Below are positions 1-64,000 of a DNA stretch of 64,000 bases, piece by piece. The stretch's first letter is position 1. Each line of letters opens with the position of its first letter. Below the pieces are notes generated by a model. It was given only the letters and a program-made list of their open reading frames with translations, ran no database searches and was not told where the DNA came from. Made by a program: the position numbers and the translations under genes. Origin of the DNA: Nitrososphaerota archaeon (GTDB taxonomy: Archaea > Thermoproteota > Nitrososphaeria_A > Caldarchaeales > Caldarchaeaceae); assembly GCA_041641305.1 (NCBI GenBank), contig JBEPYN010000001.1:262498-326497 (forward strand), given 5' to 3'.

Positions 1-609
1 ATGCGTGTGCGTATCTACCCACTGGCCTTGGCGAAGGTTGTAAAGCACGCTGCCTCAAGCCTCAACCGAGAGGTGGCGGGCCTCCTCGTCGGCAAATCGG
101 CTGGGAAAGTTCTGGAGATATGGGACGCGGTCACAGGTGAGCAATATGGTACCCCTGCTTACGTGCAGCTTGATGAGCTGGTCATGGCTAGGGTTGCGGA
201 AGACCTCTCTAAATCGGATAAAAACCTGTACATAGTCGGATGGTATCATTCTCATCCGGGGCTTGATGTTTTTCTATCGCCGACAGACATCGACACGCAG
301 AAAAGATACCAGGCCATGTACAGCAAGGCCGTCGCGCTCGTGGTGGACCCTGTTGAGTATGCCAAGACACGTAGAATCTCTGCTCTTAAGTTCAAGGTTT
401 TCCAGATATCGAAAGAGGGGAAGGTTGTTTCTCTTCCTGTAAGCATTGGAGTACACAGAGCTAAGCTTCTTGAAAGCACTCTCCACGCCCTGAGCACTTT
501 TGATTTTATACATATCTTCGGAGAGTCTTCCAGTAAGACGAGGGAGAAGCCTTCGTTGGATGAACAGGAGAGTTTGCTGGAAAAAGCTAAAAAGTTATTC
601 GGAGTGTAG
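1..609 (+). CDS. JAMM/MPN (Mov34) family zinc metalloprotease-like protein
   Basis: Contains the JAMM motif 'WYHSHPG...SPTD' (HxHx7Sx2D) preceded by a conserved 'EVAGLLVG' segment. The ORF begins at window position 1 with ATG, so the N-terminus may or may not be complete. Confidence 0.7.
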   Translation: MRVRIYPLALAKVVKHAASSLNREVAGLLVGKSAGKVLEIWDAVTGEQYGTPAYVQLDELVMARVAEDLSKSDKNLYIVGWYHSHPGLDVFLSPTDIDTQKRYQAMYSKAVALVVDPVEYAKTRRISALKFKVFQISKEGKVVSLPVSIGVHRAKLLESTLHALSTFDFIHIFGESSSKTREKPSLDEQESLLEKAKKLFGV

Positions 610-640
610 AAGAGAATAGCTGGGACGGGGTCGCTGAAGC

Positions 641-1432
641 TTGCCGAAAAAAATCGTTCTCCGCATAAAGCCGTCGACGCAGCATCAAGAGACCTCTCCA
701 GACATAGAGATGGTTACTCCTCAACCTTCACAAGAGGAACAACCTGCTAAAGAAGAGAATGTGAAACCTGTTGAGGAGCCTGTTCAACAGCCGGTTGGTG
801 ACGACCTTGACGCGGCTCTAAAAATGTATGAGGAGCTGATGCGAGAGGTTGAACGGCTGCGCGGTCTCGACCGTAACTTCATGCTTTACTGCATCAAAAT
901 GGAGGAGCTGAGACCTCAGCTGGTGAGAAACATTTTGGGCAGACTTGCCGAGAAAAGGAACGCGTTGCTGGAGAAAAGTGAAGAGGTTTTGGAGAGGCTT
1001 AAGGCGGCGAGAGAAGCCATAGGCTCAGAGTTTGCCCAAGTAGAGGAGGAGCTGATTTGGTCCAGCATCGAGCTAAACACCATGCAGCTTGAGAAGGATA
1101 CAGACTCTGATAAGGGTGTCGGATTAAGGGAGGAGCTTGAGGCAAAGATACCTGAGCTAAGAAAAAAGCTCGCAAGCCTACGAAACAGGTTAAAGATGAT
1201 TGAGGAGATGGTGAAACAGCTCTCTGACCTACCGCGCAACATAGCAGACATGACGACAAATAAGGAGGAGCCGGCCAAACTTTTCGAGGAAATCAAGAAA
1301 AAATACATGCTATCATATGGGCAGCGCGCCGAGGCTGTTGCGAGGGCGGAGGTTGAGAAAATCGCTCAACAGGAGTCGATACCGCGGGAGTATGCTGTTA
1401 TTATTCTCTGGAAAAGCATGTCCAACCGTTAA
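641..1432 (+). CDS. hypothetical coiled-coil protein (Glu/Lys/Leu-rich)
   Basis: 263-aa ORF lying 32 nt downstream of the JAMM gene on the same strand. The sequence shows heptad-like, charged, low-complexity features. No catalytic motif recognised. Confidence 0.4.
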   Translation: MPKKIVLRIKPSTQHQETSPDIEMVTPQPSQEEQPAKEENVKPVEEPVQQPVGDDLDAALKMYEELMREVERLRGLDRNFMLYCIKMEELRPQLVRNILGRLAEKRNALLEKSEEVLERLKAAREAIGSEFAQVEEELIWSSIELNTMQLEKDTDSDKGVGLREELEAKIPELRKKLASLRNRLKMIEEMVKQLSDLPRNIADMTTNKEEPAKLFEEIKKKYMLSYGQRAEAVARAEVEKIAQQESIPREYAVIILWKSMSNR

Positions 1433-1827
1433 AGCACTGGCCTGAATTTTACGCCATAGATTATTAGCTTCGACTCGCCGTCTACACGGATTTTTCTCAC
1501 GACCGTTTCGACATCCATTCCAACTGTAAGCTCTGATGGTTCGCAGTCTGTCATCTGACCTATTACCTGCGTGCCGTCGGGCATCTCAACCCATGCTACA
1601 ATGTATGGAACATTTTTCTCAAGACCTGTCTGAGGTTGATAAACTACGGTGAAATGCTTCAGTTTGCCGTGGTTGGCGAGCCTATCTCTTTCAAGTCTGC
1701 GTGAACCACATTTTCTACATATCTTCCGAGAAAACGGGTTGAAGTGGCCGCACTGTGTGCAACGGTTTCCCTCAAGCCTGTAGAGATAGGGGCGGAGACG
1801 CCAGTATGAGGATGGCCGGGTTGACAT
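1429..1827 (-). CDS. DUF35-type Zn-ribbon/OB-fold protein that partners the archaeal thiolase/HMG-CoA synthase complex
   Basis: Has a CxxC...CxxC zinc ribbon ('CTQCGH...CRKCGS') followed by an OB-fold-like C-terminus. It is the last gene of a three-gene string with thiolase and HMGCS, each pair separated by 1 nt; this arrangement is known from archaeal mevalonate pathways. Confidence 0.75.
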   Translation of the reverse strand: MSTRPSSYWRLRPYLYRLEGNRCTQCGHFNPFSRKICRKCGSRRLERDRLANHGKLKHFTVVYQPQTGLEKNVPYIVAWVEMPDGTQVIGQMTDCEPSELTVGMDVETVVRKIRVDGESKLIIYGVKFRPVL

Positions 1828-1828
1828 G

Positions 1829-2986
1829 CTACACCCACTCCTCTACAACGGCAACTGCTGAGAAGGAGCCGAGTCCAGCCATCGAGGACACAAGACCCGC
1901 CTTAGCGCCGTCGACCTGATTTTTTCCAGCGCGTCCAGACAGTTGCAGAAAGCTTTCAACCAAGGCGTAGAGACCCGAGGCCCCTACCGGGTTCCCGCGG
2001 CCCTTCAAACCACCGAATGTGTTGACAGGCACCTCACCCGACAGCGACCACCTGCCTTTACGCGCGAGATGACATGACTCACCGGCCTCTGCCAACCCAA
2101 TAGCTTCAAGAGAAAGCGGCGTCAACAAGCTGTAGCTATCATGAACTTCCACGAAGTCAAGATCAGACACCTTTCTCCCCGCCATCTCCAAAGCCCTCTG
2201 AGAAGCCAGAGATAGGCTCCTCAGCCATAGAGGGTCTTCGCGGTCAAACGGAGAGAGATAATCCGTGGCCGCACCAATGCCTGAAACCACAGCCTTGTAG
2301 CCGTCTGTTTTCTGGGCTGTTTCCAGTGACGTGATTACAACAGCGGCTGCTCCGTCCGCCGGAGCAGTTGTCTCCAGCCGCCTAATTGGTTCTGCTACGC
2401 TTGGCGAGTTTACGACTGTGTCGAGGGTGATTTTGAACTGGTATTGAGCGTGCGGCACGGTTTGAGAATGCTCATGGCTGAGGACTGAGAAGTAAGCAAC
2501 ATCTTCATGCTCCAGCCTGTTGCGTTTCAAATACTCTTTGTAGAGTAGAGCCGCTTCGGCCAGTTGTGTCACTCCAAGTGCAGCAACAGTTTCCGCGGGC
2601 TCCTCCGTCGTGAGCAGTGACACGTAATCCTCGGAAGTGGCCTCAGACATTTTTTCGCCGCCGACAACGAGGACAGATTTGTATAGGCCGGATGAAACAG
2701 CTGCGACGGCGGCTATTGCTGCAGCCAGGCCGGAGGCCCCGCCGGCCTCAACCCTTGAGGCGGCCACACCTCTTATCCCAAGCTCTTCCGCGAGATATGC
2801 TCCGATGTTGGACTGCTCCTGCAGAACCTGCCCAAATGTGTTTGAGACATATACCGCGTCTACTGCGGATATGCCAGCGGAATCGAGTGCTTGTACCGAG
2901 GCTTCCGCCATAAGCTCTGTCAAGCCTTTGTCCCAGTGCTCCTCAACCTTCGTCAACCCAGCGCCTACCAACGCAGCCCGCAACAC
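1829..2986 (-). CDS. acetyl-CoA C-acetyltransferase (thiolase), archaeal type
   Basis: 385 aa with thiolase-like N- and C-terminal halves and glycine-rich active-site regions. It is sandwiched between HMGCS and the DUF35 gene. Confidence 0.85.
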   Translation of the reverse strand: MLRAALVGAGLTKVEEHWDKGLTELMAEASVQALDSAGISAVDAVYVSNTFGQVLQEQSNIGAYLAEELGIRGVAASRVEAGGASGLAAAIAAVAAVSSGLYKSVLVVGGEKMSEATSEDYVSLLTTEEPAETVAALGVTQLAEAALLYKEYLKRNRLEHEDVAYFSVLSHEHSQTVPHAQYQFKITLDTVVNSPSVAEPIRRLETTAPADGAAAVVITSLETAQKTDGYKAVVSGIGAATDYLSPFDREDPLWLRSLSLASQRALEMAGRKVSDLDFVEVHDSYSLLTPLSLEAIGLAEAGESCHLARKGRWSLSGEVPVNTFGGLKGRGNPVGASGLYALVESFLQLSGRAGKNQVDGAKAGLVSSMAGLGSFSAVAVVEEWV

Positions 2987-2987
2987 G

Positions 2988-4034
2988 CTACACCCTTATC
3001 TTCTCCCTGAATTTGAGGTAGGTCGAGTAATCGATCGGCTTTCTGCGGCTGAGCAGTTGGCTGAAGCTCGGGCCCCTGCCGCGTTTCTCCTCCACGCCGT
3101 CGCAGACAGTTAACACGAAAGAGTCGCTTCCAGCTCCCGAGCCATAAGAGGTCATCAGTATACGCTGACCCGGCTTAGCTATGTCTAAGACCTTTGCAAG
3201 ACCAATCATCGAGCAGGCGGCATAAGTGTTTCCGACCACGTCAGCCACTATGCCGGGCTTCACCTTCTCAACGGGAATGGAAAGTATCTTTGAGACCGCG
3301 AGAGGGAATTTTACGTTAGGCTGGTGGAAAACAAAGTAGTCTATGTCGGTGACGGTGAACCCGTTTTCCTCGAGCACGGTCTTGACAGCAGAAAGGGTGT
3401 GGTGGAAGTAGGCTGGTTCCCCTGTGAAGCGGGACCCATGCATCGGATACCGTTCATAGCTTCTTCTCCAGAAGTCAGGAGTGTCGGACACGTATGATGT
3501 CGAGTATTCGAATTTCGCTACACAGTCTGAGCCGTTTCGTCCTATGAGGAAGGCCGCGGCCCCGCTTGCCGCGGTGTATTCGAGGGCATCCCCAGGCCTC
3601 CCCTGAGCTGTGTCAGCTCCTATTGCAAGCCCAAACTCAATCCTCCCTGTCTCGACGAGAGCTGTAACCATCTGCATAGCCTCTGTCCCCGCTTTGCAGG
3701 CGAACTCGAAATCAGCGGTGGTCACGTGGCGGGATACACCGAGGATTTCGGCGACCAACGTGCCAGAGGGTTTGACCGCATATGGCTTTGACTCTGTTCC
3801 CACATGAACCGCCTGAACCCTTGAAGGCTCCACATCAGCCCTAGCCAGAGCCATTCGAGCGGCCTCGGCGGCCATTGTTATAGTGTCTTCATCCAAACCC
3901 GCCACTGCCTTCTCTTTGACAGGCAGGTCGGCGGAGGATTTCCCCCAGACCCTTGCTATCTCCTCACCAGCAATCCTATACCTGGGGAGATAGCAACCAT
4001 AACCATGAATAGCCGCGTCCCTTATCTTCGGCAT
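2988..4034 (-). CDS. hydroxymethylglutaryl-CoA synthase, archaeal type
   Basis: 348 aa. The N-terminus 'GYGCYLPRYRI' and the overall condensing-enzyme pattern are typical of archaeal HMGCS. It is the first gene of the HMGCS-thiolase-DUF35 operon. Confidence 0.85.
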   Translation of the reverse strand: MPKIRDAAIHGYGCYLPRYRIAGEEIARVWGKSSADLPVKEKAVAGLDEDTITMAAEAARMALARADVEPSRVQAVHVGTESKPYAVKPSGTLVAEILGVSRHVTTADFEFACKAGTEAMQMVTALVETGRIEFGLAIGADTAQGRPGDALEYTAASGAAAFLIGRNGSDCVAKFEYSTSYVSDTPDFWRRSYERYPMHGSRFTGEPAYFHHTLSAVKTVLEENGFTVTDIDYFVFHQPNVKFPLAVSKILSIPVEKVKPGIVADVVGNTYAACSMIGLAKVLDIAKPGQRILMTSYGSGAGSDSFVLTVCDGVEEKRGRGPSFSQLLSRRKPIDYSTYLKFREKIRV

Positions 4035-4145
4035 GGAGAATGGATTTGTCCTGTCCTATTAAAAGGCTTTTGTAGATAAAGATTTCGACAACCAGCGAAC
4101 AACGGCAAAAATATTACAAGGTCTTGCCAATAATCATCCGTCATT

Positions 4146-4595
4146 ATGACAATGGAACTCGATGAAAAGGATTTGAGAATTCTTCAAGAGCTTGTGGAGG
4201 ATGCTGAGCAGGCGGTTTCAGCCATAGCGGCTAAGGTTAAGATGCCTCGCACAACTGTTCAGGAGAGGATTAAGCGGCTTAAGCAGCTGGGCGTGATAAA
4301 GAAGTTCACGGTTCAGCTTGATCATTCTAAGCTGGGCAAACCCGCCACAGCATTTGTCCTCGTCTCCTTCCAGCAGGGAACAACTTCGCAGAAGAAACTG
4401 GCCGAGGAAATAGCGAAGCTTCCCGAGGTCGTTGAGGCACATGTCATAACCGGTGAATGGGACATAATCGTGAAAGTAAGGTCCGAGTCTATGCAGTCCA
4501 TCGGCGCTCTCGTTGTCGACAAAATCAGGAACATGCCAGGCGTCGGAAAAACTATTACATGTGTTTCGCTCGCAGCCGTCAAAGAAAGCGTCTAA
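4146..4595 (+). CDS. Lrp/AsnC family transcriptional regulator
   Basis: 149 aa with an N-terminal HTH ('LDEKDLRILQELVEDAEQAVSAIAAKVKMPRTTVQERIKRL') and a C-terminal RAM/ACT-like domain. It is divergent from the mevalonate operon. Confidence 0.85.
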   Translation: MTMELDEKDLRILQELVEDAEQAVSAIAAKVKMPRTTVQERIKRLKQLGVIKKFTVQLDHSKLGKPATAFVLVSFQQGTTSQKKLAEEIAKLPEVVEAHVITGEWDIIVKVRSESMQSIGALVVDKIRNMPGVGKTITCVSLAAVKESV

Positions 4596-4596
4596 C

Positions 4597-5397
4597 ATGG
4601 GGGTGAAGAAAACGCTGGAAAACGTGAAGGGCCTCGTCCTCGACATGGACGGAACAATCTACATCGGCTCTAAGCCACTGCCCGGCGCGCCGGAGGCCGT
4701 CAACAAACTCCGAAAAAAGCTAAGGCTGGTATTCATGACAAACAACTCCACTATGACGAGGGTCCAATACCTTGAGAAGCTACACCGTATGGGCATTCAC
4801 GCCTCTGTCTCAGAGATTTTGACATCGGGTTACCTTGCAGCAAGATATGTGGCCGCGGAGCATCCCGGGGCCCGTGTACTCGTCGTGGGAGAGGAAGGAA
4901 TATCAGCCGAGGCCAGGCAACTGGGTCTGCGGATAATTGAACACAGCGAGTGGAAGTCCGCCGATTACGTCGTAACAGGCCTTGATAGACATTTCACCTA
5001 CCAGAAAGCAGCGGACGCAGCTCGCGCCATCAGAAACGGTGCAAAATTCATAGCAACAAACCTTGACAACATCTATCCGACTGAGCAGGGGTTTATGCCG
5101 GGCGCCGGCTCAATCGTCGCCATGCTTTCAGCTGCCACGGGCGTGAAGCCATTATCGGTGGGAAAACCGTCGATTACTTCCTCCCAAATGGCTCTTGAGA
5201 CCTCGGGTCTCCAAGCCTCGGAGGTGATTTTTGTCGGCGACCGTGTGGACACAGATGTTGCAGCAGCAAGGATGGTTGGGGCCCGTTGCATACTCGTGAA
5301 AACCGGTGCCTTCGAGCTTTTCAGAGACAAGACATCCGACGCCGACATGGTTATAGAAAGTTTAGCCGAGCTGCCGAGCCTCCTATCCATAGAGTAA
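4597..5397 (+). CDS. HAD superfamily hydrolase, subfamily IIA (NagD-like phosphatase)
   Basis: Carries the 'LDMDGTIY' motif I and the 'FVGDRVDTD' motif IV. Start is placed at the ATG at 4597, immediately after the Lrp stop; the longer ORF from 4513 would overlap the regulator. Confidence 0.7.
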   Translation: MGVKKTLENVKGLVLDMDGTIYIGSKPLPGAPEAVNKLRKKLRLVFMTNNSTMTRVQYLEKLHRMGIHASVSEILTSGYLAARYVAAEHPGARVLVVGEEGISAEARQLGLRIIEHSEWKSADYVVTGLDRHFTYQKAADAARAIRNGAKFIATNLDNIYPTEQGFMPGAGSIVAMLSAATGVKPLSVGKPSITSSQMALETSGLQASEVIFVGDRVDTDVAAARMVGARCILVKTGAFELFRDKTSDADMVIESLAELPSLLSIE

Positions 5398-5459
5398 ATG
5401 TTTTATTCACCAGAAAGCCGTATTATGATAGGTTGCTAGAGGTAAAGGTTTCAGAAATA

Positions 5460-5816
5460 ATGTCCCGTCGAGTCGTGACAGCAAACGCCGATGAGAAGCT
5501 ATCCGATATTGCGGAGAAGATGATTCAGTCAAAGGTTAGCAGCGTCGTAATTGTTTCGGATGGAAAAGTCGCAGGCATAGTTACGGAGAAAGATTTCGTG
5601 AAGTTCTTTGCGTTACGTGTGGATTATGACTCTAAAGTCAGCGACTACATGACGCGTAATGTCATCGTTGTTAGGGAGTATGCCTCCTTGAACGAGGCTA
5701 AGAACATTATGATCTCCAACAATATTAGGCACCTGCCAGTCGTCGACCGCGGCAACAACTTGGTGGGCATGATAACAATCAGAGATATTGTGGAATCCGT
5801 GGAGACGCTGGTTTAG
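5460..5816 (+). CDS. CBS domain pair protein
   Basis: Two CBS-like repeats ('VVTAN...', 'HLPVVD...GMITIRDIV'). Start placed at the internal ATG at 5460. Confidence 0.65.
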   Translation: MSRRVVTANADEKLSDIAEKMIQSKVSSVVIVSDGKVAGIVTEKDFVKFFALRVDYDSKVSDYMTRNVIVVREYASLNEAKNIMISNNIRHLPVVDRGNNLVGMITIRDIVESVETLV

Positions 5817-5900
5817 CGGCTCAGATACCCCAGAGACTATCACGTGTTCAAGTGTCTCTGTTCATCATCGCCGCCTATCCCAGCAATGGGGCTGGAGCTG

Positions 5901-8369
5901 TTAAACCTTGCCCTCAACCCTGTAAAGCCTCTCAGCTAGCCGCCTGTTTTCCTCACGTATCTTCTCAAGCTCCTCCCGCAGCGACTTGTATTCAACACCT
6001 TTCTCGAGATGGTCTCTGATCTTCTTGGCAACCTCCCTTGCGCTCCTCCGCACCCTTTCATTCAAATCCTTCTCAGCCATTTTGTCAAGCATCGGCAGAA
6101 GCCTCGGGTCCATCATCTCCCGAGCCGCGGCGACAACCGCATGGCGAACCCGTTCGTTACTGTCCTCTGACAACCTCTCGAGCAAAGTGTATGTTTCGCG
6201 TTTCTCCGGGAACTTTGCGAGAGCGACGGCTGCCGACACGCGTACGGGTGTCGGGTAGCTTTTCTCAACTCTCTTCACCACATGTTCATAGGCTTTTTCG
6301 AGACCTGTTTCAGCCAATCCCTGAACTGCGCCAGACGAGATAACATGGGCGTGAGAGGGGTAGTCAAGGGCCTTGACAAGGACAGGGACCGCTTCCTCCA
6401 GTTTCAACCTTCCAAGCGAGATCGCGGCAGCCTGCCGAACATAATATGACTCGCCCGTGTCTTCAACCACCTTTGCCAACATCTTCATCACTTCGGTGTC
6501 TTTTTCGAAGGAGCCTAGGGCCTCGACTATTCCACGCCTGATTTTGGGATGCGTTACTTTGTCGAGTACCTGAAGTAGAGCGGCCTTCGCTTCCTCGGAC
6601 TTTATTTCGCCGAGGGCCTTCGCGGCGCTGTAAGACACTCCCCAGAACGGGTCACCCAAGACAAGCCTCTCCAGCACCTCTACGACTCTACGGCCGCCAT
6701 GTTTAACCAGCGAGTCAATCATCTCTATTCTGCAGACAACGCTTCCACATTTCTCAACCATGGCGAGGGCCTCTTCGAGGGGTCTCTCGACGTCGAGGAC
6801 TCGGAGAATCTTTAGCTCTGGATCGACGCAGACATGTTTCGGCTTATTTTTCATAGGTATGTAAAGCGTTGTTTCACGCTCTTCGAGAGATATCTTTCTC
6901 TCTACCCTCTCTTCATCGACATGGATTACTACATCCAGAGTCAGTCCATAGGTTTCAGGTGAATCATCTCCCTGAACCTGCTTAAAACCAATTTTGAATA
7001 GGCTGGTTTCCGGGTCCCATCGGTAGCTAATTTTGACTACTGGATGCCCGGCAGAGTAGACGAGCTGTTCAAACACCTTCTCCAGCATCATTCCCGATGA
7101 TTCTTCGAGGGCTTTCCTCAAATCCTCTGTGTCGGCGTTAGAGTATTGGTGGCGGGTGAGAAACAGGTTCAGGGCTTTGCGGAAGCTTTCCTCGCCCACG
7201 ATGTTTTTGATTGTGTGTAGTATGAGGCCGCCTTTTGGATAGGCGTGTCTGTCGAAAAGCTCCTCTGGATATTTGTAGACCCGGTAGACTACGGGACGTG
7301 AGTATCGGCGTTTGTATTCGTCGAGGTAGGATTGGAGGTCGTTGTAGAGCTCGTAGAGGAATTCGTCGTGTCCTTTGTCGTGCTGTAGGTAGAGGTTTTC
7401 GAGATATGTTGCGAATGATTCGTTGAGCCAGATGTGTGACCAGTCTCGGCAGGTTACGAGGTCTCCGAACCACTGGTGTGCGGCCTCGTGGGCTACGAGA
7501 GGGTCGCTGCTGAAATCCATGTGAGCGTGGTCGTCGTGTAGGGTGAGGTCTGTCAAGGTTGTGGCTGTTGTGTTCTCCATGCCTCCGACAACGAACTCGG
7601 GAACACAGACCTGTCGATACACCTTAAATGGATAGGGATAATTTAGATAGCTGCTGAAAAACTTGATGATGTCCGCTGTTTTGCTGAAGGAGTTTTTAAC
7701 CAGTTTTCCAAGGGTTTTCGGCACATAGTATTCAAGACGTATGCCGTCGACAGCTTCTTCTTCCTTGTCGAAGACTCCTGCTACGAAGCTAATGAGGTAG
7801 GCTGGGTGAGGCTTGTCCATGAGCCAGTGGAAGGTGGATGTGCCGTCTCCGTTGTCCCTCCTGTTCAAAAGCTCACCGTTGGAGACGACTTCAAGCGGCT
7901 GCGGAACCGTAACCAAAAGCCCTGTCGAGAACTTCATGTTGGGATAATCGTACACCGGCATCCAGTTTCTGTGGTACTCGGGCTCGCCGTGGCTCCAGAC
8001 GAAAGGAAAACCATAACCTTTCTCCTTCTCCACGAAATGGACACCAGTCCGCGGCCAAGCCCGGTACCTGATCCCGACAGTTTTTTCACCCGGTTCCTCG
8101 AAACGCAGAGTCAAGACCTTGCCGTCATAGTCGCTTGTTTTCACTCCGGAAACTTCAAGAATCTGGAGATCGACGCCGTCAAGCTCAACTACAGGGCTGT
8201 TCGTCTTTAACCTGAGCTCCGCGTAGCCGTCCACCCTTCTATCCTCCACGTCGACTTTAATGTCTAGACGGTAATGTGTTATCTTGAAGCTGGGTTGACG
8301 AGGATATCTTGGCCTGTAATCTGGGAAAGCGAAGTCTCTTCCAGCCTTGAGATATGGCTGTGTCGCCAT
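5901..8369 (-). CDS. M1 family zinc aminopeptidase with C-terminal HEAT-repeat domain
   Basis: Has a 'GGMEN' exopeptidase motif, 'HEAAHQWFGDLVT' (HEXXH) and a downstream 'WLNESFATY' glutamate. The C-terminal ~350 aa show repeated '...VR..A..ALG...' PBS-lyase/HEAT-like units. Confidence 0.8.
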   Translation of the reverse strand: MATQPYLKAGRDFAFPDYRPRYPRQPSFKITHYRLDIKVDVEDRRVDGYAELRLKTNSPVVELDGVDLQILEVSGVKTSDYDGKVLTLRFEEPGEKTVGIRYRAWPRTGVHFVEKEKGYGFPFVWSHGEPEYHRNWMPVYDYPNMKFSTGLLVTVPQPLEVVSNGELLNRRDNGDGTSTFHWLMDKPHPAYLISFVAGVFDKEEEAVDGIRLEYYVPKTLGKLVKNSFSKTADIIKFFSSYLNYPYPFKVYRQVCVPEFVVGGMENTTATTLTDLTLHDDHAHMDFSSDPLVAHEAAHQWFGDLVTCRDWSHIWLNESFATYLENLYLQHDKGHDEFLYELYNDLQSYLDEYKRRYSRPVVYRVYKYPEELFDRHAYPKGGLILHTIKNIVGEESFRKALNLFLTRHQYSNADTEDLRKALEESSGMMLEKVFEQLVYSAGHPVVKISYRWDPETSLFKIGFKQVQGDDSPETYGLTLDVVIHVDEERVERKISLEERETTLYIPMKNKPKHVCVDPELKILRVLDVERPLEEALAMVEKCGSVVCRIEMIDSLVKHGGRRVVEVLERLVLGDPFWGVSYSAAKALGEIKSEEAKAALLQVLDKVTHPKIRRGIVEALGSFEKDTEVMKMLAKVVEDTGESYYVRQAAAISLGRLKLEEAVPVLVKALDYPSHAHVISSGAVQGLAETGLEKAYEHVVKRVEKSYPTPVRVSAAVALAKFPEKRETYTLLERLSEDSNERVRHAVVAAAREMMDPRLLPMLDKMAEKDLNERVRRSAREVAKKIRDHLEKGVEYKSLREELEKIREENRRLAERLYRVEGKV

Positions 8370-8638
8370 GGGGAGAATGGCGTGGATTGTTGGTAAAAAA
8401 TTTTAGCGACCAAGGACACGCGGGCTACGTGGAGCTTGACAGATTGGTGGAAGCGGTTAGAAGCTATCTTGAGAGGAAGTATGGTGAGGTGGAGGTCGAG
8501 GTTGTCCGAACCTATGATAGGGGAGAGGTGTATGAGGTTGCTGGTGTATTTAGGAGAAAGGGGGAGAGGATGTTTAGGCGGTTTACCTTTTTAATCAACT
8601 CCAAAACATATTCTGTTGAGGCGTTTGGTCTCAGGTAA
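8354..8638 (+). CDS. hypothetical small protein
   Basis: 94-aa ORF diverging from the aminopeptidase start. No motifs recognised; start uncertain. Confidence 0.25.
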   Translation: MAVSPWGEWRGLLVKNFSDQGHAGYVELDRLVEAVRSYLERKYGEVEVEVVRTYDRGEVYEVAGVFRRKGERMFRRFTFLINSKTYSVEAFGLR

Positions 8639-8918
8639 CGAGGATTTCGAGGCTGCGTTGATGGACAAGGTGGAGAAGCTCTATTCACTCGTAAACAGGA
8701 TACGGTTTTACCGCGACCTCAAAATGGACAGCGAGGTATCATCCCTCGCATCGGAGATGGAAAAGCTACGAAGCTCTCTCATGCTTTCAGAGGATGAGGT
8801 GGAGAAGCTTGCTGACGAGCTTGACGAATACTATATCTCAGGGGCCTCCCCCCATGGTGATACTGACCCGCTAACCTATTGGACACTCTACGTCAAGGAC
8901 AAACTCTCTAAAAAGTGA
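8616..8918 (+). CDS. hypothetical small acidic/coiled-coil protein
   Basis: 100-aa ORF. No motifs recognised. Confidence 0.3.
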   Translation: MRRLVSGNEDFEAALMDKVEKLYSLVNRIRFYRDLKMDSEVSSLASEMEKLRSSLMLSEDEVEKLADELDEYYISGASPHGDTDPLTYWTLYVKDKLSKK

Positions 8919-10032
8919 CACGAAGTATTCTATCGTCGGCTGCGGTGGGAGAGCCTCTTCCGTCTCGGTTGCTTGTCAGAATGTAGAGGTTGCCGTCGGG
9001 TCCTTCAACGACGTCCCGTAGCCTACCGAACTCGCCGTCGAAGAGCTTCTCGGATAAAATTACTCTGTATCCGTCTTCGTCGAAGACGAGCCTATGTAAA
9101 TGCCTGCCACGCAGGGCCGCGAAGAAAAACGAGTTGCGATATTCCTGATTCCCACGGCCTGTGTAGAAGCAGCATCCCGAGGGCGCCCATGTCTCTAACC
9201 CGCTGTGTATCACTGGTTTGATGAACTTTTCATCTCCAGCGTCGCCGATGACGATGGGCCATCCATAGTTGGCTCCGGTCTCAACCAGGTTTACCTCGTC
9301 GTGGGCTATTCTAAGACCTTCGCCGCTGGGGCCGTGGTCTGTGCAATAGAGCTTCCGAGTATCTGGATGCCATGCGATGCCCTGCGGGTTTCTCAAGCCC
9401 AGCGCGTAAACTGCTGTTTTGAAGGGGTTGTCTTGAGGAATTCCGCCCTCAGGTGTTAGTCGGAGAATTTTTCCGCCCAGTGAACTCGGGTTCTGTGAAA
9501 GCTCGGGCACACCTCCTTCGCCCGTCGTGATGTAGAGCATGTTGTCGGGCCCTATCTTTAATCGTCCACCGTTGTGAACGGTTCCACCAGGAATACCTGA
9601 GATTATATCAACTGGGTCCTGCAGTCCACCGCTGTATATGGTTTTGATGACTTTGTTGTAGATTTTTCCGTTTTCTCTGTAGCTATGGTAAAGGTATACA
9701 TGTGTTTTTCCACCGGTGTATAGTGTCTCTATTCCGAGGAGACCGCCTTCGCCTACCGCCGCCACCTCTAGTCGCCCAATCTCCTCAACCCTGCCTGAAC
9801 ATAAGGTGAGAAGCTTGACTGCACCGTTTCTCTCGGTTAACAAGGCCTCATCACCTGAGATGAACGCAATAGACCATGGCACAGACAACTGTTTAGCAAC
9901 GACCTCTACGCCTGAAGACGGCTTCTCCCATATTCTGGTGAATAAAGCGGCCAACGCCGCAGCCCCCAAAGCCGCAGCCGAGCCAAGTAGGGTAAGAAAA
10001 ATCCGTCTCCTCACAGCCAAACCCATACACAA
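8908..10032 (-). CDS. secreted PQQ-dependent sugar dehydrogenase-like beta-propeller protein (SGDH family)
   Basis: N-terminal signal/TM peptide, then a beta-propeller-like pattern resembling soluble glucose/sorbosone dehydrogenases ('HNGGRL', 'GLRNPQGIAW', 'HGPSGEG'). Confidence 0.55.
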   Translation of the reverse strand: MCMGLAVRRRIFLTLLGSAAALGAAALAALFTRIWEKPSSGVEVVAKQLSVPWSIAFISGDEALLTERNGAVKLLTLCSGRVEEIGRLEVAAVGEGGLLGIETLYTGGKTHVYLYHSYRENGKIYNKVIKTIYSGGLQDPVDIISGIPGGTVHNGGRLKIGPDNMLYITTGEGGVPELSQNPSSLGGKILRLTPEGGIPQDNPFKTAVYALGLRNPQGIAWHPDTRKLYCTDHGPSGEGLRIAHDEVNLVETGANYGWPIVIGDAGDEKFIKPVIHSGLETWAPSGCCFYTGRGNQEYRNSFFFAALRGRHLHRLVFDEDGYRVILSEKLFDGEFGRLRDVVEGPDGNLYILTSNRDGRGSPTAADDRILRVTF

Positions 10033-10062
10033 TACTGTTGTTAAACCTTATCCAAATTAAAG

Positions 10063-10136
10063 TGGACCGGCTGGGATTTGAACCCAGGACCTCCCGCACG
10101 CCAAGCGGGCGATCTTCCAGACTGATCTACCGGCCC
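10063..10136 (-). tRNA. tRNA-Ala (anticodon GGC)
   Basis: The reverse complement folds as a cloverleaf by hand: acceptor GGGCCGG/CCGGTCC including the G3:U70 alanine identity pair, D-stem GATC, anticodon stem CCCGC/GCGGG with loop TTGGCGT, T-stem CTGGG/CCCAG with TTCAAAT loop, and discriminator A. CCA is not encoded. Confidence 0.85.
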
Positions 10137-10160
10137 GACGAGTATGTTTCTAAATGTTTC

Positions 10161-10166
10161 TATAAA
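10161..10166 (-). promoter_or_regulatory. TATA box (TTTATA) about 25-30 nt upstream of the tRNA-Ala 5' end
   Basis: Read on the minus strand the sequence is AAAACTTTATAGAAACATTTAGAAACATACTCGTCG followed by the tRNA. The spacing matches an archaeal promoter. Confidence 0.45.
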
Positions 10167-10205
10167 GTTTTTTGTTGAAACATTTTTATCCTTTTGATTT
10201 GAGGA

Positions 10206-11432
10206 ATGGTTGTGAGCGTTGTTGATTTTCTGACTATCGATGATTTTGATGTTTCGGGGAAAACCGTTTTTGTGCGCGCCGACCTCAACACGCCTATAGA
10301 CCCTGAAACCGGGCGTCTACTCGAGCTGCATCGTATAAAAGAGTCGTCGTTCACGGTTAGGCATTTGAATGGCGCTAGGATTGTTCTCGGCTCTCATCAG
10401 GGCAGAGTGGGTAGATATGATTATGTCTCGCTCAGCATGCATGCTGAGGCGCTTTCCGAGGTTTTGGGCAAGCCGGTGAAGTTTGTCGAAGATGTTTTCG
10501 GTGAAGCGTCGCGGGCCGCTATACGGAGCCTCAACCCCGGCGAAGTTCTTCTTCTCGAAAACCTACGGTTTGCCGCTGAAGAGAATTATGAGTATAGCCC
10601 GCAGGATGCTGCGAAGACGCACATCGTAAGGAAGCTTGCGCCGCTCTTTGACTTATGTGTGTTGGATGCCTTTCCCACCGCTCACCGAGCTCATCCATCC
10701 ATCGTCGGATTTGCAGAGGTTTTGCCCACATGTGCAGGATATCTTGTGGCACGGGAGCTAAAATCGCTTAACCGCGTCATGATGACCTCCAAAGCACCCT
10801 ACACAGCTGTTCTCGGCGGCTCAAAGGTCTCAGACAGGCTTGAAGCAATAACAGCACTGATACAGAACGGCCGAGCAGACAATGTACTGTTAACAGGGTT
10901 GATAGGTCTTGTTTTCCTTAGGGCAGCCGGTGTTTTGAAGAAGCCACTGCCATCTGAGATTGAAAAACATGTTCCAAAAGCTCAGTCTATTTTGTTAGAA
11001 TATCGTGGAAAGTTTAGCCTGCCCGAGGACGTGGCAGTTGAAAAAGACGGCGAACGTGTGGAGATACCTGTCTCAGAGATAGAGGACCCTGTGAACGTGC
11101 TTGACATCGGCGAGCAAACAATAAGGAAATACTCTAGGATAATCAAAAGCTCTGGTACTATTTTCATCAGCGGTCCTCCGGGCATGTTTGAGAAGAAGGG
11201 CTTTGAGAAGGGTACTGATGAGCTTTTGCTGGCGACAGCCGGCTCCCTTGGTACATCGATAGTCAGTGGAGGGCATCTTTCCGCGGCTTTGGAGCGGCTT
11301 GGGGTAAAGGATTGGGTGGACCATGTCAGCACGGCAGGCGGGGCCTTGGTTATGTTTTTAGCTGGGCAGCGTCTCCCGCTCATAGAGGCTTTGACACGGA
11401 GCGCGAGAAAGTATAGAGGTGGTTCGGCGTGA
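10206..11432 (+). CDS. pgk: phosphoglycerate kinase
   Basis: 408 aa with a PGK N-terminal substrate-binding region ('VFVRADLNTPID') and C-terminal nucleotide-binding motifs. It overlaps gap in an ATGA arrangement. Confidence 0.9.
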   Translation: MVVSVVDFLTIDDFDVSGKTVFVRADLNTPIDPETGRLLELHRIKESSFTVRHLNGARIVLGSHQGRVGRYDYVSLSMHAEALSEVLGKPVKFVEDVFGEASRAAIRSLNPGEVLLLENLRFAAEENYEYSPQDAAKTHIVRKLAPLFDLCVLDAFPTAHRAHPSIVGFAEVLPTCAGYLVARELKSLNRVMMTSKAPYTAVLGGSKVSDRLEAITALIQNGRADNVLLTGLIGLVFLRAAGVLKKPLPSEIEKHVPKAQSILLEYRGKFSLPEDVAVEKDGERVEIPVSEIEDPVNVLDIGEQTIRKYSRIIKSSGTIFISGPPGMFEKKGFEKGTDELLLATAGSLGTSIVSGGHLSAALERLGVKDWVDHVSTAGGALVMFLAGQRLPLIEALTRSARKYRGGSA

Positions 11433-12439
11433 TAACTGTGGGGATAAACGGTTACGGAACCATCGGCCGAAGAGTTGCTGACGCGGTCATGAAGCAGAGT
11501 GACATGAAGCTTGTGGGAGTGGTGAAGAACACACCGGATTACAAGGCGCGTCTGGCGGCCTCAAGGAATATTCCGATATACTGTGTAGATGAGGCGGGTG
11601 TCTCCAAGTTCAGGAAGGCTGGGTTCGATGTTTCGGGTGTTTTGGACGACCTGCTTAAGGAGGTGGACGTGATTGTTGACTGCACCCCCGGCGACGTGGG
11701 TAAAAACTATCGTGAGAAATATCTCGGAGCGGGTGTGAAGGCGGTTTTTCAGGGTGGAGAGGATGCGGATGTGGCTGAGACGAGTTTTGTTGCTCAGTGC
11801 AACTATGAGAAAGCGATTGGACGAAAAAGTGTTAGAGTTGTTTCCTGTAACACGACTGGCTTATGTAGGGTTTTGAATGCTTTCGACACCTCTTTTGGCG
11901 TGGAGAAGGCCCGTGTAGTTATAGCGAGAAGGGCTGTGGACCCCGAGGAAACATCTAAAGGTGTAATTGATGCAGTTGTTCTTGACCCTGTCGAGATACC
12001 TTCCCACCATGCTGAAGACGTAAACACGGTTCTTCCACATATCGACATCGTGACTATGGCGCTCAAAGTCCCCACAACACATATGCATCTCCACAGCCTA
12101 ATCCTATCTCTCCGCCAAAAACCTACGAGGGAAAAAGTGTTGAACACTCTTGCCGAGACTACACGGGTTAAGCTTTTCTGGAAATCCGACGGCTTCAAAG
12201 GAACCGCTAACCTGTACGAATACGGCCGCGAACTCGGCAGACCTCGTGGAGACCTATACGAAGCATGCATAATCGGAGACTCTGTAACCGTCAAGGATAA
12301 CGAGGTCTTTCTCTACCTAGGTGTTCATCAAGAAGCGATAGTCGTTCCCGAAAACATAGACGCCATTAGGGCCCTAGCCGGAGAAGCGTCAGCCGAGCAG
12401 AGCATAAAAACCACCAACCAGTCACTCGGAATAGTTTGA
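11429..12439 (+). CDS. gap: glyceraldehyde-3-phosphate dehydrogenase, archaeal type II
   Basis: 'MITVGINGYGTIGRRVADAV' Rossmann fold and catalytic 'SCNTTGL' cysteine; 336 aa. Confidence 0.9.
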   Translation: MITVGINGYGTIGRRVADAVMKQSDMKLVGVVKNTPDYKARLAASRNIPIYCVDEAGVSKFRKAGFDVSGVLDDLLKEVDVIVDCTPGDVGKNYREKYLGAGVKAVFQGGEDADVAETSFVAQCNYEKAIGRKSVRVVSCNTTGLCRVLNAFDTSFGVEKARVVIARRAVDPEETSKGVIDAVVLDPVEIPSHHAEDVNTVLPHIDIVTMALKVPTTHMHLHSLILSLRQKPTREKVLNTLAETTRVKLFWKSDGFKGTANLYEYGRELGRPRGDLYEACIIGDSVTVKDNEVFLYLGVHQEAIVVPENIDAIRALAGEASAEQSIKTTNQSLGIV

Positions 12440-13056
12440 AAGCGGTTTTCCTCGACATCGACGGCACACTCTACAGGAACAGCGACTATGAGCAGCATCT
12501 GTTAACCTCGGCGGTGTACGTGATAGCGGAATGCCTTGGATTGGACAGGGCGGAGGCTTTCAAAAAACTCTACGAGACAAAAAAGGTTTACAAAACCGTG
12601 AGCAAATCTGTAGAAGTTCTTGGAATAGACCGGCACAAATTCTACTCTCTGCTCGCGGAGAAGGTTCAGCCATGCAGATATCTCTCACCTGACCCATTGC
12701 TGAAGCAGTTCTTCGCCGCAGTGAAAGGCAGGAGGCTTTTCGTCGGGCTGCACACGAATTCGGGGAAAATGCTTGCGTTGAAGGTTCTCGACTGCTTGGG
12801 TGTTGATGATGGATGTTATGATGTTCTTGTAACGAGTGATGACGCGGAGCCTAAACCGAGTATCGAGGGGTTTCGTCTACTGTTGTCGATGGCTGATGTT
12901 TCTCCCGAGGATGCTCTATACGTTGGGGACAGGTGTGAGGTGGAGCTGGAGCCTGCGAAGAGGATTGGTATGAGGACCGCTGCCATACATATCAGCGGCT
13001 GCCCCTACGCAGACATCCACCTCAACAGCTTGCAAGACCTGCTACACATCATTTGA
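12436..13056 (+). CDS. HAD family hydrolase
   Basis: 'VFLDIDGTLY' motif I. Translationally coupled to gap with a 4-nt overlap. Confidence 0.7.
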   Translation: MKAVFLDIDGTLYRNSDYEQHLLTSAVYVIAECLGLDRAEAFKKLYETKKVYKTVSKSVEVLGIDRHKFYSLLAEKVQPCRYLSPDPLLKQFFAAVKGRRLFVGLHTNSGKMLALKVLDCLGVDDGCYDVLVTSDDAEPKPSIEGFRLLLSMADVSPEDALYVGDRCEVELEPAKRIGMRTAAIHISGCPYADIHLNSLQDLLHII

Positions 13057-13756
13057 TGCCGAGGTAAAGCTTCCCCAGCTCCTCGTGGGTAAGCAAAGCG
13101 TTGGCATCTCCCTGGTAGACGGTTTTCCCGCTCACTAGGAGGATGGCCTTGTCCCCTATCTCGAGAGCTTTTTTCGCGTTCTGTTCTGCGAGGAGAATCG
13201 TTTTCCCATAGCTGTCTCGGAGATCCTTTATTATGTTGAATATGGTGATGGCCATTTTTGGTGAGAGGTTCCCGGTCGGCTCGTCGAAGAGCATGATCTT
13301 GGGTTTTCTGAGAAGCGACATGGCTATGGCCAGCATCTGTCTCTCTCCCCCGCTCATCAAAGCAGCTTTCTTGTTGCGGTAGGTTCTCAGATGCGGAAAC
13401 ATCTCCATGACATCGTCTATAGCTGACTCATCGAGGTCTAGTCCATGTGTTGCGATTAGTAGGTTTTCGTAGACTGTTAGGTTGCTGAATATATTATCCA
13501 CCTGTGGAACGTATGATATGCCGTGGTATGCGATTTCATGGGGCTGGAGACCCGTGATATCCACTCCGTTGAGCAGTATTTTGCCCGAGTAGATTTTTGT
13601 GAGTCCGAAAATTGTTTTGAGGAGTGTGCTTTTGCCGCTTCCGTTTGGGCCCACGACCACGGTGAGATGCTTCTCAGTCACCGTCACAGAAACGTCGAAC
13701 AATACTTGAAGCTGTCTGTACCCGGCTCCGAGGCCCTCCGTCCGCAGCATCTTCAC
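13049..13756 (-). CDS. branched-chain amino acid ABC transporter ATP-binding protein (LivF-like)
   Basis: Walker A 'GPNGSGKST', ABC signature 'LSGGERQ' and Walker B 'LLFDEP'. Confidence 0.85.
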   Translation of the reverse strand: MKMLRTEGLGAGYRQLQVLFDVSVTVTEKHLTVVVGPNGSGKSTLLKTIFGLTKIYSGKILLNGVDITGLQPHEIAYHGISYVPQVDNIFSNLTVYENLLIATHGLDLDESAIDDVMEMFPHLRTYRNKKAALMSGGERQMLAIAMSLLRKPKIMLFDEPTGNLSPKMAITIFNIIKDLRDSYGKTILLAEQNAKKALEIGDKAILLVSGKTVYQGDANALLTHEELGKLYLGIK

Positions 13757-14514
13757 CCACCCAAGTAGCTCTCAACAACCATGCTGTTTGTCAAAACTTC
13801 CTGAGGCTCTCCCTCGGCGATGACTTTGCCCAAGTGCATGGCGTAGACGTGGTCCACGTACGGTATTGCTATGTCGAGCCTGTGTTCGACGATCAGAAGC
13901 GTTATGCCGAGGCTTTTGCAGACGTTTCTTAGATGGGTGAAGACTTCATGTGCGAGCACTGGGTTGAGGCCGGCTGCGGGCTCATCCATCAGTATCATCT
14001 TGGCCCCGCTCATCAACGCTCTCCCTGTTTCGAGAAGCTTCATCTGGCCTCCGCTTAGCTCGCTTGCCCTGTGGTCCCAGAGATGGTCAAGCCTAAGCAG
14101 CCGCAGTATATCAAAAGCTTTCTGAGCCAGCTCCACCTCCGTATTTATCCAACGTGACCTGAGCAGCGCTGTCAGCAATCCATCTCCTTTCTTGCTCTTC
14201 GCTGAGACGAGAAGATTTTCAAGCACAGTCATGGAGTAGAAGGGCTGCGGTATCTGCCATGTTCGTACTAGGCCAAGTTTGTAGATGCTGTGCGGTTTTT
14301 GGCCTGTGATGTCTTTGCCTTCGAATACTATGCGGCCCGCCTCGGGTTTGTAGACACCTGTTACTGTGTTGATGAGGGTTGTTTTCCCGCTTCCGTTGGG
14401 CCCGATTAACAGAGAAATAGAGCCTTTCCTAACCTTTAGAGAAGCTCCGTTAAGAGCATACAGTCCCCCGAAGCTTTTGTAAACATCCCGCACATCCAAG
14501 ATAATATTTTCCAT
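13753..14514 (-). CDS. branched-chain amino acid ABC transporter ATP-binding protein (LivG-like)
   Basis: Walker A 'GPNGSGKTT', signature 'LSGGQMK' and Walker B 'ILMDEP'. Confidence 0.85.
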   Translation of the reverse strand: MENIILDVRDVYKSFGGLYALNGASLKVRKGSISLLIGPNGSGKTTLINTVTGVYKPEAGRIVFEGKDITGQKPHSIYKLGLVRTWQIPQPFYSMTVLENLLVSAKSKKGDGLLTALLRSRWINTEVELAQKAFDILRLLRLDHLWDHRASELSGGQMKLLETGRALMSGAKMILMDEPAAGLNPVLAHEVFTHLRNVCKSLGITLLIVEHRLDIAIPYVDHVYAMHLGKVIAEGEPQEVLTNSMVVESYLGG

Positions 14515-14547
14515 GACTAAAAAAGGTGTGGGAAATATATAAGAGGT

Positions 14548-15879
14548 TTATGGGGTGAAGCCCTCGGCCCACTCGAAGTTTCCTGTCGTGTAGACGTACC
14601 GTCCGGCCTCAACCCATCTCGGCTGTCCTCCGACGGTTTTGACGACCCATAGTATGTAGTCGGAGTATGGGAGGTCTCCGGCGTCGTCGAGTTTGAGGCT
14701 GAGGAACTCAGAAGCGATTGTGGGCAAAACCGCTCTCACGGCCTCTGCGTCATATTTCTGGGTAGCCATAAGCGCTAATGCGTAAGCCCACACAGCGCTG
14801 TATGCCGCGTAGGAGTAGGCGTCGGGCGGTGATCTGCCGAGAACTCGGAGAACCTCTGCGTCGACGCGGGCCTTTCTATCGGGAGTGGTTGCGAAGAAAA
14901 GCGGGTTAATCCACTTCACCTCTTCGGCGAAGCCTGCGGCGGCCGGGTCCTGGAAAATGGCTGCAGTCACAGCGGTTCCGTCGCTTCCAAACCATCTGAT
15001 ACGCTTAAGGTTCGGGTAGTCGTTGGCGGCTGAGAGGAATGCGACAACCTCGTCAAAGCCGACGATTTCGACCATGATTTTCTCGGGTGATACTCCCTGG
15101 CCGATGAGTTCTGTTACCTTGGCGTTGAGCTGAGAGACCTCGGCCGAGAACTCGGTTTTGTCAGGAGCGTATCTGAGCTCGAAGACAAGGTTTAGTCCGA
15201 GTTTGTTTGCCTCATTTGTGGAAACTGTGTGCAAGCCATCCCCCCATGCATCACCTCTCCACACATAGAGGAAGTGTGTGACACCAAGTAGCTTGGCAAG
15301 CCTCGGCCCTATTGGGCCCTGTATGTCGTCTGCTGTCGTGAACCTGAAGACAAAGTCGTTGGGTATCTTGAGGTCAGGAGCTGTGGAGGACTGAGAGATT
15401 ATCAAGATTTTGTTTGCGTCAACGTAGCTCTTTATCTGCCTAATCTCCGCGGATGTCATGGGGCCAACAATTAGCTTAACGCCTCTGGCGTTGAGGCTTC
15501 TAACCTTTTCCTCCGCGTTTGCTGGGTTGCAGGCCGTGTCTTCATGAATCAGACGAATTCTGAACCCTGCGCCTGATCTCTGGAGGAAATCATTAACCTC
15601 TCTGGCGGCGAGGTCCATCGCGACACGCTCGTTCTCAGCATAGGAAGAGAGTACAGCGCTTAGACAAAGCAAAGTACCGATGGTGACCTCGCCTGTTAAA
15701 CCCGCAGCAGCCGTAACAGTCGCGGTGGTGGCCACTGTTCTGGTCAGGGTAATGGTCTGGGCTGGTGATAATACTGGTCCGAGACCGATGCCGCCTATCA
15801 ACAGACCGACAACAAGTGCAACAACAGCAGCGGCGCCTGCCACAGAAGACGAAACCCCGGCTGAGCTTTTCCTCTTCAT
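14548..15879 (-). CDS. ABC transporter substrate-binding protein (Leu/Ile/Val-binding family) with N-terminal membrane anchor
   Basis: N-terminal TM helix plus a Thr/Ala-rich linker, then a periplasmic-binding-protein type I pattern. It is the first gene of the livJ-G-F-like string and diverges from the permease genes. Confidence 0.7.
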   Translation of the reverse strand: MKRKSSAGVSSSVAGAAAVVALVVGLLIGGIGLGPVLSPAQTITLTRTVATTATVTAAAGLTGEVTIGTLLCLSAVLSSYAENERVAMDLAAREVNDFLQRSGAGFRIRLIHEDTACNPANAEEKVRSLNARGVKLIVGPMTSAEIRQIKSYVDANKILIISQSSTAPDLKIPNDFVFRFTTADDIQGPIGPRLAKLLGVTHFLYVWRGDAWGDGLHTVSTNEANKLGLNLVFELRYAPDKTEFSAEVSQLNAKVTELIGQGVSPEKIMVEIVGFDEVVAFLSAANDYPNLKRIRWFGSDGTAVTAAIFQDPAAAGFAEEVKWINPLFFATTPDRKARVDAEVLRVLGRSPPDAYSYAAYSAVWAYALALMATQKYDAEAVRAVLPTIASEFLSLKLDDAGDLPYSDYILWVVKTVGGQPRWVEAGRYVYTTGNFEWAEGFTP

Positions 15880-15984
15880 GAGCTTTACGGTGAGGCTAGG
15901 CCTTTATAAACGTTTTCAAAAATCCGTAATTAGACACTTTGCTATAAAAATTATTTTAACAGGGCTTTAGGAAAGAATGAGTAA

Positions 15985-16923
15985 ATGGTGTTCCTCGACC
16001 CTGTCATCAGGGATGCCGTCATTTTCGCCAGTATGCTCAGCCTCTTAACTCTTGGACTCACGCTTAATTATCTCACAACTAAGGTTCCGAACTTTAGCCA
16101 CGGTAGCTTTGCGTCGATAGGTATGATGACTATGTTGACGATGACTGAGGCGTTTAAACAGCCCGCCTATCTTTCCCTTGTTCCCGCGTTTATCCTCGGA
16201 GGAGCCGCTGCCATCTCCCTCTACATGCTTGTGCTGAGGCCCCTGATTTCACGCGACGCCGGCCTCGTTTCGCAGATGATTGCGACAATAGCGTTTGAGC
16301 TCATACTGATTGCGGTGCTCAACATCTATGCTGACTACTTTACCCAGACCTTCAAGGTGCAGAGCAGAGGTTTTCTTATAAGGAGAAACGATGTAAGGAT
16401 TTTCGGCGAACCCGGTGTATTCATAATAGCTCCCACAATTGCAGTGTCCACAGTTATTCTGCTTTATCTTCTACTAAATAGGACAAGGTTCGGCATAGGG
16501 CTCCGCGCAGCCATAGAGAACCCGTCACTCGCGGGAACACTTGGCATCAACGTCAAGCGAGCTTATTCCTTCTCATGGTTCCTCGCCGGCGGCTTGGGCG
16601 GAGTAGCCGGCTCGCTGCTGGCTCTCTGGTTTCAGGGAAGCCCCAACTACGGCAGCGAATTGCTCATCAGCATTTTCGCGGCTGCCATAGTGGGCGGGCT
16701 GCAAAACATCTACGGCGCCGTTGCCGGGGGTTATCTGCTAGGGTTTGTTGAGATACTTGGGACGCGTCAACTGGGTTTAACCCTTGGGCCATGGATAACG
16801 GTTTATAGGCCGCTGATTCCGATCACCGCGATGGCGATAACGCTTCTCTTTCTTCCACAGGGTCTGGTCTCACTCCGTATACGCAGAGTCCTTAAACAAC
16901 CTGTGGGAGGTGGGGCGGAGTGA
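15985..16923 (+). CDS. branched-chain amino acid ABC transporter permease (LivH-like)
   Basis: Polytopic membrane protein with multiple hydrophobic segments. Confidence 0.8.
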   Translation: MVFLDPVIRDAVIFASMLSLLTLGLTLNYLTTKVPNFSHGSFASIGMMTMLTMTEAFKQPAYLSLVPAFILGGAAAISLYMLVLRPLISRDAGLVSQMIATIAFELILIAVLNIYADYFTQTFKVQSRGFLIRRNDVRIFGEPGVFIIAPTIAVSTVILLYLLLNRTRFGIGLRAAIENPSLAGTLGINVKRAYSFSWFLAGGLGGVAGSLLALWFQGSPNYGSELLISIFAAAIVGGLQNIYGAVAGGYLLGFVEILGTRQLGLTLGPWITVYRPLIPITAMAITLLFLPQGLVSLRIRRVLKQPVGGGAE

Positions 16924-18047
16924 TAGACCAGCAGCTTATCATCTTCTTGTTGAACGTTCTCTCCTACGTGGCTATCTACTTGATGGTTAACGTCAGCCTC
17001 AATTTCGAGTATGGGTTCACTGGGATACCCAACTTCGGAAAAGTGCTCGCAGTGGCGGGTGGAGCCTTTGTGGTGGGCGCTGTTCCGGGACGTATATTGG
17101 CGGGTCAGCTCAACCTCTACGGGGGTTTCAGAGCTGTGCAGGATAACCCTGTGCTGGCGGAGTGTCTCAGCACACTTGTACAGGTAAAGCCTAAGCTCAT
17201 GGAGAGTATAGACTACATCGAGGACAATGCCGTGGTAATAGACTGTGTTAGACGGGTTCTCGGAAACGACCCCATGCTCTCGATAACCTTGTTGGTTGCC
17301 ACGGTTGGGTTGGCGGCCATTGTAGGGGCGGGACTCGGCTTCATAGCGTCCTATCCAAGCATCAGGCTTAGGGAGGATTATCTCGCGATGACGCTGCTGG
17401 CGATGGGTGAGTTTCTCCGACAGGTGGGTTATCTTGACAGGACCCTGGTTGGAGGTACACTGGGTGTGGCTGTCCCCGACCCATATGGCTGGCTTGGCGA
17501 CCTGCGTCCCTATGCCTCAACCTTCATCATGCTCACCGTGGCGGTGCTTTTCTTCCTCTATGTGCGGGCCGTCACCTATTCTCCGGCCGGCCGCGTGCTA
17601 AGGGCTGTTCGAGACAATGAGATATCCGCCGAGGTTCTCGGCATAGATGTTGTACGGGTTAAGCAGAAGATTCTGGTCGTCTCGTCTATGATGGCGGCAG
17701 TCGCGGGCGCTCTCTGGGCCTTCAACTCGGTCGCCGTCATAGCAAACAACTATGACCGCTTCACATGGACTTTCTGGCCGTGGGTTATGGTGATTATCGG
17801 CGGCGCGGGAAACAACAGGGGAGTACTGCTTGGAACACTTGTCTTCGTAATTCTACGCCAAGCCATACTCACATACAACTACTTGCTCGAGCCGTTTATA
17901 CCGTTCAGCATTGTCTGGCTGGATAGGCTGCTCTTCGGCATCGCGTTGATAATCGTTTTAATCATCAGGCCTCAGGGAATTGTTCCCGAGAAGCCGACGC
18001 CTGCCATCAGCTTCGATAAGATAAGGAAGATGGTTCAGAAAAGTTGA
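16920..18047 (+). CDS. branched-chain amino acid ABC transporter permease (LivM-like)
   Basis: Polytopic membrane protein; ATGA overlap with the preceding permease gene. Confidence 0.8.
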   Translation: MIDQQLIIFLLNVLSYVAIYLMVNVSLNFEYGFTGIPNFGKVLAVAGGAFVVGAVPGRILAGQLNLYGGFRAVQDNPVLAECLSTLVQVKPKLMESIDYIEDNAVVIDCVRRVLGNDPMLSITLLVATVGLAAIVGAGLGFIASYPSIRLREDYLAMTLLAMGEFLRQVGYLDRTLVGGTLGVAVPDPYGWLGDLRPYASTFIMLTVAVLFFLYVRAVTYSPAGRVLRAVRDNEISAEVLGIDVVRVKQKILVVSSMMAAVAGALWAFNSVAVIANNYDRFTWTFWPWVMVIIGGAGNNRGVLLGTLVFVILRQAILTYNYLLEPFIPFSIVWLDRLLFGIALIIVLIIRPQGIVPEKPTPAISFDKIRKMVQKS

Positions 18048-18559
18048 GCGGAAAAAGAGACGATGAGACTTTTTTGCCTGGCAGGGGCGAGGTTAGGAAA
18101 AGCCATCCACTGTTGGAGGCTCTGGGAGCGGTTGACGAGTTGTCCGCATTCGTCGGCGTAGCCCGTTCGCTTACAGAGGACGAGGAGCTGAGAAAGGCTC
18201 TAAAAACTGTTCAAGAAGCGTTATTCAACATCGGGTCATATCTTGCGGTTCCAAATCGCCCCCTCGACCGAGTCAGGCTCTGCATGGAGGAGCTAAAGAC
18301 TTTTGAGAAATTGATGGAAAGCAGGCTCCCTGCTTTGACGCGGTTTATCTATCCCGGTGGAGCAGAGGCGGCGGCATTCATGAATGTTTGTAGAGCAGTG
18401 GCTCGCAGGGCTGAGAGAACAATTGTCAAGCTAAGCGAAACTATGGAGGTAGACCCACTCACAATCTCTTTTCTCAATTTTTTATCGAAGTTTTTCTTTA
18501 CAGCGGCACGTTACATAAACCATTTGTCCGGAGTTGCTGATGAGGAGTGGTTTAGCTAG
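18044..18559 (+). CDS. ATP:cob(I)alamin adenosyltransferase, PduO type
   Basis: Matches the PduO/MMAB family pattern ('GRGEVRKSHP...LGAVDELSAFVGVA...RFIYPGG'). Coupled to the upstream permease gene by a 4-nt overlap. Confidence 0.75.
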   Translation: MSGKRDDETFLPGRGEVRKSHPLLEALGAVDELSAFVGVARSLTEDEELRKALKTVQEALFNIGSYLAVPNRPLDRVRLCMEELKTFEKLMESRLPALTRFIYPGGAEAAAFMNVCRAVARRAERTIVKLSETMEVDPLTISFLNFLSKFFFTAARYINHLSGVADEEWFS

Positions 18560-19248
18560 GTTTTCTGCTTCTTAACCGTCTTGGTCAAGAGGGTTGCCAG
18601 AATTTCGAAGGATAGGAGAAGTGGAGTGGGTTTGAGAAACTTTGCCGCAGACGTGTTATAGGAAGCGTTTATCGATGTCTTGCGCATCTCGCTTTCGTCT
18701 CCGAACCAAACCTGTATCAGCAGCCTGACCTTGGGTAGAAAAGTGAAGGAATAGGCTGTTCCACCCAGTTTCTCCCTTTTGCCCCCGAGCATCCGCGAAG
18801 CATCTTCGAACAACTGTCCCTGGTTACCAAAGGTTTTCAAAAGCGGGTTGAGCACATTTTTCTGGTAATAGGAGAGATAAGCCGATGTCTTGAGGACTGT
18901 GTCGAGAGGCTGCCAAACGTCCTGCCCACCACCCCCCTCACCCAGCAAATACTCCAATATCACGTAGCTGAGTTTTTCGCCCGCATCTTTTCCTGTCATC
19001 AAGTCGACCACCTTACCCTCGTCAAGCTCAACCGTGAAAGTTTTGTTCAACACATTGACTATGTATCGGCTTGGCTTGTCTCCCCCGCCCCTAAGAAAAA
19101 CCACATCACATTTCTTCATGACAGCGCTGTGGTTCACAGACCTCAGCCTCTGAAAATCACTTGCAACCCACTCCGCAAAAGTCGACTGCGAAGCACCGAA
19201 CAAAACCTCATCCCCAGGCAACAAACCACCTCCCAAAATCACAAACAC
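18556..19248 (-). CDS. hypothetical conserved protein
   Basis: 230-aa ORF with Gly-rich segments ('RGGGDK', 'GEGGGGQD') and no membrane segments. No catalytic motif recognised. Confidence 0.4.
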   Translation of the reverse strand: MFVILGGGLLPGDEVLFGASQSTFAEWVASDFQRLRSVNHSAVMKKCDVVFLRGGGDKPSRYIVNVLNKTFTVELDEGKVVDLMTGKDAGEKLSYVILEYLLGEGGGGQDVWQPLDTVLKTSAYLSYYQKNVLNPLLKTFGNQGQLFEDASRMLGGKREKLGGTAYSFTFLPKVRLLIQVWFGDESEMRKTSINASYNTSAAKFLKPTPLLLSFEILATLLTKTVKKQKT

Positions 19249-19285
19249 ATGTAAACATGTTCACATAGCAACCGCATAAATGATG

Positions 19286-19310
19286 GAAAAAAAGGTGGTA
19301 TAAAAAAATA
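19286..19310 (-). terminator. oligo-T tracts downstream of the archaellin gene
   Basis: On the minus strand two T7 runs (TTTTTTTATACCACCTTTTTTT) begin about 20 nt after the flaB stop. Archaeal terminators are oligo-T tracts. Confidence 0.4.
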
Positions 19311-19329
19311 GGGGGAGGGGTGGGGGAGT

Positions 19330-19908
19330 TTAAGTCAGGTCCATGACAGGGTCGAAAGACGGCGGAAGCCTTCTCTCAACCTTGAGCAACGAACCCTGTG
19401 GCGGCTTGATCTCTACGCTGAAGATGTCGTTGGGTGCGAGGCTGGCTCCAGAAATGCTCGATACATTGATTTTGACCGCGAAGACTTCACAGTATTCGAG
19501 GACGGTGTCGCCGTCACCCGTTACCTGATAAACAGTTGTTATGGTTGAGTTGTTGGGGTAGATGTTCTCCCTGAAGATGGCCTTGTCTCTATATGTGATG
19601 ACAAGCTTGCCCGGCCGTACGTCGACCTCGCCCTTACCCACCGACGACTTGATGTAGATAACGACCTCGGTGATGCTTCCGTTAGAGCTCTTTGCCACAA
19701 CTGCTCCAGCCGTCTCTATCGACGACAGAGTCTCCTCGAGACCGGCCTGCATAACCTCGCCCGTCTTCTGCGTCGTGAAAAGTCCGAGGTTCAGGACGGC
19801 GAAGCTGAAGGCGCTGGCCACGATGACGAAGGCTATCAGTATTATGGCCGTCTCTAGGCCCGTCAGACCTTTGTTCTGTTTTTTCATTCTTTTTGTTTGG
19901 TTTTTCAT
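19330..19908 (-). CDS. flaB: archaellin (archaeal flagellin) with class III signal peptide
   Basis: Charged N-terminus, then 'KGLTGLETAIILIAFVIVASAF', a typical prepilin/FlaK-cleaved hydrophobic N-terminus. The C-terminus is beta-rich and carries N-glycosylation sequons (NGS, NNST, NVS). Confidence 0.85.
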   Translation of the reverse strand: MKNQTKRMKKQNKGLTGLETAIILIAFVIVASAFSFAVLNLGLFTTQKTGEVMQAGLEETLSSIETAGAVVAKSSNGSITEVVIYIKSSVGKGEVDVRPGKLVITYRDKAIFRENIYPNNSTITTVYQVTGDGDTVLEYCEVFAVKINVSSISGASLAPNDIFSVEIKPPQGSLLKVERRLPPSFDPVMDLT

Positions 19909-20036
19909 TTCTGCAACTGATAGGCTACATTGGTGTTTTTTAAATTTTTTTAGAATTTTTTTGGACGAATGTATGATTTTTGTCTTATTCTAGTAAAGCT
20001 TATTTTTTAAGATACCCCAATCCAGGCGAATGAAAC
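19909..20036. promoter_or_regulatory. AT-rich divergent promoter region between flaB and the flaX-J operon
   Basis: 128-bp spacer containing several TTTAAA/TTTTTA-type TATA-like elements on both strands (for example 'ttttttaaatttttttag'). The flanking coding DNA is markedly more GC-rich. Confidence 0.4.
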
Positions 20037-20687
20037 ATGTCATTGGTGGAGGTGTTAAAATTGGCCGAGAACAGCGTTGGGGATAAACGAATCAAGAAGC
20101 TGGAGGAGGAAATTCGGCGTATCAGGGAGCCTCTTGAGAAGACTTTGCTGGAGATAAGGGAAATGATGAACATGGCTGAGAACCCGTTTATCTATCTAAA
20201 AGGAGGAGACTTGGGCGAAGTATCCTCCGAGGAAGTTCGGCCAAAACAGTCTGCGGACAAGCATGCAGTGGAGAACAATTTGGCCATTCATGAGAAAGCG
20301 GCGGACAAGGAGCTGCATGGTTTGCGTCAGGGCTTCAACGGGCTTGACTCCTTCATCACAACGTTGGCGGCTGTTGACTTAATGGTGGTGATAGTTGGCC
20401 GAGAAAACCTGGTCAACCTTGTTAACATGCTGGCTTGGCGTAACCTAATCCCGAGGACTTTGCTCGAGGGAATTAAGGAGGCCCTCGAATTCATTTCTAC
20501 CCTTGAAAAGGATACAAGGATAGAGCAGGCTCCGACACATCCGCCTGGTTTCAACGACCTCCTGATAGTTCTCTACATGCTTTCGCTTTTGGTCAAAGAC
20601 CGTGAGAACCCGATAACGTTCCTGCTTCTCTCTTCGGCGGGGAACCTGAAGTTTCTCAGCAGGAACTGGGGTGGTCGCCAGGTTTGA
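20037..20687 (+). CDS. archaellum accessory protein, FlaX/FlaCDE-like (putative)
   Basis: Sits in the position of flaX (first gene after flaB, preceding flaG). Has an N-terminal coiled coil ('IKKLEEEIRRIREPLEKTLLEIREM') and no N-terminal TM segment. Confidence 0.4.
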   Translation: MSLVEVLKLAENSVGDKRIKKLEEEIRRIREPLEKTLLEIREMMNMAENPFIYLKGGDLGEVSSEEVRPKQSADKHAVENNLAIHEKAADKELHGLRQGFNGLDSFITTLAAVDLMVVIVGRENLVNLVNMLAWRNLIPRTLLEGIKEALEFISTLEKDTRIEQAPTHPPGFNDLLIVLYMLSLLVKDRENPITFLLLSSAGNLKFLSRNWGGRQV

Positions 20688-21172
20688 CAGGCGCCTACAT
20701 AGTGGCCGAAGCAATCTTCGTCATCTCGCTCATCATAACGGCGTCGGCCTATGCATCGACTATGTTCAGCTTTGTGGACGACCTGAAACAAGCCAACCAA
20801 GTCAAGGTGAACAGGATGAAGAGAGAGGCTATGACCAGTGTCGAGCCTTTGATGGGCTATGTAGGCGATAACCGCAGCATAGTCTATCTCTGGCTGAAGA
20901 ACGTGGGGACAGAGAGGATTTCCTATGCCGAAATCGAGGCCTCCGACATATTCCTCATAGGTAGAGAAACATTTTATTTACTCAAGCATGGACAGGGGCC
21001 ATCTCGCTGGACATACAACATCTTAGGAGAAACTCTGCCGGACAACGGCTGGTCGTGGGGAGAAACTCTAGAGATCACCATGGAGCTCGAAACACCGCTC
21101 AACCCCGGCGAATACACTGTGAAAATTGCCGGCCCATATTTCTCCACGACCTATGTTTTCTCTGTAGGGTGA
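20684..21172 (+). CDS. flaG: archaellum protein FlaG-like
   Basis: N-terminal TM helix followed by a beta-sandwich-like soluble domain. Operon position between the flaX-like gene and flaF; 4-nt overlap with the upstream gene. Confidence 0.6.
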   Translation: MTGAYIVAEAIFVISLIITASAYASTMFSFVDDLKQANQVKVNRMKREAMTSVEPLMGYVGDNRSIVYLWLKNVGTERISYAEIEASDIFLIGRETFYLLKHGQGPSRWTYNILGETLPDNGWSWGETLEITMELETPLNPGEYTVKIAGPYFSTTYVFSVG

Positions 21173-21179
21173 GTGAAAA

Positions 21180-21677
21180 ATGTCGGTCTACGGATTACTG
21201 GCCTCATTCGGCATCACGACCCTGATAATTCTACAGTTTCTGGGATACTTTCTAAACGTCTACGATGTGGCTGCGACGGTGGCACAGCTAAGCCAAGCAC
21301 ACAAACCATCCATGAAGAAACTGGAGCCAGTATTTACAAATGCTTCGGGAAACGCGGTAACTCTAGGCATACGCAACGAAGGGCCTGTGGACATCTCCTC
21401 AAAACAAATCAAGACAGCCGACCTATTCATCATCTACTTCAACGAGGACGGGGTACGTAGGGTGCGTAGGCTGGGGTACGGCGAGATACCTGGATGGCAG
21501 GTAACGGATGTCAGGCTCGGCGATTCTGCTGAGGTTCTTGACCCTATTGGGCTGAGCCCGGAGCTCGAGGGCGTTTGGAACGTCGGGGAAACAATCTACA
21601 TCACGGCGACACTCGACGAAACTGTCAACACTTCTCTGCCCATATTGGCCAGATTTTGGGTGGTGACCGAAAGTTGA
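21180..21677 (+). CDS. flaF: archaellum protein FlaF-like
   Basis: N-terminal TM helix plus a beta-rich domain. Operon position before flaH. Confidence 0.6.
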   Translation: MSVYGLLASFGITTLIILQFLGYFLNVYDVAATVAQLSQAHKPSMKKLEPVFTNASGNAVTLGIRNEGPVDISSKQIKTADLFIIYFNEDGVRRVRRLGYGEIPGWQVTDVRLGDSAEVLDPIGLSPELEGVWNVGETIYITATLDETVNTSLPILARFWVVTES

Positions 21678-22375
21678 CCGATGGATACATCAGGGCGTTT
21701 AACAGTGAGCTGGACCGTAAAATAGGCCCGATAAAGACCCCGGCCCTATGCCTCGTCGAAGGCCCCAACGACAGCGGAAAATCAGTCCTCACTCTACAAT
21801 ACTGCTATGGCGCTCTTCTCTCAGGGTTCAACTGCTACCTGCTCAGCACGGAGGGGAGTATGAAGGCGGTTAGGGAGAGCATGGCATCACTGTCGTGGAA
21901 CCCATCCTATTTCATCATAACAGGCAGGCTGAAAATCGGCGAGATGCATGTCAAAAACTTCACCTGGGCTCCACAGCAATATACCAAGCTACTCCGCCTC
22001 GTAACATCATTTATACAGAGCCGCTCAAAAGAGAATGTCTTCTTCATAGACTCGATGACCTATCTCCTCACCAACGCGTCTACAACAGACATCCTCAACT
22101 TCTTCACAGTCCTGCGAAACATCGTAGACGAACAGGAGAAGACAATTTTCCTCACCATACATTCCCACGCCCTTGACACAGACCTTTTCCTCAGACTGCG
22201 CTCAATCTCCGATGTCCACTTTGTTCTAAGCGTCAAGGAGATGGGAGAGAGGATAGTGAGGGTGTTGCAGGTCATGAAGCTCAAGGGAGCTGAGAAAAGC
22301 GGGTTAACCATAGCGTTCGAGGTTGACCAGGTCTTCGGCATAAGGGTGCTGCCTTTCTCACAGGCCAAGGCGTAG
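21674..22375 (+). CDS. flaH: archaellum ATP-binding protein FlaH (RecA/KaiC-like)
   Basis: Walker A 'GPNDSGKS' inside 'LCLVEGPNDSGKSVLTLQY', the KaiC/RecA-like fold typical of FlaH. Start chosen at the TTG overlapping the flaF stop (gTTGA). The longer ATG-initiated ORF (from 21575) would overlap flaF by about 100 nt. Confidence 0.7.
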   Translation: MTDGYIRAFNSELDRKIGPIKTPALCLVEGPNDSGKSVLTLQYCYGALLSGFNCYLLSTEGSMKAVRESMASLSWNPSYFIITGRLKIGEMHVKNFTWAPQQYTKLLRLVTSFIQSRSKENVFFIDSMTYLLTNASTTDILNFFTVLRNIVDEQEKTIFLTIHSHALDTDLFLRLRSISDVHFVLSVKEMGERIVRVLQVMKLKGAEKSGLTIAFEVDQVFGIRVLPFSQAKA

Positions 22376-24042
22376 TGGCGATGAGCAGCGTCCCCTCAGG
22401 GGTTCTTATGGATAACCCGCATCTAGGGATGTATCTCGAGGAGCTGAGGCTCCGGGGGAAAACCGCGAACTACGTCGAGCAGCTCAGCAGAGAAATGCGT
22501 AGCCTGAGAAGCTTCAGCTTCATCTACCCCGTCGGAGACCCATTATTCATACACATAGAGTCAAGACCAAACGAGAGATCCTCTTACAACGTCATAAGCC
22601 CCTTCACGATGGCTCCCGTGGAGATAAACAGAATTGTCGAAAAAGGGTTGGCGAGACTCATCACACCCGACATGGACTATTCCACACGCGAAGAACATGA
22701 AAAACTACTCAACGAGCTTCTTGACATGTTTCTCGAGATAGATGATTCTCTAGAGGACTTTGACTATAGGCCTATTTATAGGAAAGGGCTTGTGGAGAAA
22801 CTTGTCGCCAACCAGACGACCGTTGAAATAATCAGAAACAGCGTAATTCTCGACAAGGTCTACCTCGGAACACTTGAGCCATTCATCCGTGACCAATATA
22901 TCGAAGATGTTTCATGCAACGGCGTCGGCCCCATATTCGTCGAGCACAAAGTCTTCGGAAGCTGCGAAACCAACATAACTTTCTCAGACCAGGAGGAGCT
23001 CGACACCTTCGTGGTCAAGCTCTCGGAAAGAATAGGTAGGCCCGTCAACTTCCGCAAACCAATAGTGGATGCATCTCTTCCAGACGGCAGTAGAATAAAC
23101 ATAGTTTTCGGCAGCGACGTCAGCAGACATGGTAGCAACTTCACCATCAGAAAATTCTCCGAAAAACCCGTGAGCATAGCAGATTTGATAAGCTGGGGGA
23201 CGATGAGCGGCTTGGAAGCAGCCTATCTATGGATAATGCTCGAGCATGGGATGAGCATATGGTTCTGCGGAGAAACAGCTTCAGGCAAAACCACGGCCCT
23301 CCGAGCCGCAAGCGTCTTCATCAACCCGTCGGCGAAAATAGTCAGCATAGAAGACACGCCCGAGATAGTTGTGCCTCATGAAAACTGGGTGCGGGAGGTT
23401 ACGCGCCAAGGCGAGCAGGGAGAGGGTGATGTCACGTTGTTCGACCTACTCAAAGCAGCTCTCCGGCAACGTCCGAACTACATCATAGTCGGAGAGATCA
23501 GAGGAGCGGAGGCGTCTGTCGCTTTCCAGGCCATGCAGACAGGGCACCCCGTTCTCGCCACCTTCCACGCAGGCAGCGTCGAGAAGCTTATCCAGAGGCT
23601 TACAGGCGATCCGATAAACATCCCGAAAACATACATCGACATACTCAACTGCGTGTTGATACAGAGCGCAGTGAGGCTGCCGACCACGGGAAAGATTGAG
23701 AGACGAGTCCTGAGCATCAACGAGATAGTTGGCTACGACCCGACTACTCAGAGGTTTGACTACATCGAGCTCTTCAACTGGGACTCCTCCACAGACAAAC
23801 ACGAGTTCAGAGGCGAGGGCAACAGCTACCTGCTCGAAAACAAGATAAGAACCATGCTCGGCGTCTCGCCGCGTGAAGTACACAGAATCTATCAAGAACT
23901 CTTTGACAGAGCCCAGCTCCTCGAGTTGCTCGTCAGCCGTAAAACCACAGATTTCGAAACGGTCTGGAGAACAGTCAAAGAGGTCTACCACATGGGCGCC
24001 CAAAATGTTTTGGAGAAGCTGGAGAGCGTGCAGAGAATTTGA
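22375..24042 (+). CDS. flaI: archaellum motor ATPase FlaI (type II/IV secretion ATPase family)
   Basis: Walker A 'GETASGKTT', Asp/His boxes and Walker B in a 555-aa protein. 1-nt overlap with flaH. Confidence 0.9.
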   Translation: MAMSSVPSGVLMDNPHLGMYLEELRLRGKTANYVEQLSREMRSLRSFSFIYPVGDPLFIHIESRPNERSSYNVISPFTMAPVEINRIVEKGLARLITPDMDYSTREEHEKLLNELLDMFLEIDDSLEDFDYRPIYRKGLVEKLVANQTTVEIIRNSVILDKVYLGTLEPFIRDQYIEDVSCNGVGPIFVEHKVFGSCETNITFSDQEELDTFVVKLSERIGRPVNFRKPIVDASLPDGSRINIVFGSDVSRHGSNFTIRKFSEKPVSIADLISWGTMSGLEAAYLWIMLEHGMSIWFCGETASGKTTALRAASVFINPSAKIVSIEDTPEIVVPHENWVREVTRQGEQGEGDVTLFDLLKAALRQRPNYIIVGEIRGAEASVAFQAMQTGHPVLATFHAGSVEKLIQRLTGDPINIPKTYIDILNCVLIQSAVRLPTTGKIERRVLSINEIVGYDPTTQRFDYIELFNWDSSTDKHEFRGEGNSYLLENKIRTMLGVSPREVHRIYQELFDRAQLLELLVSRKTTDFETVWRTVKEVYHMGAQNVLEKLESVQRI

Positions 24043-25529
24043 GACTCTTTAGCCGAACAGGTCTTAGTAGGGATGATGTCGACAGGCTGATGCTGCTGTT
24101 CGTCATCTACGGCTCCTCAAAGCTCTCCGTTAGGCAAATGATTAAGCAACTGTCCCACTCGGAGGCGTTGCCAGCACATATCGGGAAAATTTTCAGGAAA
24201 AGCCGCAACCTTTTGGAGAGATGGAACTACGGTGTCTCGGAGACTCTTGAATATCTCGAAACCGTTCTAAGATATCCAAAGCTTAGAGGGCTTGTAGTCA
24301 GGCTCCAGCACTCGATCAAGGCAGGTGTATCTATAGAGGATTTTGCCAAGATAGAGTATGTTAAACACAGGGCTGAGCAGGATAACGAGCTGGAGAAGGG
24401 GCTTGAAAAGCTTAGACGTCTCGTAGAAGCCTACACCACGTTGATAAGCGTAGTCTCTCTACTCAGCGTCTCCTTCCTCCTCATCGGAACCATAATCGGA
24501 GGAGGCGGCGCATCGTTTCTCGACACAGCCTTTCTCTCGATAACCGCCACACTCGGCTCCACAACCCTCCTCTTCCTCACAAACAACCTCAAGAGACCGA
24601 TTTTCAACAAATACCCTGACAAGCCTGGAAGACTCGGCCTACTCCTAAAAACCACTACACCACTACTCGCCGCATCCGTGGCTACGCTCTTCTTCGCACA
24701 GCCTGTCGCGAACCTTATGGGGGCATCAACCGTGGAGACAATGTCCGCAGTCCTCATCTCCGTTGGGACAGCCCTCTTCATACATGGGTACCTCGGTAGA
24801 AGATGGCACAAGAAAATCCACCAAACCGAGACGATGCTGCCCATAGTTTTGAAAAGCTTCGGAGACTACCTGTCCGCGACAGGGTCGGTTAAGTCATCGG
24901 CGCACATGTTAACCCTAAGCGACCTCGGGCCACTCAACAGACTTGTCAAAGCATTTGAGCAGAGGCTTAGGCTGGGCATATCCCAGAAAGAGTCGATAAC
25001 CATGGTTGGGCGTGAAACCATGGGAAAACTGGGGGACACCGTCTTCACTATACTCGGGGAGGTTATTGAGGCTGGGGCGAGGCCCGCAACGGCCTGCGGC
25101 ATCCTCAGCGAATACGTATCCAACGTCTTGTTCAGCGACAAGAGACGCGAACAAATAACATCCACGCTCAAAACCCTATCCATACCGCTTCATGCAACCC
25201 TCGCAGCCATATACGCACTTCTCACAACCCTACTAGCCATCCTCTCAAAAATAAGCGCCCTCCTCGAAAACTATCTCATGCTCATAAAACCCATACCATC
25301 CTCAATAGTGGTCACCTACTTCTACATAATCATCGCAGCCACATCCATCATCACGGGGCTGAACATCTACCTCGCCGACGGCGACTCATTATTCACACTC
25401 ACCTACTACCTCGGCCTGCTGCTGCTGGTAAGCGGCATCAGCTACCTCGTCATGACAAACCTCAGCATGCAGCTTCTCTCAACATTCATCGGACTGGGCG
25501 AAAGCCTCAAAGCACTTACGGCGGGGTGA
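24039..25529 (+). CDS. flaJ: archaellum membrane platform protein FlaJ (TadC/PilC-like)
   Basis: 496-aa polytopic membrane protein with two cytoplasmic domains. ATGA overlap with flaI. Confidence 0.8.
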   Translation: MRLFSRTGLSRDDVDRLMLLFVIYGSSKLSVRQMIKQLSHSEALPAHIGKIFRKSRNLLERWNYGVSETLEYLETVLRYPKLRGLVVRLQHSIKAGVSIEDFAKIEYVKHRAEQDNELEKGLEKLRRLVEAYTTLISVVSLLSVSFLLIGTIIGGGGASFLDTAFLSITATLGSTTLLFLTNNLKRPIFNKYPDKPGRLGLLLKTTTPLLAASVATLFFAQPVANLMGASTVETMSAVLISVGTALFIHGYLGRRWHKKIHQTETMLPIVLKSFGDYLSATGSVKSSAHMLTLSDLGPLNRLVKAFEQRLRLGISQKESITMVGRETMGKLGDTVFTILGEVIEAGARPATACGILSEYVSNVLFSDKRREQITSTLKTLSIPLHATLAAIYALLTTLLAILSKISALLENYLMLIKPIPSSIVVTYFYIIIAATSIITGLNIYLADGDSLFTLTYYLGLLLLVSGISYLVMTNLSMQLLSTFIGLGESLKALTAG

Positions 25530-25533
25530 AAAC

Positions 25534-26022
25534 ATGGTGGCTAAAACAGCCCTCATCCCACCATCCGACGGCACAATAAACATCCTCTTCATAACGGTCC
25601 TCACCGCGGTCGTCACACTACACATACTCACACTCATACTGGGTTCGAGAAAACTCTCACCAACGGTCCCGACAGCACCCGTCCTCCCGACACCCGTTCA
25701 CCAGCCTCTTCCAAGACCGAGGCCAACAACCCCTGACCCGCCGACTCAAGACTATCAAAAGAGGCTGGAAAAACTTGACGAAACACTAAAAATGCTCGAA
25801 GAAAAGATAAAAAGCCAGCCGGCAAAAAACACTGAACCGGCGAAAACGCCGGCATCCAGCGTCGAAAAAACCCAGGAAGTGGAGCACCCGACCACCGCTG
25901 ATGCGGATGAGGGGGAAACACTAGCACCCGAGAGCCTCGATGACATCATAAGGCTGGCGCGTGAGTTGAGGGATGAGCTGAACACGTTGATGAAATCACA
26001 TCGGCAAAATGCCGCCATATAA
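25534..26022 (+). CDS. hypothetical membrane-anchored Pro-rich/coiled-coil protein
   Basis: 162 aa with an N-terminal TM segment, a PTPVHQPLPRPRPTTPDPPT Pro-rich linker and a charged helical C-terminus. Starts 5 nt after flaJ on the same strand. Confidence 0.4.
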   Translation: MVAKTALIPPSDGTINILFITVLTAVVTLHILTLILGSRKLSPTVPTAPVLPTPVHQPLPRPRPTTPDPPTQDYQKRLEKLDETLKMLEEKIKSQPAKNTEPAKTPASSVEKTQEVEHPTTADADEGETLAPESLDDIIRLARELRDELNTLMKSHRQNAAI

Positions 26023-26103
26023 CGTTAAAAATCGTCTAAACGCCATAATATCTTCACCTTAGCTGGAAAAACGCTAAATACCCACCTCATCCACTTAAAA
26101 CCC

Positions 26104-27084
26104 ATGCTCAAGCCACCTGTAGAGCAATTGGAGAAATACTACAAAACTGTGCGGACACCTCGGATGCGGCTGATACTCAGGGTACAGGCTGAGGCGAGCA
26201 AAGCCGTTAGAAACTGGCTAGACTCTCACGGTTTTCTCGAGCTTCTCCCACCGATTATCGGCCCGGTCACGGACCCGGGGATAAGGGGTGCGAAACAGGT
26301 AACCATAGACTATTACGGCCGAGAATACAAGGTGATGAGCAGCGCAATCCTCTACAAGCAGATGCTCGCAACCGCCTTCGACAAGATCTACTTCTTCTCC
26401 CCCAACGTGAGGTTGGAGCCTCTCGAGTCTGCGACAACAGGCCGACACCTCGTCGAGTTCGTCCAAATAGACATTGAGGAGGCGGATGTTGACTACACGG
26501 CGGCTATGTCGACGGCTGAAAACCTTCTCACACACGTGGTCAACACAGTCGCGGAAACAGCCAGACAAGAGCTGGAGCAGCTTGGTCGGAAGCTGCCAAG
26601 GTTCAAAACCCCGTTCAAGAAAATTACACACGCAGAAGCTGTTGAAATCCTCCGAGCCCACGGCGAACAAGTCAGCCCAAACGCGGAGATACCGTGGCCT
26701 CAGGAGGAAAAGCTCTCAAAAATAATTAACGAGCCATTCTTCATCACAGATTATCCCAAGGGCGCCAGAGGCTTCTACGACAAAGAAGACCCACAGCGCC
26801 CCGGCATACTCAAGGACTTTGACCTCATGTACCCTGAAGGCTACGGAGAAGCTGCTTCCGGCGCTGAAAGAGAATATGAGTACAGCAAGGTTCTGGCGAG
26901 GCTTAAGCAGAGCGGTGAAAACCCTGCAAAATATGGCTGGTATCTCGACATGTTGAGAGAAGGAATTAGGCCAACTTCGGGGTTCGGCATCGGTGTCGAG
27001 AGGTTGACAAGGTATCTCTGCGGCCTCCAAGCGGTGTGGGAGGCTAGGCCCTATCCAAAAGTCGCGGGAATATACTCGCCGTGA
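26104..27084 (+). CDS. class II aminoacyl-tRNA synthetase catalytic-core paralog, AsnA-like asparagine synthetase (putative)
   Basis: 326 aa with class II motif 2-like 'RHLVEFVQIDIE' and motif 3 'GFGIGVERLTRYLCGL'. No anticodon-binding domain is present; this resembles archaeal AsnRS-like asparagine synthetase A. Confidence 0.55.
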   Translation: MLKPPVEQLEKYYKTVRTPRMRLILRVQAEASKAVRNWLDSHGFLELLPPIIGPVTDPGIRGAKQVTIDYYGREYKVMSSAILYKQMLATAFDKIYFFSPNVRLEPLESATTGRHLVEFVQIDIEEADVDYTAAMSTAENLLTHVVNTVAETARQELEQLGRKLPRFKTPFKKITHAEAVEILRAHGEQVSPNAEIPWPQEEKLSKIINEPFFITDYPKGARGFYDKEDPQRPGILKDFDLMYPEGYGEAASGAEREYEYSKVLARLKQSGENPAKYGWYLDMLREGIRPTSGFGIGVERLTRYLCGLQAVWEARPYPKVAGIYSP

Positions 27085-28442
27085 AGGCATCCAACCTATT
27101 CAGCATACTCACGAAGCTGGCCCGAAACCCAGGAGCCGCGCGAACACTCTTCCAGCAATACCCTGTCAAGGAGCTGGTGGAAAAAGCAGAGAAAGGCCGC
27201 CAATCTGTCTTCCCTTTATCCGAGCTGGATGAATTCGGGAAAGCCTTACTCGGAGCACCTATCTACGTCGACCGCCCAACACGCTTCGACACCCTCGACA
27301 AAATCCTGATAATTCCCCCGCTATATACACCTCTTAGACTCCGGAAAATGGAGGAGCTGGTGCGTGAACCACTCTTCACCGATGTGGACACTTCATGCAG
27401 CGTTGGAGGATTCATGTCCAGCCTCCCCGTCGTCGTAGCGTCGATGGGCTCAACACCTGTCTACAACAAGGTCTCCCTCGATGTGGCAAGGTCGGCCGCC
27501 GAATCTGGTATACCTATGGGTGTGGGTGAAAACGTGGCAACCGTCTGGGGATACTCTGAGCGTGTGAAACCCAGTCAGCCATGCTTCAAGGAAAGGGTGA
27601 TGACCTATCTCGAAAACCTCGGCTACGATGGGAAAGGAGGCGTCTTCATACAGCAAAATGTGGAAGACGCATACGACGAGCTCTGGAACAGGGTCTACTC
27701 AGACCCCGACATAACACCCTATCTTGACAAGGGGCTTGTGGGGTTTGAGATTAAGCTGGGGCAGGGAGCCAAGCCGGGTCTCGGCGGTGAAACATTCGTC
27801 GAAAAAGACCTTGCCATAAAGCTCGCAGACAAATACGTGTTCGACGCAGACCCGCGGACAGTTCAGAAAGAACTTTATGAGAGACATTCCGCACCCGGCA
27901 CATACACCCCCGAAATCCTCCGAAGCATGATAAGGATAATGCGGAACAACTATCCACGTGCGAGGATATGGGTCAAGATGGGGCCATACAGAGACCTCGA
28001 GGATGTTGCGAGACTCTGCAGCGAGGAGAAGGTTGATGCCTTCTGGGTTGACGGAAAAGAGGGTGGAACAGGTCTGAGCCCTGTCACGGCGTTAAAAGAT
28101 TTAGGGCTCCCTCTGCTGGCGCTTCTGGGGAAAATCTTGAAGCTAAGCCGCGAAACATCCATCGACTATGTATGTAGCGGGAGACTAGTAGACGGCGCCG
28201 ACGTCGTCAAAGTCCTCTGCTTCGGAGCCAAGGCCGCGGGCCTCGGGCGCCCCTTCGTGGTCACGGCATACGCCGGAGGAACAGAAGGTGTGAAAAAATA
28301 TCTCGAGACAATCAGGATCGAGGTTCAGCTCCTCACCTCAGCTGTGGGAAAATACAGCGTCTCAAGCCTTGGACCCGAGGACATTAGGGCGACTGATAGA
28401 GATGTCGCAGAGGCCCTCGGGATAAAAAGCGTCTACGATTGA
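27081..28442 (+). CDS. glutamate synthase-related FMN-binding domain protein (GltB domain 2-like)
   Basis: Contains the hallmark 'GQGAKPGLGG' motif of the glutamate synthase FMN/TIM-barrel domain. 453 aa; ATGA overlap with the AsnA-like gene. Confidence 0.7.
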   Translation: MKASNLFSILTKLARNPGAARTLFQQYPVKELVEKAEKGRQSVFPLSELDEFGKALLGAPIYVDRPTRFDTLDKILIIPPLYTPLRLRKMEELVREPLFTDVDTSCSVGGFMSSLPVVVASMGSTPVYNKVSLDVARSAAESGIPMGVGENVATVWGYSERVKPSQPCFKERVMTYLENLGYDGKGGVFIQQNVEDAYDELWNRVYSDPDITPYLDKGLVGFEIKLGQGAKPGLGGETFVEKDLAIKLADKYVFDADPRTVQKELYERHSAPGTYTPEILRSMIRIMRNNYPRARIWVKMGPYRDLEDVARLCSEEKVDAFWVDGKEGGTGLSPVTALKDLGLPLLALLGKILKLSRETSIDYVCSGRLVDGADVVKVLCFGAKAAGLGRPFVVTAYAGGTEGVKKYLETIRIEVQLLTSAVGKYSVSSLGPEDIRATDRDVAEALGIKSVYD

Positions 28443-28978
28443 GAATACGCTGCCGAGACGAGGTATTGATAATCTTTTTCAGGAATTTTTCTCACGCTTC
28501 CGCGGAAATATCCATACCATCTAAACTTGTTTTTTATGAAGCTTAGGTTCTCCAGAACGTCTTCGAGTTTAACCGGGTTTGTCCAGAGCCGCGCCGCATC
28601 AAGCTTGATGAAGTGGGTGAGTTTTTCCGAGGGATAGCCCTTGATGTGAAACCTCAACTCATCGGTTATGGGCACAGGCTGTTGAGAAAAGACACCTTCG
28701 CCGATAAACAGTCTACCCTCCATCCCCGTAGAGAAAAACACCGCCGACCCCCCGTCTGAGAGCTCCTTCATCGCAGCTATTCTCGAACTCACCAGCCAGA
28801 ACCCGTGCTTTACCCTTTCAGCGGCAATCGCGCTTGCGGGGATTACTTCTTTCCCATGGACATGGTCTTTGACGACGAATATCCAGAAACCCACAGCCCT
28901 CGATACCTTGGAGGCTGTATAAATTTTTTCAAAGTACTGTGACCGATTTGGCCAAGTTCCGCGGCTTATCCGGGTCAT
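28433..28978 (-). CDS. hypothetical protein, possibly PUA-like (EVE/ASCH-type) fold
   Basis: Has 'FWIFVVKDH...GGSAVFFSTGMEGRLFIGEGVF', reminiscent of EVE-domain proteins. Start uncertain: the annotated ATG would overlap the glmS 3' end by 50 nt. Confidence 0.3.
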   Translation of the reverse strand: MTRISRGTWPNRSQYFEKIYTASKVSRAVGFWIFVVKDHVHGKEVIPASAIAAERVKHGFWLVSSRIAAMKELSDGGSAVFFSTGMEGRLFIGEGVFSQQPVPITDELRFHIKGYPSEKLTHFIKLDAARLWTNPVKLEDVLENLSFIKNKFRWYGYFRGSVRKIPEKDYQYLVSAAYSQS

Positions 28979-30746
28979 ATCCCTTGAGGACGGCCAAGTA
29001 GTAGGCGAGAAGTTGGAACGGGACCGTGTAGATTATGGGAGACAGCAGTGGATGGATTTTCGGGAGTCCGATGTAGTGGTCGGAGATGCTCTTCAGCTCT
29101 TCATCCTCTTTGTCGCCGAAGACGATTATTTTTGCTCCGCGGGCCTTCATCTCCATAATGCTGCTTATGTTTTGTTTTCGGTATTCGTCGGGCGGAGCCA
29201 CGAAGATGACAGGGACCTTTTCCTCTATCACGCTGATTGGGCCGTGTTTGCTTTCACCCGATGGGTAAGCTATGCAGGGTATGTAGGAGAGCTCCATGAC
29301 CTTTAGACGTCCTTCATAGGCTGTGCTGACGGAGATGCCGCGTCCCAAGATGAAGAGAAAAGGTGAGTTGACGAGTGTTTCCGCGAGCTCCCTCACCTTA
29401 GCCGGTGCGGTGAGCAAAACTTCTTCAACAAGCTTCGGAACCTTTGACAACTCGTGTCCAAACTCATCCATCTCAAACTGTGAAATCTTGCCTCTCAGCC
29501 TCGAAAGCCTCAAAGCAATCTGCGCCAACACGAGGACCTGCGAAGTAAAAGTCTTGGTGGCGGCCACACCTATCTCGGGCCCCGAGTTCTGGAGAACATA
29601 CGCCCGCGATACACGGGTGAGCGTGGAGCCGACGGTGTTTGTTAGTCCGAGGATTGTGCATGCTCTCATCCTCGCGAAATCAAGCGCATTCAGCACGTCG
29701 GCCGTCTCGCCTGACTGGCTTACGGCGAGTATGACCGTGTCCGCTCCAACCGCTCCCCCATAGTTTGCAACAAACTCAGACGCTATGACGGGGTAGGAGG
29801 GCATGCGAGCCACGGCTGAGAACATGTAGGAGCCTGCGAGACACGCGTTGTAGGAGGTCCCCGCACCCAGTAGAAAAACCACACGCCCCTTGTCCAGAAG
29901 CTCCGCAAGCAAATCCACATACTCTCGCTGGGTTCTCAAAGCATCTCTCAGAGAACTCGGCTGCTCAAAAATCTCCTTCAACATAAAATGTGGATGGCCT
30001 TGTTTCTCAGCCATCTCAACCGTGAGCGCAACCGTTTTCACCTGTCTATCAACAGCTGCACCATCGGCCAGACGGAAAATCTTGTAGCCGTCGACCCTAA
30101 CAGCGGCGGCATCGCCGTCATTCAGAAAAACCATCTGATTGGTCATCTCTATCAAAGCAGTCATGTCAGAGGCAATCATGTTAAACCCGGCGCCTACACC
30201 GATGATGAGTGGGGCCTCTTTACGTGCAACCATAATCACATTCGGCTCTCTCAAACATATTGCTGCAAGCGCGTAGCTTCCCTCGAGCCTTCGAACCGCG
30301 TGTACAAAGGCCTCCTCAAACCCCATGCCACGCTTCATGAAATCCTCAATCAGATGCGGGACAACCTCGGTGTCTGTTTTTGAGACAAGGTTGTGGTTGA
30401 GGTCGGTGAGCTCTTTTCTCAGTTGAAGAAAATTCTCCAACACACCGTTGTGGACCACCGCAACCGTTCCCATGCAGTCGGTGTGAGGATGCGCGTTTAC
30501 CTTAGAAGGCGCTCCATGCGTCGCCCACCTTGTATGAGCTATACCGATGCTGCCAGGCAACTTGTCCAGCGACAGTTTAGCATTCAACTCATCAACCTTC
30601 CCCGCATCCTTCTCCACAAACAAAGCATCCTCCGCAATAGTGGCCAAGCCAGCGGAATCATAGCCTCTATACTCGAGACGCTTGAGACCTTTCACCAAAA
30701 TGGGAGCAGCGTCTACGGATCCGATATAACCCACGATGCCGCACAT
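28929..30746 (-). CDS. glmS: glutamine--fructose-6-phosphate aminotransferase (isomerizing)
   Basis: Starts 'MCGIVGYIG' with the Ntn Cys2 nucleophile, followed by two SIS domains. Start placed at the Met immediately preceding the catalytic Cys. Confidence 0.9.
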   Translation of the reverse strand: MCGIVGYIGSVDAAPILVKGLKRLEYRGYDSAGLATIAEDALFVEKDAGKVDELNAKLSLDKLPGSIGIAHTRWATHGAPSKVNAHPHTDCMGTVAVVHNGVLENFLQLRKELTDLNHNLVSKTDTEVVPHLIEDFMKRGMGFEEAFVHAVRRLEGSYALAAICLREPNVIMVARKEAPLIIGVGAGFNMIASDMTALIEMTNQMVFLNDGDAAAVRVDGYKIFRLADGAAVDRQVKTVALTVEMAEKQGHPHFMLKEIFEQPSSLRDALRTQREYVDLLAELLDKGRVVFLLGAGTSYNACLAGSYMFSAVARMPSYPVIASEFVANYGGAVGADTVILAVSQSGETADVLNALDFARMRACTILGLTNTVGSTLTRVSRAYVLQNSGPEIGVAATKTFTSQVLVLAQIALRLSRLRGKISQFEMDEFGHELSKVPKLVEEVLLTAPAKVRELAETLVNSPFLFILGRGISVSTAYEGRLKVMELSYIPCIAYPSGESKHGPISVIEEKVPVIFVAPPDEYRKQNISSIMEMKARGAKIIVFGDKEDEELKSISDHYIGLPKIHPLLSPIIYTVPFQLLAYYLAVLKGYDPDKPRNLAKSVTVL

Positions 30747-30820
30747 GCATGACATGACACCGTGGTTCTTTATAAACACGTTTCAAAAAACTTAAGACCG
30801 GTCAAAAAATTCTTTACATC

Positions 30821-31747
30821 ATGCGCATAGTCGAGCTTGTCAAGGATGATGCCGAGGCGGATGTTCTCCTCGCAGACCCGGTTAGTCTACGTGCTCTTTC
30901 GACTCCGACGGCTTGGAAAGTTTTGCGCGCCTTCGTGGATGACAACTACATTTCGAGGGCGGCTTCGCAGACGGGTTTAAGCAAACAGTTGGTCAGCATG
31001 CATGTTACGAGGCTGGTGAGGGCTGGTTTGTTGAAGGAAGTAGGTGGAAGTGTTCACAGAGGCGGATACGCTAGAATTTATCGGACCACTTCATCGGGAT
31101 TAGCTTTCGTCTACTCTCGCAGATGCTGGAAAAAGAATCACCAGGCTAGGCGTATGCCCGAGCAGCTGGCGAAGTTTCTCACCCCAATCATAACCGATGG
31201 TATACTCGATGGACTTGTGGTGGTGGGTTCACCGCATCCACATGGACCCTTCCGAGCCGTTGCAACCGATGGACACTATGGTTTCCAGCTGGGGTTGTTC
31301 CTCGGAAAATACATCGCCTCCCAGAAGGATTTCGCCGTTAGGCTGGACGTCGACGTCAAATCGGAAAAACTATACACCGAGAACCTACTCCTCATCGGAG
31401 GCCCCGGCACAAACCTCATAACCGCGGAGATAAACAAAGAGATGCCAATATATTTTCTCGAGAACAACTACTGGGGAGGCCTCGTCTCGCCCAAAGCTGT
31501 ATACACAAGCGAGTTCACAGGACTTGTCGCAAAAACAGTCAACCCATTCAACCAGAGCAAACAGGTCATAGTTTTAGCTGGGCTAAGGGCCGCTGGAACA
31601 AAAGCGGCGGTAATAGCTCTAACGAACCACTGGCAAAGCCTCTTGAGCAGCTACACAGGGCAAGAGAGATGGGCAGCCGTTGTCGAGGGCCTAGACCTTG
31701 ACGGCGACGGAAAAATAGACTCGGTCAACGTGTTAGAGACCGCTTAA
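30821..31747 (+). CDS. winged-helix (ArsR/MarR-like) DNA-binding protein with uncharacterised C-terminal domain
   Basis: N-terminal HTH ('ISRAASQTGLSKQLVSMHVTRLVRAGLL'). The C-terminal ~200 aa show no recognisable motifs. Confidence 0.45.
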   Translation: MRIVELVKDDAEADVLLADPVSLRALSTPTAWKVLRAFVDDNYISRAASQTGLSKQLVSMHVTRLVRAGLLKEVGGSVHRGGYARIYRTTSSGLAFVYSRRCWKKNHQARRMPEQLAKFLTPIITDGILDGLVVVGSPHPHGPFRAVATDGHYGFQLGLFLGKYIASQKDFAVRLDVDVKSEKLYTENLLLIGGPGTNLITAEINKEMPIYFLENNYWGGLVSPKAVYTSEFTGLVAKTVNPFNQSKQVIVLAGLRAAGTKAAVIALTNHWQSLLSSYTGQERWAAVVEGLDLDGDGKIDSVNVLETA

Positions 31748-32317
31748 TAGGTCCAGCTGCTTCTCGGCCTCTTTCAAGTCCTCTACTTTGTCGATGTCCA
31801 GCAGCATCCATTTCTCAACATCAACCACAACAGGCCTTATCTCCGACAAGACTCCTCTCGCTCCCACGTCGCCATGCAGATTCAACAACTTATGGAAAAC
31901 TCGTTTGCTGAAGACTGCGGGAGTTACCGGCACCCCGTTCAACCCGGCGGCCACAGCGTCAACATCCTTTTCCAGAAACACCTCCACCAGCTTACGTACA
32001 ACCGGTTTTATGAAAGGCATGTCACCCAACACAGCCAAGAGGCCATTGGCTTGATACGGTGTCCAAGAAACTGCGAGCTTCAACGCCTCTGACATTCCCT
32101 TATCAGCTCTCCTGTTAACCAGCACCGAGAAGCCGTCGGGAAAACGGTACTTTCCAAGCTGCTCAGACCTTACAACGACAGCTCTGTAATCACAAAACTC
32201 AACAGCTTCGAGAGCCCACATGTAAAGAGGCTTCCCGCCCAACATAGTTGACATCTTATCCGCCCCAAACCTCTTAGAAAAACCTGAGGCGAGAACAGCA
32301 GCGGCCACCGTTGTCAT
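31733..32317 (-). CDS. MobA-like NTP transferase (molybdenum cofactor guanylyl/cytidylyltransferase family)
   Basis: 'AAVLASGFSKRFGADK' nucleotide-binding N-terminus typical of MobA/MocA. Start placed at the internal Met giving the canonical N-terminus. Confidence 0.6.
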   Translation of the reverse strand: MTTVAAAVLASGFSKRFGADKMSTMLGGKPLYMWALEAVEFCDYRAVVVRSEQLGKYRFPDGFSVLVNRRADKGMSEALKLAVSWTPYQANGLLAVLGDMPFIKPVVRKLVEVFLEKDVDAVAAGLNGVPVTPAVFSKRVFHKLLNLHGDVGARGVLSEIRPVVVDVEKWMLLDIDKVEDLKEAEKQLDLLSGL

Positions 32318-32390
32318 CGCACATGTATTCGTCGACCAGTTAAAAAAATTTAAAACTTGACGCAACACATACATAATAGGTGTTTTAAGG

Positions 32391-33056
32391 TTGTACTCAG
32401 CTAGGGAAAGGGTTGAGGATTATCGCTCAAGATTACTCTCGCTAACACAGGACCAGATGCGGAGAATTCTGGACCTTCTCCGCAAAACCGTGCTGATGGT
32501 GGAGATTGCGAGCAAAGAACCAGACAGTAAGAAGGTTGAGGAAACATATTCCGAGGTCATGCAGATAGACGAGGCTGCGAAAAACTGTCGCAGACAGGTA
32601 GAGAAGGAGGTATCCGAGATAGGGGCCCTGCTTACGAACAGAGAAGACTTCATCCGTTTGGTCAACTCTTTAGACAAAATAGCAGACATCGCGGAGGGAG
32701 TCGCGTTTAGGGTGGTCGGCCTCGTTAAATCTAGGATGAAGCTCGATAAAGAGATAATGACGCAGGTTCTCAGCCTTGCCGAGCTCGTTCTTCAGACCGT
32801 TACACGTCTGAGGGAAGCTATACTGGCGGTCACACTAAACAGCGAAACCTTCTACCAAAAACTCAAGGAGACCGAGGAATTTGAGAGAAAAGTGGACGAA
32901 CTCTATAGGAACATTGATTTGACCCTCCTAATGTCGGACATGAAGATAGGCCAGCTTCTGCTGGTGCGTGAAATAGTCTCGATGCTGGAAGACATCGCCG
33001 ACATGGCTGAGGAATCTGTGGAAACCCTCCGTGTACTCTCATTCGTTATCCTATGA
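32391..33056 (+). CDS. DUF47 / PhoU-related all-helical protein
   Basis: 221 aa, helical, with paired 'D..L...LD.IADIAE' segments as in PhoU-like/COG1392 proteins. Confidence 0.5.
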   Translation: MYSARERVEDYRSRLLSLTQDQMRRILDLLRKTVLMVEIASKEPDSKKVEETYSEVMQIDEAAKNCRRQVEKEVSEIGALLTNREDFIRLVNSLDKIADIAEGVAFRVVGLVKSRMKLDKEIMTQVLSLAELVLQTVTRLREAILAVTLNSETFYQKLKETEEFERKVDELYRNIDLTLLMSDMKIGQLLLVREIVSMLEDIADMAEESVETLRVLSFVIL

Positions 33057-33059
33057 CGT

Positions 33060-33605
33060 GTGCCGCGGATGTTTGAGGGCCTGCTTCTAGGAGACAGCGT
33101 AGTTGTATGGAATGTTGACCAAGCGCGGGAGCTTTACCGCACAGGATTCTATGGAAAACCCCTAGGCGTCCCCAAGCCAAGAGACCTCAACTTCGATGCC
33201 CCCCTTGTCCTCGACCTTGTCGAGGCTCTTTACCTCGCTAAGCAGCGAAAGCTGCGTATTCTCCGCGGCGACACAGAGATTTCTCCCGAGGATTTTGAGG
33301 AATATGCCGCATCGGTGGAGCCGAACTTCAAAACAAAGTACCATGTCTACGCAGACCTACGTGAACGTGGTTTCATAGTCCTGCCGGGGATAAAGTTCGG
33401 CAGCGACTTCGCGGTTTACCGACATGGCCCCGGCATAGACCATGCGCCATTCATCATACAGATTAAGAAGGGTGATGATAGGCTTTCTGCCTTGGAGATA
33501 ATTAGGGCGGGGCGCCTCGCCACCTCTGTCAAAAAACATTTCACGATATCTGTGCCCACTGATGATAAAGTTGTGTACCTGATGTTTGAGTGGTGGAGAG
33601 CTTAA
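33060..33605 (+). CDS. endA: tRNA-splicing endonuclease catalytic subunit (crenarchaeal short form)
   Basis: 181 aa with 'YHVYADLRERGFIV' and a C-terminal catalytic region ('...SVK..') typical of EndA. Its size fits the catalytic subunit of the heterotetrameric crenarchaeal enzyme. Confidence 0.75.
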   Translation: MPRMFEGLLLGDSVVVWNVDQARELYRTGFYGKPLGVPKPRDLNFDAPLVLDLVEALYLAKQRKLRILRGDTEISPEDFEEYAASVEPNFKTKYHVYADLRERGFIVLPGIKFGSDFAVYRHGPGIDHAPFIIQIKKGDDRLSALEIIRAGRLATSVKKHFTISVPTDDKVVYLMFEWWRA

Positions 33606-34258
33606 ACCATACGGATGTAGATGACGTGGAGTAGTTTTCCAAATTTCTTGATTTCGAGCAGCTTGTGCCCCGTGCGCTCGGCGTAGGCAATCATGTCAAC
33701 CTCTGTAGCCGGTTCAGAGGTTATCACATGCAGGCTCTCCCCAACCTTGAGGTAACGCGAGATAAAGTCGCCGACCTGTGTCAGGATGTTTTCACATGTT
33801 TCGCCGAAAACTGTGAGACGGAAATCGGCAAGTGTTTCTAAACAGGCCACGCCTCTCTCCGCGTTTATCGCGGCAAATTTTTCGGCGGCTGTCGACGAGT
33901 CCACAGCATTTGTCAGGGGTTTCTCCGCACGCACCTTTGCTAGCCATCCCTCATCGTAGGTGTTTTTCACCAAAAGCTCCGGTGTCAAAACCGGGTTAGT
34001 CTCAAGTATAATGCAGTCGACTGGTGCAAGCAAGGCGGCGTCGGCCCGTGGGTTGGACAACACCGCCAGCATGGTGTTTTTCTTGGCCAGCGTACCTGAT
34101 TGCCTCACGGTGACCCGGTGAGGTTTTCCGACAAAAAATAGATAGGGTTTTACGACGCCTACTAGGTAGGTGTTGTCTGAGAGAGGCTGCATCCAGAGGT
34201 CGTGTTCCACAACGTATAGTCTGTCGCTTGGGTAAATGCAGCCGTCAGCCTGGGTCAA
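33602..34258 (-). CDS. fusion of a glycine-cleavage H-protein-like domain and a TusA-like domain
   Basis: Residues 1-115 align to GcvH ('...APVDCIILETNPVLTPELLVKNTYDEGWLAKV' against the GcvH '...APVSGEIVEVN...PELVN.DPY.eGWifki'), but the position of the lipoyl-lysine ('ESVKA') reads 'SNPRA', i.e. Arg. The C-terminal ~75 aa match the TusA pattern ('GETCENIL...LKVGESLHVITSEPATEVDMIAYAERTGHKLLEIKK') with the Cys retained (CE rather than the usual CP). 4-nt overlap with the rhodanese gene. Confidence 0.55.
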   Translation of the reverse strand: MTQADGCIYPSDRLYVVEHDLWMQPLSDNTYLVGVVKPYLFFVGKPHRVTVRQSGTLAKKNTMLAVLSNPRADAALLAPVDCIILETNPVLTPELLVKNTYDEGWLAKVRAEKPLTNAVDSSTAAEKFAAINAERGVACLETLADFRLTVFGETCENILTQVGDFISRYLKVGESLHVITSEPATEVDMIAYAERTGHKLLEIKKFGKLLHVIYIRMV

Positions 34259-35106
34259 CGCTGCCGCTCAATCGGGAAACGGACGAGGTTCCCCCACTCA
34301 GTCCAGCTGCCGTCGTAAACTCTTACCCTCGGGTATCCGAGGAGATGCTTGAGGACAAACCATGTGACGCTGGCTCGTTCACCGATGCGGCAGTATGTCA
34401 CCACGTCCTTTTCAGGAGTCACACCTTTCGACGCGTAGAGCTGCTTAAGCTCCTCGGCCGACTTGAATGTTCCGTCTTCTCTGATAGCTTGTCCCCATGG
34501 AATGTTTATGGCGCCCGGTATGTGGCCTCCTCGTTGTGCATGCTCGTTGGGGTACTCTGGTGGGGCTGTTATCTCGCCTGTGAACTCGGCTGGTGAACGG
34601 ACGTCGACAAGAACGAGGTCGGCTTTCCCAACTTTTTCTCTGAGAAGCTCGTCGAAGAAGACGCGGTTTTCATATTTGACCTTCTCCACTTTATAGACCG
34701 CTGGCTTAGGTGTTGGAACCTCCTTAGTCAATTCCCCGCCCGTGTCTATCCATTTTTTTCTCCCGCCGTTTAGTATCTGAACTTTCTTGTGACCATATAT
34801 TTCGAAGACCCAGAAGGCGAATGTTGCGAACCAGTTGTTGTAGTCGCCGTAGAGGATGACGTGTGTGTCGTTTGAGACGCCGAGTCTGCTCAACAGTTTC
34901 TCAAACTCCTCCGGACCTATGATGTCCCTCTGATCGGGCTTGTTCATGTCCTTTCTCCAGTCTATCAACAGCGCGCCTGGGATGTGACCCTGCTCGTAGG
35001 CCAGCTTCGGGTCATAGTCCACCTCTATCACTGTTATGCCTGGTTTTCCGAGATTTGCTTTCAGCCACTCAACCTCTACCAAAACCGATGGGTTTGCGTA
35101 TGTCAT
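34255..35106 (-). CDS. tandem-domain rhodanese (thiosulfate/3-mercaptopyruvate sulfurtransferase family)
   Basis: Two rhodanese domains with the active-site loop 'CRIGERAS' in the second. Start placed at 'MTYANPSVLVEVEWL', the canonical rhodanese N-terminus. The ORF track extends to 35172, which would overlap fixC. Confidence 0.75.
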   Translation of the reverse strand: MTYANPSVLVEVEWLKANLGKPGITVIEVDYDPKLAYEQGHIPGALLIDWRKDMNKPDQRDIIGPEEFEKLLSRLGVSNDTHVILYGDYNNWFATFAFWVFEIYGHKKVQILNGGRKKWIDTGGELTKEVPTPKPAVYKVEKVKYENRVFFDELLREKVGKADLVLVDVRSPAEFTGEITAPPEYPNEHAQRGGHIPGAINIPWGQAIREDGTFKSAEELKQLYASKGVTPEKDVVTYCRIGERASVTWFVLKHLLGYPRVRVYDGSWTEWGNLVRFPIERQR

Positions 35107-35130
35107 GTGGTTTATATGCATGATGCAAGA

Positions 35131-35138
35131 TTTATAGG
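35131..35138 (-). promoter_or_regulatory. TATA-like element (CCTATAAA) about 28 nt upstream of the rhodanese ATG, within a 60-bp AT-rich island
   Basis: Minus-strand sequence after the fixCX stop reads GATATTTCCCAATTATTATTGTAGAATAATAACCTATAAATCTTGCATCATGCATATAAACCACATG. The spacing fits a leaderless archaeal transcript starting at the rhodanese ATG. Confidence 0.4.
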
Positions 35139-35168
35139 TTATTATTCTACAATAATAATTGGGAAATA

Positions 35169-36866
35169 TCACCCGTACCTGAACTTAACCCCGTGCCCAT
35201 GCCACTCATGGCCAAACCTCACGACCTCAGACGGCCCTATGACCCCGCATGTTCCACACGCCACGCACGCCACATGGTCAAACTTCAACAACCCATTCCT
35301 GATGTCGTTCCAGGTCATTTCAAGGGCCTTTTTCTCGGCCTCGTTTATGTTTAGTCCCTGTTTCATTAGGTTCTCAAGGTTTAGACGATAAAGGTCTCTG
35401 AAGCTGGAGAACACCCCTTTCTCGGTTACGAGGGTGTAGCAGCTCACCGGACAGAGCGGTATCCATGCCTTGTATGGGTCGCGGGATGCAGCATCCTCAT
35501 CTACCGCTATGTGACTCCTGACCTTATCCTCGTGATACTCGAGTTTACCAATATATTGCTGAATTTTCTGAACCATGTCCCGCTGCACATCCCTCATGTT
35601 GATGACGCGGCCCACCGAAGATTTCCCGAAACCCAAACTGAACCCGATAGATGGGAGAACAGAATAGGCGAAACGACCCTCTGTTAGCCTACTGTTTGAC
35701 CGCGATTTCTCCACTCTCCTGTATAACGGCTCTAGGAGAATGCGGTAAACAGAGAGGGAGGCGTCGCTGAAGTCGTTTCGTTTCTTGGCTTCGATGAAGG
35801 TTTTAGCGGCAGCTATTCCCGAGGCTACGGCTGGTCTCATCCCGTCGATCAAGGCACCCATTTTGTAGAAGACGCCGAGGGAGTCTCCGGCCATCAGGAA
35901 ACCCGGTGCATAGGGTTTCTGCGGCAGGATTTTGTAGCCACGCGGTATGTTGTGGGCCGAGTACTCGACGAGGGTTGCACCCTCGAGCAAGGGGCCGAGA
36001 AACGGATGCTCCTCCATCTCCTCTAAGAGGTCGAGCGGCTTACCAACTTCCGTGAAGTCTTTCGTGAACTTTTCTATGCCCGATGAGAGGTCTATGACTA
36101 TGCCGACCGATACGGTGTCACGGTTTGGGTACACGAACCCGCCTCCCACAACGCCGTGCATAAAAGGCCCGATAAGGTAAACAGATTTGTAGCCATCTCC
36201 CGTGGAGAAAAATTCCTCTATCCGTTCTGGGTTGACTTTGAAGATGTGCTTAACGCCGTGGTAGACCTGGTCTGGTGTGAGCTTGGACCTTATGCCAGCC
36301 TTTTCGGGAAGTAGGCTGGTGACCCCTCCGCAGTCTATAACCAAGTCCGCGTAAACCTCTTCGTCAACAGTCTTCACACCCACAACTCTCCCATCTCTCC
36401 AAACAAGCTCTTCAACAGTTTTACGGCTGGTAAGCATAGCTCCCTCCTCGGTCGCGACACCGGCAAGCCAACGGTCAAACCGAGCCCTCAAAACAGAATA
36501 ATCATGTCCGGTGGAGGCGTCGAGCATGGTGAAACCCAGCTTGGTAAAGAGAGATGATTTGTCGAGCTTGATGTATCGGTAACTCGCCTCACCGTCTTGC
36601 TTACGCGGCGAGCTCAACATGTACAACTCATGGCCAACGATTTTCCGCTCTAATGGTGCGTGTTCCTCAAACTCCGGCACCAAGTCAACTAGCCCGAGCC
36701 CGTTCTCAAATGCTCCGAATAATACGCCGCCGGAAACATTTCTCTGCCCCGGGAGCTGCGCCTTCTCCAACACGAGAACATCAAAACCTTCCCGGGCGAG
36801 TTTAATCGCCGCCGCACTTCCCGCGGGCCCCGCCCCAACAACAACGACGTCAAACTTTTCAACCAT
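35169..36866 (-). CDS. electron-transfer flavoprotein:quinone oxidoreductase-like FAD protein fused to a ferredoxin-like domain (FixC-FixX type)
   Basis: N-terminal 'FDVVVVGAGPAGSAAAIKLA' FAD fold. The C-terminal tail 'CVACGTCGVIGP' and upstream Cys residues form a FixX-like 4Fe-4S ferredoxin domain. 565 aa. Confidence 0.8.
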   Translation of the reverse strand: MVEKFDVVVVGAGPAGSAAAIKLAREGFDVLVLEKAQLPGQRNVSGGVLFGAFENGLGLVDLVPEFEEHAPLERKIVGHELYMLSSPRKQDGEASYRYIKLDKSSLFTKLGFTMLDASTGHDYSVLRARFDRWLAGVATEEGAMLTSRKTVEELVWRDGRVVGVKTVDEEVYADLVIDCGGVTSLLPEKAGIRSKLTPDQVYHGVKHIFKVNPERIEEFFSTGDGYKSVYLIGPFMHGVVGGGFVYPNRDTVSVGIVIDLSSGIEKFTKDFTEVGKPLDLLEEMEEHPFLGPLLEGATLVEYSAHNIPRGYKILPQKPYAPGFLMAGDSLGVFYKMGALIDGMRPAVASGIAAAKTFIEAKKRNDFSDASLSVYRILLEPLYRRVEKSRSNSRLTEGRFAYSVLPSIGFSLGFGKSSVGRVINMRDVQRDMVQKIQQYIGKLEYHEDKVRSHIAVDEDAASRDPYKAWIPLCPVSCYTLVTEKGVFSSFRDLYRLNLENLMKQGLNINEAEKKALEMTWNDIRNGLLKFDHVACVACGTCGVIGPSEVVRFGHEWHGHGVKFRYG

Positions 36867-37953
36867 TGTATCCGCCCTCTATCAACTCGATTAAACGCGG
36901 CACGATTTGGTAAAGGTCTCCCTTGACACCGTAGTGCGCGATCTCGAATATGGGGGCTTTGGGGTCGGTGTTTACGGCGACTATTTTCTTGGATTTTATC
37001 ATGCCGACCCTATGCTGCACCGAGCCGCTTATCCCGAGAGCAACGTAGACGTCAGGCGATACTGTTTTACCCGTCTGCCCCACTTGTCTCTCAGATGTTA
37101 TCAATCCCTCCAGCTCCTTCAGTTCAGCGTGTATCAACGCACGGGTCGCGCCCAGCTCGGCTTTGACGCCGAGGCGTGTTTTGATGACTTCCACAAGTTT
37201 CTTGGCCAGTTCATAGCCCTCCCTCGGGTTGCGTGGGTTGCCCTTGCCGTCCTTGAGAATGCCCAAACCTATGCTAACAACTACCTTGGCCTCCTCGAGC
37301 TCGACAGGGCTCTTCGGCACCTCCCTTTCCTCCAAAACCTGAACAAGAAAATCGTCGGGGTTCGGCTCGGGCCTCAGCCTAACCTTTTCACCGGCCCTGC
37401 TCCTGTCCTCGGGAAGGGGGTCGAAGTTCCCGGGCCTAATGCTCGCTATCTGAGGCCTGTGACGAGGTGTGTAGATTTTCGCCACACGTGTCGCGAAGTC
37501 AGGCCTTATCTGGGCCAAAACGTTTTTGAAAGTTGTGTTGAGCGGCCCGAAGTAGTAGTCTTCGACGGCGAGGTTGATGTTGTCGGTGGCCAATCCTGTG
37601 TTGAGCCTGTAGGCGACACGTGGAGAAAGGTCTCGCCCAAGCTCGTCTGCGACAAAAAGCAGCGCATAGGGCTTGTATCTCTCCACCATCTCGCAGACTA
37701 TGCGAGTATATGGTAGACACTGGTAGCTCCGTAGCCAAGGCTCATCTGCATAGTAGACCACGTCAGCGCCCCTTGCAATTGCTTCGTCCACTGCATTCTC
37801 CACATCATATCCTATGATAACGGCTCCAACCCTCTGCTCAATTTTGTCAGCTACTTTCCGAGTCGCGGCGATAATCTCAAGGCTCGGCCTCGTCAGCCTT
37901 CCTTTATCCAAGGCGCAGTAAGCCCACACATCCCTATACTGCTCGAGCGACAA
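36859..37953 (-). CDS. electron transfer flavoprotein alpha subunit (EtfA/FixB)
   Basis: C-terminal FAD-binding motif 'ALGISGSVQHRVGM...IVAVNTDPKAPIFEIAHYGVKGDLYQIVPRL'. 8-nt overlap with fixCX. Confidence 0.85.
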   Translation of the reverse strand: MSLEQYRDVWAYCALDKGRLTRPSLEIIAATRKVADKIEQRVGAVIIGYDVENAVDEAIARGADVVYYADEPWLRSYQCLPYTRIVCEMVERYKPYALLFVADELGRDLSPRVAYRLNTGLATDNINLAVEDYYFGPLNTTFKNVLAQIRPDFATRVAKIYTPRHRPQIASIRPGNFDPLPEDRSRAGEKVRLRPEPNPDDFLVQVLEEREVPKSPVELEEAKVVVSIGLGILKDGKGNPRNPREGYELAKKLVEVIKTRLGVKAELGATRALIHAELKELEGLITSERQVGQTGKTVSPDVYVALGISGSVQHRVGMIKSKKIVAVNTDPKAPIFEIAHYGVKGDLYQIVPRLIELIEGGYNG

Positions 37954-39181
37954 CCTTCACACCTCCGAAAACCTCCTCAACCAAGTCTTCTAGAGTAAAT
38001 ACGTCAACAGCTTTTTGCGCCGCCAGTGAGTCGATAAGCTCCTTGGGAAGGTTGTTTACAGGGTCTCCTTTCTTGAATGGCCCATATGTTTTCCCGTTCC
38101 ATTCAAGCTTCTCAACATCTTTCTTGAAGACAAGGGTCTCGCCGACAAACTTCTGGGTTGGAGGCTTTCCTATCTCATAGCCTGGGCCAACTATCGTGGG
38201 AGAGCCCATCAGCCCCAGCTTGGTTGGGTCGGCGTTTATGTAATCGGCGTTCCAGACAAGTGGATTCTCAAGCTTATGCGGATAGCTGTGCGCCCGTGCT
38301 TTTTTCTGGCTGGTGGCCGGGGGCGTTCTCGGCTCATAGTGGTGGTCTATCGTAAGAAGACATGGAAGAACCGTCCTCATCTTCTGTATTATGTTTCCGA
38401 TTTTCCTCTCAGCAATAACATGGTCAAGCTCCGGCGAAATCTCGAAATCACGTGTGAAGGCTATGCTGGGAATGGTTACGCCGAGCATCTGGCTCAACGC
38501 TTCAGCCGTCTGCGGCCCAACATTTCCCGTCTCGCCGTCGCTGGTCTTCATACCGGTCAAAATAATGAATTTTGACAAACGTTCCCGGTATTTCTCCAAC
38601 TCCGCCGACACATCCTCTCTACTTATTTCACCTCTTGCATAACGGGAGAAAACAGAGTCCTTCACAGATGGTAATTTGCTGTAGATGTGGTGTGGGAGAA
38701 AGTTCTGTTCATACAGCTCTTCTGCAAGCTTGAGAGCCTCATCCACCGAGGACTTCTCAACAACATCCTTGAGCCTGTCAACAGCATCGAAATGGTTCTG
38801 GAGATATCGCTTGATCCCGCAGGCCAATGTGTAGGAAGTGGCCCATGTATCCGCCCCAGCCATGCGTCTGTCACTTAGGATAATTCTTTCATCAAAGCCT
38901 TCGAAAGATATCCTTGGCACATACTTGCTTTCTTCACGTGGCTCGACGAGGTCTGACATTATGGGGACGAGCTTGGGCTCGGGCCCCATCGTCATCGCCA
39001 CAATTTTTCCGCCGACAGTTTTCTTCACATAGTAAGCTGCCTCAACCGCTTTCACATCATGTGGGTTGAGGACTAGCTCCATCTCCTCACGTCGCAGAAC
39101 ACCCGACACCGTCACAACCTGCGTGGTTTTAGCCGGCACGCCCTTGACGAGACAAATAATCAACATGTCAGCCTTCCCCAC
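37934..39181 (-). CDS. electron transfer flavoprotein beta subunit (EtfB/FixA) with internal insertion and extended C-terminus
   Basis: N-terminal 130 aa are canonical EtfB ('MLIICLVKGVP...NPHDVKAVEAA...GADTWATSYTLA'), and the '...ILTGMKTSDGETGNVGPQTAE' region follows. About 75 extra residues separate these blocks and about 50 more lie at the C-terminus (415 aa in total). 20-nt overlap with etfA. Confidence 0.7.
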   Translation of the reverse strand: MGKADMLIICLVKGVPAKTTQVVTVSGVLRREEMELVLNPHDVKAVEAAYYVKKTVGGKIVAMTMGPEPKLVPIMSDLVEPREESKYVPRISFEGFDERIILSDRRMAGADTWATSYTLACGIKRYLQNHFDAVDRLKDVVEKSSVDEALKLAEELYEQNFLPHHIYSKLPSVKDSVFSRYARGEISREDVSAELEKYRERLSKFIILTGMKTSDGETGNVGPQTAEALSQMLGVTIPSIAFTRDFEISPELDHVIAERKIGNIIQKMRTVLPCLLTIDHHYEPRTPPATSQKKARAHSYPHKLENPLVWNADYINADPTKLGLMGSPTIVGPGYEIGKPPTQKFVGETLVFKKDVEKLEWNGKTYGPFKKGDPVNNLPKELIDSLAAQKAVDVFTLEDLVEEVFGGVKVVARAV

Positions 39182-39197
39182 TATTTTCAGGCGTTTA

Positions 39198-40541
39198 CTA
39201 TTTAACTTGTTTTTCTTTCAACACAACTGCAGTGTAGCGGTCGAAGTGGATTTCGGATTCGCCGAACTGATTTCTCTTTATCAGAGGAAAAACCAGAGTT
39301 AGCGACTCTCCCTCGGTTAATTCTCTGACTTTCTCAGACACAGGGCCCCATGCGACTCCGCTGTATATTTTGTTCTGAACCTTGAGCCAGAAACGTATAA
39401 GCTGCCTCACGCCAAAACGTGTCTCAATCATGGAAAGCTGTGTCTTTCTCAGAAGCTCTGCCTGTAGACAGACGTCGACGAGTCTTCCGTCAAATGATTC
39501 CAACTCGCCCCCAAACAAAGGCAACTCTCCAACCTCAATCGACGCATCTACATCCTCGAACCGCTCCCAGTAGATATGCGGCACGCCGTTTATATCGAGA
39601 ACGAAAAAATTTCTGCACAAGATATCTTGAGACGCTGTCTCAAGCTGGGGGGCTCTGTAAAATTTTTTCCCATTCCATACAACTGGGACCTCGTCGAAAC
39701 ATCGTGCCACAGGTCGGGCCTCTGTTGTCCCTGCTTTTTCAAGAATGCGGTTAACAAGAGAGGCGTCTTCTCCGACATACTCTATACATGTGTCATATAA
39801 TGTGAAAAACTCGTTTCCGCGACGCTGCAGGTTGGCGGCGACAAATTTTTTCGCTCGAGAGCCGGCGAAGTATGAGGCGTTCTCTCTATATGCGTGAAGT
39901 ATGTAGATGTCCTGTCCATCGGTTACAATCACGTCATTCAAGATGATGCCGTCGCCTGTTTTCCGTGGGCCTGTGTCAAAGACAACAACACCCCAGAAAT
40001 CAGAGCTCTCTTCCCCGGAGCCCTCTCCCAACGGCTTAACAAGATTTTCCAGAGGAGGCATATTTGGCGCATCTTTTTTGATAACTGTGTTGGGTGAGAG
40101 GCGGATTGTTATCTTGTTGTTTCTCCGAACCACCGTGCAGCCGTGAGCAGCTAATACATCACCTACACGTATCTCCCGCAGAACATCTGTATCATCTCCC
40201 AAAACCTCCACAGACGCGGTGCCATCCGAGAGCTTAAGTACTGTGTACGCTCTCCCATCCTGTGATACAGCAGTCCTTTTTCCGACAACTCTGCCAGCGA
40301 CGTTGATGTTCTGGAGACCAGGTGTAACATTCTTTAGCTGTAAATATTCTCCGAATTCCTTTCCCGATATAAGCTCCTGAGCGATCCTCATCTCCTCGAG
40401 AATTATGAGCAGAGCTCCGCGTCTCGTGAGAAAGGGCGAGCTCCGAATCTTCTCCTCAACCAGCCTGTCAAGAGCCGCTTTATCAAGCGACCTGTCCTTC
40501 TCCAAGATTGCTTTCTCTAGGTCTTCTTCGCGCATCCCCAA
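39198..40541 (-). CDS. hypothetical protein with putative N-terminal OB-fold
   Basis: 447 aa. Residues ~85-160 ('NINVAGRVVGKRTAVSQDGRAYTVLKLSDGTASVEVLGDDTDVLREIRVGDVLAAHGCTVV') resemble an OB-fold nucleic-acid-binding module; the remainder is unrecognised. Lies 16 nt upstream of etfB on the same strand. Confidence 0.4.
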   Translation of the reverse strand: MGMREEDLEKAILEKDRSLDKAALDRLVEEKIRSSPFLTRRGALLIILEEMRIAQELISGKEFGEYLQLKNVTPGLQNINVAGRVVGKRTAVSQDGRAYTVLKLSDGTASVEVLGDDTDVLREIRVGDVLAAHGCTVVRRNNKITIRLSPNTVIKKDAPNMPPLENLVKPLGEGSGEESSDFWGVVVFDTGPRKTGDGIILNDVIVTDGQDIYILHAYRENASYFAGSRAKKFVAANLQRRGNEFFTLYDTCIEYVGEDASLVNRILEKAGTTEARPVARCFDEVPVVWNGKKFYRAPQLETASQDILCRNFFVLDINGVPHIYWERFEDVDASIEVGELPLFGGELESFDGRLVDVCLQAELLRKTQLSMIETRFGVRQLIRFWLKVQNKIYSGVAWGPVSEKVRELTEGESLTLVFPLIKRNQFGESEIHFDRYTAVVLKEKQVK

Positions 40542-40664
40542 AATTGATGTTTACGATTGAATAAAAACCAGCTATGCCGTGTTTTCGGAAAATTTTTAAA
40601 TAGCGTATGAAGGTGGATTTTCCGGTGTGCGTGGAGTGACAGGAGGTGGACGTCTTCCAGAGAG

Positions 40665-41480
40665 GTGTTGGCCTTCCAGCTGGGTGCTGCGTTTAAGCCC
40701 AGCCTATTAGGCGACAACAAGCTCGATACAGCCATATTTTATGCGAAGGTATTGGCTCGCCTTGGCTACAGGTATCTCGTACTTGACTCGGAGAGAGCCG
40801 TTGATGACTTGTCTTTGAGAGATTTCGAGGAGCTTGTCTCGGTCTGTAAATTGCTGGGCTTCCCTGAACCTGTTATCACTATTCCTGTTAGACGTGGTGA
40901 TTGCTGGGAAAGGCTCGGTGCTGTGGTTGATGTTGTGAGCAGGGACGGGTTTGGCGGTGTCTGCCTTGTCGCGGGAAACTCGGCTTATCTTACTCGGGAG
41001 GAGGCTTCGCAGAAGCCCGGCAAATTGTTGCTCGAAGCCGCCGAAGTTTTTCGTAGGAAATGCCGGTTTAACCTTTTGATGGTTGGCACCGAACGTGTCG
41101 AGAAAACGGCTGCCAAAATAGCGGCAAACCATCGCGCTATACCAGTCATGCTAATGACACCCAACATCGTTGAGGAGACTAGACTTTATTCACATAATGG
41201 TTTACGGAGAGCTGTTTATGTCCCTTACTATTTTGGGGAGGAGCTTCCGAGAGATGTGGCGGAAAAGGTTCATGCCTATGTTTCGCGACGCGTCGGAGAC
41301 AAAAACGTAGATGAAACTTGGCGGCAATTTGTCTACACTGGCCCCCTCAACGAATTCACACAGCTTCTACGTGATTTGTCGGCAAACAACATCGACGTCT
41401 TCATAGGCTATCCGCTGGATAAACGCGTCAAACAGCTGACAGCCCTTTCTAAGGCCGTGACAGGCTTATCAACGGCTTAG
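40665..41480 (+). CDS. hypothetical protein, possible TIM-barrel (weak MTHFR-like 'VRRGD' segment)
   Basis: 271 aa, convergent with gcvT. Only a weak resemblance ('ITIPVRRGD') to methylenetetrahydrofolate reductase motifs; function unassigned. Confidence 0.3.
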   Translation: MLAFQLGAAFKPSLLGDNKLDTAIFYAKVLARLGYRYLVLDSERAVDDLSLRDFEELVSVCKLLGFPEPVITIPVRRGDCWERLGAVVDVVSRDGFGGVCLVAGNSAYLTREEASQKPGKLLLEAAEVFRRKCRFNLLMVGTERVEKTAAKIAANHRAIPVMLMTPNIVEETRLYSHNGLRRAVYVPYYFGEELPRDVAEKVHAYVSRRVGDKNVDETWRQFVYTGPLNEFTQLLRDLSANNIDVFIGYPLDKRVKQLTALSKAVTGLSTA

Positions 41481-42531
41481 TCCTAACAACCGCTTTCCTG
41501 CGACGGCCTCTGACATCGACAAAGACCTCGGCACCGTCAACGTGAATTGACGGCGGAAGATATGCTAGGGCTATTCCTTTGTTAATCGTCGGCGAGAGGC
41601 AACCGCTTGTCACCTTTCCTGCCTCAACATCACCAACATAAACTTTGTATCCGGGCCGCGGCACACCCGGCTCCACCATCTCAACCAACATGAGTCGTTT
41701 GACCGGGCCATTAGCCTGTTTTTTCTCCAGCGATTCTTTACCTATGAAAAACCGTTTATCCATTTTGACAGCCCAGAAGAGACCCGCCTCGATAGGGTCA
41801 TTCTTCTCGTCAAAATCCTGTCCATATAGCGGGAAGCCGGCCTCTATTCGGCAGACGTCGCGGCAGGCCAGCCCACATGGCTTGACACCCTGATCGGTGA
41901 AAAATTTCCAGACTTTCTCATAGAGTTCCTGTATCCCGCATAAAACCATCAACTCGTACCCGTCGCCACCGGTGTAGCCGCTTCGCGTAACCAATAGTCT
42001 GCAATCGCCCATGTTTCTGAACCCGCCCTCAAACCATTTAAAACCAGAAACATCCCCAACCAAATTTGAAACATATGCTGAGGACTTCGGGCCCTGCACC
42101 GCGAAGAAGGCGCTGCTCTCCGTGATGTCTTCAACTAACACCTCGCCCTCTATGTTATGCTCCAACCACTCCAGGACACGATTTCTCGTCAAGGCGTTTG
42201 AGACCATGAGATAACTGTTGTCCGCGACTTTGTAGACCGTGACATCGTCTATGATGCCTCCATCCATGTTAAGAATCAATCCATACTTCATCCGGCCTGG
42301 CTTCAGCCTCTCAACATCTATTGTCAGGATTTTTTGGAGAAGCTGAGTCGCGTCTGGGCCGGATATCTTTGTCCGGGTCATGTGGCTAATGTCGAAAATG
42401 CCAGCATCCCTTCTCACAGCCTCGTGCTCCTCGCGGAGAGAAGTGAATGTGATTATTGTCCGCCAGCCAGCGAACTCGCCCAGCTCCTTCGCATTCTTCT
42501 CATGAAGATGAAGCAGAGGTATTTTGTTCAT
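41449..42531 (-). CDS. gcvT: glycine cleavage system aminomethyltransferase (T protein)
   Basis: 360 aa with the GcvT fold pattern ('MTRTKISGPDA', 'NMDGGIIDD', 'SRSGYTGGDGYE'). Confidence 0.85.
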   Translation of the reverse strand: MNKIPLLHLHEKNAKELGEFAGWRTIITFTSLREEHEAVRRDAGIFDISHMTRTKISGPDATQLLQKILTIDVERLKPGRMKYGLILNMDGGIIDDVTVYKVADNSYLMVSNALTRNRVLEWLEHNIEGEVLVEDITESSAFFAVQGPKSSAYVSNLVGDVSGFKWFEGGFRNMGDCRLLVTRSGYTGGDGYELMVLCGIQELYEKVWKFFTDQGVKPCGLACRDVCRIEAGFPLYGQDFDEKNDPIEAGLFWAVKMDKRFFIGKESLEKKQANGPVKRLMLVEMVEPGVPRPGYKVYVGDVEAGKVTSGCLSPTINKGIALAYLPPSIHVDGAEVFVDVRGRRRKAVVRTKPLISLSRP

Positions 42532-44038
42532 TCTGTCTCCTCCGCAACATGCGCATACTGAGGGTTAAATGCATTGGGTGGGAGGCTTTGGCCTCGTTTA
42601 TTCTCCCAACGGCTGTGTTGTGTGGAGCCGATTTAACCAGCTGAGGCGAGTCATAGCATTCCTGAATCACTTTGGATAGGGCTTCGTAGAAGTTGTCGAG
42701 CGTTTCCTTGCTCTCTGTCTCTGTCGGCTCTATCATGAAAGCCTCCTCAATAATCAGCGGAAAATATATCGTCGGCGCATGGACGCCATAGTCGAGGAGG
42801 CGCTTCGCGACCTCAAGCGCTCCGAGTCCAGTCTCTTTTCTGAGCTTGGCGAGGCTGACGACGAACTCGTGTTTTCTTGGACGTGTCGGGTCGTAGGGGA
42901 GTGTGACGCCTCGCAGCCTCCTCACCTTGCTTAGCAGATAGTTTGAAGACGAGACCGCGTAGAGTGCGGATCGTCTCAGACCTTCACCGCCAAGCGCAAG
43001 GATGTAAGCATATGCTCGTAGAAGAACAGCGAAGTTTCCTGTAAAGAGCTTGACTGGGCCTATGCTAGATGGCCCACCATCGTCTAATAAGTATCGTCCG
43101 TCGCCTGTTTTGACCACTCTCGGAGGAGGCAGGTATTTTGCCAGTTTTGCGACGACTCCTACTGGCCCTGCGCCCGGGCCTCCTCCACCATGTGGTGTGG
43201 AGAAGGTTTTGTGAAGATTGAGGTGAACGATGTCGAAGCCCATGTCACCCGGCCTCGCGACACCGACTATTGCGTTGAGGTTTGCGCCGTCGTAGTATAG
43301 CAGGGAATCGTTTTGATGCATGATTCGGACGATTTCTTCGATGCCTTTCTCGAACAATCCGATTGTGTTGGGGTTTGTCAGCATTATGCCGGCGACGTCT
43401 CCGTCAACCATTTTCTCGAGCATCTCGAGGTCGACGCATCCGTCTTCACGTGTTCTCACCACCTTGACGTCGAAGCCCGCCATGGCGGCGCTTGCAGGGT
43501 TTGTCCCGTGGGCTGAGTCTGGGACGATGATTTTCGGCCTCGGCTTCCCTTCTTTCTCGCTGTGGTAGGCTCTGATGATGAGGCATCCAACCAGTTCTCC
43601 ATGCGCACCGGCCGCGGGAACCATCGAGAAAGCATCCATGCCCGTCAACTCCTTCAGCGCCTGCTCGAGGTTGTATAGAATCTCGAGACATCCCTGTACG
43701 GTTTCCACTGGCTGGAGTGGATGAATGTCGGCGACTTGGTCGGCGATTTGGTTGTTTACTACGGGGTTGTATTTCATGGTGCAGCTGCCGAGTGGGTAGA
43801 AGCCTGTGGAGATACTGTAGTTCATTTGGCTTAGGCGTGTGAAGTGTCTCACAACAGTCAGTTCTGAGAGCTCTGGCAGGGTGAGGCTATCTCTGAGGAG
43901 TTTTCCCGGAATTTTGCTGAGGCTTCTTTCTCCCGCCTCCCTAATCTCTCGAGGATTTGATGGAACCTTGAAACCTATGACACCGGGACGTGACAACTCG
44001 TAGACAAGTTTCTCATCCCAGTAAGCCTGACGGAACAT
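42500..44038 (-). CDS. gcvPB: glycine dehydrogenase (decarboxylating) subunit 2 (P protein, C-terminal half)
   Basis: Begins 'MFRQAYWDEKLVYE' and contains the PLP-lysine region. Start placed at the Met giving the canonical N-terminus, which overlaps the gcvPA stop by 1 nt. Confidence 0.9.
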   Translation of the reverse strand: MFRQAYWDEKLVYELSRPGVIGFKVPSNPREIREAGERSLSKIPGKLLRDSLTLPELSELTVVRHFTRLSQMNYSISTGFYPLGSCTMKYNPVVNNQIADQVADIHPLQPVETVQGCLEILYNLEQALKELTGMDAFSMVPAAGAHGELVGCLIIRAYHSEKEGKPRPKIIVPDSAHGTNPASAAMAGFDVKVVRTREDGCVDLEMLEKMVDGDVAGIMLTNPNTIGLFEKGIEEIVRIMHQNDSLLYYDGANLNAIVGVARPGDMGFDIVHLNLHKTFSTPHGGGGPGAGPVGVVAKLAKYLPPPRVVKTGDGRYLLDDGGPSSIGPVKLFTGNFAVLLRAYAYILALGGEGLRRSALYAVSSSNYLLSKVRRLRGVTLPYDPTRPRKHEFVVSLAKLRKETGLGALEVAKRLLDYGVHAPTIYFPLIIEEAFMIEPTETESKETLDNFYEALSKVIQECYDSPQLVKSAPHNTAVGRINEAKASHPMHLTLSMRMLRRRQNEQNTSASSS

Positions 44039-45408
44039 CAAACCACACCCTTCACAGTCTCCAAATAATCCCGGATGTCCTCGACGCTGTGAACCTCTGT
44101 CACACACGTCAACACACCGTCGCCCAGTTGCGGAAAATCATCCACAATCCTGATGCCCCCAACTATTCCGATGCTTAGAAGCCTCTTCAACAGCTCCTCA
44201 GATGAGTGTCCCTCTTTTCTGTAGGTGAACTCCATGTAATGTGGGGCATTTAGCAGCGGCGCCTTTACTCCATCCACCTTCTGGAAACATTCGATGAAGT
44301 AGGCCGTCTTCTCGAAGATGTGTCGAGCGAGTGATTGAAGTCCATGTTTGCCCAGAAGCGAGAGATAGGCTGCGGCTGTTATGGCGCAGAGAGCCTGGTT
44401 GGTGCAGATGTTTGAGGTGGCTTTTTCGCGTTTGATGTCTTGTTCTCTGGCCCTTAGCACCATCGTGAAAGCTCGCCTCCCATCCCCAAGTGTCTCAGCC
44501 ATACCCACCATCCTGCCAGGCATGCTGTGGATAAGCTTCCGGTCGCCGCTGCACCCCAATACCCCAAGCAGTGGGCCGCCAAAATTCATCGGAAGACCGA
44601 GCGGCTGACCCTCGCCGACGACGATGTCGGCTCCCATCGCTCCCGGCGGCCGCAGCAAACCGAGAGAAATCGGCTCTGCACCTACTACGAACAAGGCGTT
44701 TCTGTCGTGGGCAATTTCGCCTACCGCTTCAACATTCTCCACTAAGGCCCCGAGGTAGCACGGGTTCTCGACATAAACAGCAGAAGTCTCATCGTCAACC
44801 AACGTTTTCAACTCCTCCTCATCCACTTTTCCCGTCTCGTCGAATGATGCCTTAACGAGCTTGAGGCCCAACGGCTTAACATATGTCTCGGCCACACGTA
44901 TTCTCCCGGGGCCACAGTGGCCTGCGTAGACGATCTTGTCTCGGCCGTTGTATCGATATGCCATTCTGAAGGCCTCTCCCAAGGCTGTGGCCCAGTCATA
45001 CATGGAGGAGTTTACGACGTCCACTTCATAGAGGTCTGCGACAAGGCTCTGGAACTCGAACAAGGCTGTTAAAACACCCTGCGAAACCTCGGGCTGATAA
45101 GGGGTATAGCTTGTTACAAACTCGCTTCTTGAAGCAATCTCCTTCACAGCGGCTGGAACATGGTGTGGCCATACACCTCCTCCCAAGAAGAGACGGAGAC
45201 CCTGCCTATTTTTGGACAAAATGTTTTTGACATGTTTGATCAGCTCAGGTTCGGAGAACGGACCTTCAAGACTCGGCGGAGAACTGAGAATATAACGGGA
45301 TGGGATGTCTGCGTAGAGCTCCATTATGTCTTTGACACCTATCGCGTGAAGCATCTGACGCAGGTCTTCTTCCGTATGATGCCCGATGTAGGGAAAAACC
45401 TTATCCAT
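44038..45408 (-). CDS. gcvPA: glycine dehydrogenase (decarboxylating) subunit 1 (P protein, N-terminal half)
   Basis: 456 aa, 'MDKVFPYIGHHTEEDLRQMLHAIGV...' is a typical GcvPA N-terminus. Confidence 0.9.
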   Translation of the reverse strand: MDKVFPYIGHHTEEDLRQMLHAIGVKDIMELYADIPSRYILSSPPSLEGPFSEPELIKHVKNILSKNRQGLRLFLGGGVWPHHVPAAVKEIASRSEFVTSYTPYQPEVSQGVLTALFEFQSLVADLYEVDVVNSSMYDWATALGEAFRMAYRYNGRDKIVYAGHCGPGRIRVAETYVKPLGLKLVKASFDETGKVDEEELKTLVDDETSAVYVENPCYLGALVENVEAVGEIAHDRNALFVVGAEPISLGLLRPPGAMGADIVVGEGQPLGLPMNFGGPLLGVLGCSGDRKLIHSMPGRMVGMAETLGDGRRAFTMVLRAREQDIKREKATSNICTNQALCAITAAAYLSLLGKHGLQSLARHIFEKTAYFIECFQKVDGVKAPLLNAPHYMEFTYRKEGHSSEELLKRLLSIGIVGGIRIVDDFPQLGDGVLTCVTEVHSVEDIRDYLETVKGVV

Positions 45409-45479
45409 TCCAAGCCCATAACAGTATAGGCTGCTACTTATACCGATACCGTTTAAAACAAGCCCGTGGAATCAACTCC

Positions 45480-46160
45480 GTGAATCTCCGCTATCCTCTG
45501 ATCGTCCTCAACTTTAAGACATACAGGGAGTCTATCGGAAGAAAAGCTCTCGAGCTCGCCAAAACGGCTGAGAAAGCCGCTGAACAGACGGGTGTATCCG
45601 TAGCTGTGTGCCCATCTATGGTTGATCTTGCGATGGTTGCATCAAGTGTCTCCATACCTGTTTTTGCTCAGCACTGCGACCCCTACACCCCGGGAGCCTA
45701 CACGGGCTCGGTTGTGGCAGAGGCGTTGAAGGAATCGGGGGCCGCCGGCTCTCTCCTCAACCATTCTGAGAAAAAGCTGAGGCTAAGCGATTTATCGGAA
45801 TCTGTGAAACGGCTCAAAAGCAACGGCCTGATTTCTATTGTCTGTGCTGACGATCCATCGGCTGCGACAGCCGCTGCTGCTCTTGGCCCGGACGTGTTGG
45901 CGGTGGAGCCTCCTGAGCTGATTGGGACAGGGATATCGGTTTCGACAGCCAGGCCCGAAGTGGTTACGGAGACTGTTTCTCGTGTGAAGTTCCTTGCATC
46001 GGGTGTCAGAGTGCTGTGCGGAGCCGGCGTATCGACTGCCGAAGATGTTTCAAGGGCCCTTCAGCTGGGCACCGACGGAGTGTTGTTATCCAGCGCATAT
46101 GTCAAGGCACGCGACCCGTTGGCCCTTCTCGTCAAGATGTGTGAAGCCGCACTCCGCTAA
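45480..46160 (+). CDS. tpiA: triosephosphate isomerase (archaeal short form)
   Basis: 226 aa with 'LNFKTY', the 'NHSEKKL' catalytic His region and 'VEPPELIGTG' Glu loop. Confidence 0.85.
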   Translation: MNLRYPLIVLNFKTYRESIGRKALELAKTAEKAAEQTGVSVAVCPSMVDLAMVASSVSIPVFAQHCDPYTPGAYTGSVVAEALKESGAAGSLLNHSEKKLRLSDLSESVKRLKSNGLISIVCADDPSAATAAAALGPDVLAVEPPELIGTGISVSTARPEVVTETVSRVKFLASGVRVLCGAGVSTAEDVSRALQLGTDGVLLSSAYVKARDPLALLVKMCEAALR

Positions 46161-46540
46161 ACAATCATCAGCTTCATTCTCCTACCTTCTCCGTCGAGAA
46201 CATGGATGTCACTTTCGTTGCGATAAGGAGATGTTACGATAACCATCAGCTCACCCATCATGTTGTTTAGGTCTTCAACGGAGGGGTGCGGGGCTCCTGA
46301 TGGGTGGGAATGAGCCACTCCGAGGAAAGATTCGTCAATGGGTAGCAGGTAGGGGTTGAATGAGGAGAAGCTTTCGCCATATGTTGACTGGGGTGGAAAA
46401 GAAACTTCCTCGACAAGGTAACCGGTCTTGTCTCTGCGGCCATGGAGAAGAACTATCATCTCCCTGGGGTGGATGTTGCGGGATATTTCTAGAAGAAGCG
46501 CCGCGACCTCCCTGCGCATATGGACAATTTCTCGAGCCAT
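46157..46540 (-). CDS. minimal JAMM/MPN metalloprotease-like protein
   Basis: 'GVAHSHPSGAPHPSVEDL' JAMM motif in a ~125-aa protein. Start placed at the Met 4 nt downstream of the phoU stop. Confidence 0.6.
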   Translation of the reverse strand: MAREIVHMRREVAALLLEISRNIHPREMIVLLHGRRDKTGYLVEEVSFPPQSTYGESFSSFNPYLLPIDESFLGVAHSHPSGAPHPSVEDLNNMMGELMVIVTSPYRNESDIHVLDGEGRRMKLMIV

Positions 46541-46544
46541 GTAT

Positions 46545-47177
46545 CTATTTTCTAGGCCTATGCTGCCCCTCCAGTATGTAAGCAACAGCTTCACCTATGT
46601 AGGTGGCGTGGTCCGCGATTCTCTCAAGATACCTGAGAATGAGCATGGTAGCCATGTCGCATTTCTTTGATCCTGGATTGCTCAGACTTCGTTGGAGATG
46701 ATTCTTGTAGGCTTTGTCGACAATCGAGTCAAGTTTCTCAAGCTCTGCGGCGAGCTCAAGGTTCTTCTCCACGAAGCTTTTTACGCTCTTCTCTATCATG
46801 GTTTTGACTACTTCAGCTGTTTCGAGTACCTCGGTTTTCTCACATTCATGAAGTTCTCCAAATGTGGTTATAACCTGTGATATGTCGTAGGCGTATCTGC
46901 CGAAACGTGAGAACCCATAGGCGACCTCCATGCATGAGCGAAGAAAACGTAGGTCAGTCGCCACAGGCTGGTAACGTGCTATCAGCTCAACGGCGAGGTC
47001 CGACACCTCGTCCTGAAGCCAGCGAAGCTTCTCCGAAAGCTGGAAAACTTCATCCTCGTTAGGTGTGCCTTTGATGAACCCTTCCACAGCGGCTTCCACA
47101 GCGGTCCGGCTGAGAGAAGCCATGTCGTTGAGCATGTTGACGAGCCTCTCCAAACCCAAATCCATCAGACGCGGCAA
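46545..47177 (-). CDS. phoU: phosphate transport system regulator PhoU
   Basis: Two PhoU repeats ('RIADHATYIGE', 'DSIVDKAYKNH'). Last gene of the pst operon. Confidence 0.8.
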   Translation of the reverse strand: MPRLMDLGLERLVNMLNDMASLSRTAVEAAVEGFIKGTPNEDEVFQLSEKLRWLQDEVSDLAVELIARYQPVATDLRFLRSCMEVAYGFSRFGRYAYDISQVITTFGELHECEKTEVLETAEVVKTMIEKSVKSFVEKNLELAAELEKLDSIVDKAYKNHLQRSLSNPGSKKCDMATMLILRYLERIADHATYIGEAVAYILEGQHRPRK

Positions 47178-47184
47178 ACCATCC

Positions 47185-48015
47185 TCAACCTATTCTTCCA
47201 GAGATGTAGTCCTCGGTCCTCTTGTCACGTGGGTTGGTGAAAATCTCCTTAGTCGGCCCAAACTCGATAAGTCTGCCTATCATGTTCTCATCAGGCATCA
47301 TAACGGCTGTGTAGTCGGAGACGCGTGCGGCCTGCTGCATGTTGTGGGTGACTATGATTATGGTGTAGTCCTGTGAAATGTTGCGCAGAAGCTGCTCAAT
47401 CTTCGCTGTTGATATTGGGTCGAGGGAGACGGTTGGCTCGTCGAGGAGGATTACGTCTGGGTCTACTGCGAGCGCTCTCGCGATGCAGAGCCTCTGTTGC
47501 TGTCCTCCCGAGAGCGAGAAAGCCTGTGCATCGAGCCTATCTTTCACCTCTTCCCATAGAGCCGCTTTCTCGAGAGCGTCCTTAACTTTCTCGTAAAGCT
47601 GCTGCTTGGACAGCTTCACTCCGTTAACACGTAGGCCGAAAGCGACGTTATCAAAAATCGACATAGGGAATGGGTTGGGCCTCTGGAAAACCATCCCAAT
47701 AGCTGTCCTCACCGCAACTGGGTCGACATCCTTCGAGTAAATGTCTACACCCCTGTAGAAGACCTTGCCCTCCACCTTTGCATCAGGTATTAGGTCATTC
47801 ATTCTGTTGATGCATCTGAGAAGGGTTGATTTTCCGCATCCCGAGGGCCCTATGATGGCTGTTATCCGTGACCGCTCAAACTTGAGGTCGATATCCTTTA
47901 TGGCGTATTTTCGACCATAGACCACTGCTAGGCCGACCGTTTCAACAACAACTTTCCCATCCTGTGACAAATCCATAGATTCTCTCTCCGCCAATAATTT
48001 TTTCAGCATCGTCAT
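47185..48015 (-). CDS. pstB: phosphate ABC transporter ATP-binding protein
   Basis: Walker A 'GPSGCGKST', signature 'LSGGQQQR' and Walker B 'ILLDEP'. Confidence 0.9.
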
Positions 48016-48909
48016 TTAAAGCATCACCCTCCTTTGGTAACGATACCTAATAGCTATTGCAGCGGCGTTCAGCATCATCAGCAAAGCAAGTAGAACAATT
48101 ATCGCTGCAGAGGATAGTTCTTGAAACGCGGGCTGAGGCCTGCTCACCCAGTTGAATATCTGGAGAGGCATCACCGTAAACCTGTCGAAAATGGATGTGG
48201 GGTCGGTGCGTATAAACAGGAGACCGCTTATGACAAGTATTGGCGCTGCTTCCCCGATTGCGCGGGAAATCGCCAGTATAGCGCCCGTCATCATCATGGG
48301 AAGAGCCCTCGGAAGAATTATGTAACGCGTTACCTGTAGCTTGGTTGCTCCGAGAGCGTAGGCCCCTTGTTTCAACGCCTCAGGCACGGACTTGAATGCC
48401 TCGGCAGCTGAAACGGTTACTAGAGGAAGGGTCATTATACCGAGTGTGAATGCACCAGCTATTATTGAGCGGCCGAGACCCAGACCATAGGTGAGGATGC
48501 TCAGCCCAACAAGGCCGAAGATAATTGAGGGAACTCCCGCGAGATTGGCCATGTTGAATTCGAGAAACCTTCTGAGCCGCCGGTGGGTAGACCACTCGGT
48601 GAAGTACAGGGCCGAGGCTATTCCCAGCGGTATACTGACCAGCGCCGACAACCCAACTGTCCAAAAGCTTCCGAGAAAAGCTGAGCGCATTCCAGCTGTC
48701 TGCGGGTTAGCTGAAGGATATGAGAAAATCAGGCTCCATGAAAGCCGATCCCAACCCGTTGTAATCACGGTGAAGAGGAGAGCAGTGACCGCGGCGACGC
48801 CTATAAAGACGCCGAGAGAAAGCAGAACGGGTGTCAGGCGGTCGAGGACCTGTTTGGCCCTGTCTCTTCTCTTAAATGTGTTGACCTGGCCTAGTATCGT
48901 ATCTGCCAC
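48016..48909 (-). CDS. pstA: phosphate ABC transporter permease PstA
   Basis: Polytopic membrane protein with an 'EAA'-like loop. Follows pstC. Confidence 0.85.
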   Translation of the reverse strand: MADTILGQVNTFKRRDRAKQVLDRLTPVLLSLGVFIGVAAVTALLFTVITTGWDRLSWSLIFSYPSANPQTAGMRSAFLGSFWTVGLSALVSIPLGIASALYFTEWSTHRRLRRFLEFNMANLAGVPSIIFGLVGLSILTYGLGLGRSIIAGAFTLGIMTLPLVTVSAAEAFKSVPEALKQGAYALGATKLQVTRYIILPRALPMMMTGAILAISRAIGEAAPILVISGLLFIRTDPTSIFDRFTVMPLQIFNWVSRPQPAFQELSSAAIIVLLALLMMLNAAAIAIRYRYQRRVML

Positions 48910-49817
48910 CTCCTCACAATCGCTAACGCCACAAGGTTGAAGGCCATGGTGATAATGAAGAGGAGAATCCCTACGGCGAATATTGATTGGTATTCTATGG
49001 TTCCGTGTGGAGCGTCACCGGTGGCCACCTGCGCGATGAAACTCGTCATGGTCTGCATGGCTTCGCGTGGGTCGAAGCTGTAGAAGGGTCTAAAACCTCC
49101 AGCTATAGCCGCTATCATAGTCTCACCCATAGCACGTGTGAAAGCAAGTATGATGGCTGCTAGAATTCCTGACAAAGCGGCTGGTACGATCACCCTGAAA
49201 ACTACGTCGATTTTTCTGGCCCCTAGGCTGTATGCTGCTAGCCTGAAATCCTCAGGCACCGCATACAATGCATCCTCGCTCAGAGAGGCGACTATGGGGA
49301 TTATGAGGACACCTATCATGAGCCCGACCGCTAAAGCGCTGAAAACACCTGTACCCGGTATAAACTTCATCAACAGGTTAGGTGATACGAAGTATAGCGC
49401 GAAATAACCATAAACCACTGTGGGTATGCCGGCGAGGAGCTCAATGACATTTTTTATCGGGCCCCGTATACTTGGCCTGGCGTATTCGCTGAGGTAAATC
49501 GCTGTCGCGAGACCCGCTGGAATCGCAACTAGCAACGCTATGGCTGATGTGATGGCCGTGGCTGTTAGAAGAGGAAGAACGCCGAACTTCTTCTCGCTGA
49601 AGAGAACTGTCCATTCGGTGCCCGTCAAAAACTCAACTGGGGAAACTTGGCCAAAAAATATCGATGACTCCAGCAACAATGAACCCAGTATAACCATTAT
49701 CGCGATGAAAGAGACCGATGACGCGGCCAGAAACAGGATGTTTACAAGTTTTGTGGCACGCTGCCTTCTCCGAAGGTTATCCAAAAAATTTTTGTCGAGA
49801 AAAATATTGTGGGACAT
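48891..49817 (-). CDS. pstC: phosphate ABC transporter permease PstC
   Basis: Polytopic membrane protein. Follows pstS. Confidence 0.85.
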   Translation of the reverse strand: MSHNIFLDKNFLDNLRRRQRATKLVNILFLAASSVSFIAIMVILGSLLLESSIFFGQVSPVEFLTGTEWTVLFSEKKFGVLPLLTATAITSAIALLVAIPAGLATAIYLSEYARPSIRGPIKNVIELLAGIPTVVYGYFALYFVSPNLLMKFIPGTGVFSALAVGLMIGVLIIPIVASLSEDALYAVPEDFRLAAYSLGARKIDVVFRVIVPAALSGILAAIILAFTRAMGETMIAAIAGGFRPFYSFDPREAMQTMTSFIAQVATGDAPHGTIEYQSIFAVGILLFIITMAFNLVALAIVRRWQIRY

Positions 49818-49828
49818 TTTCTCCCCAT

Positions 49829-50929
49829 TTAATGTGGTCCTGCGTTCTTGTTCTTTAAGGTTGTCAGCTCAAAGAGTCCATCTGTTATGCCTGCTTTCAA
49901 TAGTGCCGCTGCTTTTTTGTAGTAGTGGTCTGGAAACGGTGTATAGGCTACTTTATGCGCGAGCCTAGCCCCGTTTTCGACATAGTAGATTACGAATTCT
50001 CTTAGATGCGGCTTGGTTTCCCATGATTTCTTGTTGACGTAGATGAATAATGGTCTGGATAGCGGATATGTAAACGTGCTCGCGGTTTCATCGCTTGGTT
50101 CAACGCATTCTCCGCCTACTTTGTCGTCTTTCACTTTCAGAACCTTAATTCTGTCTTTGGCCTCTGCGAAGTATGCGAAGCCGAAGTATCCCAGGGAGAG
50201 CGGGTCTGACTCCACACCTGCTACAAGGACGTTGTCATCCTCCGATGCCACGTAATCTGTTCGGCTGGCCTTGGATTTTCCAACCACTCTTTCGGTGAAG
50301 TAGTCGAATGTTCCGCTGTCCGGGCCCGCGCCGTAGAGTTTGATAGGCTGGTTTGGCCATTCTGGTCTGATGTCGCTCCAAAGTTTGACGGTGCTGTCGG
50401 GTTTCCAGATTTCCCTAAGCTCAGATATGGTTATGCAGTCAACCCAGTTGTTCGAGGGATGTACTACGACAACGAGGGCGTCGATAGCCACAGGTACCTC
50501 AATCCACTCTATCCCATTTTTGGCTGCTGTGTCGGCCTCTGCAACCAGTATTGGCCGGGAGGCGTCGTTGATGTCTGTTTCACCGATGACAAACCGTTTA
50601 AAGCCGCCGCCTGTGCCCGATATGCCGACGCTGATAGTTACTCCGCTGTGCAGGTTCATGAACTCTTCAGCGGCGGCCTCGGTTAGCGGGTAAACGGTGC
50701 TCGAGCCGTCGACCTCTATGTCTCCCTTAAGCTGTTGCTGAAGAACTGTCCCAGTCAATGTTGTTGTCACTGTTATTGTCTCGGTTTTTGTCACCGTTCT
50801 CCCCTCGCCTGTTGCTCCACCTCCGAACAAAGTAGGACCAGTCACGATGCCGGCAAACAATCCTATTACCAGAGCCGCAACAATTCCTCCCACGAAAGAT
50901 GCTGAGACACCTTTTTTCCAGTTTTTCAT
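49829..50929 (-). CDS. pstS: phosphate ABC transporter substrate-binding protein PstS with N-terminal anchor and Thr-rich linker
   Basis: N-terminal TM helix plus a 'TVTKTETITVTTTLTGT' linker, then a PBP type II pattern ('SGTGGG'). Confidence 0.8.
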   Translation of the reverse strand: MKNWKKGVSASFVGGIVAALVIGLFAGIVTGPTLFGGGATGEGRTVTKTETITVTTTLTGTVLQQQLKGDIEVDGSSTVYPLTEAAAEEFMNLHSGVTISVGISGTGGGFKRFVIGETDINDASRPILVAEADTAAKNGIEWIEVPVAIDALVVVVHPSNNWVDCITISELREIWKPDSTVKLWSDIRPEWPNQPIKLYGAGPDSGTFDYFTERVVGKSKASRTDYVASEDDNVLVAGVESDPLSLGYFGFAYFAEAKDRIKVLKVKDDKVGGECVEPSDETASTFTYPLSRPLFIYVNKKSWETKPHLREFVIYYVENGARLAHKVAYTPFPDHYYKKAAALLKAGITDGLFELTTLKNKNAGPH

Positions 50930-50992
50930 GGCGGTCGAGGGGGTGTTACCCCACGATATATAGATTGGCGGGCTGGAATATTTTCCTGAAAT

Positions 50993-52030
50993 ATGTCTAT
51001 ATATCGGCCAAAACTGGACAAAAACATGGAGACAGAATACACAAGACGCGTCCAGAAAACAGGCCGCTCCACATTTATAATATCTCTCCCGAAAGATTGG
51101 GTTGAGAAGAATGGGCTCAAGAAGCTTGATACTGTGAGGGTTGTTACGCTGCCGTCTGGGCTGCTCATAACCACAGATACTCAGGAACAGGGCCGTGAAA
51201 CTGTTATTAGGCTCAAGGGCGGTGAGACACCTGACGAGGTTGTGCGACTCTTCTTCTCAAAATATCTCGACGGCTGCGACAAAATACGGGTAGAGCTTGC
51301 CGGCTACTCACCGCAGACAATTTCGGTTTTGAAGGATAGGATAAGGCGGTGGCTTGTGGGTGTGGAGATAGTCGGTGAAACAGCGACGGAGCTCACGGCA
51401 CAGGTTCTGCCTGTGAGTGACAAGCTGCCTCTACGTACATCGCTGGAGAGAATGGGCGAAATCGCTTCTCACATGCTTGAGGAGGCTATGACAGCATTCT
51501 TCAGAAACGACAAAGCCCTCGCAGAAGATGTTGTGAGCCGGGATGACGAGGTTGACAGGTTTTACCACTTTATCACTAGACAGCTCAACATAGTTGTGCG
51601 GGACTATGCTAAGTTGAGAAACGTCAACCTCTCCGACCCAAGCGACTGCATAAACTATGTTCTCGTCGCCAAGAACATAGAGAGGGCCGCTGACCACGCC
51701 GTCACGATAAGCAACAGAACCCTCGCCACAACCAACAACACAAAACCAGACCAACGCATAATCAAGATAAACTCCAAGGTTGTGGAGATCTTCAAAGCCT
51801 CTCTAAACTCATTCCTCTATCCAAGCATCGAGCTTGCAAACAAGACGCTCTCCCAGATAGCTGAGATATCGTCGGAGATGAACACTTACATTAGTTCGCA
51901 GAAGAGGAATCTGGATTTGGAGAGGAGGCTTTCGGAGCTTGTCGTGATAAACAGCGTGCGGAGGGTGGCTGAATACGCTGCCGACATCTGTGAAGCAGCC
52001 ATCAACCTAGCAACAAAGTATTCAGAGTAG
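50993..52030 (+). CDS. PhoU-like phosphate uptake regulator with N-terminal AbrB/SpoVT-type DNA-binding domain
   Basis: N-terminus 'RRVQKTGRSTFIISLPKDWVEKNGLKK' is a swapped-hairpin AbrB-like domain, followed by two PhoU repeats ('NIERAADHAV', 'RRVAEYAADI'). Alternative start at the ATG at 51026. Divergent from pstS. Confidence 0.7.
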   Translation: MSIYRPKLDKNMETEYTRRVQKTGRSTFIISLPKDWVEKNGLKKLDTVRVVTLPSGLLITTDTQEQGRETVIRLKGGETPDEVVRLFFSKYLDGCDKIRVELAGYSPQTISVLKDRIRRWLVGVEIVGETATELTAQVLPVSDKLPLRTSLERMGEIASHMLEEAMTAFFRNDKALAEDVVSRDDEVDRFYHFITRQLNIVVRDYAKLRNVNLSDPSDCINYVLVAKNIERAADHAVTISNRTLATTNNTKPDQRIIKINSKVVEIFKASLNSFLYPSIELANKTLSQIAEISSEMNTYISSQKRNLDLERRLSELVVINSVRRVAEYAADICEAAINLATKYSE

Positions 52031-52315
52031 AGTGTTCATTTTCTGGGCTAGTGCAAGGTCGTATGTGCTGATGCCGCCGAGGTCGTGGGTGACGAGCCAA
52101 ATCTCCAGCCTGTTGTAGACGTTGAACCACTCCGGGTGATGCTGCATCTTCTCAGCCTCAATAGCCACCTTGACCATAAACCCTATGCATTCGACAAAGT
52201 CTCTGAACTCGATTTTACGGTAGAGCTTTCCATCCCTTAGGCTCCAGCCCTCGAGAGTTTTCAGGGCTTTAGCTAACTCCTCCTCTGTCAACAAACGGTA
52301 CTCGTCAATGGCCAT
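52022..52315 (-). CDS. pterin-4a-carbinolamine dehydratase
   Basis: 97 aa with '[EK]...HHPEW.NVYNRLEIWLVTHD', the PCD family signature. Confidence 0.8.
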   Translation of the reverse strand: MAIDEYRLLTEEELAKALKTLEGWSLRDGKLYRKIEFRDFVECIGFMVKVAIEAEKMQHHPEWFNVYNRLEIWLVTHDLGGISTYDLALAQKMNTLL

Positions 52316-52364
52316 GCATGTGTTTAGATTTGATGGGATTTATCCTGATGGTTTATACACGCCG

Positions 52365-53447
52365 TTATTGTATAAGGCCTGCTCGGAGGACGTGGTCTGC
52401 GAGTACGAAGGCTACGACTGCTTCGACGACGGGAACAGCTCTTGGTACAACGGTTGGGTCATGTCGTCCCGGCACCACTATCTCGGTCTCCCTTCTCTCA
52501 AGCATGTCTACGGTTCTCTGGGGCCTAGCTATTGAGGAGGCGGGTTTAAACGCCACTCTCGTGACAAGCGGTGCTCCAGTTGATAAGCCGCCGAGTATTC
52601 CGCCCGAGTTGTTGGACGCCGTTGTTATTTTTCCGTCTACGAGTATGAAGGGGTCGTTGTTCTCGCTTCCCCGTAACCGTGTCGCTTCAAACCCTCGGCC
52701 AAATTCTACGCCCTTCACCGCCGGTATGGAGAAGAGAGCTTTGGAGAGGTCTGAGTCAAGACTGTCGAAAACCGGCTCCCCGAGGCCGATGGGCAGGTTG
52801 AGGGCTATGCATTCTACGATTCCGCCTACGCTGTCACCTTGTTTCCGAGCCTCTAAAATCACGTGCTTCATTTTCTCCGCGGCCTCGAAATCCGGGCACC
52901 GCACCTCGTTGGCGTACCTATTTTTCCTGATCTCGTCGACGGATAGTTGACGAGACCTCACTCCGCCTATTTCAAGCGAGTAGGCGAGAACCTCGACCCC
53001 GAGCTTGCTCAACAATTTTTTCGCAACAGCCCCCGCCATCACATATCCCGCCGTGACGCGTCCAGAAAACCTTCCACCACCCCTGTAGTCGTTGAACCCT
53101 CTATACTTGATGTATGCGGGGTAGTCGGCGTGTCCAGGCCGAGGCGTTTTGCGGATCATCTCATAGGGCCGTGAGTCAACATCCTTGTTCCAGACAAGCA
53201 TCAATATGGGTGCGCCTGTTGTCCTGCCTTGGAAGACGCCTGACAAGATTTCTACACGATCCTCCTCCGTGCGGGTTGTTGTCACCAGCGACTGCCCCGG
53301 CTTTCTGCGGTCAAGCTCGACCTGTATATCGGCTTCCGACAGCTCTATGCCTGGTGGACAGCCGTCCACCAGCGCACCCACACATCTACCGTGACTTTCC
53401 CCGAAGCTGGCGACGACAAACCTCTCTCCGATGATGTTTCCCGTCAT
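52365..53447 (-). CDS. aroC: chorismate synthase
   Basis: 'GERFVVASFGESHG' N-terminus and 'RPGHAD' motif; 360 aa. Confidence 0.9.
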   Translation of the reverse strand: MTGNIIGERFVVASFGESHGRCVGALVDGCPPGIELSEADIQVELDRRKPGQSLVTTTRTEEDRVEILSGVFQGRTTGAPILMLVWNKDVDSRPYEMIRKTPRPGHADYPAYIKYRGFNDYRGGGRFSGRVTAGYVMAGAVAKKLLSKLGVEVLAYSLEIGGVRSRQLSVDEIRKNRYANEVRCPDFEAAEKMKHVILEARKQGDSVGGIVECIALNLPIGLGEPVFDSLDSDLSKALFSIPAVKGVEFGRGFEATRLRGSENNDPFILVDGKITTASNNSGGILGGLSTGAPLVTRVAFKPASSIARPQRTVDMLERRETEIVVPGRHDPTVVPRAVPVVEAVVAFVLADHVLRAGLIQ

Positions 53448-56038
53448 CAGCCATAGCCTCGCCGACGTTTCTCTTTAGCCTTTACCAAAACAGCAGAGGA
53501 AACCGCTAAAAATGCAGCCAAGATGAGCAGTGTCGGAAGAGACACACCCGCCCGGACGACTGAGTGTCCTGTCTCCGGTTCCAGGGTAAGCGTTTGGCTC
53601 CAAAACACGTAATCGAGCACAGCGGTTTTAGCGTCATGGCTAACTGGATGGAGGATCGCTCTCCCACTGCGGTCAACCACACCAGAGGCCTCCACAACCC
53701 CCATGCCATTAACGAGAGAAACCCGTGCACCCGTCAAAGGCACCCCCAACAAATCAGACACAACAAACTCAACCCTGTAAACCCGCACAGGTATGTTGAA
53801 GAGACCCGGGCCAGTTACTTGAAGTTGCCCCGATGTTTTGACATCGACTGAGTTAAATCCAATTTTCTCCACGGTGTATGCCCCTGTTGGAAGCCACGTC
53901 TTCGACAAAGGTTGCAGAACATATTCGAGTCGATTCATGTCATCGCGCAGCCTCATCTCCGCCGAGACGAGAAAACCTTCAGCATCGACGAAAACAAACT
54001 CCACCAACGCTTCTTCGCGGTAAACCTGTTTCAAGTATTTCGGACCATCCACGACAACTGTTATCACAGGTTCCCTGCTCTCGATGTCGCCGGCCCATCC
54101 AAGAAACAAGAATCTTCTGCCATATCCTGTTTCAACAATTTCTTCAGCGGCTAATTGGACATTCTCGCCCAAAGCGTGCCAGCTTATCTCTTCGCCTCTA
54201 AGGCCTTCTACCAGCAGCCTAGCCTCATCAGCCCAGAGCGCCACGACAGTGACAGGCCTCTCGATTGATAGGGTTGTCTGGTTTCCAAATTTTTCCCATC
54301 CGATGAAGCGGCTGCGAACACCTTCTTCATGTATTCTGATCCGCTGCCCCGGGTCAAGCAAAATTACTTCACCCCTCCTAACCCAGCCGGTTGAAACATT
54401 TACGGGAAAACGTGAAACCACTTCAACATAGTAGTAGACGTCGTATTCCGCCAGTAGGCTCACAGGCTTGTCGACAACTATGAATAGTGTTGGGCTGGAA
54501 CTGTTTGCCCCACTCCAGTTGCGGAAAACGGCTTTCGTGCCGTTGCCCCATGCGATCTCTTGCAGGGCCTGCAGGTTCAAAACCTTTCCTTCTGCAACCC
54601 AACCATCAAACAGGTCGGTATCGCCATGAGTAGCCCTCGCCACAACTCTGTACTCCTTCAGCCAATAGACGGTAACATTCACAGGGCCGCGGACATTAAA
54701 TCTTATAACATCGTCTACGACCTCGCCGTCGCTCGATAGAGATATGTTGTAAAGCCGCAGACGCATATCATCCCCAAGGTACACTATTTTGCTCAGCACA
54801 ACAACCTCCGCCTTCTCGCCCTCGTCGTACCAGCCCTCACCCTCGAAAACGTCAACGGGCGAATCCACTCTCACAAGATACTGGCGGCGGTAAATGGCCT
54901 CTATGTTGACTGGGCCGTTGACCACAATTTTCCTGACATTCTTGTCAAAACCGTCGCTCCATCCAGCGAAGACCATCCGTGTCGCGTTCTCAAAGTCGAT
55001 AAACTCTCTCGCCGTAACAGGCAGTTCCTCACCTAAACGATACCAGCCCGACACAACATCCTCAAACATTTTAACCCTCACAAAGTAGAAAACACGATAA
55101 ACAGCGACAAGATCCAAATCATCGTTAACAACAACCTGAACATTAGAGGAGTCGATCTCCATCCCCGAATTCAGAACCCAGAGGTCGAAAACGAGTTTTG
55201 TCCAGTTTTGATACTGTTTCTCCAACTCTGCGGCCTGTGTGAAAACAGTTCCCCTTGGCAAGTAATAGGTGTTAACCAAGATTTTTCCGAGTTCCGACTG
55301 CATATAGACGCGGACCCGACGTATCTCAGTGATGGGTGGAACCTGTTTGTAGGCGATGGATGAGGGAAGCGAGCTTATCTCAAAAGCGGGTGGAGGTCTG
55401 TAGACGCTGTCCTCGACCCATGAGTACGCCACCGCGAGAGCATAGAGGTTGAGTGTCGAGGGATAGATTGCCGTGTTCACTCTCTCATACATGAGGTCAA
55501 CGGAGTTGCTTGCGTGACCTATTCCAAGAGCGTGTCCGTACTCATGTGCCGCCACTTTGTAAGCGAGTTCAGTGTCTGTGCCTACACATGATTTTGAAAT
55601 CTGTATAGTTGCGCTGGAGATTTCGTAGGTAATGCTTCTATACCTGATTGTGGTGAGCCCGCATACATTTCCACCCAGTGTCGATACAAATCTTAAGGTT
55701 ATGTCTGCGTCTTCGACTGTTGTAGCAAGTGACACAGATAGCGAGAGAAGATAGTTGTAGCCGTATTCTTGGACGAATGCTCTCATGCTTCCATACCAGA
55801 CCTCAACACCTCTACGAGCGGCCTCATCCAAGGCGTCGGAGCCGGATGAATAGAGGTAGACTTTTAGGGCCTTCTTACCCCAAGCGCCCAAGATTTCTAT
55901 CGAGCCGCTAGTTGTCTGAGCGAGGGAGATTGTGTCTGATGGACTTTGCGTCAACAGGGTGATTTCGCTGAAGGCGTCAATCTTAATTACTGGGGCAAAC
56001 GGGGTAGTCGCGAACAGCAGTATTAGGATTGTCCACAC
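53447..56038 (-). CDS. large secreted, C-terminally membrane-anchored protein with metzincin-type zinc-binding motif
   Basis: 863 aa with an N-terminal signal peptide and 'VAAHEYGHALGIGHASNSVDLMY' (HExxHxxGxxH followed by a Met-turn-like M). A long beta-rich middle region carries many N-glycosylation sequons. The C-terminal TM helix is followed by a 'KAKEKRRRGYG' basic tail. Confidence 0.6.
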   Translation of the reverse strand: MWTILILLFATTPFAPVIKIDAFSEITLLTQSPSDTISLAQTTSGSIEILGAWGKKALKVYLYSSGSDALDEAARRGVEVWYGSMRAFVQEYGYNYLLSLSVSLATTVEDADITLRFVSTLGGNVCGLTTIRYRSITYEISSATIQISKSCVGTDTELAYKVAAHEYGHALGIGHASNSVDLMYERVNTAIYPSTLNLYALAVAYSWVEDSVYRPPPAFEISSLPSSIAYKQVPPITEIRRVRVYMQSELGKILVNTYYLPRGTVFTQAAELEKQYQNWTKLVFDLWVLNSGMEIDSSNVQVVVNDDLDLVAVYRVFYFVRVKMFEDVVSGWYRLGEELPVTAREFIDFENATRMVFAGWSDGFDKNVRKIVVNGPVNIEAIYRRQYLVRVDSPVDVFEGEGWYDEGEKAEVVVLSKIVYLGDDMRLRLYNISLSSDGEVVDDVIRFNVRGPVNVTVYWLKEYRVVARATHGDTDLFDGWVAEGKVLNLQALQEIAWGNGTKAVFRNWSGANSSSPTLFIVVDKPVSLLAEYDVYYYVEVVSRFPVNVSTGWVRRGEVILLDPGQRIRIHEEGVRSRFIGWEKFGNQTTLSIERPVTVVALWADEARLLVEGLRGEEISWHALGENVQLAAEEIVETGYGRRFLFLGWAGDIESREPVITVVVDGPKYLKQVYREEALVEFVFVDAEGFLVSAEMRLRDDMNRLEYVLQPLSKTWLPTGAYTVEKIGFNSVDVKTSGQLQVTGPGLFNIPVRVYRVEFVVSDLLGVPLTGARVSLVNGMGVVEASGVVDRSGRAILHPVSHDAKTAVLDYVFWSQTLTLEPETGHSVVRAGVSLPTLLILAAFLAVSSAVLVKAKEKRRRGYG

Positions 56039-56175
56039 TGAGATTTCCTGATGCCTGGGGCATATAGGTTTTTAGGCGGCTCAGTCAAATGCCTTCTCTT
56101 CACCAGTCTGCATAACTCTGAGACATCACCGCCGCGTCACATAAATAGTGAGGGGCTTATCTTAACTTTTCAGAG

Positions 56176-56952
56176 ATGCAGCAACATGTTTTCCGTGAGG
56201 GTGACAAGGTTCTGATCGTAACGGAGAAGAAGAAAAGATACATGGTTCAGCTAAGAAGCGGGAAAAAGTTTCACACAAGTGAGGGGTTCATCGAGCTCTC
56301 AAACCTCATAGGACAACCGAGCGGATGCGTCATCCACTCCAACACGGGTGCGGTCATGCATGTTTTTGAGCCAACACTCCTAGACCTGCTGATGTTCTTG
56401 CCACGCACTACTCAGATAGTTTATCCGAAGGACCTTGGCTACATAGCGGCTGTTTCGGGTGTCGGGCCGGGTTCACGGGTTGTTGAGGCTGGGACGGGTA
56501 CAGGTGTTTTGGCCGCTTTTCTCACACACCTAGTCAGGCCCACGGGCAAGGTATACAGTTATGACGTCAAGCTCGAGAACATCGAGACAGCAACAGTTAG
56601 GATGAGGCAGCTGGGGCTTCATGACTACATCGAGCTGAAGGTAGGCGACGTATGCGAAGCGATTCCCGAAAAGGAGCTTGACGCCGTCGTCATAGACATT
56701 CCGGAGCCGTGGAGAGCTGTCCAAACATGTTATGATGCTTTGAGGCCAAGCGGTGTATGGGTCTCGCTAAGCCCAACAGTCGAGCAAGTAATTCAAACCT
56801 ATGAAGCGCTCGAGGAAAAAGGCTTCTCAGATCTTTCATGTGTTGAGCTGCTTCTCAGAAACATGAGGGTGAAACGTGGCATGACAAGGCCCGAGTTCCT
56901 CATGAGAGGGCACACAACATATATAGTCACAGCCCGAAAACTAATACGCTAA
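56176..56952 (+). CDS. trmI: tRNA (adenine-N1)-methyltransferase TrmI (m1A57/58)
   Basis: N-terminal beta-barrel ('FREGDKVLIV...') plus a SAM-binding 'VVEAGTGTGVLAAFL' Rossmann fold, typical of the TrmI/Gcd14 family. Confidence 0.8.
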   Translation: MQQHVFREGDKVLIVTEKKKRYMVQLRSGKKFHTSEGFIELSNLIGQPSGCVIHSNTGAVMHVFEPTLLDLLMFLPRTTQIVYPKDLGYIAAVSGVGPGSRVVEAGTGTGVLAAFLTHLVRPTGKVYSYDVKLENIETATVRMRQLGLHDYIELKVGDVCEAIPEKELDAVVIDIPEPWRAVQTCYDALRPSGVWVSLSPTVEQVIQTYEALEEKGFSDLSCVELLLRNMRVKRGMTRPEFLMRGHTTYIVTARKLIR

Positions 56953-57551
56953 ACCCCTGAAAGAGACCTGATCGCCTGCACTATCTCCTCAGCCGCCGCC
57001 TCAGCATGTTCAAAAGGCCTCTTCTGCTCATACCGCAGTGAAATTACCTTGAGATAGCAAGCCGCCGTGTTAGCCGCGGCTGCAACGAATAACTTTCCCA
57101 TCTGCTGGTCCGCCTCAATCACTTCAACGCTGTCTGTCTCACGTCTCCGGTCAACACCCTCAGTAGCGTCCTTAAGCCTCCTACTAAGAATGTCCTCGGG
57201 CCTACACTCGATAAAAACAATCAAATGAGGGTTCATCACCTGAACCGCTTCAGAAGGCAGCCCAGGATAATAGCCGAAGGGAGTTTTGATAACAGAATGT
57301 GTATCAACTACGACATGATTCATCTTGGCTATCCTCTCCGCAGCACTCATCTGAAGCCTTTGATAATCCTTGAGAACAAGCTTTTTCCTCATTTCATCCC
57401 TGTGAGCGATGCCATAGAGCTTAGCGGCCTCCTCGAACATTAGGTCGCCAAAGTTGACAACACTCAAGCTAGGCATCTTTTCCACAACTTTCTTGATGGT
57501 TGTTGTTTTCCCAGAACCGGGCAAAGCCGTGACTATAACCCTCACAGCCAA
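56949..57551 (-). CDS. adkA: archaeal-type adenylate kinase
   Basis: P-loop 'VTALPGSGKTTT' at the N-terminus. About 200 aa, matching the short archaeal AdkA family. Confidence 0.7.
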   Translation of the reverse strand: MAVRVIVTALPGSGKTTTIKKVVEKMPSLSVVNFGDLMFEEAAKLYGIAHRDEMRKKLVLKDYQRLQMSAAERIAKMNHVVVDTHSVIKTPFGYYPGLPSEAVQVMNPHLIVFIECRPEDILSRRLKDATEGVDRRRETDSVEVIEADQQMGKLFVAAAANTAACYLKVISLRYEQKRPFEHAEAAAEEIVQAIRSLSGV

Positions 57552-57577
57552 TCAAAGAAACTTCGCGCTAAAAATAT

Positions 57578-58417
57578 CTAACCTCCACGGAGCTCCAGCT
57601 GTCTCTCGAGCTTCTGCTTGAGCGATAGGTATTCGCTTTGCTTGAGTTCGCCTATTTTGTACCGCAGCTCCAGCTTGCTCAGCTCCTTCTTTATTTTCTG
57701 ATGCTGTTCCATCAAAACCTCGAGAGCCTTCTGAGCCGATTGAACATCCTCCTCAAACATGTTTATGAATTCCTGAGGCATTCCGAGTTCGCGTCCACTT
57801 GTTTTGACCTTCTGCAGCCTCTCCTCAAGCTGGGCCTTGAATGTCGGCAGGTCGGCTAGCCTAATGTTGAACGGGTTGCGGAGATACATCAGCTTGGGCT
57901 TCAATCTCCCCATCTCCCTCTCTATCTCGAGCTTCTGAGTTATGTATTGCCTGTCAGGTATCTCTCCGACCTCGTGCTTCACCTTGAGCTTCTCGAGAGT
58001 AGAGTTAAGGGAGTTGATGCGCTCCTCAACCTTCGCTATCTCAGCCATTCTTCTCTCATCAAGGGTCTTAAGCCTTGAGCGGTATTCGTTGAAAAGCTCT
58101 TGGAAAACGTCTGGCTCAGCCTCGCGTTCGAGAAAGAGGTCGATGAGCCTAAAGTACCATAGATAGACCGTGGACATCTGGTCCACGAGCCTCTTCTCCT
58201 CAACAGCCACCTCCTCTCCAGCCGGTGGCTGAACAGTCTGTTGTTCAGCGGACTCCACGGGTGTCTCCGGCTGCTGCTCGACAACCTCCTCTGCCTCCTC
58301 CACTATGGGCTTAGGTGTCTCCGTCGGCTGCTCCAATGTATAGCCGCAGTAGATGCAGAACTTGCCTTTTATGGTGAGCCTGTGACAATTTGGACACTCA
58401 ATTCTTGTGGTCGCCAA
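57578..58417 (-). CDS. hypothetical Zn-ribbon / coiled-coil protein
   Basis: N-terminal 'CPNCH...CIYCG' zinc ribbon, an acidic linker, then about 200 aa of heptad-rich coiled coil. Confidence 0.4.
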   Translation of the reverse strand: MATTRIECPNCHRLTIKGKFCIYCGYTLEQPTETPKPIVEEAEEVVEQQPETPVESAEQQTVQPPAGEEVAVEEKRLVDQMSTVYLWYFRLIDLFLEREAEPDVFQELFNEYRSRLKTLDERRMAEIAKVEERINSLNSTLEKLKVKHEVGEIPDRQYITQKLEIEREMGRLKPKLMYLRNPFNIRLADLPTFKAQLEERLQKVKTSGRELGMPQEFINMFEEDVQSAQKALEVLMEQHQKIKKELSKLELRYKIGELKQSEYLSLKQKLERQLELRGG

Positions 58418-58588
58418 ACCGGTTACGCCTCTTTCCGTTACTTAAAAAGAATTACTAATAGCTTTTAAACCCATATTTGGCCATTAATACGCTATGACAT
58501 CACCACGTAAAGACCTTAGAATTCAAAGGTGACCGCTGTTTTTCATGAAAATGTAAGAGTTTTATGTAAGCAGTACATGGGTATGGCG

Positions 58589-58828
58589 ATGTCCGAGAAA
58601 GAAGCCGATATTCCGTCGGCGCCCATTCACCGCATAATGAAGAGAGCCGGAGCCGCGAGGGTGAGTGAAGACGCGGCCGATGAACTTCGCAAAATTTTGG
58701 AAAACGTCGGAGCCATGATAGCGAAAGAAGCCTTTGAACTCGCCCAATACGCTGGACGACGCACTGTGAAGAAGGAGGATGTTGAAAGAGCTGCTAAAAC
58801 GGTTTTGCGCAATCTTCCAACTGGATAG
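58589..58828 (+). CDS. archaeal histone (HMf-like histone fold)
   Basis: 'IPSAPIHRIMKRAGAARVSEDAADELRKILENVGAMIAKEAFELAQYAGRRTVKKEDVERA' aligns residue by residue with HMfB-type histones. Start placed at an internal Met; the ORF track begins at 58529. Confidence 0.75.
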   Translation: MSEKEADIPSAPIHRIMKRAGAARVSEDAADELRKILENVGAMIAKEAFELAQYAGRRTVKKEDVERAAKTVLRNLPTG

Positions 58829-58874
58829 CTTTAAATTATTCCGAACATTCGTCAGCGATAGGGGTTGATGTAGA

Positions 58875-60503
58875 ATGTCTCTAGCACCAGGTCAGCCAGT
58901 TATAATTCTGAAGGAGGGCACGACACGGACGCAGGGCAGGTCTGCTCAGCGCAACAACATAGCCGCTGCCAAGATAATCGCCGAGATAGTGCGGACGACG
59001 CTGGGTCCGAAGGGCATGGACAAACTTTTGGTGGACAACATCGGCGACGTCATCGTAACAAACGACGGCGCTACCATCCTTGAGAAAATCGACGTCGAAC
59101 ATCCCGCCGCCAAGATGATTATTGAGGTGGCCAAGTCCCAAGACCACGTGGTCGGCGACGGAACCACCACGGCCGTCATCCTAGCGGGCGAACTGTTGAG
59201 AAAGGCCGAGGAATTGATTGAGCAGAGGATTCACGCAAGCACCATAATCTCTGGCTACAAAAAAGCCCTCGACAAAGCCCTAGAGGTCATAAACGAGAAC
59301 TCCGTCAAAGTAGACCTCAACGACAGAGCCACCCTCAAGAAAGTAATAACGACAGCTCTCGGAAGCAAGTCTCTCGGCTTCGCCCTAGACAGGCTTGTCG
59401 ACATAGCCGTAGACTCTGTTCTCAGCGTCGTGAAAGAAGTTAACGGTAAGAAGAGGGCTGATAAGGACGATATACAGATTGTTAAGAAAATTGGCAAAAG
59501 CCTCGGCGAGACCGAGCTGATTCGCGGCGTTGTGGTGGATAAGGAGGTTGTTCATGCCGCTATGCCCAAGCGTGTCGAGAACGCGCGTATAGCTCTCATC
59601 GACAGCCCGTTCGAGATTGAGAAAACTGAGTTCAGCGCCGAAATCCGCATAAGGGACCCGCTGAAGATAAAGGAGTTCCTCGACGAAGAAACCAACATCC
59701 TCAAGGGGATGGTTGACAAGGTGAAGGCCGTCGGCGCGAACGTGGTCTTCTGCCAGAAAGGTATCGACGACGCGGCTCAGTTCTTCCTCGCCAAGGAAGG
59801 CATCCTCGCGGTTAGGCGTGTCAAGAAGAGTGATATGGAGAAGCTTGCCAAAGCGACGGGAGGAAGAGTTGTAACCAACTTCGAAGACCTTTCACCGAAG
59901 GACCTCGGACGAGCTGGACTCGTCGAGGAGAGGAAGATAGGGGAGGATCGCATGGTCTTTGTCGAAAAATGCGAGAACCCCAAAGCCGTCGCCGTGCTGT
60001 TGAGAGCTGGGCTTGAGAGACAGCTCGACGAGGCGGAAAGAGCGTTGAACGACGCAATAATGAACATGATTGACCTCGTCGACGACCCACGTATCGTGCC
60101 GGGCGGAGGAGCGATAGAGGAGGAGATTGCGAGGCAGCTGAGACAAACAGCGGGGAAGCTGTCGGGCAAAGAGCAGCTCGCCTACCTTGCATTCGCTGAA
60201 GCTGTTGAAGCCATTCCAAGAACCCTAGCAGAAAACGCTGGCCTCGAGCCTGTGGAGATAATGGCTCAGATCCGTCACGCACATGAAAACGGACAGAAGA
60301 CAGTGGGCGTCAACATCTTCGGAGGAGGCGTCGTCGACATGCTGGCCAAAGGTGTAATAGAGCCGGCGAAGGTCAAGCTCCACGCTCTCCGCTCAAGCTT
60401 CGAAGCAGCCTCGATGATACTGAGAATAGACGATGTCGTAGCAGCCTCCAAGAAGAAGGAGGAAAAGAAGAAGGAAGGCGAGTCCGAGACACCTGAATTC
60501 TAA
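58875..60503 (+). CDS. ths: thermosome subunit (group II chaperonin)
   Basis: 'GPKGMDKLL', 'VTNDGATIL' and 'VGDGTTT' ATP-binding motifs; C-terminal Gly/Lys/Glu-rich tail. 542 aa. Confidence 0.92.
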
Positions 60504-60561
60504 ACCCATTTTTGGTAAACCTCCTAAAGTTTTTTAGAATCATACATTTTCTTTTCACGTT

Positions 60562-60942
60562 ATGAACACCCGTATGCTTTTAGGTGCGTTGATAGGTGTT
60601 GGTGTGCTGGTGCAGATAGCTATTGGCGAGTCTGGGCTGGCTGCAGGCTCTTTACAGCTTGTCCACGCGGTCATCGGGATTCTCGGCATATTTGTGGTAG
60701 GGGCCTATCTTGCTACCGGGAGTGTTACCAGAGTCGTGACCGTTCTAACGGCTGTGGTGCTGTTGGTCACGGTGGCCCAAGTGGTGATGGGAATGGGTCT
60801 TATTCGATGGGTTGACCTCGGAATAGGATTTCGAGCGCTTGAGGAAAGCCACCGTGGAACAGCCTACATCCTCTTCATCCTCGGGCTGGTTGTAAGCGTT
60901 GTCGCAGCCGTTCAGAGACGAAGGGCGGCGAGAAAATCCTAA
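60562..60942 (+). CDS. hypothetical small membrane protein (4 predicted TM helices)
   Basis: 126 aa, strongly hydrophobic throughout, with a basic C-terminus. Confidence 0.4.
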   Translation: MNTRMLLGALIGVGVLVQIAIGESGLAAGSLQLVHAVIGILGIFVVGAYLATGSVTRVVTVLTAVVLLVTVAQVVMGMGLIRWVDLGIGFRALEESHRGTAYILFILGLVVSVVAAVQRRRAARKS

Positions 60943-61027
60943 ACATCAGCCGCTTGTTTAAATTCCGCCACAACCTTTTACCTACATGGTTTTTCCCTTC
61001 TCCTCTGTATTCGATTTCGGGGTGGAG

Positions 61028-62191
61028 ATGAAGGAGGAGTATGAGATTTTCCGCAAGTCCGTCAGAGCCTTTGCCGAGAAGGAGATAGAGCCGCTGGTTA
61101 AGGAGATTGAGCGGAGTAACACGATTCCGCCGGGTCTTTTGAAGAAAGCCGCGGAGCAGGGCTACCTTGGCCTCGGCATACCCGAAACCTATGATGGACA
61201 GGGCACGGACATGATGTACTCCACCTTGTTCGTCGAAGAGGTTTCGAGAATATGCCCCGCGTTCACAGTCGCCACACTGGTCGGCGTGCTCTTCACCTAT
61301 CCCGTCATGGTTTATGGCACCGAGGAGCAGAAACGCAAATATCTTCCACCGATTGCCCGTGGCGAAAAATTCGCGGCACATGCCACCACTGAGCCGGGAG
61401 CAGGCACCGACGTGGCCGGAATTGAGACCACGGCTAAACGGAAAAACGGAGGCTGGGAAATCAACGGCCGAAAATACTTCATATCGGGAGCCGACAAGGC
61501 AGAGTATTTCATCGTCCTTGCGAGAACTTCTCCGCCTCCCAGCAGAAAAGAACGGCACAAGGGCCTCAGCTTCTTCATCGTGGAACGCGGCACGCCCGGT
61601 TTCCGCGTAGGCGAAAAAATCGAGGTGATAGGCATCAGGGGAAGCCATCCATGCGAAGTCATACTCGACAACGTCTACGTGCCGGAGGAGAACATGGTGG
61701 GTGAGGAGGGGCAGGGATTCAAAATCGCCATGGACACCTACGACCACGGCAGAATAGGTGTGGCTGCTCAGGCGGTTGGGGTTGCACAAGCCTGTCTCGA
61801 AAAAGTGTTGCAGTATTCGCTTCAGCGGAGGGTGTTTGAGAGACCATTGATATACTTCCAAGCGGTGCAGTTCCATGTCAGCGAGATGCTAACCATGCTC
61901 GAGGGCGCCAGGCTGATGCTCTACTGGGCGACCACCCTCGCCAACAAGAATAGGCCCGAGGCGGTGATGGCTGCTTCGATGGCCAAACTCTACGCCACAG
62001 AAGTCGCTGAAAAGGCCGCGCTAAAGGCGATAACAGTTCATGGAGGCGTCGGAGTAGCCGTAGACGGCATGGTTGAAAGATTTCTAAGGGATTCGCAGGT
62101 CTTCAAAATCTACGAAGGCGCCAACGATATCCAGAAACTTGTAATTCTCCGCCAGATGATGAAGACTGCTTTCGGAATGGATGTCGACTAA
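61028..62191 (+). CDS. acyl-CoA dehydrogenase
   Basis: ACAD pattern: 'TEPGAGTD', 'WEINGRKYFISGA', and a C-terminal 'YEGANDIQ' segment with the catalytic Glu region. Start placed at the 'MKEEYEIFRKSVRAFAEKEI' Met. Confidence 0.85.
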   Translation: MKEEYEIFRKSVRAFAEKEIEPLVKEIERSNTIPPGLLKKAAEQGYLGLGIPETYDGQGTDMMYSTLFVEEVSRICPAFTVATLVGVLFTYPVMVYGTEEQKRKYLPPIARGEKFAAHATTEPGAGTDVAGIETTAKRKNGGWEINGRKYFISGADKAEYFIVLARTSPPPSRKERHKGLSFFIVERGTPGFRVGEKIEVIGIRGSHPCEVILDNVYVPEENMVGEEGQGFKIAMDTYDHGRIGVAAQAVGVAQACLEKVLQYSLQRRVFERPLIYFQAVQFHVSEMLTMLEGARLMLYWATTLANKNRPEAVMAASMAKLYATEVAEKAALKAITVHGGVGVAVDGMVERFLRDSQVFKIYEGANDIQKLVILRQMMKTAFGMDVD

Positions 62192-62233
62192 TCTCGTATG
62201 AGATAGGCTTTTAAAAAGCCGGGTAAAGTTAGA

Positions 62234-62815
62234 TTGCTGGTCGAGATGCGGGCTTATCTACGGTTAGCCGCCGCCGCGGCACTGTCATTCGCCGTAGCCT
62301 TCATCCTAACCTATTTTGAAAACAGTTATCTTAACCCTCTTCAGCCAGCTTTGCTATCTATTTTGTTGATAGCCTCGGCAGCTGGTTTCGTGGCGAGGGC
62401 CTCATCTCTCTCGGCTCTGGCGGCGGCTGTCGGTGGTTTGGGCGCGTTTGCTGTGTCCCAGTTTCTCGGCTTCTCTCTCTGGAGCCCCTCACAGCTTGAG
62501 TCGGACTTGCTCGTGTCGCGGCTGCTTCTTATAGGCGGTGCAGTTGTTCTCGCCGGGTTGATGGGGTTCGTCACAGGTAATGTTTTCGCACCGAAGCCAG
62601 CTGAGAGACCTGTTCAACCCACGCCAACCCCGTTACAAGTGGAGCAAAATCCCGCACCATTACAGCAGACGCAAGAAACTGTCCAGCAGGTTATGAAAAT
62701 CTGTAAGTTTTGCTCGAGTGTGATACCGGGGGAGTCACGGTTCTGCCCCATGTGCGGGGCCAAGCTTATCGAGACCGGTGAAGAATCGGGTGAAAATGTC
62801 GAGGCAGGGGCTTGA
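62234..62815 (+). CDS. hypothetical membrane protein with C-terminal zinc ribbon
   Basis: Several TM helices and a Pro/Gln-rich linker, followed by 'CKFCSSVIPGESRFCPMCGAKL'. Confidence 0.4.
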   Translation: MLVEMRAYLRLAAAAALSFAVAFILTYFENSYLNPLQPALLSILLIASAAGFVARASSLSALAAAVGGLGAFAVSQFLGFSLWSPSQLESDLLVSRLLLIGGAVVLAGLMGFVTGNVFAPKPAERPVQPTPTPLQVEQNPAPLQQTQETVQQVMKICKFCSSVIPGESRFCPMCGAKLIETGEESGENVEAGA

Positions 62816-64000
62816 GGTTCTCAACAGCGTGGTAAAGGTTTTACGGGACGCTGTGTTGGAGAGGTTTAGCGACCTCACTCCTCCCCAGATGCAGGCGATT
62901 CCACATATTTTGAACCGTGAGAACATTCTCTTGATGGCTCCGACAGGCACCGGGAAAACGGAGGCCGCCCTCATCCCCCTAATCAATAACCTGCTGCTGT
63001 CCTCTTCTTTCGAGGGTGTGAAAATCCTCTACATAACACCTCTAAGGGCCCTCAACCGTGACCTGCTCGACAGAATAGATTGGTGGGCGAGCCGCTTCGA
63101 TATGACCGTTGGCGTTAGACACGGCGACACAGGGCAGCGGGAGAGAAGAGCCCAGACCCTCTCACCACCCACCATCCTCATAACTACACCCGAGACACTA
63201 CAGATACTCTTGACAGCCCGTACACTGAGGCAGCATCTGCAACGGGTTGAGGCTGTTGTCGTAGACGAGGTGCATGAACTCGCAGGAGACAAACGAGGCA
63301 GCCAACTCTCCCTCGCCTTGGAGAGGCTTGTGGAGATAACTGGGAGAGATTTTCAGCGTATAGGGTTGTCGGCCACCGTTGGCACACCTGAAAAAATCGC
63401 ACAGTTCCTCGTAGGACATGGGAGAAGCTGCGCCATAGTGCGAGTTCCCCTGTCCAAGTCTCTCCAGCTCTCGGTTGAGTATCCCGACCCTGACGAAAAC
63501 GATTACGAGCTTGCTGAGAATCTCTCGATTCATCCCGATGTGGCTGCGAGGCTCAGCCTAATCAGAAGACTCGTCGACCAACACGAGTCCACACTCGTCT
63601 TCACAAACACAAGGCCGCTATCAGAGATTTTGACCAACAGGTTCAGGGCATGGGACGAGGCCGCACCCATAGGAATACATCACGGGAGCCTCGCCAAATC
63701 AACCCGCATAGGCGCGGAACAAGCCTTGAAGACTGGTGGCCTCTCGGGAGTCGTCTGCACATCCTCCCTCGAGATGGGTATCGACGTGGGCCGCATAGAG
63801 CTCTGTATACAGTACAATTCCCCACGGGAGGTGACGCGGCTCGTCCAACGTGTGGGCAGAAGCGGCCACACCGTCTCAGGCACGGCAAAAGGGGTTATAA
63901 TCGTCACGGACTCGGACGATGCCTTGGAGAGCCTCGCAATCACAAGAAGAGCTTACAGCGACTTGATAGAGGATGTCCTTGTTTTTGAGAATAGTTATGA
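62796..64000 (+). CDS. Lhr-like DEAD/DEAH-box ATP-dependent helicase (5' part; continues beyond the window)
   Basis: Own translation from the ATG at 62796 gives motif I 'APTGTGKTEAALIP', Ia 'ITPLRALNRD', II 'DEVHEL', III 'SATVG' and motif VI-like 'QRVGRSGH'. The frame stays open to the window end. Not in the ORF track, presumably because no stop lies within the window. Confidence 0.75.
   Translation, partial: MSRQGLEVLNSVVKVLRDAVLERFSDLTPPQMQAIPHILNRENILLMAPTGTGKTEAALIPLINNLLLSSSFEGVKILYITPLRALNRDLLDRIDWWASRFDMTVGVRHGDTGQRERRAQTLSPPTILITTPETLQILLTARTLRQHLQRVEAVVVDEVHELAGDKRGSQLSLALERLVEITGRDFQRIGLSATVGTPEKIAQFLVGHGRSCAIVRVPLSKSLQLSVEYPDPDENDYELAENLSIHPDVAARLSLIRRLVDQHESTLVFTNTRPLSEILTNRFRAWDEAAPIGIHHGSLAKSTRIGAEQALKTGGLSGVVCTSSLEMGIDVGRIELCIQYNSPREVTRLVQRVGRSGHTVSGTAKGVIIVTDSDDALESLAITRRAYSDLIEDVLVFENSY

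What the first reader, a model, noticed from the sequence alone, without database searches (positions are those of the whole stretch)
33602..34258. GcvH-like domain lacking the lipoyl-lysine, fused to a Cys-retaining TusA-like domain
The N-terminal half carries the GcvH signature tail '...PELLVKNTYDEGWLAKV'. In my hand alignment the residue corresponding to the lipoylated Lys (E-S-V-K-A in canonical H proteins) is Arg (S-N-P-R-A), so this H-like domain would not be lipoylatable. The C-terminal domain follows the TusA pattern closely, but the active-site motif reads 'TCEN' instead of 'CPxP'. The Cys is retained, consistent with persulfide carriage.

I am not aware of a described family that fuses an H-protein fold to TusA. 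The canonical gcvT-PA-PB genes about 7 kb downstream have no gcvH beside them, so the relationship between this degenerate H domain and the true H protein is an open question.
Basis: partly seen in the sequence, partly recalled or inferred. Interest (0 to 1): 0.65.

Follow-up and report, generated by a model that had tools for sequence, protein, structure and literature searches.

The report
Lipoate-less LbpA-like/TusA sulfur-carrier fusion
This archaeal gene fuses a lipoate-carrier-type domain that has lost its lipoate-attachment lysine to a TusA-type sulfur-carrier domain; it belongs to a widespread, unstudied archaeal family that is usually encoded next to a rhodanese sulfurtransferase, so it is most likely a cysteine-based sulfur relay and not part of glycine cleavage.

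Summary
ORF 33602-34258 (-) encodes a 218-aa protein with an H-protein fold (Pfam GCV_H, E=7e-10) joined to a TusA fold. Arg71 sits where the lipoyl-lysine should be, and the TusA cysteine (Cys155) is kept in a 'GETCEN' motif instead of CPxP.

The interpretation needs refining.
- **The N-domain is LbpA-type, not plain GcvH.** LbpA is the lipoate-binding protein of sHdr sulfur oxidation. The N-domain carries the two extra cysteines that define LbpA (Cys7, Cys139). All 123 family members score higher on an LbpA profile than on a GcvH profile.
- **The fusion is not unique to Caldarchaeum.** At least 80 full-length copies, and up to 196, occur in archaeal species genomes (Nitrososphaeria, Thermoplasmata, Marsarchaeota, Aigarchaeota and others).
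- **The lipoyl position is not a lipoylation site.** It reads R in 82, K in 36, T in 4 and V in 1. K and R swap at least 20 times, even between proteins 94% identical.
- **Three cysteines are near-invariant.**
- **A rhodanese is the only broadly conserved neighbour.** It is a two-domain enzyme with a YCRIGER[SA] active site, present in 55 of 67 informative loci. No sHdr, DsrE or lipoate-assembly genes are nearby.
- **A normal GcvH exists elsewhere in the genus.**

Most likely function (inferred): a lipoate-independent rhodanese → TusA-Cys → LbpA-type Cys pair relay. I found no publication on this fusion.

The parts
33602..34258 (-). Fusion gene, 218 aa, TTG start: LbpA-like H-fold domain, linker helix, then TusA-like domain
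   Evidence: ORF; Pfam GCV_H + TusA; AF2 pLDDT 96.2, pTM 0.88; dN/dS 0.115
33905..34258 (-). N-terminal H-protein/LbpA-like domain (residues 1-118). Includes Cys7 (codon 34238-34240) and Arg71 at the lipoyl-hairpin position (codon 34046-34048).
   Evidence: phmmer and Foldseek matches to solved H-proteins. The LbpA profile scores 74.1 bits and the GcvH profile 50.7 bits. C7 is present in 119 of the 120 members that have a residue at this column; the lipoyl column reads R82/K36/T4/V1.
33824..33904 (-). Linker helix (residues 121-135) and the conserved 'RGVAC' segment with Cys139 (codon 33842-33844). Cys139 corresponds to the C-terminal cysteine of LbpA.
   Evidence: Alignment with bona fide LbpA proteins. 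C139 is present in 122/123 members. dN/dS for residues 119-140 is 0.007.
33605..33823 (-). TusA-like domain (residues 146-218). The invariant Cys155 (codon 33794-33796) lies in 'GETCEN' at the N-terminus of helix 155-169.
   Evidence: Foldseek 3lvj_C TM 0.89. BLASTP to the sHdr-cluster TusA E=7e-11 and to E. coli TusA E=3e-6, with the cysteines aligned. C155 is present in 123/123 members.
34255..35106 (-). Cognate two-domain rhodanese, 283 aa from the ATG at 35106. Its single cysteine is Cys239 (34390-34392) in 'YCRIGERA'. Its stop codon overlaps the fusion gene's start.
   Evidence: Pfam Rhodanese E=4.9e-40. The motif is conserved in 69/72 neighbouring rhodaneses. It is a neighbour in 55/67 informative loci. 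Start and cysteine positions.
35130..35138 (-). TATA-like AT-rich element (CCTATAAAT), 24-32 nt upstream of the rhodanese ATG, in the 62-nt gap after the fixCX stop codon. Putative promoter of a rhodanese-fusion bicistron.
   Evidence: The sequence and its conservation across six Caldarchaeum lineages. Promoter function is inferred, not shown.
35169..39181 (-). Lineage-specific upstream neighbours: etfB-like (37934-39181), etfA (36859-37953) and a fixC-fixX fusion (35169-36866). Probably not part of the module.
   Evidence: Pfam and NCBIfam. They are present next to the fusion only in Caldarchaeum and absent in L011, L012 and the 80 other loci.

Best explanation
**Shown.**
- The protein is a rigid two-domain fusion of an LbpA-type H-protein fold and a TusA-type fold.
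- It cannot carry lipoate, because Arg replaces the lipoyl-lysine. Across the family this position is simply basic (R or K), so lipoylation is not the conserved function.
- What is conserved is a set of three cysteines: Cys7 and Cys139, which are the LbpA-specific pair, and Cys155, the TusA active-site cysteine.
- A two-domain thiosulfate-sulfurtransferase-type rhodanese with a single active-site cysteine is encoded next to it. Here the two genes are translationally coupled.
- The protein is not the H protein of the glycine cleavage system.

**Inferred mechanism.**
- The rhodanese takes sulfane sulfur from thiosulfate, or from another sulfane donor, onto Cys239 as a persulfide.
- It hands that sulfur to Cys155 of the TusA-like domain.
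- The sulfur is then passed to, or resolved by, the Cys7/Cys139 pair of the LbpA-like domain. This pair stands in for the dithiol of dihydrolipoamide.
- The end result is either delivery of persulfide sulfur to an unidentified acceptor, or release of sulfide with formation of a protein disulfide.
- The conserved basic residue at the hairpin tip may stabilise an anionic persulfide or thiosulfonate, or may serve partner docking.

The final acceptor is unknown. The sporadic neighbours (MOSC, A-type Fe-S carrier, Elp3, MobA-like) hint at biosynthetic sulfur supply rather than energy metabolism.
For: **Architecture and fold:**

**LbpA affinity.**
- Cao et al. 2018 define LbpA by two strictly conserved cysteines, one near each terminus, that GcvH lacks.
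- These cysteines align with C7 and C139.
- The best non-fusion hits of the family profile are ~145-160-aa proteins with N-terminal Cys, 'ESGKW' and C-terminal Cys, from Aquificota, Acidiferrobacter, Hydrogenisulfobacillus and Chloroflexota.
- One of them lies inside a tusA-dsrE-hdrC1B1A-hdrC2B2-dsrE-lbpA-radical-SAM cluster. Another lies next to an LplA-like ligase.
- All 123 N-domains score higher on the LbpA profile (median 112.8 bits) than on the GcvH profile (median 58.0 bits).

**No lipoylation.** The lipoyl column reads R82/K36/T4/V1. There are at least 20 state changes on a neighbour-joining tree, and K/R swaps occur between proteins 94% identical.

**Cysteines.** C7 is present in 119/120 members, C139 in 122/123 and C155 in 123/123.

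**Rhodanese link.**
- It is present within 5 kb in 55/67 loci that have at least 1.5 kb of flank on both sides, and directly adjacent in 48.
- It occurs in two different arrangements: convergent in 44 loci, and co-directional (overlapping or closely adjacent) in 7. The link therefore survives rearrangement across phyla.
- The motif YCRIGER[SA] is found in 69/72 rhodaneses.

**TusA link to sulfur oxidation.** The C-domain is 32% identical to an sHdr-cluster TusA. TusA co-purifies with LbpA proteins in Aquifex (PMC11094781). Rhodanese is known to use dihydrolipoate as acceptor (cited in PMC6067878).

**Purifying selection on both domains:**
Against: - No experiment exists for any member; all come from uncultivated archaea.
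- I could not read model coordinates. Whether C7, C139, C155 and R71 are close in space is therefore untested.
- 12 of 67 informative loci have no rhodanese within 5 kb, so the partnership is not obligatory, or the partner gene lies elsewhere.
- 29% of members keep a lysine, which could still be lipoylated in those organisms.
- The acceptor and physiological role are unknown.
- The TusA match of this particular protein is marginally below Pfam's cut-off, and the CPxP motif is absent.
Confidence: 0.55

Rival explanations
1. It is a genuine lipoate-carrying LbpA or GcvH in the lysine-bearing members. The arginine forms, including this one, are degenerate or decaying copies.
For: 36 of 123 members keep Lys in a recognisable E-S-x-K hairpin. 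The closest stand-alone relatives (LbpA) are strictly lipoylated.
Against: - Arg is the majority state (82/123).
- K and R swap at least 20 times, even at 94% identity.
- Arg-bearing genes are under purifying selection (dN/dS 0.115) and keep all three cysteines.
- No lipoate ligase or lipoyl synthase gene lies near any of the 92 loci.
Confidence: 0.08
2. It is an accessory or regulatory H-protein mimic of the glycine cleavage system, acting on the T and P proteins encoded 7 kb away.
For: It has the H-protein fold. gcvT/PB/PA lie on the same strand with no gcvH beside them.
Against: - The gcv genes are separated from it by six genes, including one on the opposite strand.
- The proximity exists only in the collinear Caldarchaeum genomes and not in other lineages.
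- A canonical 'ESVK' GcvH exists elsewhere in the genus.
- The domain carries LbpA-specific, not GcvH-specific, features.
Confidence: 0.03
3. In Caldarchaeum it is part of an ETF-coupled dissimilatory sulfane-sulfur oxidation module (etfBA-fixCX-rhd-fusion) that sends electrons to the quinone pool. This would be analogous to type II sHdr clusters, which contain EtfAB plus an ETF:menaquinone oxidoreductase.
For: - Five co-directional genes lie with overlaps or short gaps.
- The arrangement is conserved in all Caldarchaeum lineages down to 45% identity.
- Type II shdr clusters carry EtfAB, a quinone reductase, LbpA and TusA (PMC11094781).
Against: - No sHdr-like catalytic subunit is in the window or in any locus.
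- ETF genes are absent next to the fusion outside Caldarchaeum.
- A conserved TATA-like element separates fixCX from the rhodanese gene.
- Acyl-CoA dehydrogenase and thiolase genes in the window give ETF an ordinary role.
- The whole 20-kb region is collinear, so the conserved order carries little weight.
Confidence: 0.12
4. It is a non-relay thiol protein that merely tends to sit near a rhodanese gene. It could be a sulfane-sulfur sensor or buffer, or a thiol-disulfide redox protein.
For: It has three conserved cysteines and a compact rigid fold. 12 of 67 loci lack the rhodanese. Neighbours such as pirin and AHSA1/SRPBCC proteins are not sulfur enzymes.
Against: - The TusA-fold cysteine is invariant and aligns with a known persulfide-carrying residue.
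- The rhodanese link holds in two gene arrangements across phyla.
- There is no DNA-binding or signalling domain.
Confidence: 0.15

Closest known systems
[quoted passage not shown] 2018, eLife, PMC6067878)
   Same: - H-protein fold.
- A conserved cysteine near the N-terminus ('GC.xP.D') and another just after the C-terminal helix ('..C[FM]..'); both are absent from GcvH.
- The best profile match.
- A functional association with TusA and rhodanese-type sulfurtransferases.
   Different: - The strictly conserved lipoyl-lysine of LbpA is Arg here, and R/K/T/V across the family.
- The protein is fused to a TusA-like domain rather than stand-alone.
- No shdr, dsrE, lipoate ligase or LipS genes are nearby.
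- It is found in archaeal lineages not known as sHdr sulfur oxidisers.
TusA / SirA sulfur carrier (Pfam PF01206; E. coli TusA, PDB 3LVJ)
   Same: - Same fold (TM 0.89, rmsd 1.6 A).
- The cysteine lies at the N-terminus of helix 1 and aligns with TusA Cys19.
- The 'D-P-A-T' segment is shared.
   Different: - The CPxP motif is replaced by C-E-N-I here. The family consensus is E-C-[SA]-A, and only 5 of 123 members have C-P.
- The Pfam score is just below the cut-off for this member.
- The domain is covalently attached to an LbpA-like domain.
GcvH, the H protein of the glycine cleavage system
   Same: The overall fold (TM 0.85 to 1onl), the GCV_H Pfam match and the 'P-Y-x-x-G-W' tail.
   Different: - There is no lipoyl-lysine.
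- It has extra cysteines and an extra domain.
- It scores far below the NCBIfam GcvH cut-offs (38 bits against 117).
- A real GcvH is encoded elsewhere in the genus.
Rhodanese with a dithiol acceptor (rhodanese with dihydrolipoate or thioredoxin; the Rhd-TusA-DsrE relays of sulfur oxidisers, PMC11094781)
   Same: A rhodanese with a CRxGxR active site is encoded beside a TusA-type carrier. A pair of thiols is available as acceptor.
   Different: The acceptor thiols would be two protein cysteines on an H-protein scaffold rather than lipoamide or thioredoxin. There is no DsrE partner.

Membership tests
GcvH (glycine cleavage H protein) | H-protein fold and GCV_H profile match | tested here: met
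   Pfam E=7.2e-10, above the cut-off. Foldseek 1onl_A TM 0.85.
GcvH (glycine cleavage H protein) | Lipoyl-lysine in the E-S-V-K hairpin | tested here: not met
   Arg71 aligns with the lipoyl-Lys. The family column reads R82/K36/T4/V1.
GcvH (glycine cleavage H protein) | Reaches the curated equivalog score (NCBIfam TIGR00527 / PRK01202) | tested here: not met
   33.3 bits against a cut-off of 115.85, and 38.3 bits against 117.
GcvH (glycine cleavage H protein) | It is the organism's only H protein, serving gcvT/P | tested here: inconclusive
   A canonical 135-aa GcvH with 'ESVKATS' is encoded at another locus in Ca. Caldiarchaeum subterraneum MAGs. It was not shown for the very genome of this window, of which only 64 kb is available.
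LbpA (sHdr-associated lipoate-binding protein) | Two conserved cysteines that GcvH lacks, one near the N-terminus and one near the C-terminus | tested here: met
   C7 and C139 align with the LbpA cysteines. They are present in 119/120 and 122/123 members. The definition comes from PMC6067878.
LbpA (sHdr-associated lipoate-binding protein) | Closer to LbpA than to GcvH by profile score | tested here: met
   74.1 bits against 50.7 for this protein. The LbpA score is higher in 123 of 123 members. Caveat: only two proteins of my LbpA set were verified by genomic context.
LbpA (sHdr-associated lipoate-binding protein) | Strictly conserved lipoyl-lysine | tested here: not met
   Arg71 here. K and R interchange freely across the family.
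LbpA (sHdr-associated lipoate-binding protein) | Encoded in or next to shdr genes and lipoate-assembly genes | tested here: not met
   tblastn with HdrA/B/C, DsrE, LipS and LplA queries finds nothing in the window, and nothing in 92 loci apart from one ferredoxin-like hit. Whole genomes could not be searched.
TusA / SirA (PF01206) | TusA alpha/beta fold | tested here: met
   Foldseek 3lvj_C E=3e-5, TM 0.89, rmsd 1.6 A.
TusA / SirA (PF01206) | Pfam gathering score | tested here: inconclusive
   27.6 bits against a cut-off of 28.6 for this protein. 34 of 35 family members match at E<0.01, with a best E-value of 6.7e-14.
TusA / SirA (PF01206) | Conserved cysteine at the N-terminus of helix 1 | tested here: met
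   C155 aligns with E. coli TusA Cys19 and with the cysteine of an sHdr-cluster TusA. It is invariant in 123/123 members.
TusA / SirA (PF01206) | C-P-x-P motif | tested here: not met
   The motif is C-E-N-I here. The residue after the cysteine is S in 63, A in 37, E in 13 and P in only 5 members.
TusA / SirA (PF01206) | Carries a persulfide or thiosulfonate on the cysteine | not testable with these tools
   This needs protein mass spectrometry.
Rhodanese (partner gene), thiosulfate-sulfurtransferase type | Tandem rhodanese domains with a C-R-x-G-x-[RT] active-site loop | tested here: met
   Pfam finds two rhodanese stretches, E=4.9e-40. The loop is 'YCRIGERA', and Cys239 is the only cysteine. 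The motif is present in 69/72 neighbouring orthologues.

The most novel reading that the evidence does not exclude
The family is a self-contained, lipoate-independent three-cysteine sulfur module. The LbpA-specific cysteine pair, whose role in bona fide LbpA is still unexplained, would be the real sulfur- or redox-active site. It would accept sulfur from the fused TusA cysteine, and the hairpin would need only a basic residue.

Together with its rhodanese, the protein would form a minimal thiosulfate- or sulfane-sulfur processing system that is widespread in non-sulfur-oxidising archaea. It might be close to the evolutionary precursor of the sHdr-LbpA-TusA system. It would also be a natural 'Rosetta-stone' fusion indicating that LbpA and TusA act on each other directly.
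Probability: 0.3. Interest if true: 0.75.

Novelty: new variant of a known kind. Interest (0 to 1): 0.62.

Why it matters
- LbpA and TusA are central to a recently discovered and still mechanistically unclear sulfur-oxidation pathway (sHdr). How sulfur reaches LbpA, and what LbpA's two extra cysteines do, are open questions.
- In this family evolution has welded the two partners together and discarded the lipoate attachment site while keeping all three cysteines. It separates the cysteine function from the lipoate function, which makes the cysteine function directly testable.
- It warns that hundreds of archaeal genes annotated 'glycine cleavage system H protein' or 'TusA family protein' are neither.
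- It identifies a conserved rhodanese-carrier gene pair in abundant soil and hot-spring archaea whose sulfur trafficking is essentially unknown.

Tried and rejected
- **Word-indexed homologue search.** It found only 11 Caldarchaeum proteins, which suggested a genus-specific oddity. The exhaustive HMMER search and the genome scan overturned that.
- **Genome scan with the 35-sequence alignment.** It was repeated with a 13-sequence subfamily. As a result the 80 loci are biased towards the 'DDPTAPIE' subfamily.
- **First greedy ORF caller.** It lost the fusion gene in 34 high-GC loci. I replaced it with all-ORF clustering, which creates spurious antisense clusters (clusters 0, 1 and 3). These were recognised and discarded.
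- **ETF link to type II sHdr.** I considered it and down-weighted it (see rivals).
- **Search for sHdr, DsrE, LipS and LplA** in the window and in all loci. Nothing was found.
- **P0006.** This looked like a third variant but is a partial protein. Its N-part ('ESVEEMY') is unrelated to the family, and its C-part is identical to P0002. It is probably an assembly chimera and was excluded.
- **Model coordinates.** They are not exposed, so Cys-Cys and Arg-Cys distances could not be measured.
- **Literature searches** for any LbpA/GcvH-TusA fusion returned nothing relevant. Subscription-only papers, such as the 2019 TusA review, were not searchable.
- **Window's 447-aa OB-fold protein.** It could not be confirmed as TiaS, so the tRNA-modification neighbourhood idea remains a loose lead.
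Full report
**What is at the coordinates.** The minus-strand ORF 33602-34258 encodes 218 aa from a TTG that overlaps the stop codon of the upstream gene (TTGA). An identical protein is on record from Candidatus Caldarchaeum MAGs, so the window comes from an aigarchaeote (Caldarchaeales). The gene is real and under constraint. Its 86%-identical orthologue also starts with TTG. dN/dS is 0.115 overall, 0.22 for the N-domain, 0.007 around the linker and 0.064 for the C-domain.

**Checking the observation.**
- Pfam finds GCV_H (residues 14-114, E=7.2e-10, above the cut-off) and TusA (170-216, E=2.7e-6, 27.6 bits against a cut-off of 28.6).
- NCBIfam GcvH and TusA equivalogs are hit only far below their cut-offs.
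- phmmer against solved structures aligns 'LSNPRADAALLAPV' with 'VESVKTASDIYAPV' of T. thermophilus H-protein and with the E. coli equivalent. Arg71 therefore takes the place of the lipoyl-lysine. MAFFT alignments agree.
- With a 35-sequence alignment, AlphaFold gives pLDDT 96.2 and pTM 0.88 in all five models. The protein is thus predicted as one rigid two-domain body, and R71 lies in the turn between strands 63-68 and 73-77.
- Foldseek matches the N-domain to H-proteins (1onl TM 0.85, rmsd 1.8 A) and the C-domain to E. coli TusA (3lvj_C TM 0.89, rmsd 1.6 A). No solved structure covers both domains.
- Cys155 in 'GETCEN' aligns with the active-site cysteine of E. coli TusA and of an sHdr-cluster TusA.
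- gcvT, gcvPB and gcvPA lie at 41.4-45.4 kb on the same strand. tblastn finds no other gcvH-like sequence in the window.

**The family is large, not a Caldarchaeum curiosity.**
- The word-indexed search returned only 11 Caldarchaeum proteins.
- An exhaustive HMMER search of 1.84 billion representatives with the family profile found about 32 further 50%-identity clusters. These are 215-249 aa long and match the whole profile in one stretch.
- Those that carry names come from Aigarchaeota, Bathyarchaeia, Thermoprotei and Calditenuaceae.
- A scan of one genome per GTDB species with a subfamily alignment gave 196 confirmed loci. The 80 best were kept and all are essentially full length. They come from Nitrososphaeria/Thaumarchaeota (non-ammonia-oxidising lineages such as Gagatemarchaeum), Marsarchaeota, Thermoplasmata and related soil MAGs.
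- All are uncultivated archaea. The annotations are automatic: 'hypothetical', 'glycine cleavage system H protein' or 'TusA family protein'.
- Of 35 diverse members, 35 hit GCV_H and 34 hit TusA.

**What is conserved, and what is not.** The figures below come from 123 distinct members.
- The TusA cysteine (C155) is invariant in 123/123.
- Two further cysteines are nearly invariant: C7 in 119 of the 120 members that have a residue at this column, and C139 in 122/123.
- The lipoyl column reads R in 82, K in 36, T in 4 and V in 1.
- On a neighbour-joining tree this column changes state at least 20 times, and K/R differences occur between proteins 94% identical.

A position that tolerates Arg as readily as Lys cannot be an essential lipoylation site. 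What is selected is a basic side chain. The CPxP motif of TusA is replaced by E-C-[SA]-A in most members, and only five keep C-P.

**The N-domain is LbpA-like.**
- The best non-fusion hits of the family profile are ~145-160-aa stand-alone proteins. They have an N-terminal 'GC.xPEDL', an 'ESGKW' hairpin and a C-terminal '..C[FM]RC' or '..C'.
- They come from Aquificota, Acidiferrobacter, Hydrogenisulfobacillus and Chloroflexota.
- One, from Hydrogenivirga caldilitoris, lies in a tusA-dsrE-dsrE-hdrC1-hdrB1-hdrA-hyp-hdrC2-hdrB2-dsrE-[this protein]-radical-SAM cluster. This is the classical type I shdr-lbpA arrangement.
- Another lies next to an LplA-like ligase.
- Cao et al. [quoted passage not shown]
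- In the joint alignment, C7 and C139 of the fusion proteins fall exactly on these two cysteines. E. coli GcvH and the Caldarchaeum GcvH have neither.
- Profiles built from the LbpA-like set and from canonical GcvH score the 123 N-domains at medians of 112.8 and 58.0 bits. LbpA is higher in every case, and for this protein the scores are 74.1 and 50.7.

The protein is thus an LbpA-type domain that has lost the lysine but kept the LbpA cysteines, fused to a TusA-type domain. The latter is itself more similar to an sHdr-cluster TusA (32% identity, E=7e-11) than to E. coli TusA (28%, E=3e-6).

**Genomic context.**
- In all Caldarchaeum lineages, down to 45% identity, the order is gcvPA-PB-T, DUF7388, an OB-fold protein, etfB-like, etfA, fixC-fixX, rhodanese, fusion, then a convergent endA. 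However, the entire 20 kb is collinear, so this says little.
- In more distant Aigarchaeota the ETF and gcv genes are gone. One lineage still has the rhodanese directly upstream (L011). The other has none within 10 kb (L012).
- I called and clustered all ORFs within 5 kb of the fusion gene in 88 non-redundant loci.
- The only broadly shared neighbour is a two-domain rhodanese. It is present in 55 of the 67 loci with at least 1.5 kb of flank on both sides, and directly adjacent in 48.
- It is convergent in 44 loci (Thermoplasmata, Thaumarchaeota) and co-directional (overlapping or closely adjacent) in 7 (Aigarchaeota). A link that survives inversion across phyla indicates a functional association.
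- The rhodanese active-site loop is YCRIGER[SA] in 69 of 72. In the window enzyme, Cys239 is the only cysteine.
- Other neighbours are sporadic: AHSA1/SRPBCC (26 loci), ABC transporter (25), Elp3 (12), MOSC (12), A-type Fe-S carrier (11) and pirin (9).
- No HdrA/B/C, DsrE, LipS or LplA homologue occurs in the window. None occurs in any of 92 loci, apart from one generic ferredoxin-like hit.

**Transcription unit.**
- The rhodanese ORF can be extended to a GTG overlapping the fixCX stop, but that extension is not conserved.
- The conserved start is the ATG at 35106 (283 aa, matching the gene calls in the orthologues).
- The 62-nt gap contains conserved AT-rich blocks, including a TATA-like CCTATAAAT at 35130-35138, which is 24-32 nt before the ATG.
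- I infer a rhodanese-fusion bicistron with its own promoter. Read-through from etf-fixCX is not excluded.
- The rest of the window is housekeeping. It includes a thiolase and an acyl-CoA dehydrogenase, which are ordinary clients of ETF.

**Relation to glycine cleavage.**
- A canonical 135-aa GcvH with 'IESVKATSDIYSPISG' is encoded at an unrelated locus in Ca. Caldiarchaeum subterraneum MAGs.
- I could not show it for the exact genome of the window.
- Combined with the LbpA signature and the lack of gcv linkage elsewhere, the fusion protein is very unlikely to be the H protein of this organism's glycine cleavage system.

**How it most likely works.**
- *Shown:* the architecture, the absence of a lipoylatable residue, three conserved cysteines, the conserved rhodanese neighbour and purifying selection.
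- *Established knowledge:* rhodaneses form a Cys-persulfide from thiosulfate and can pass it to dithiols such as dihydrolipoate (cited in PMC6067878). TusA carries persulfide or thiosulfonate on its cysteine and exchanges sulfur with rhodanese and DsrE proteins. In Aquifex, TusA co-purifies with LbpA proteins (PMC11094781).
- *Inferred:* Rhd Cys239-SSH passes sulfur to TusA-domain Cys155, and then to the Cys139/Cys7 pair. That pair replaces the lipoamide dithiol. The sulfur is either forwarded as a persulfide to an unknown acceptor or released as sulfide while a disulfide forms. The basic hairpin residue may stabilise the anionic sulfur adduct or serve docking.
- *Confidence:* about 0.9 for the identity statements and about 0.55 for the relay mechanism. 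I make no call on the acceptor. MOSC, Fe-S carrier, Elp3 and MobA-like neighbours hint at biosynthetic use.

**Novelty.** Five full-text searches that could have surfaced a GcvH/LbpA-TusA fusion, or LbpA-like proteins lacking the lysine, found no such description, and neither do the three Dahl-laboratory papers I read. The parts are known and the combination is not. I classify it as a new variant of a known kind.

**Limits.**
- No member has been studied experimentally.
- Whole genomes could not be searched for sHdr or lipoate-assembly genes.
- The 80 loci are biased towards one subfamily by the search pattern.
- My LbpA reference set was verified by genomic context for only two proteins.

Noticed in passing
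L012:551-970 (+); proteins P0236-P0238, P0249: Stand-alone 139-aa GcvH homologues of Calditenuaceae/Caldarchaeales also lack the lipoyl-lysine. They read 'IESVGGSHEV' (Gly) or 'IESVRGSYEV' (Arg) where Caldarchaeum GcvH has 'IESVKATSDI'. They have no extra cysteines, so this is a second, independent lysine-less H-protein lineage. They are annotated as GcvH.
   Followed up: partly
Protein P0006 (179 aa, partial, 3-kb contig): Its C-terminal 120 residues are identical to the Caldarchaeum fusion protein P0002. Its N-terminal ~60 residues ('...GSIESVEEMYNLIMPVSG...') are a different H-like sequence with Glu at the lipoyl position. The join is at 'EDPYEEGWL'. This is either an assembly chimera or a recombinant.
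   Followed up: no
window 37934-39181 (-) and 35169-36866 (-): The EtfB-like protein is 415 aa, but only residues 28-126 match the ETF domain, so about 290 residues are unassigned. The next gene but one is a 565-aa FixC-FixX-type fusion with a weak ETF-QO ubiquinone-binding match. This is an atypical archaeal ETF/ETF-oxidoreductase set.
   Followed up: no
window 33602-33605: The fusion gene and the convergent tRNA-splicing endonuclease gene endA (33060-33605, +) overlap by 4 nt at their stop codons. The same 4-nt overlap is seen in four of the five other Caldarchaeum lineages examined (L001, L006, L007, L009); in L004/L005 the two genes abut without overlapping. There is no room for a terminator between them.
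   Followed up: partly
L011:5708-6991, L012:8596-9885; 12 Thaumarchaeota loci (e.g. L013:4788-6383, L017:3-1631): tRNA anticodon-modification genes recur beside the fusion gene. TiaS is a neighbour in two Aigarchaeota lineages. Elp3 lies directly upstream on the same strand in 12 Nitrososphaeria loci. This may be chance, or a hint that the sulfur goes to tRNA thiolation.
   Followed up: partly
L037, L045-L047, L049, L052-L055, L060, L063: One clade (soil Thermoplasmata and 'Methanobacteriota' MAGs) has the fusion gene without any rhodanese within 5 kb. Many of these loci have a pirin gene directly upstream and/or a Zn-alcohol-dehydrogenase gene convergent downstream (9 and 14 loci in the whole set).
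   Followed up: partly
window 53447-56038 (-): An 863-aa ORF has no Pfam match at E<1e-6. It sits between chorismate synthase and a TrmI-type tRNA methyltransferase.
   Followed up: no
window 41449-45408 (-): gcvPA, gcvPB and gcvT form an overlapping gene string with no gcvH. In the genus, the H protein is encoded separately, next to a CDGSH zinc-finger gene and an arcadin-1 gene (L101-L106).
   Followed up: partly
window 46157-46594 (-): A prokaryotic JAB-domain protein, a deubiquitinase/desampylase-type metalloprotease, lies about 12 kb from the fusion gene. Caldarchaeum is known for a ubiquitin-like modifier system (from my own knowledge). No link to the sulfur module was tested.
   Followed up: no
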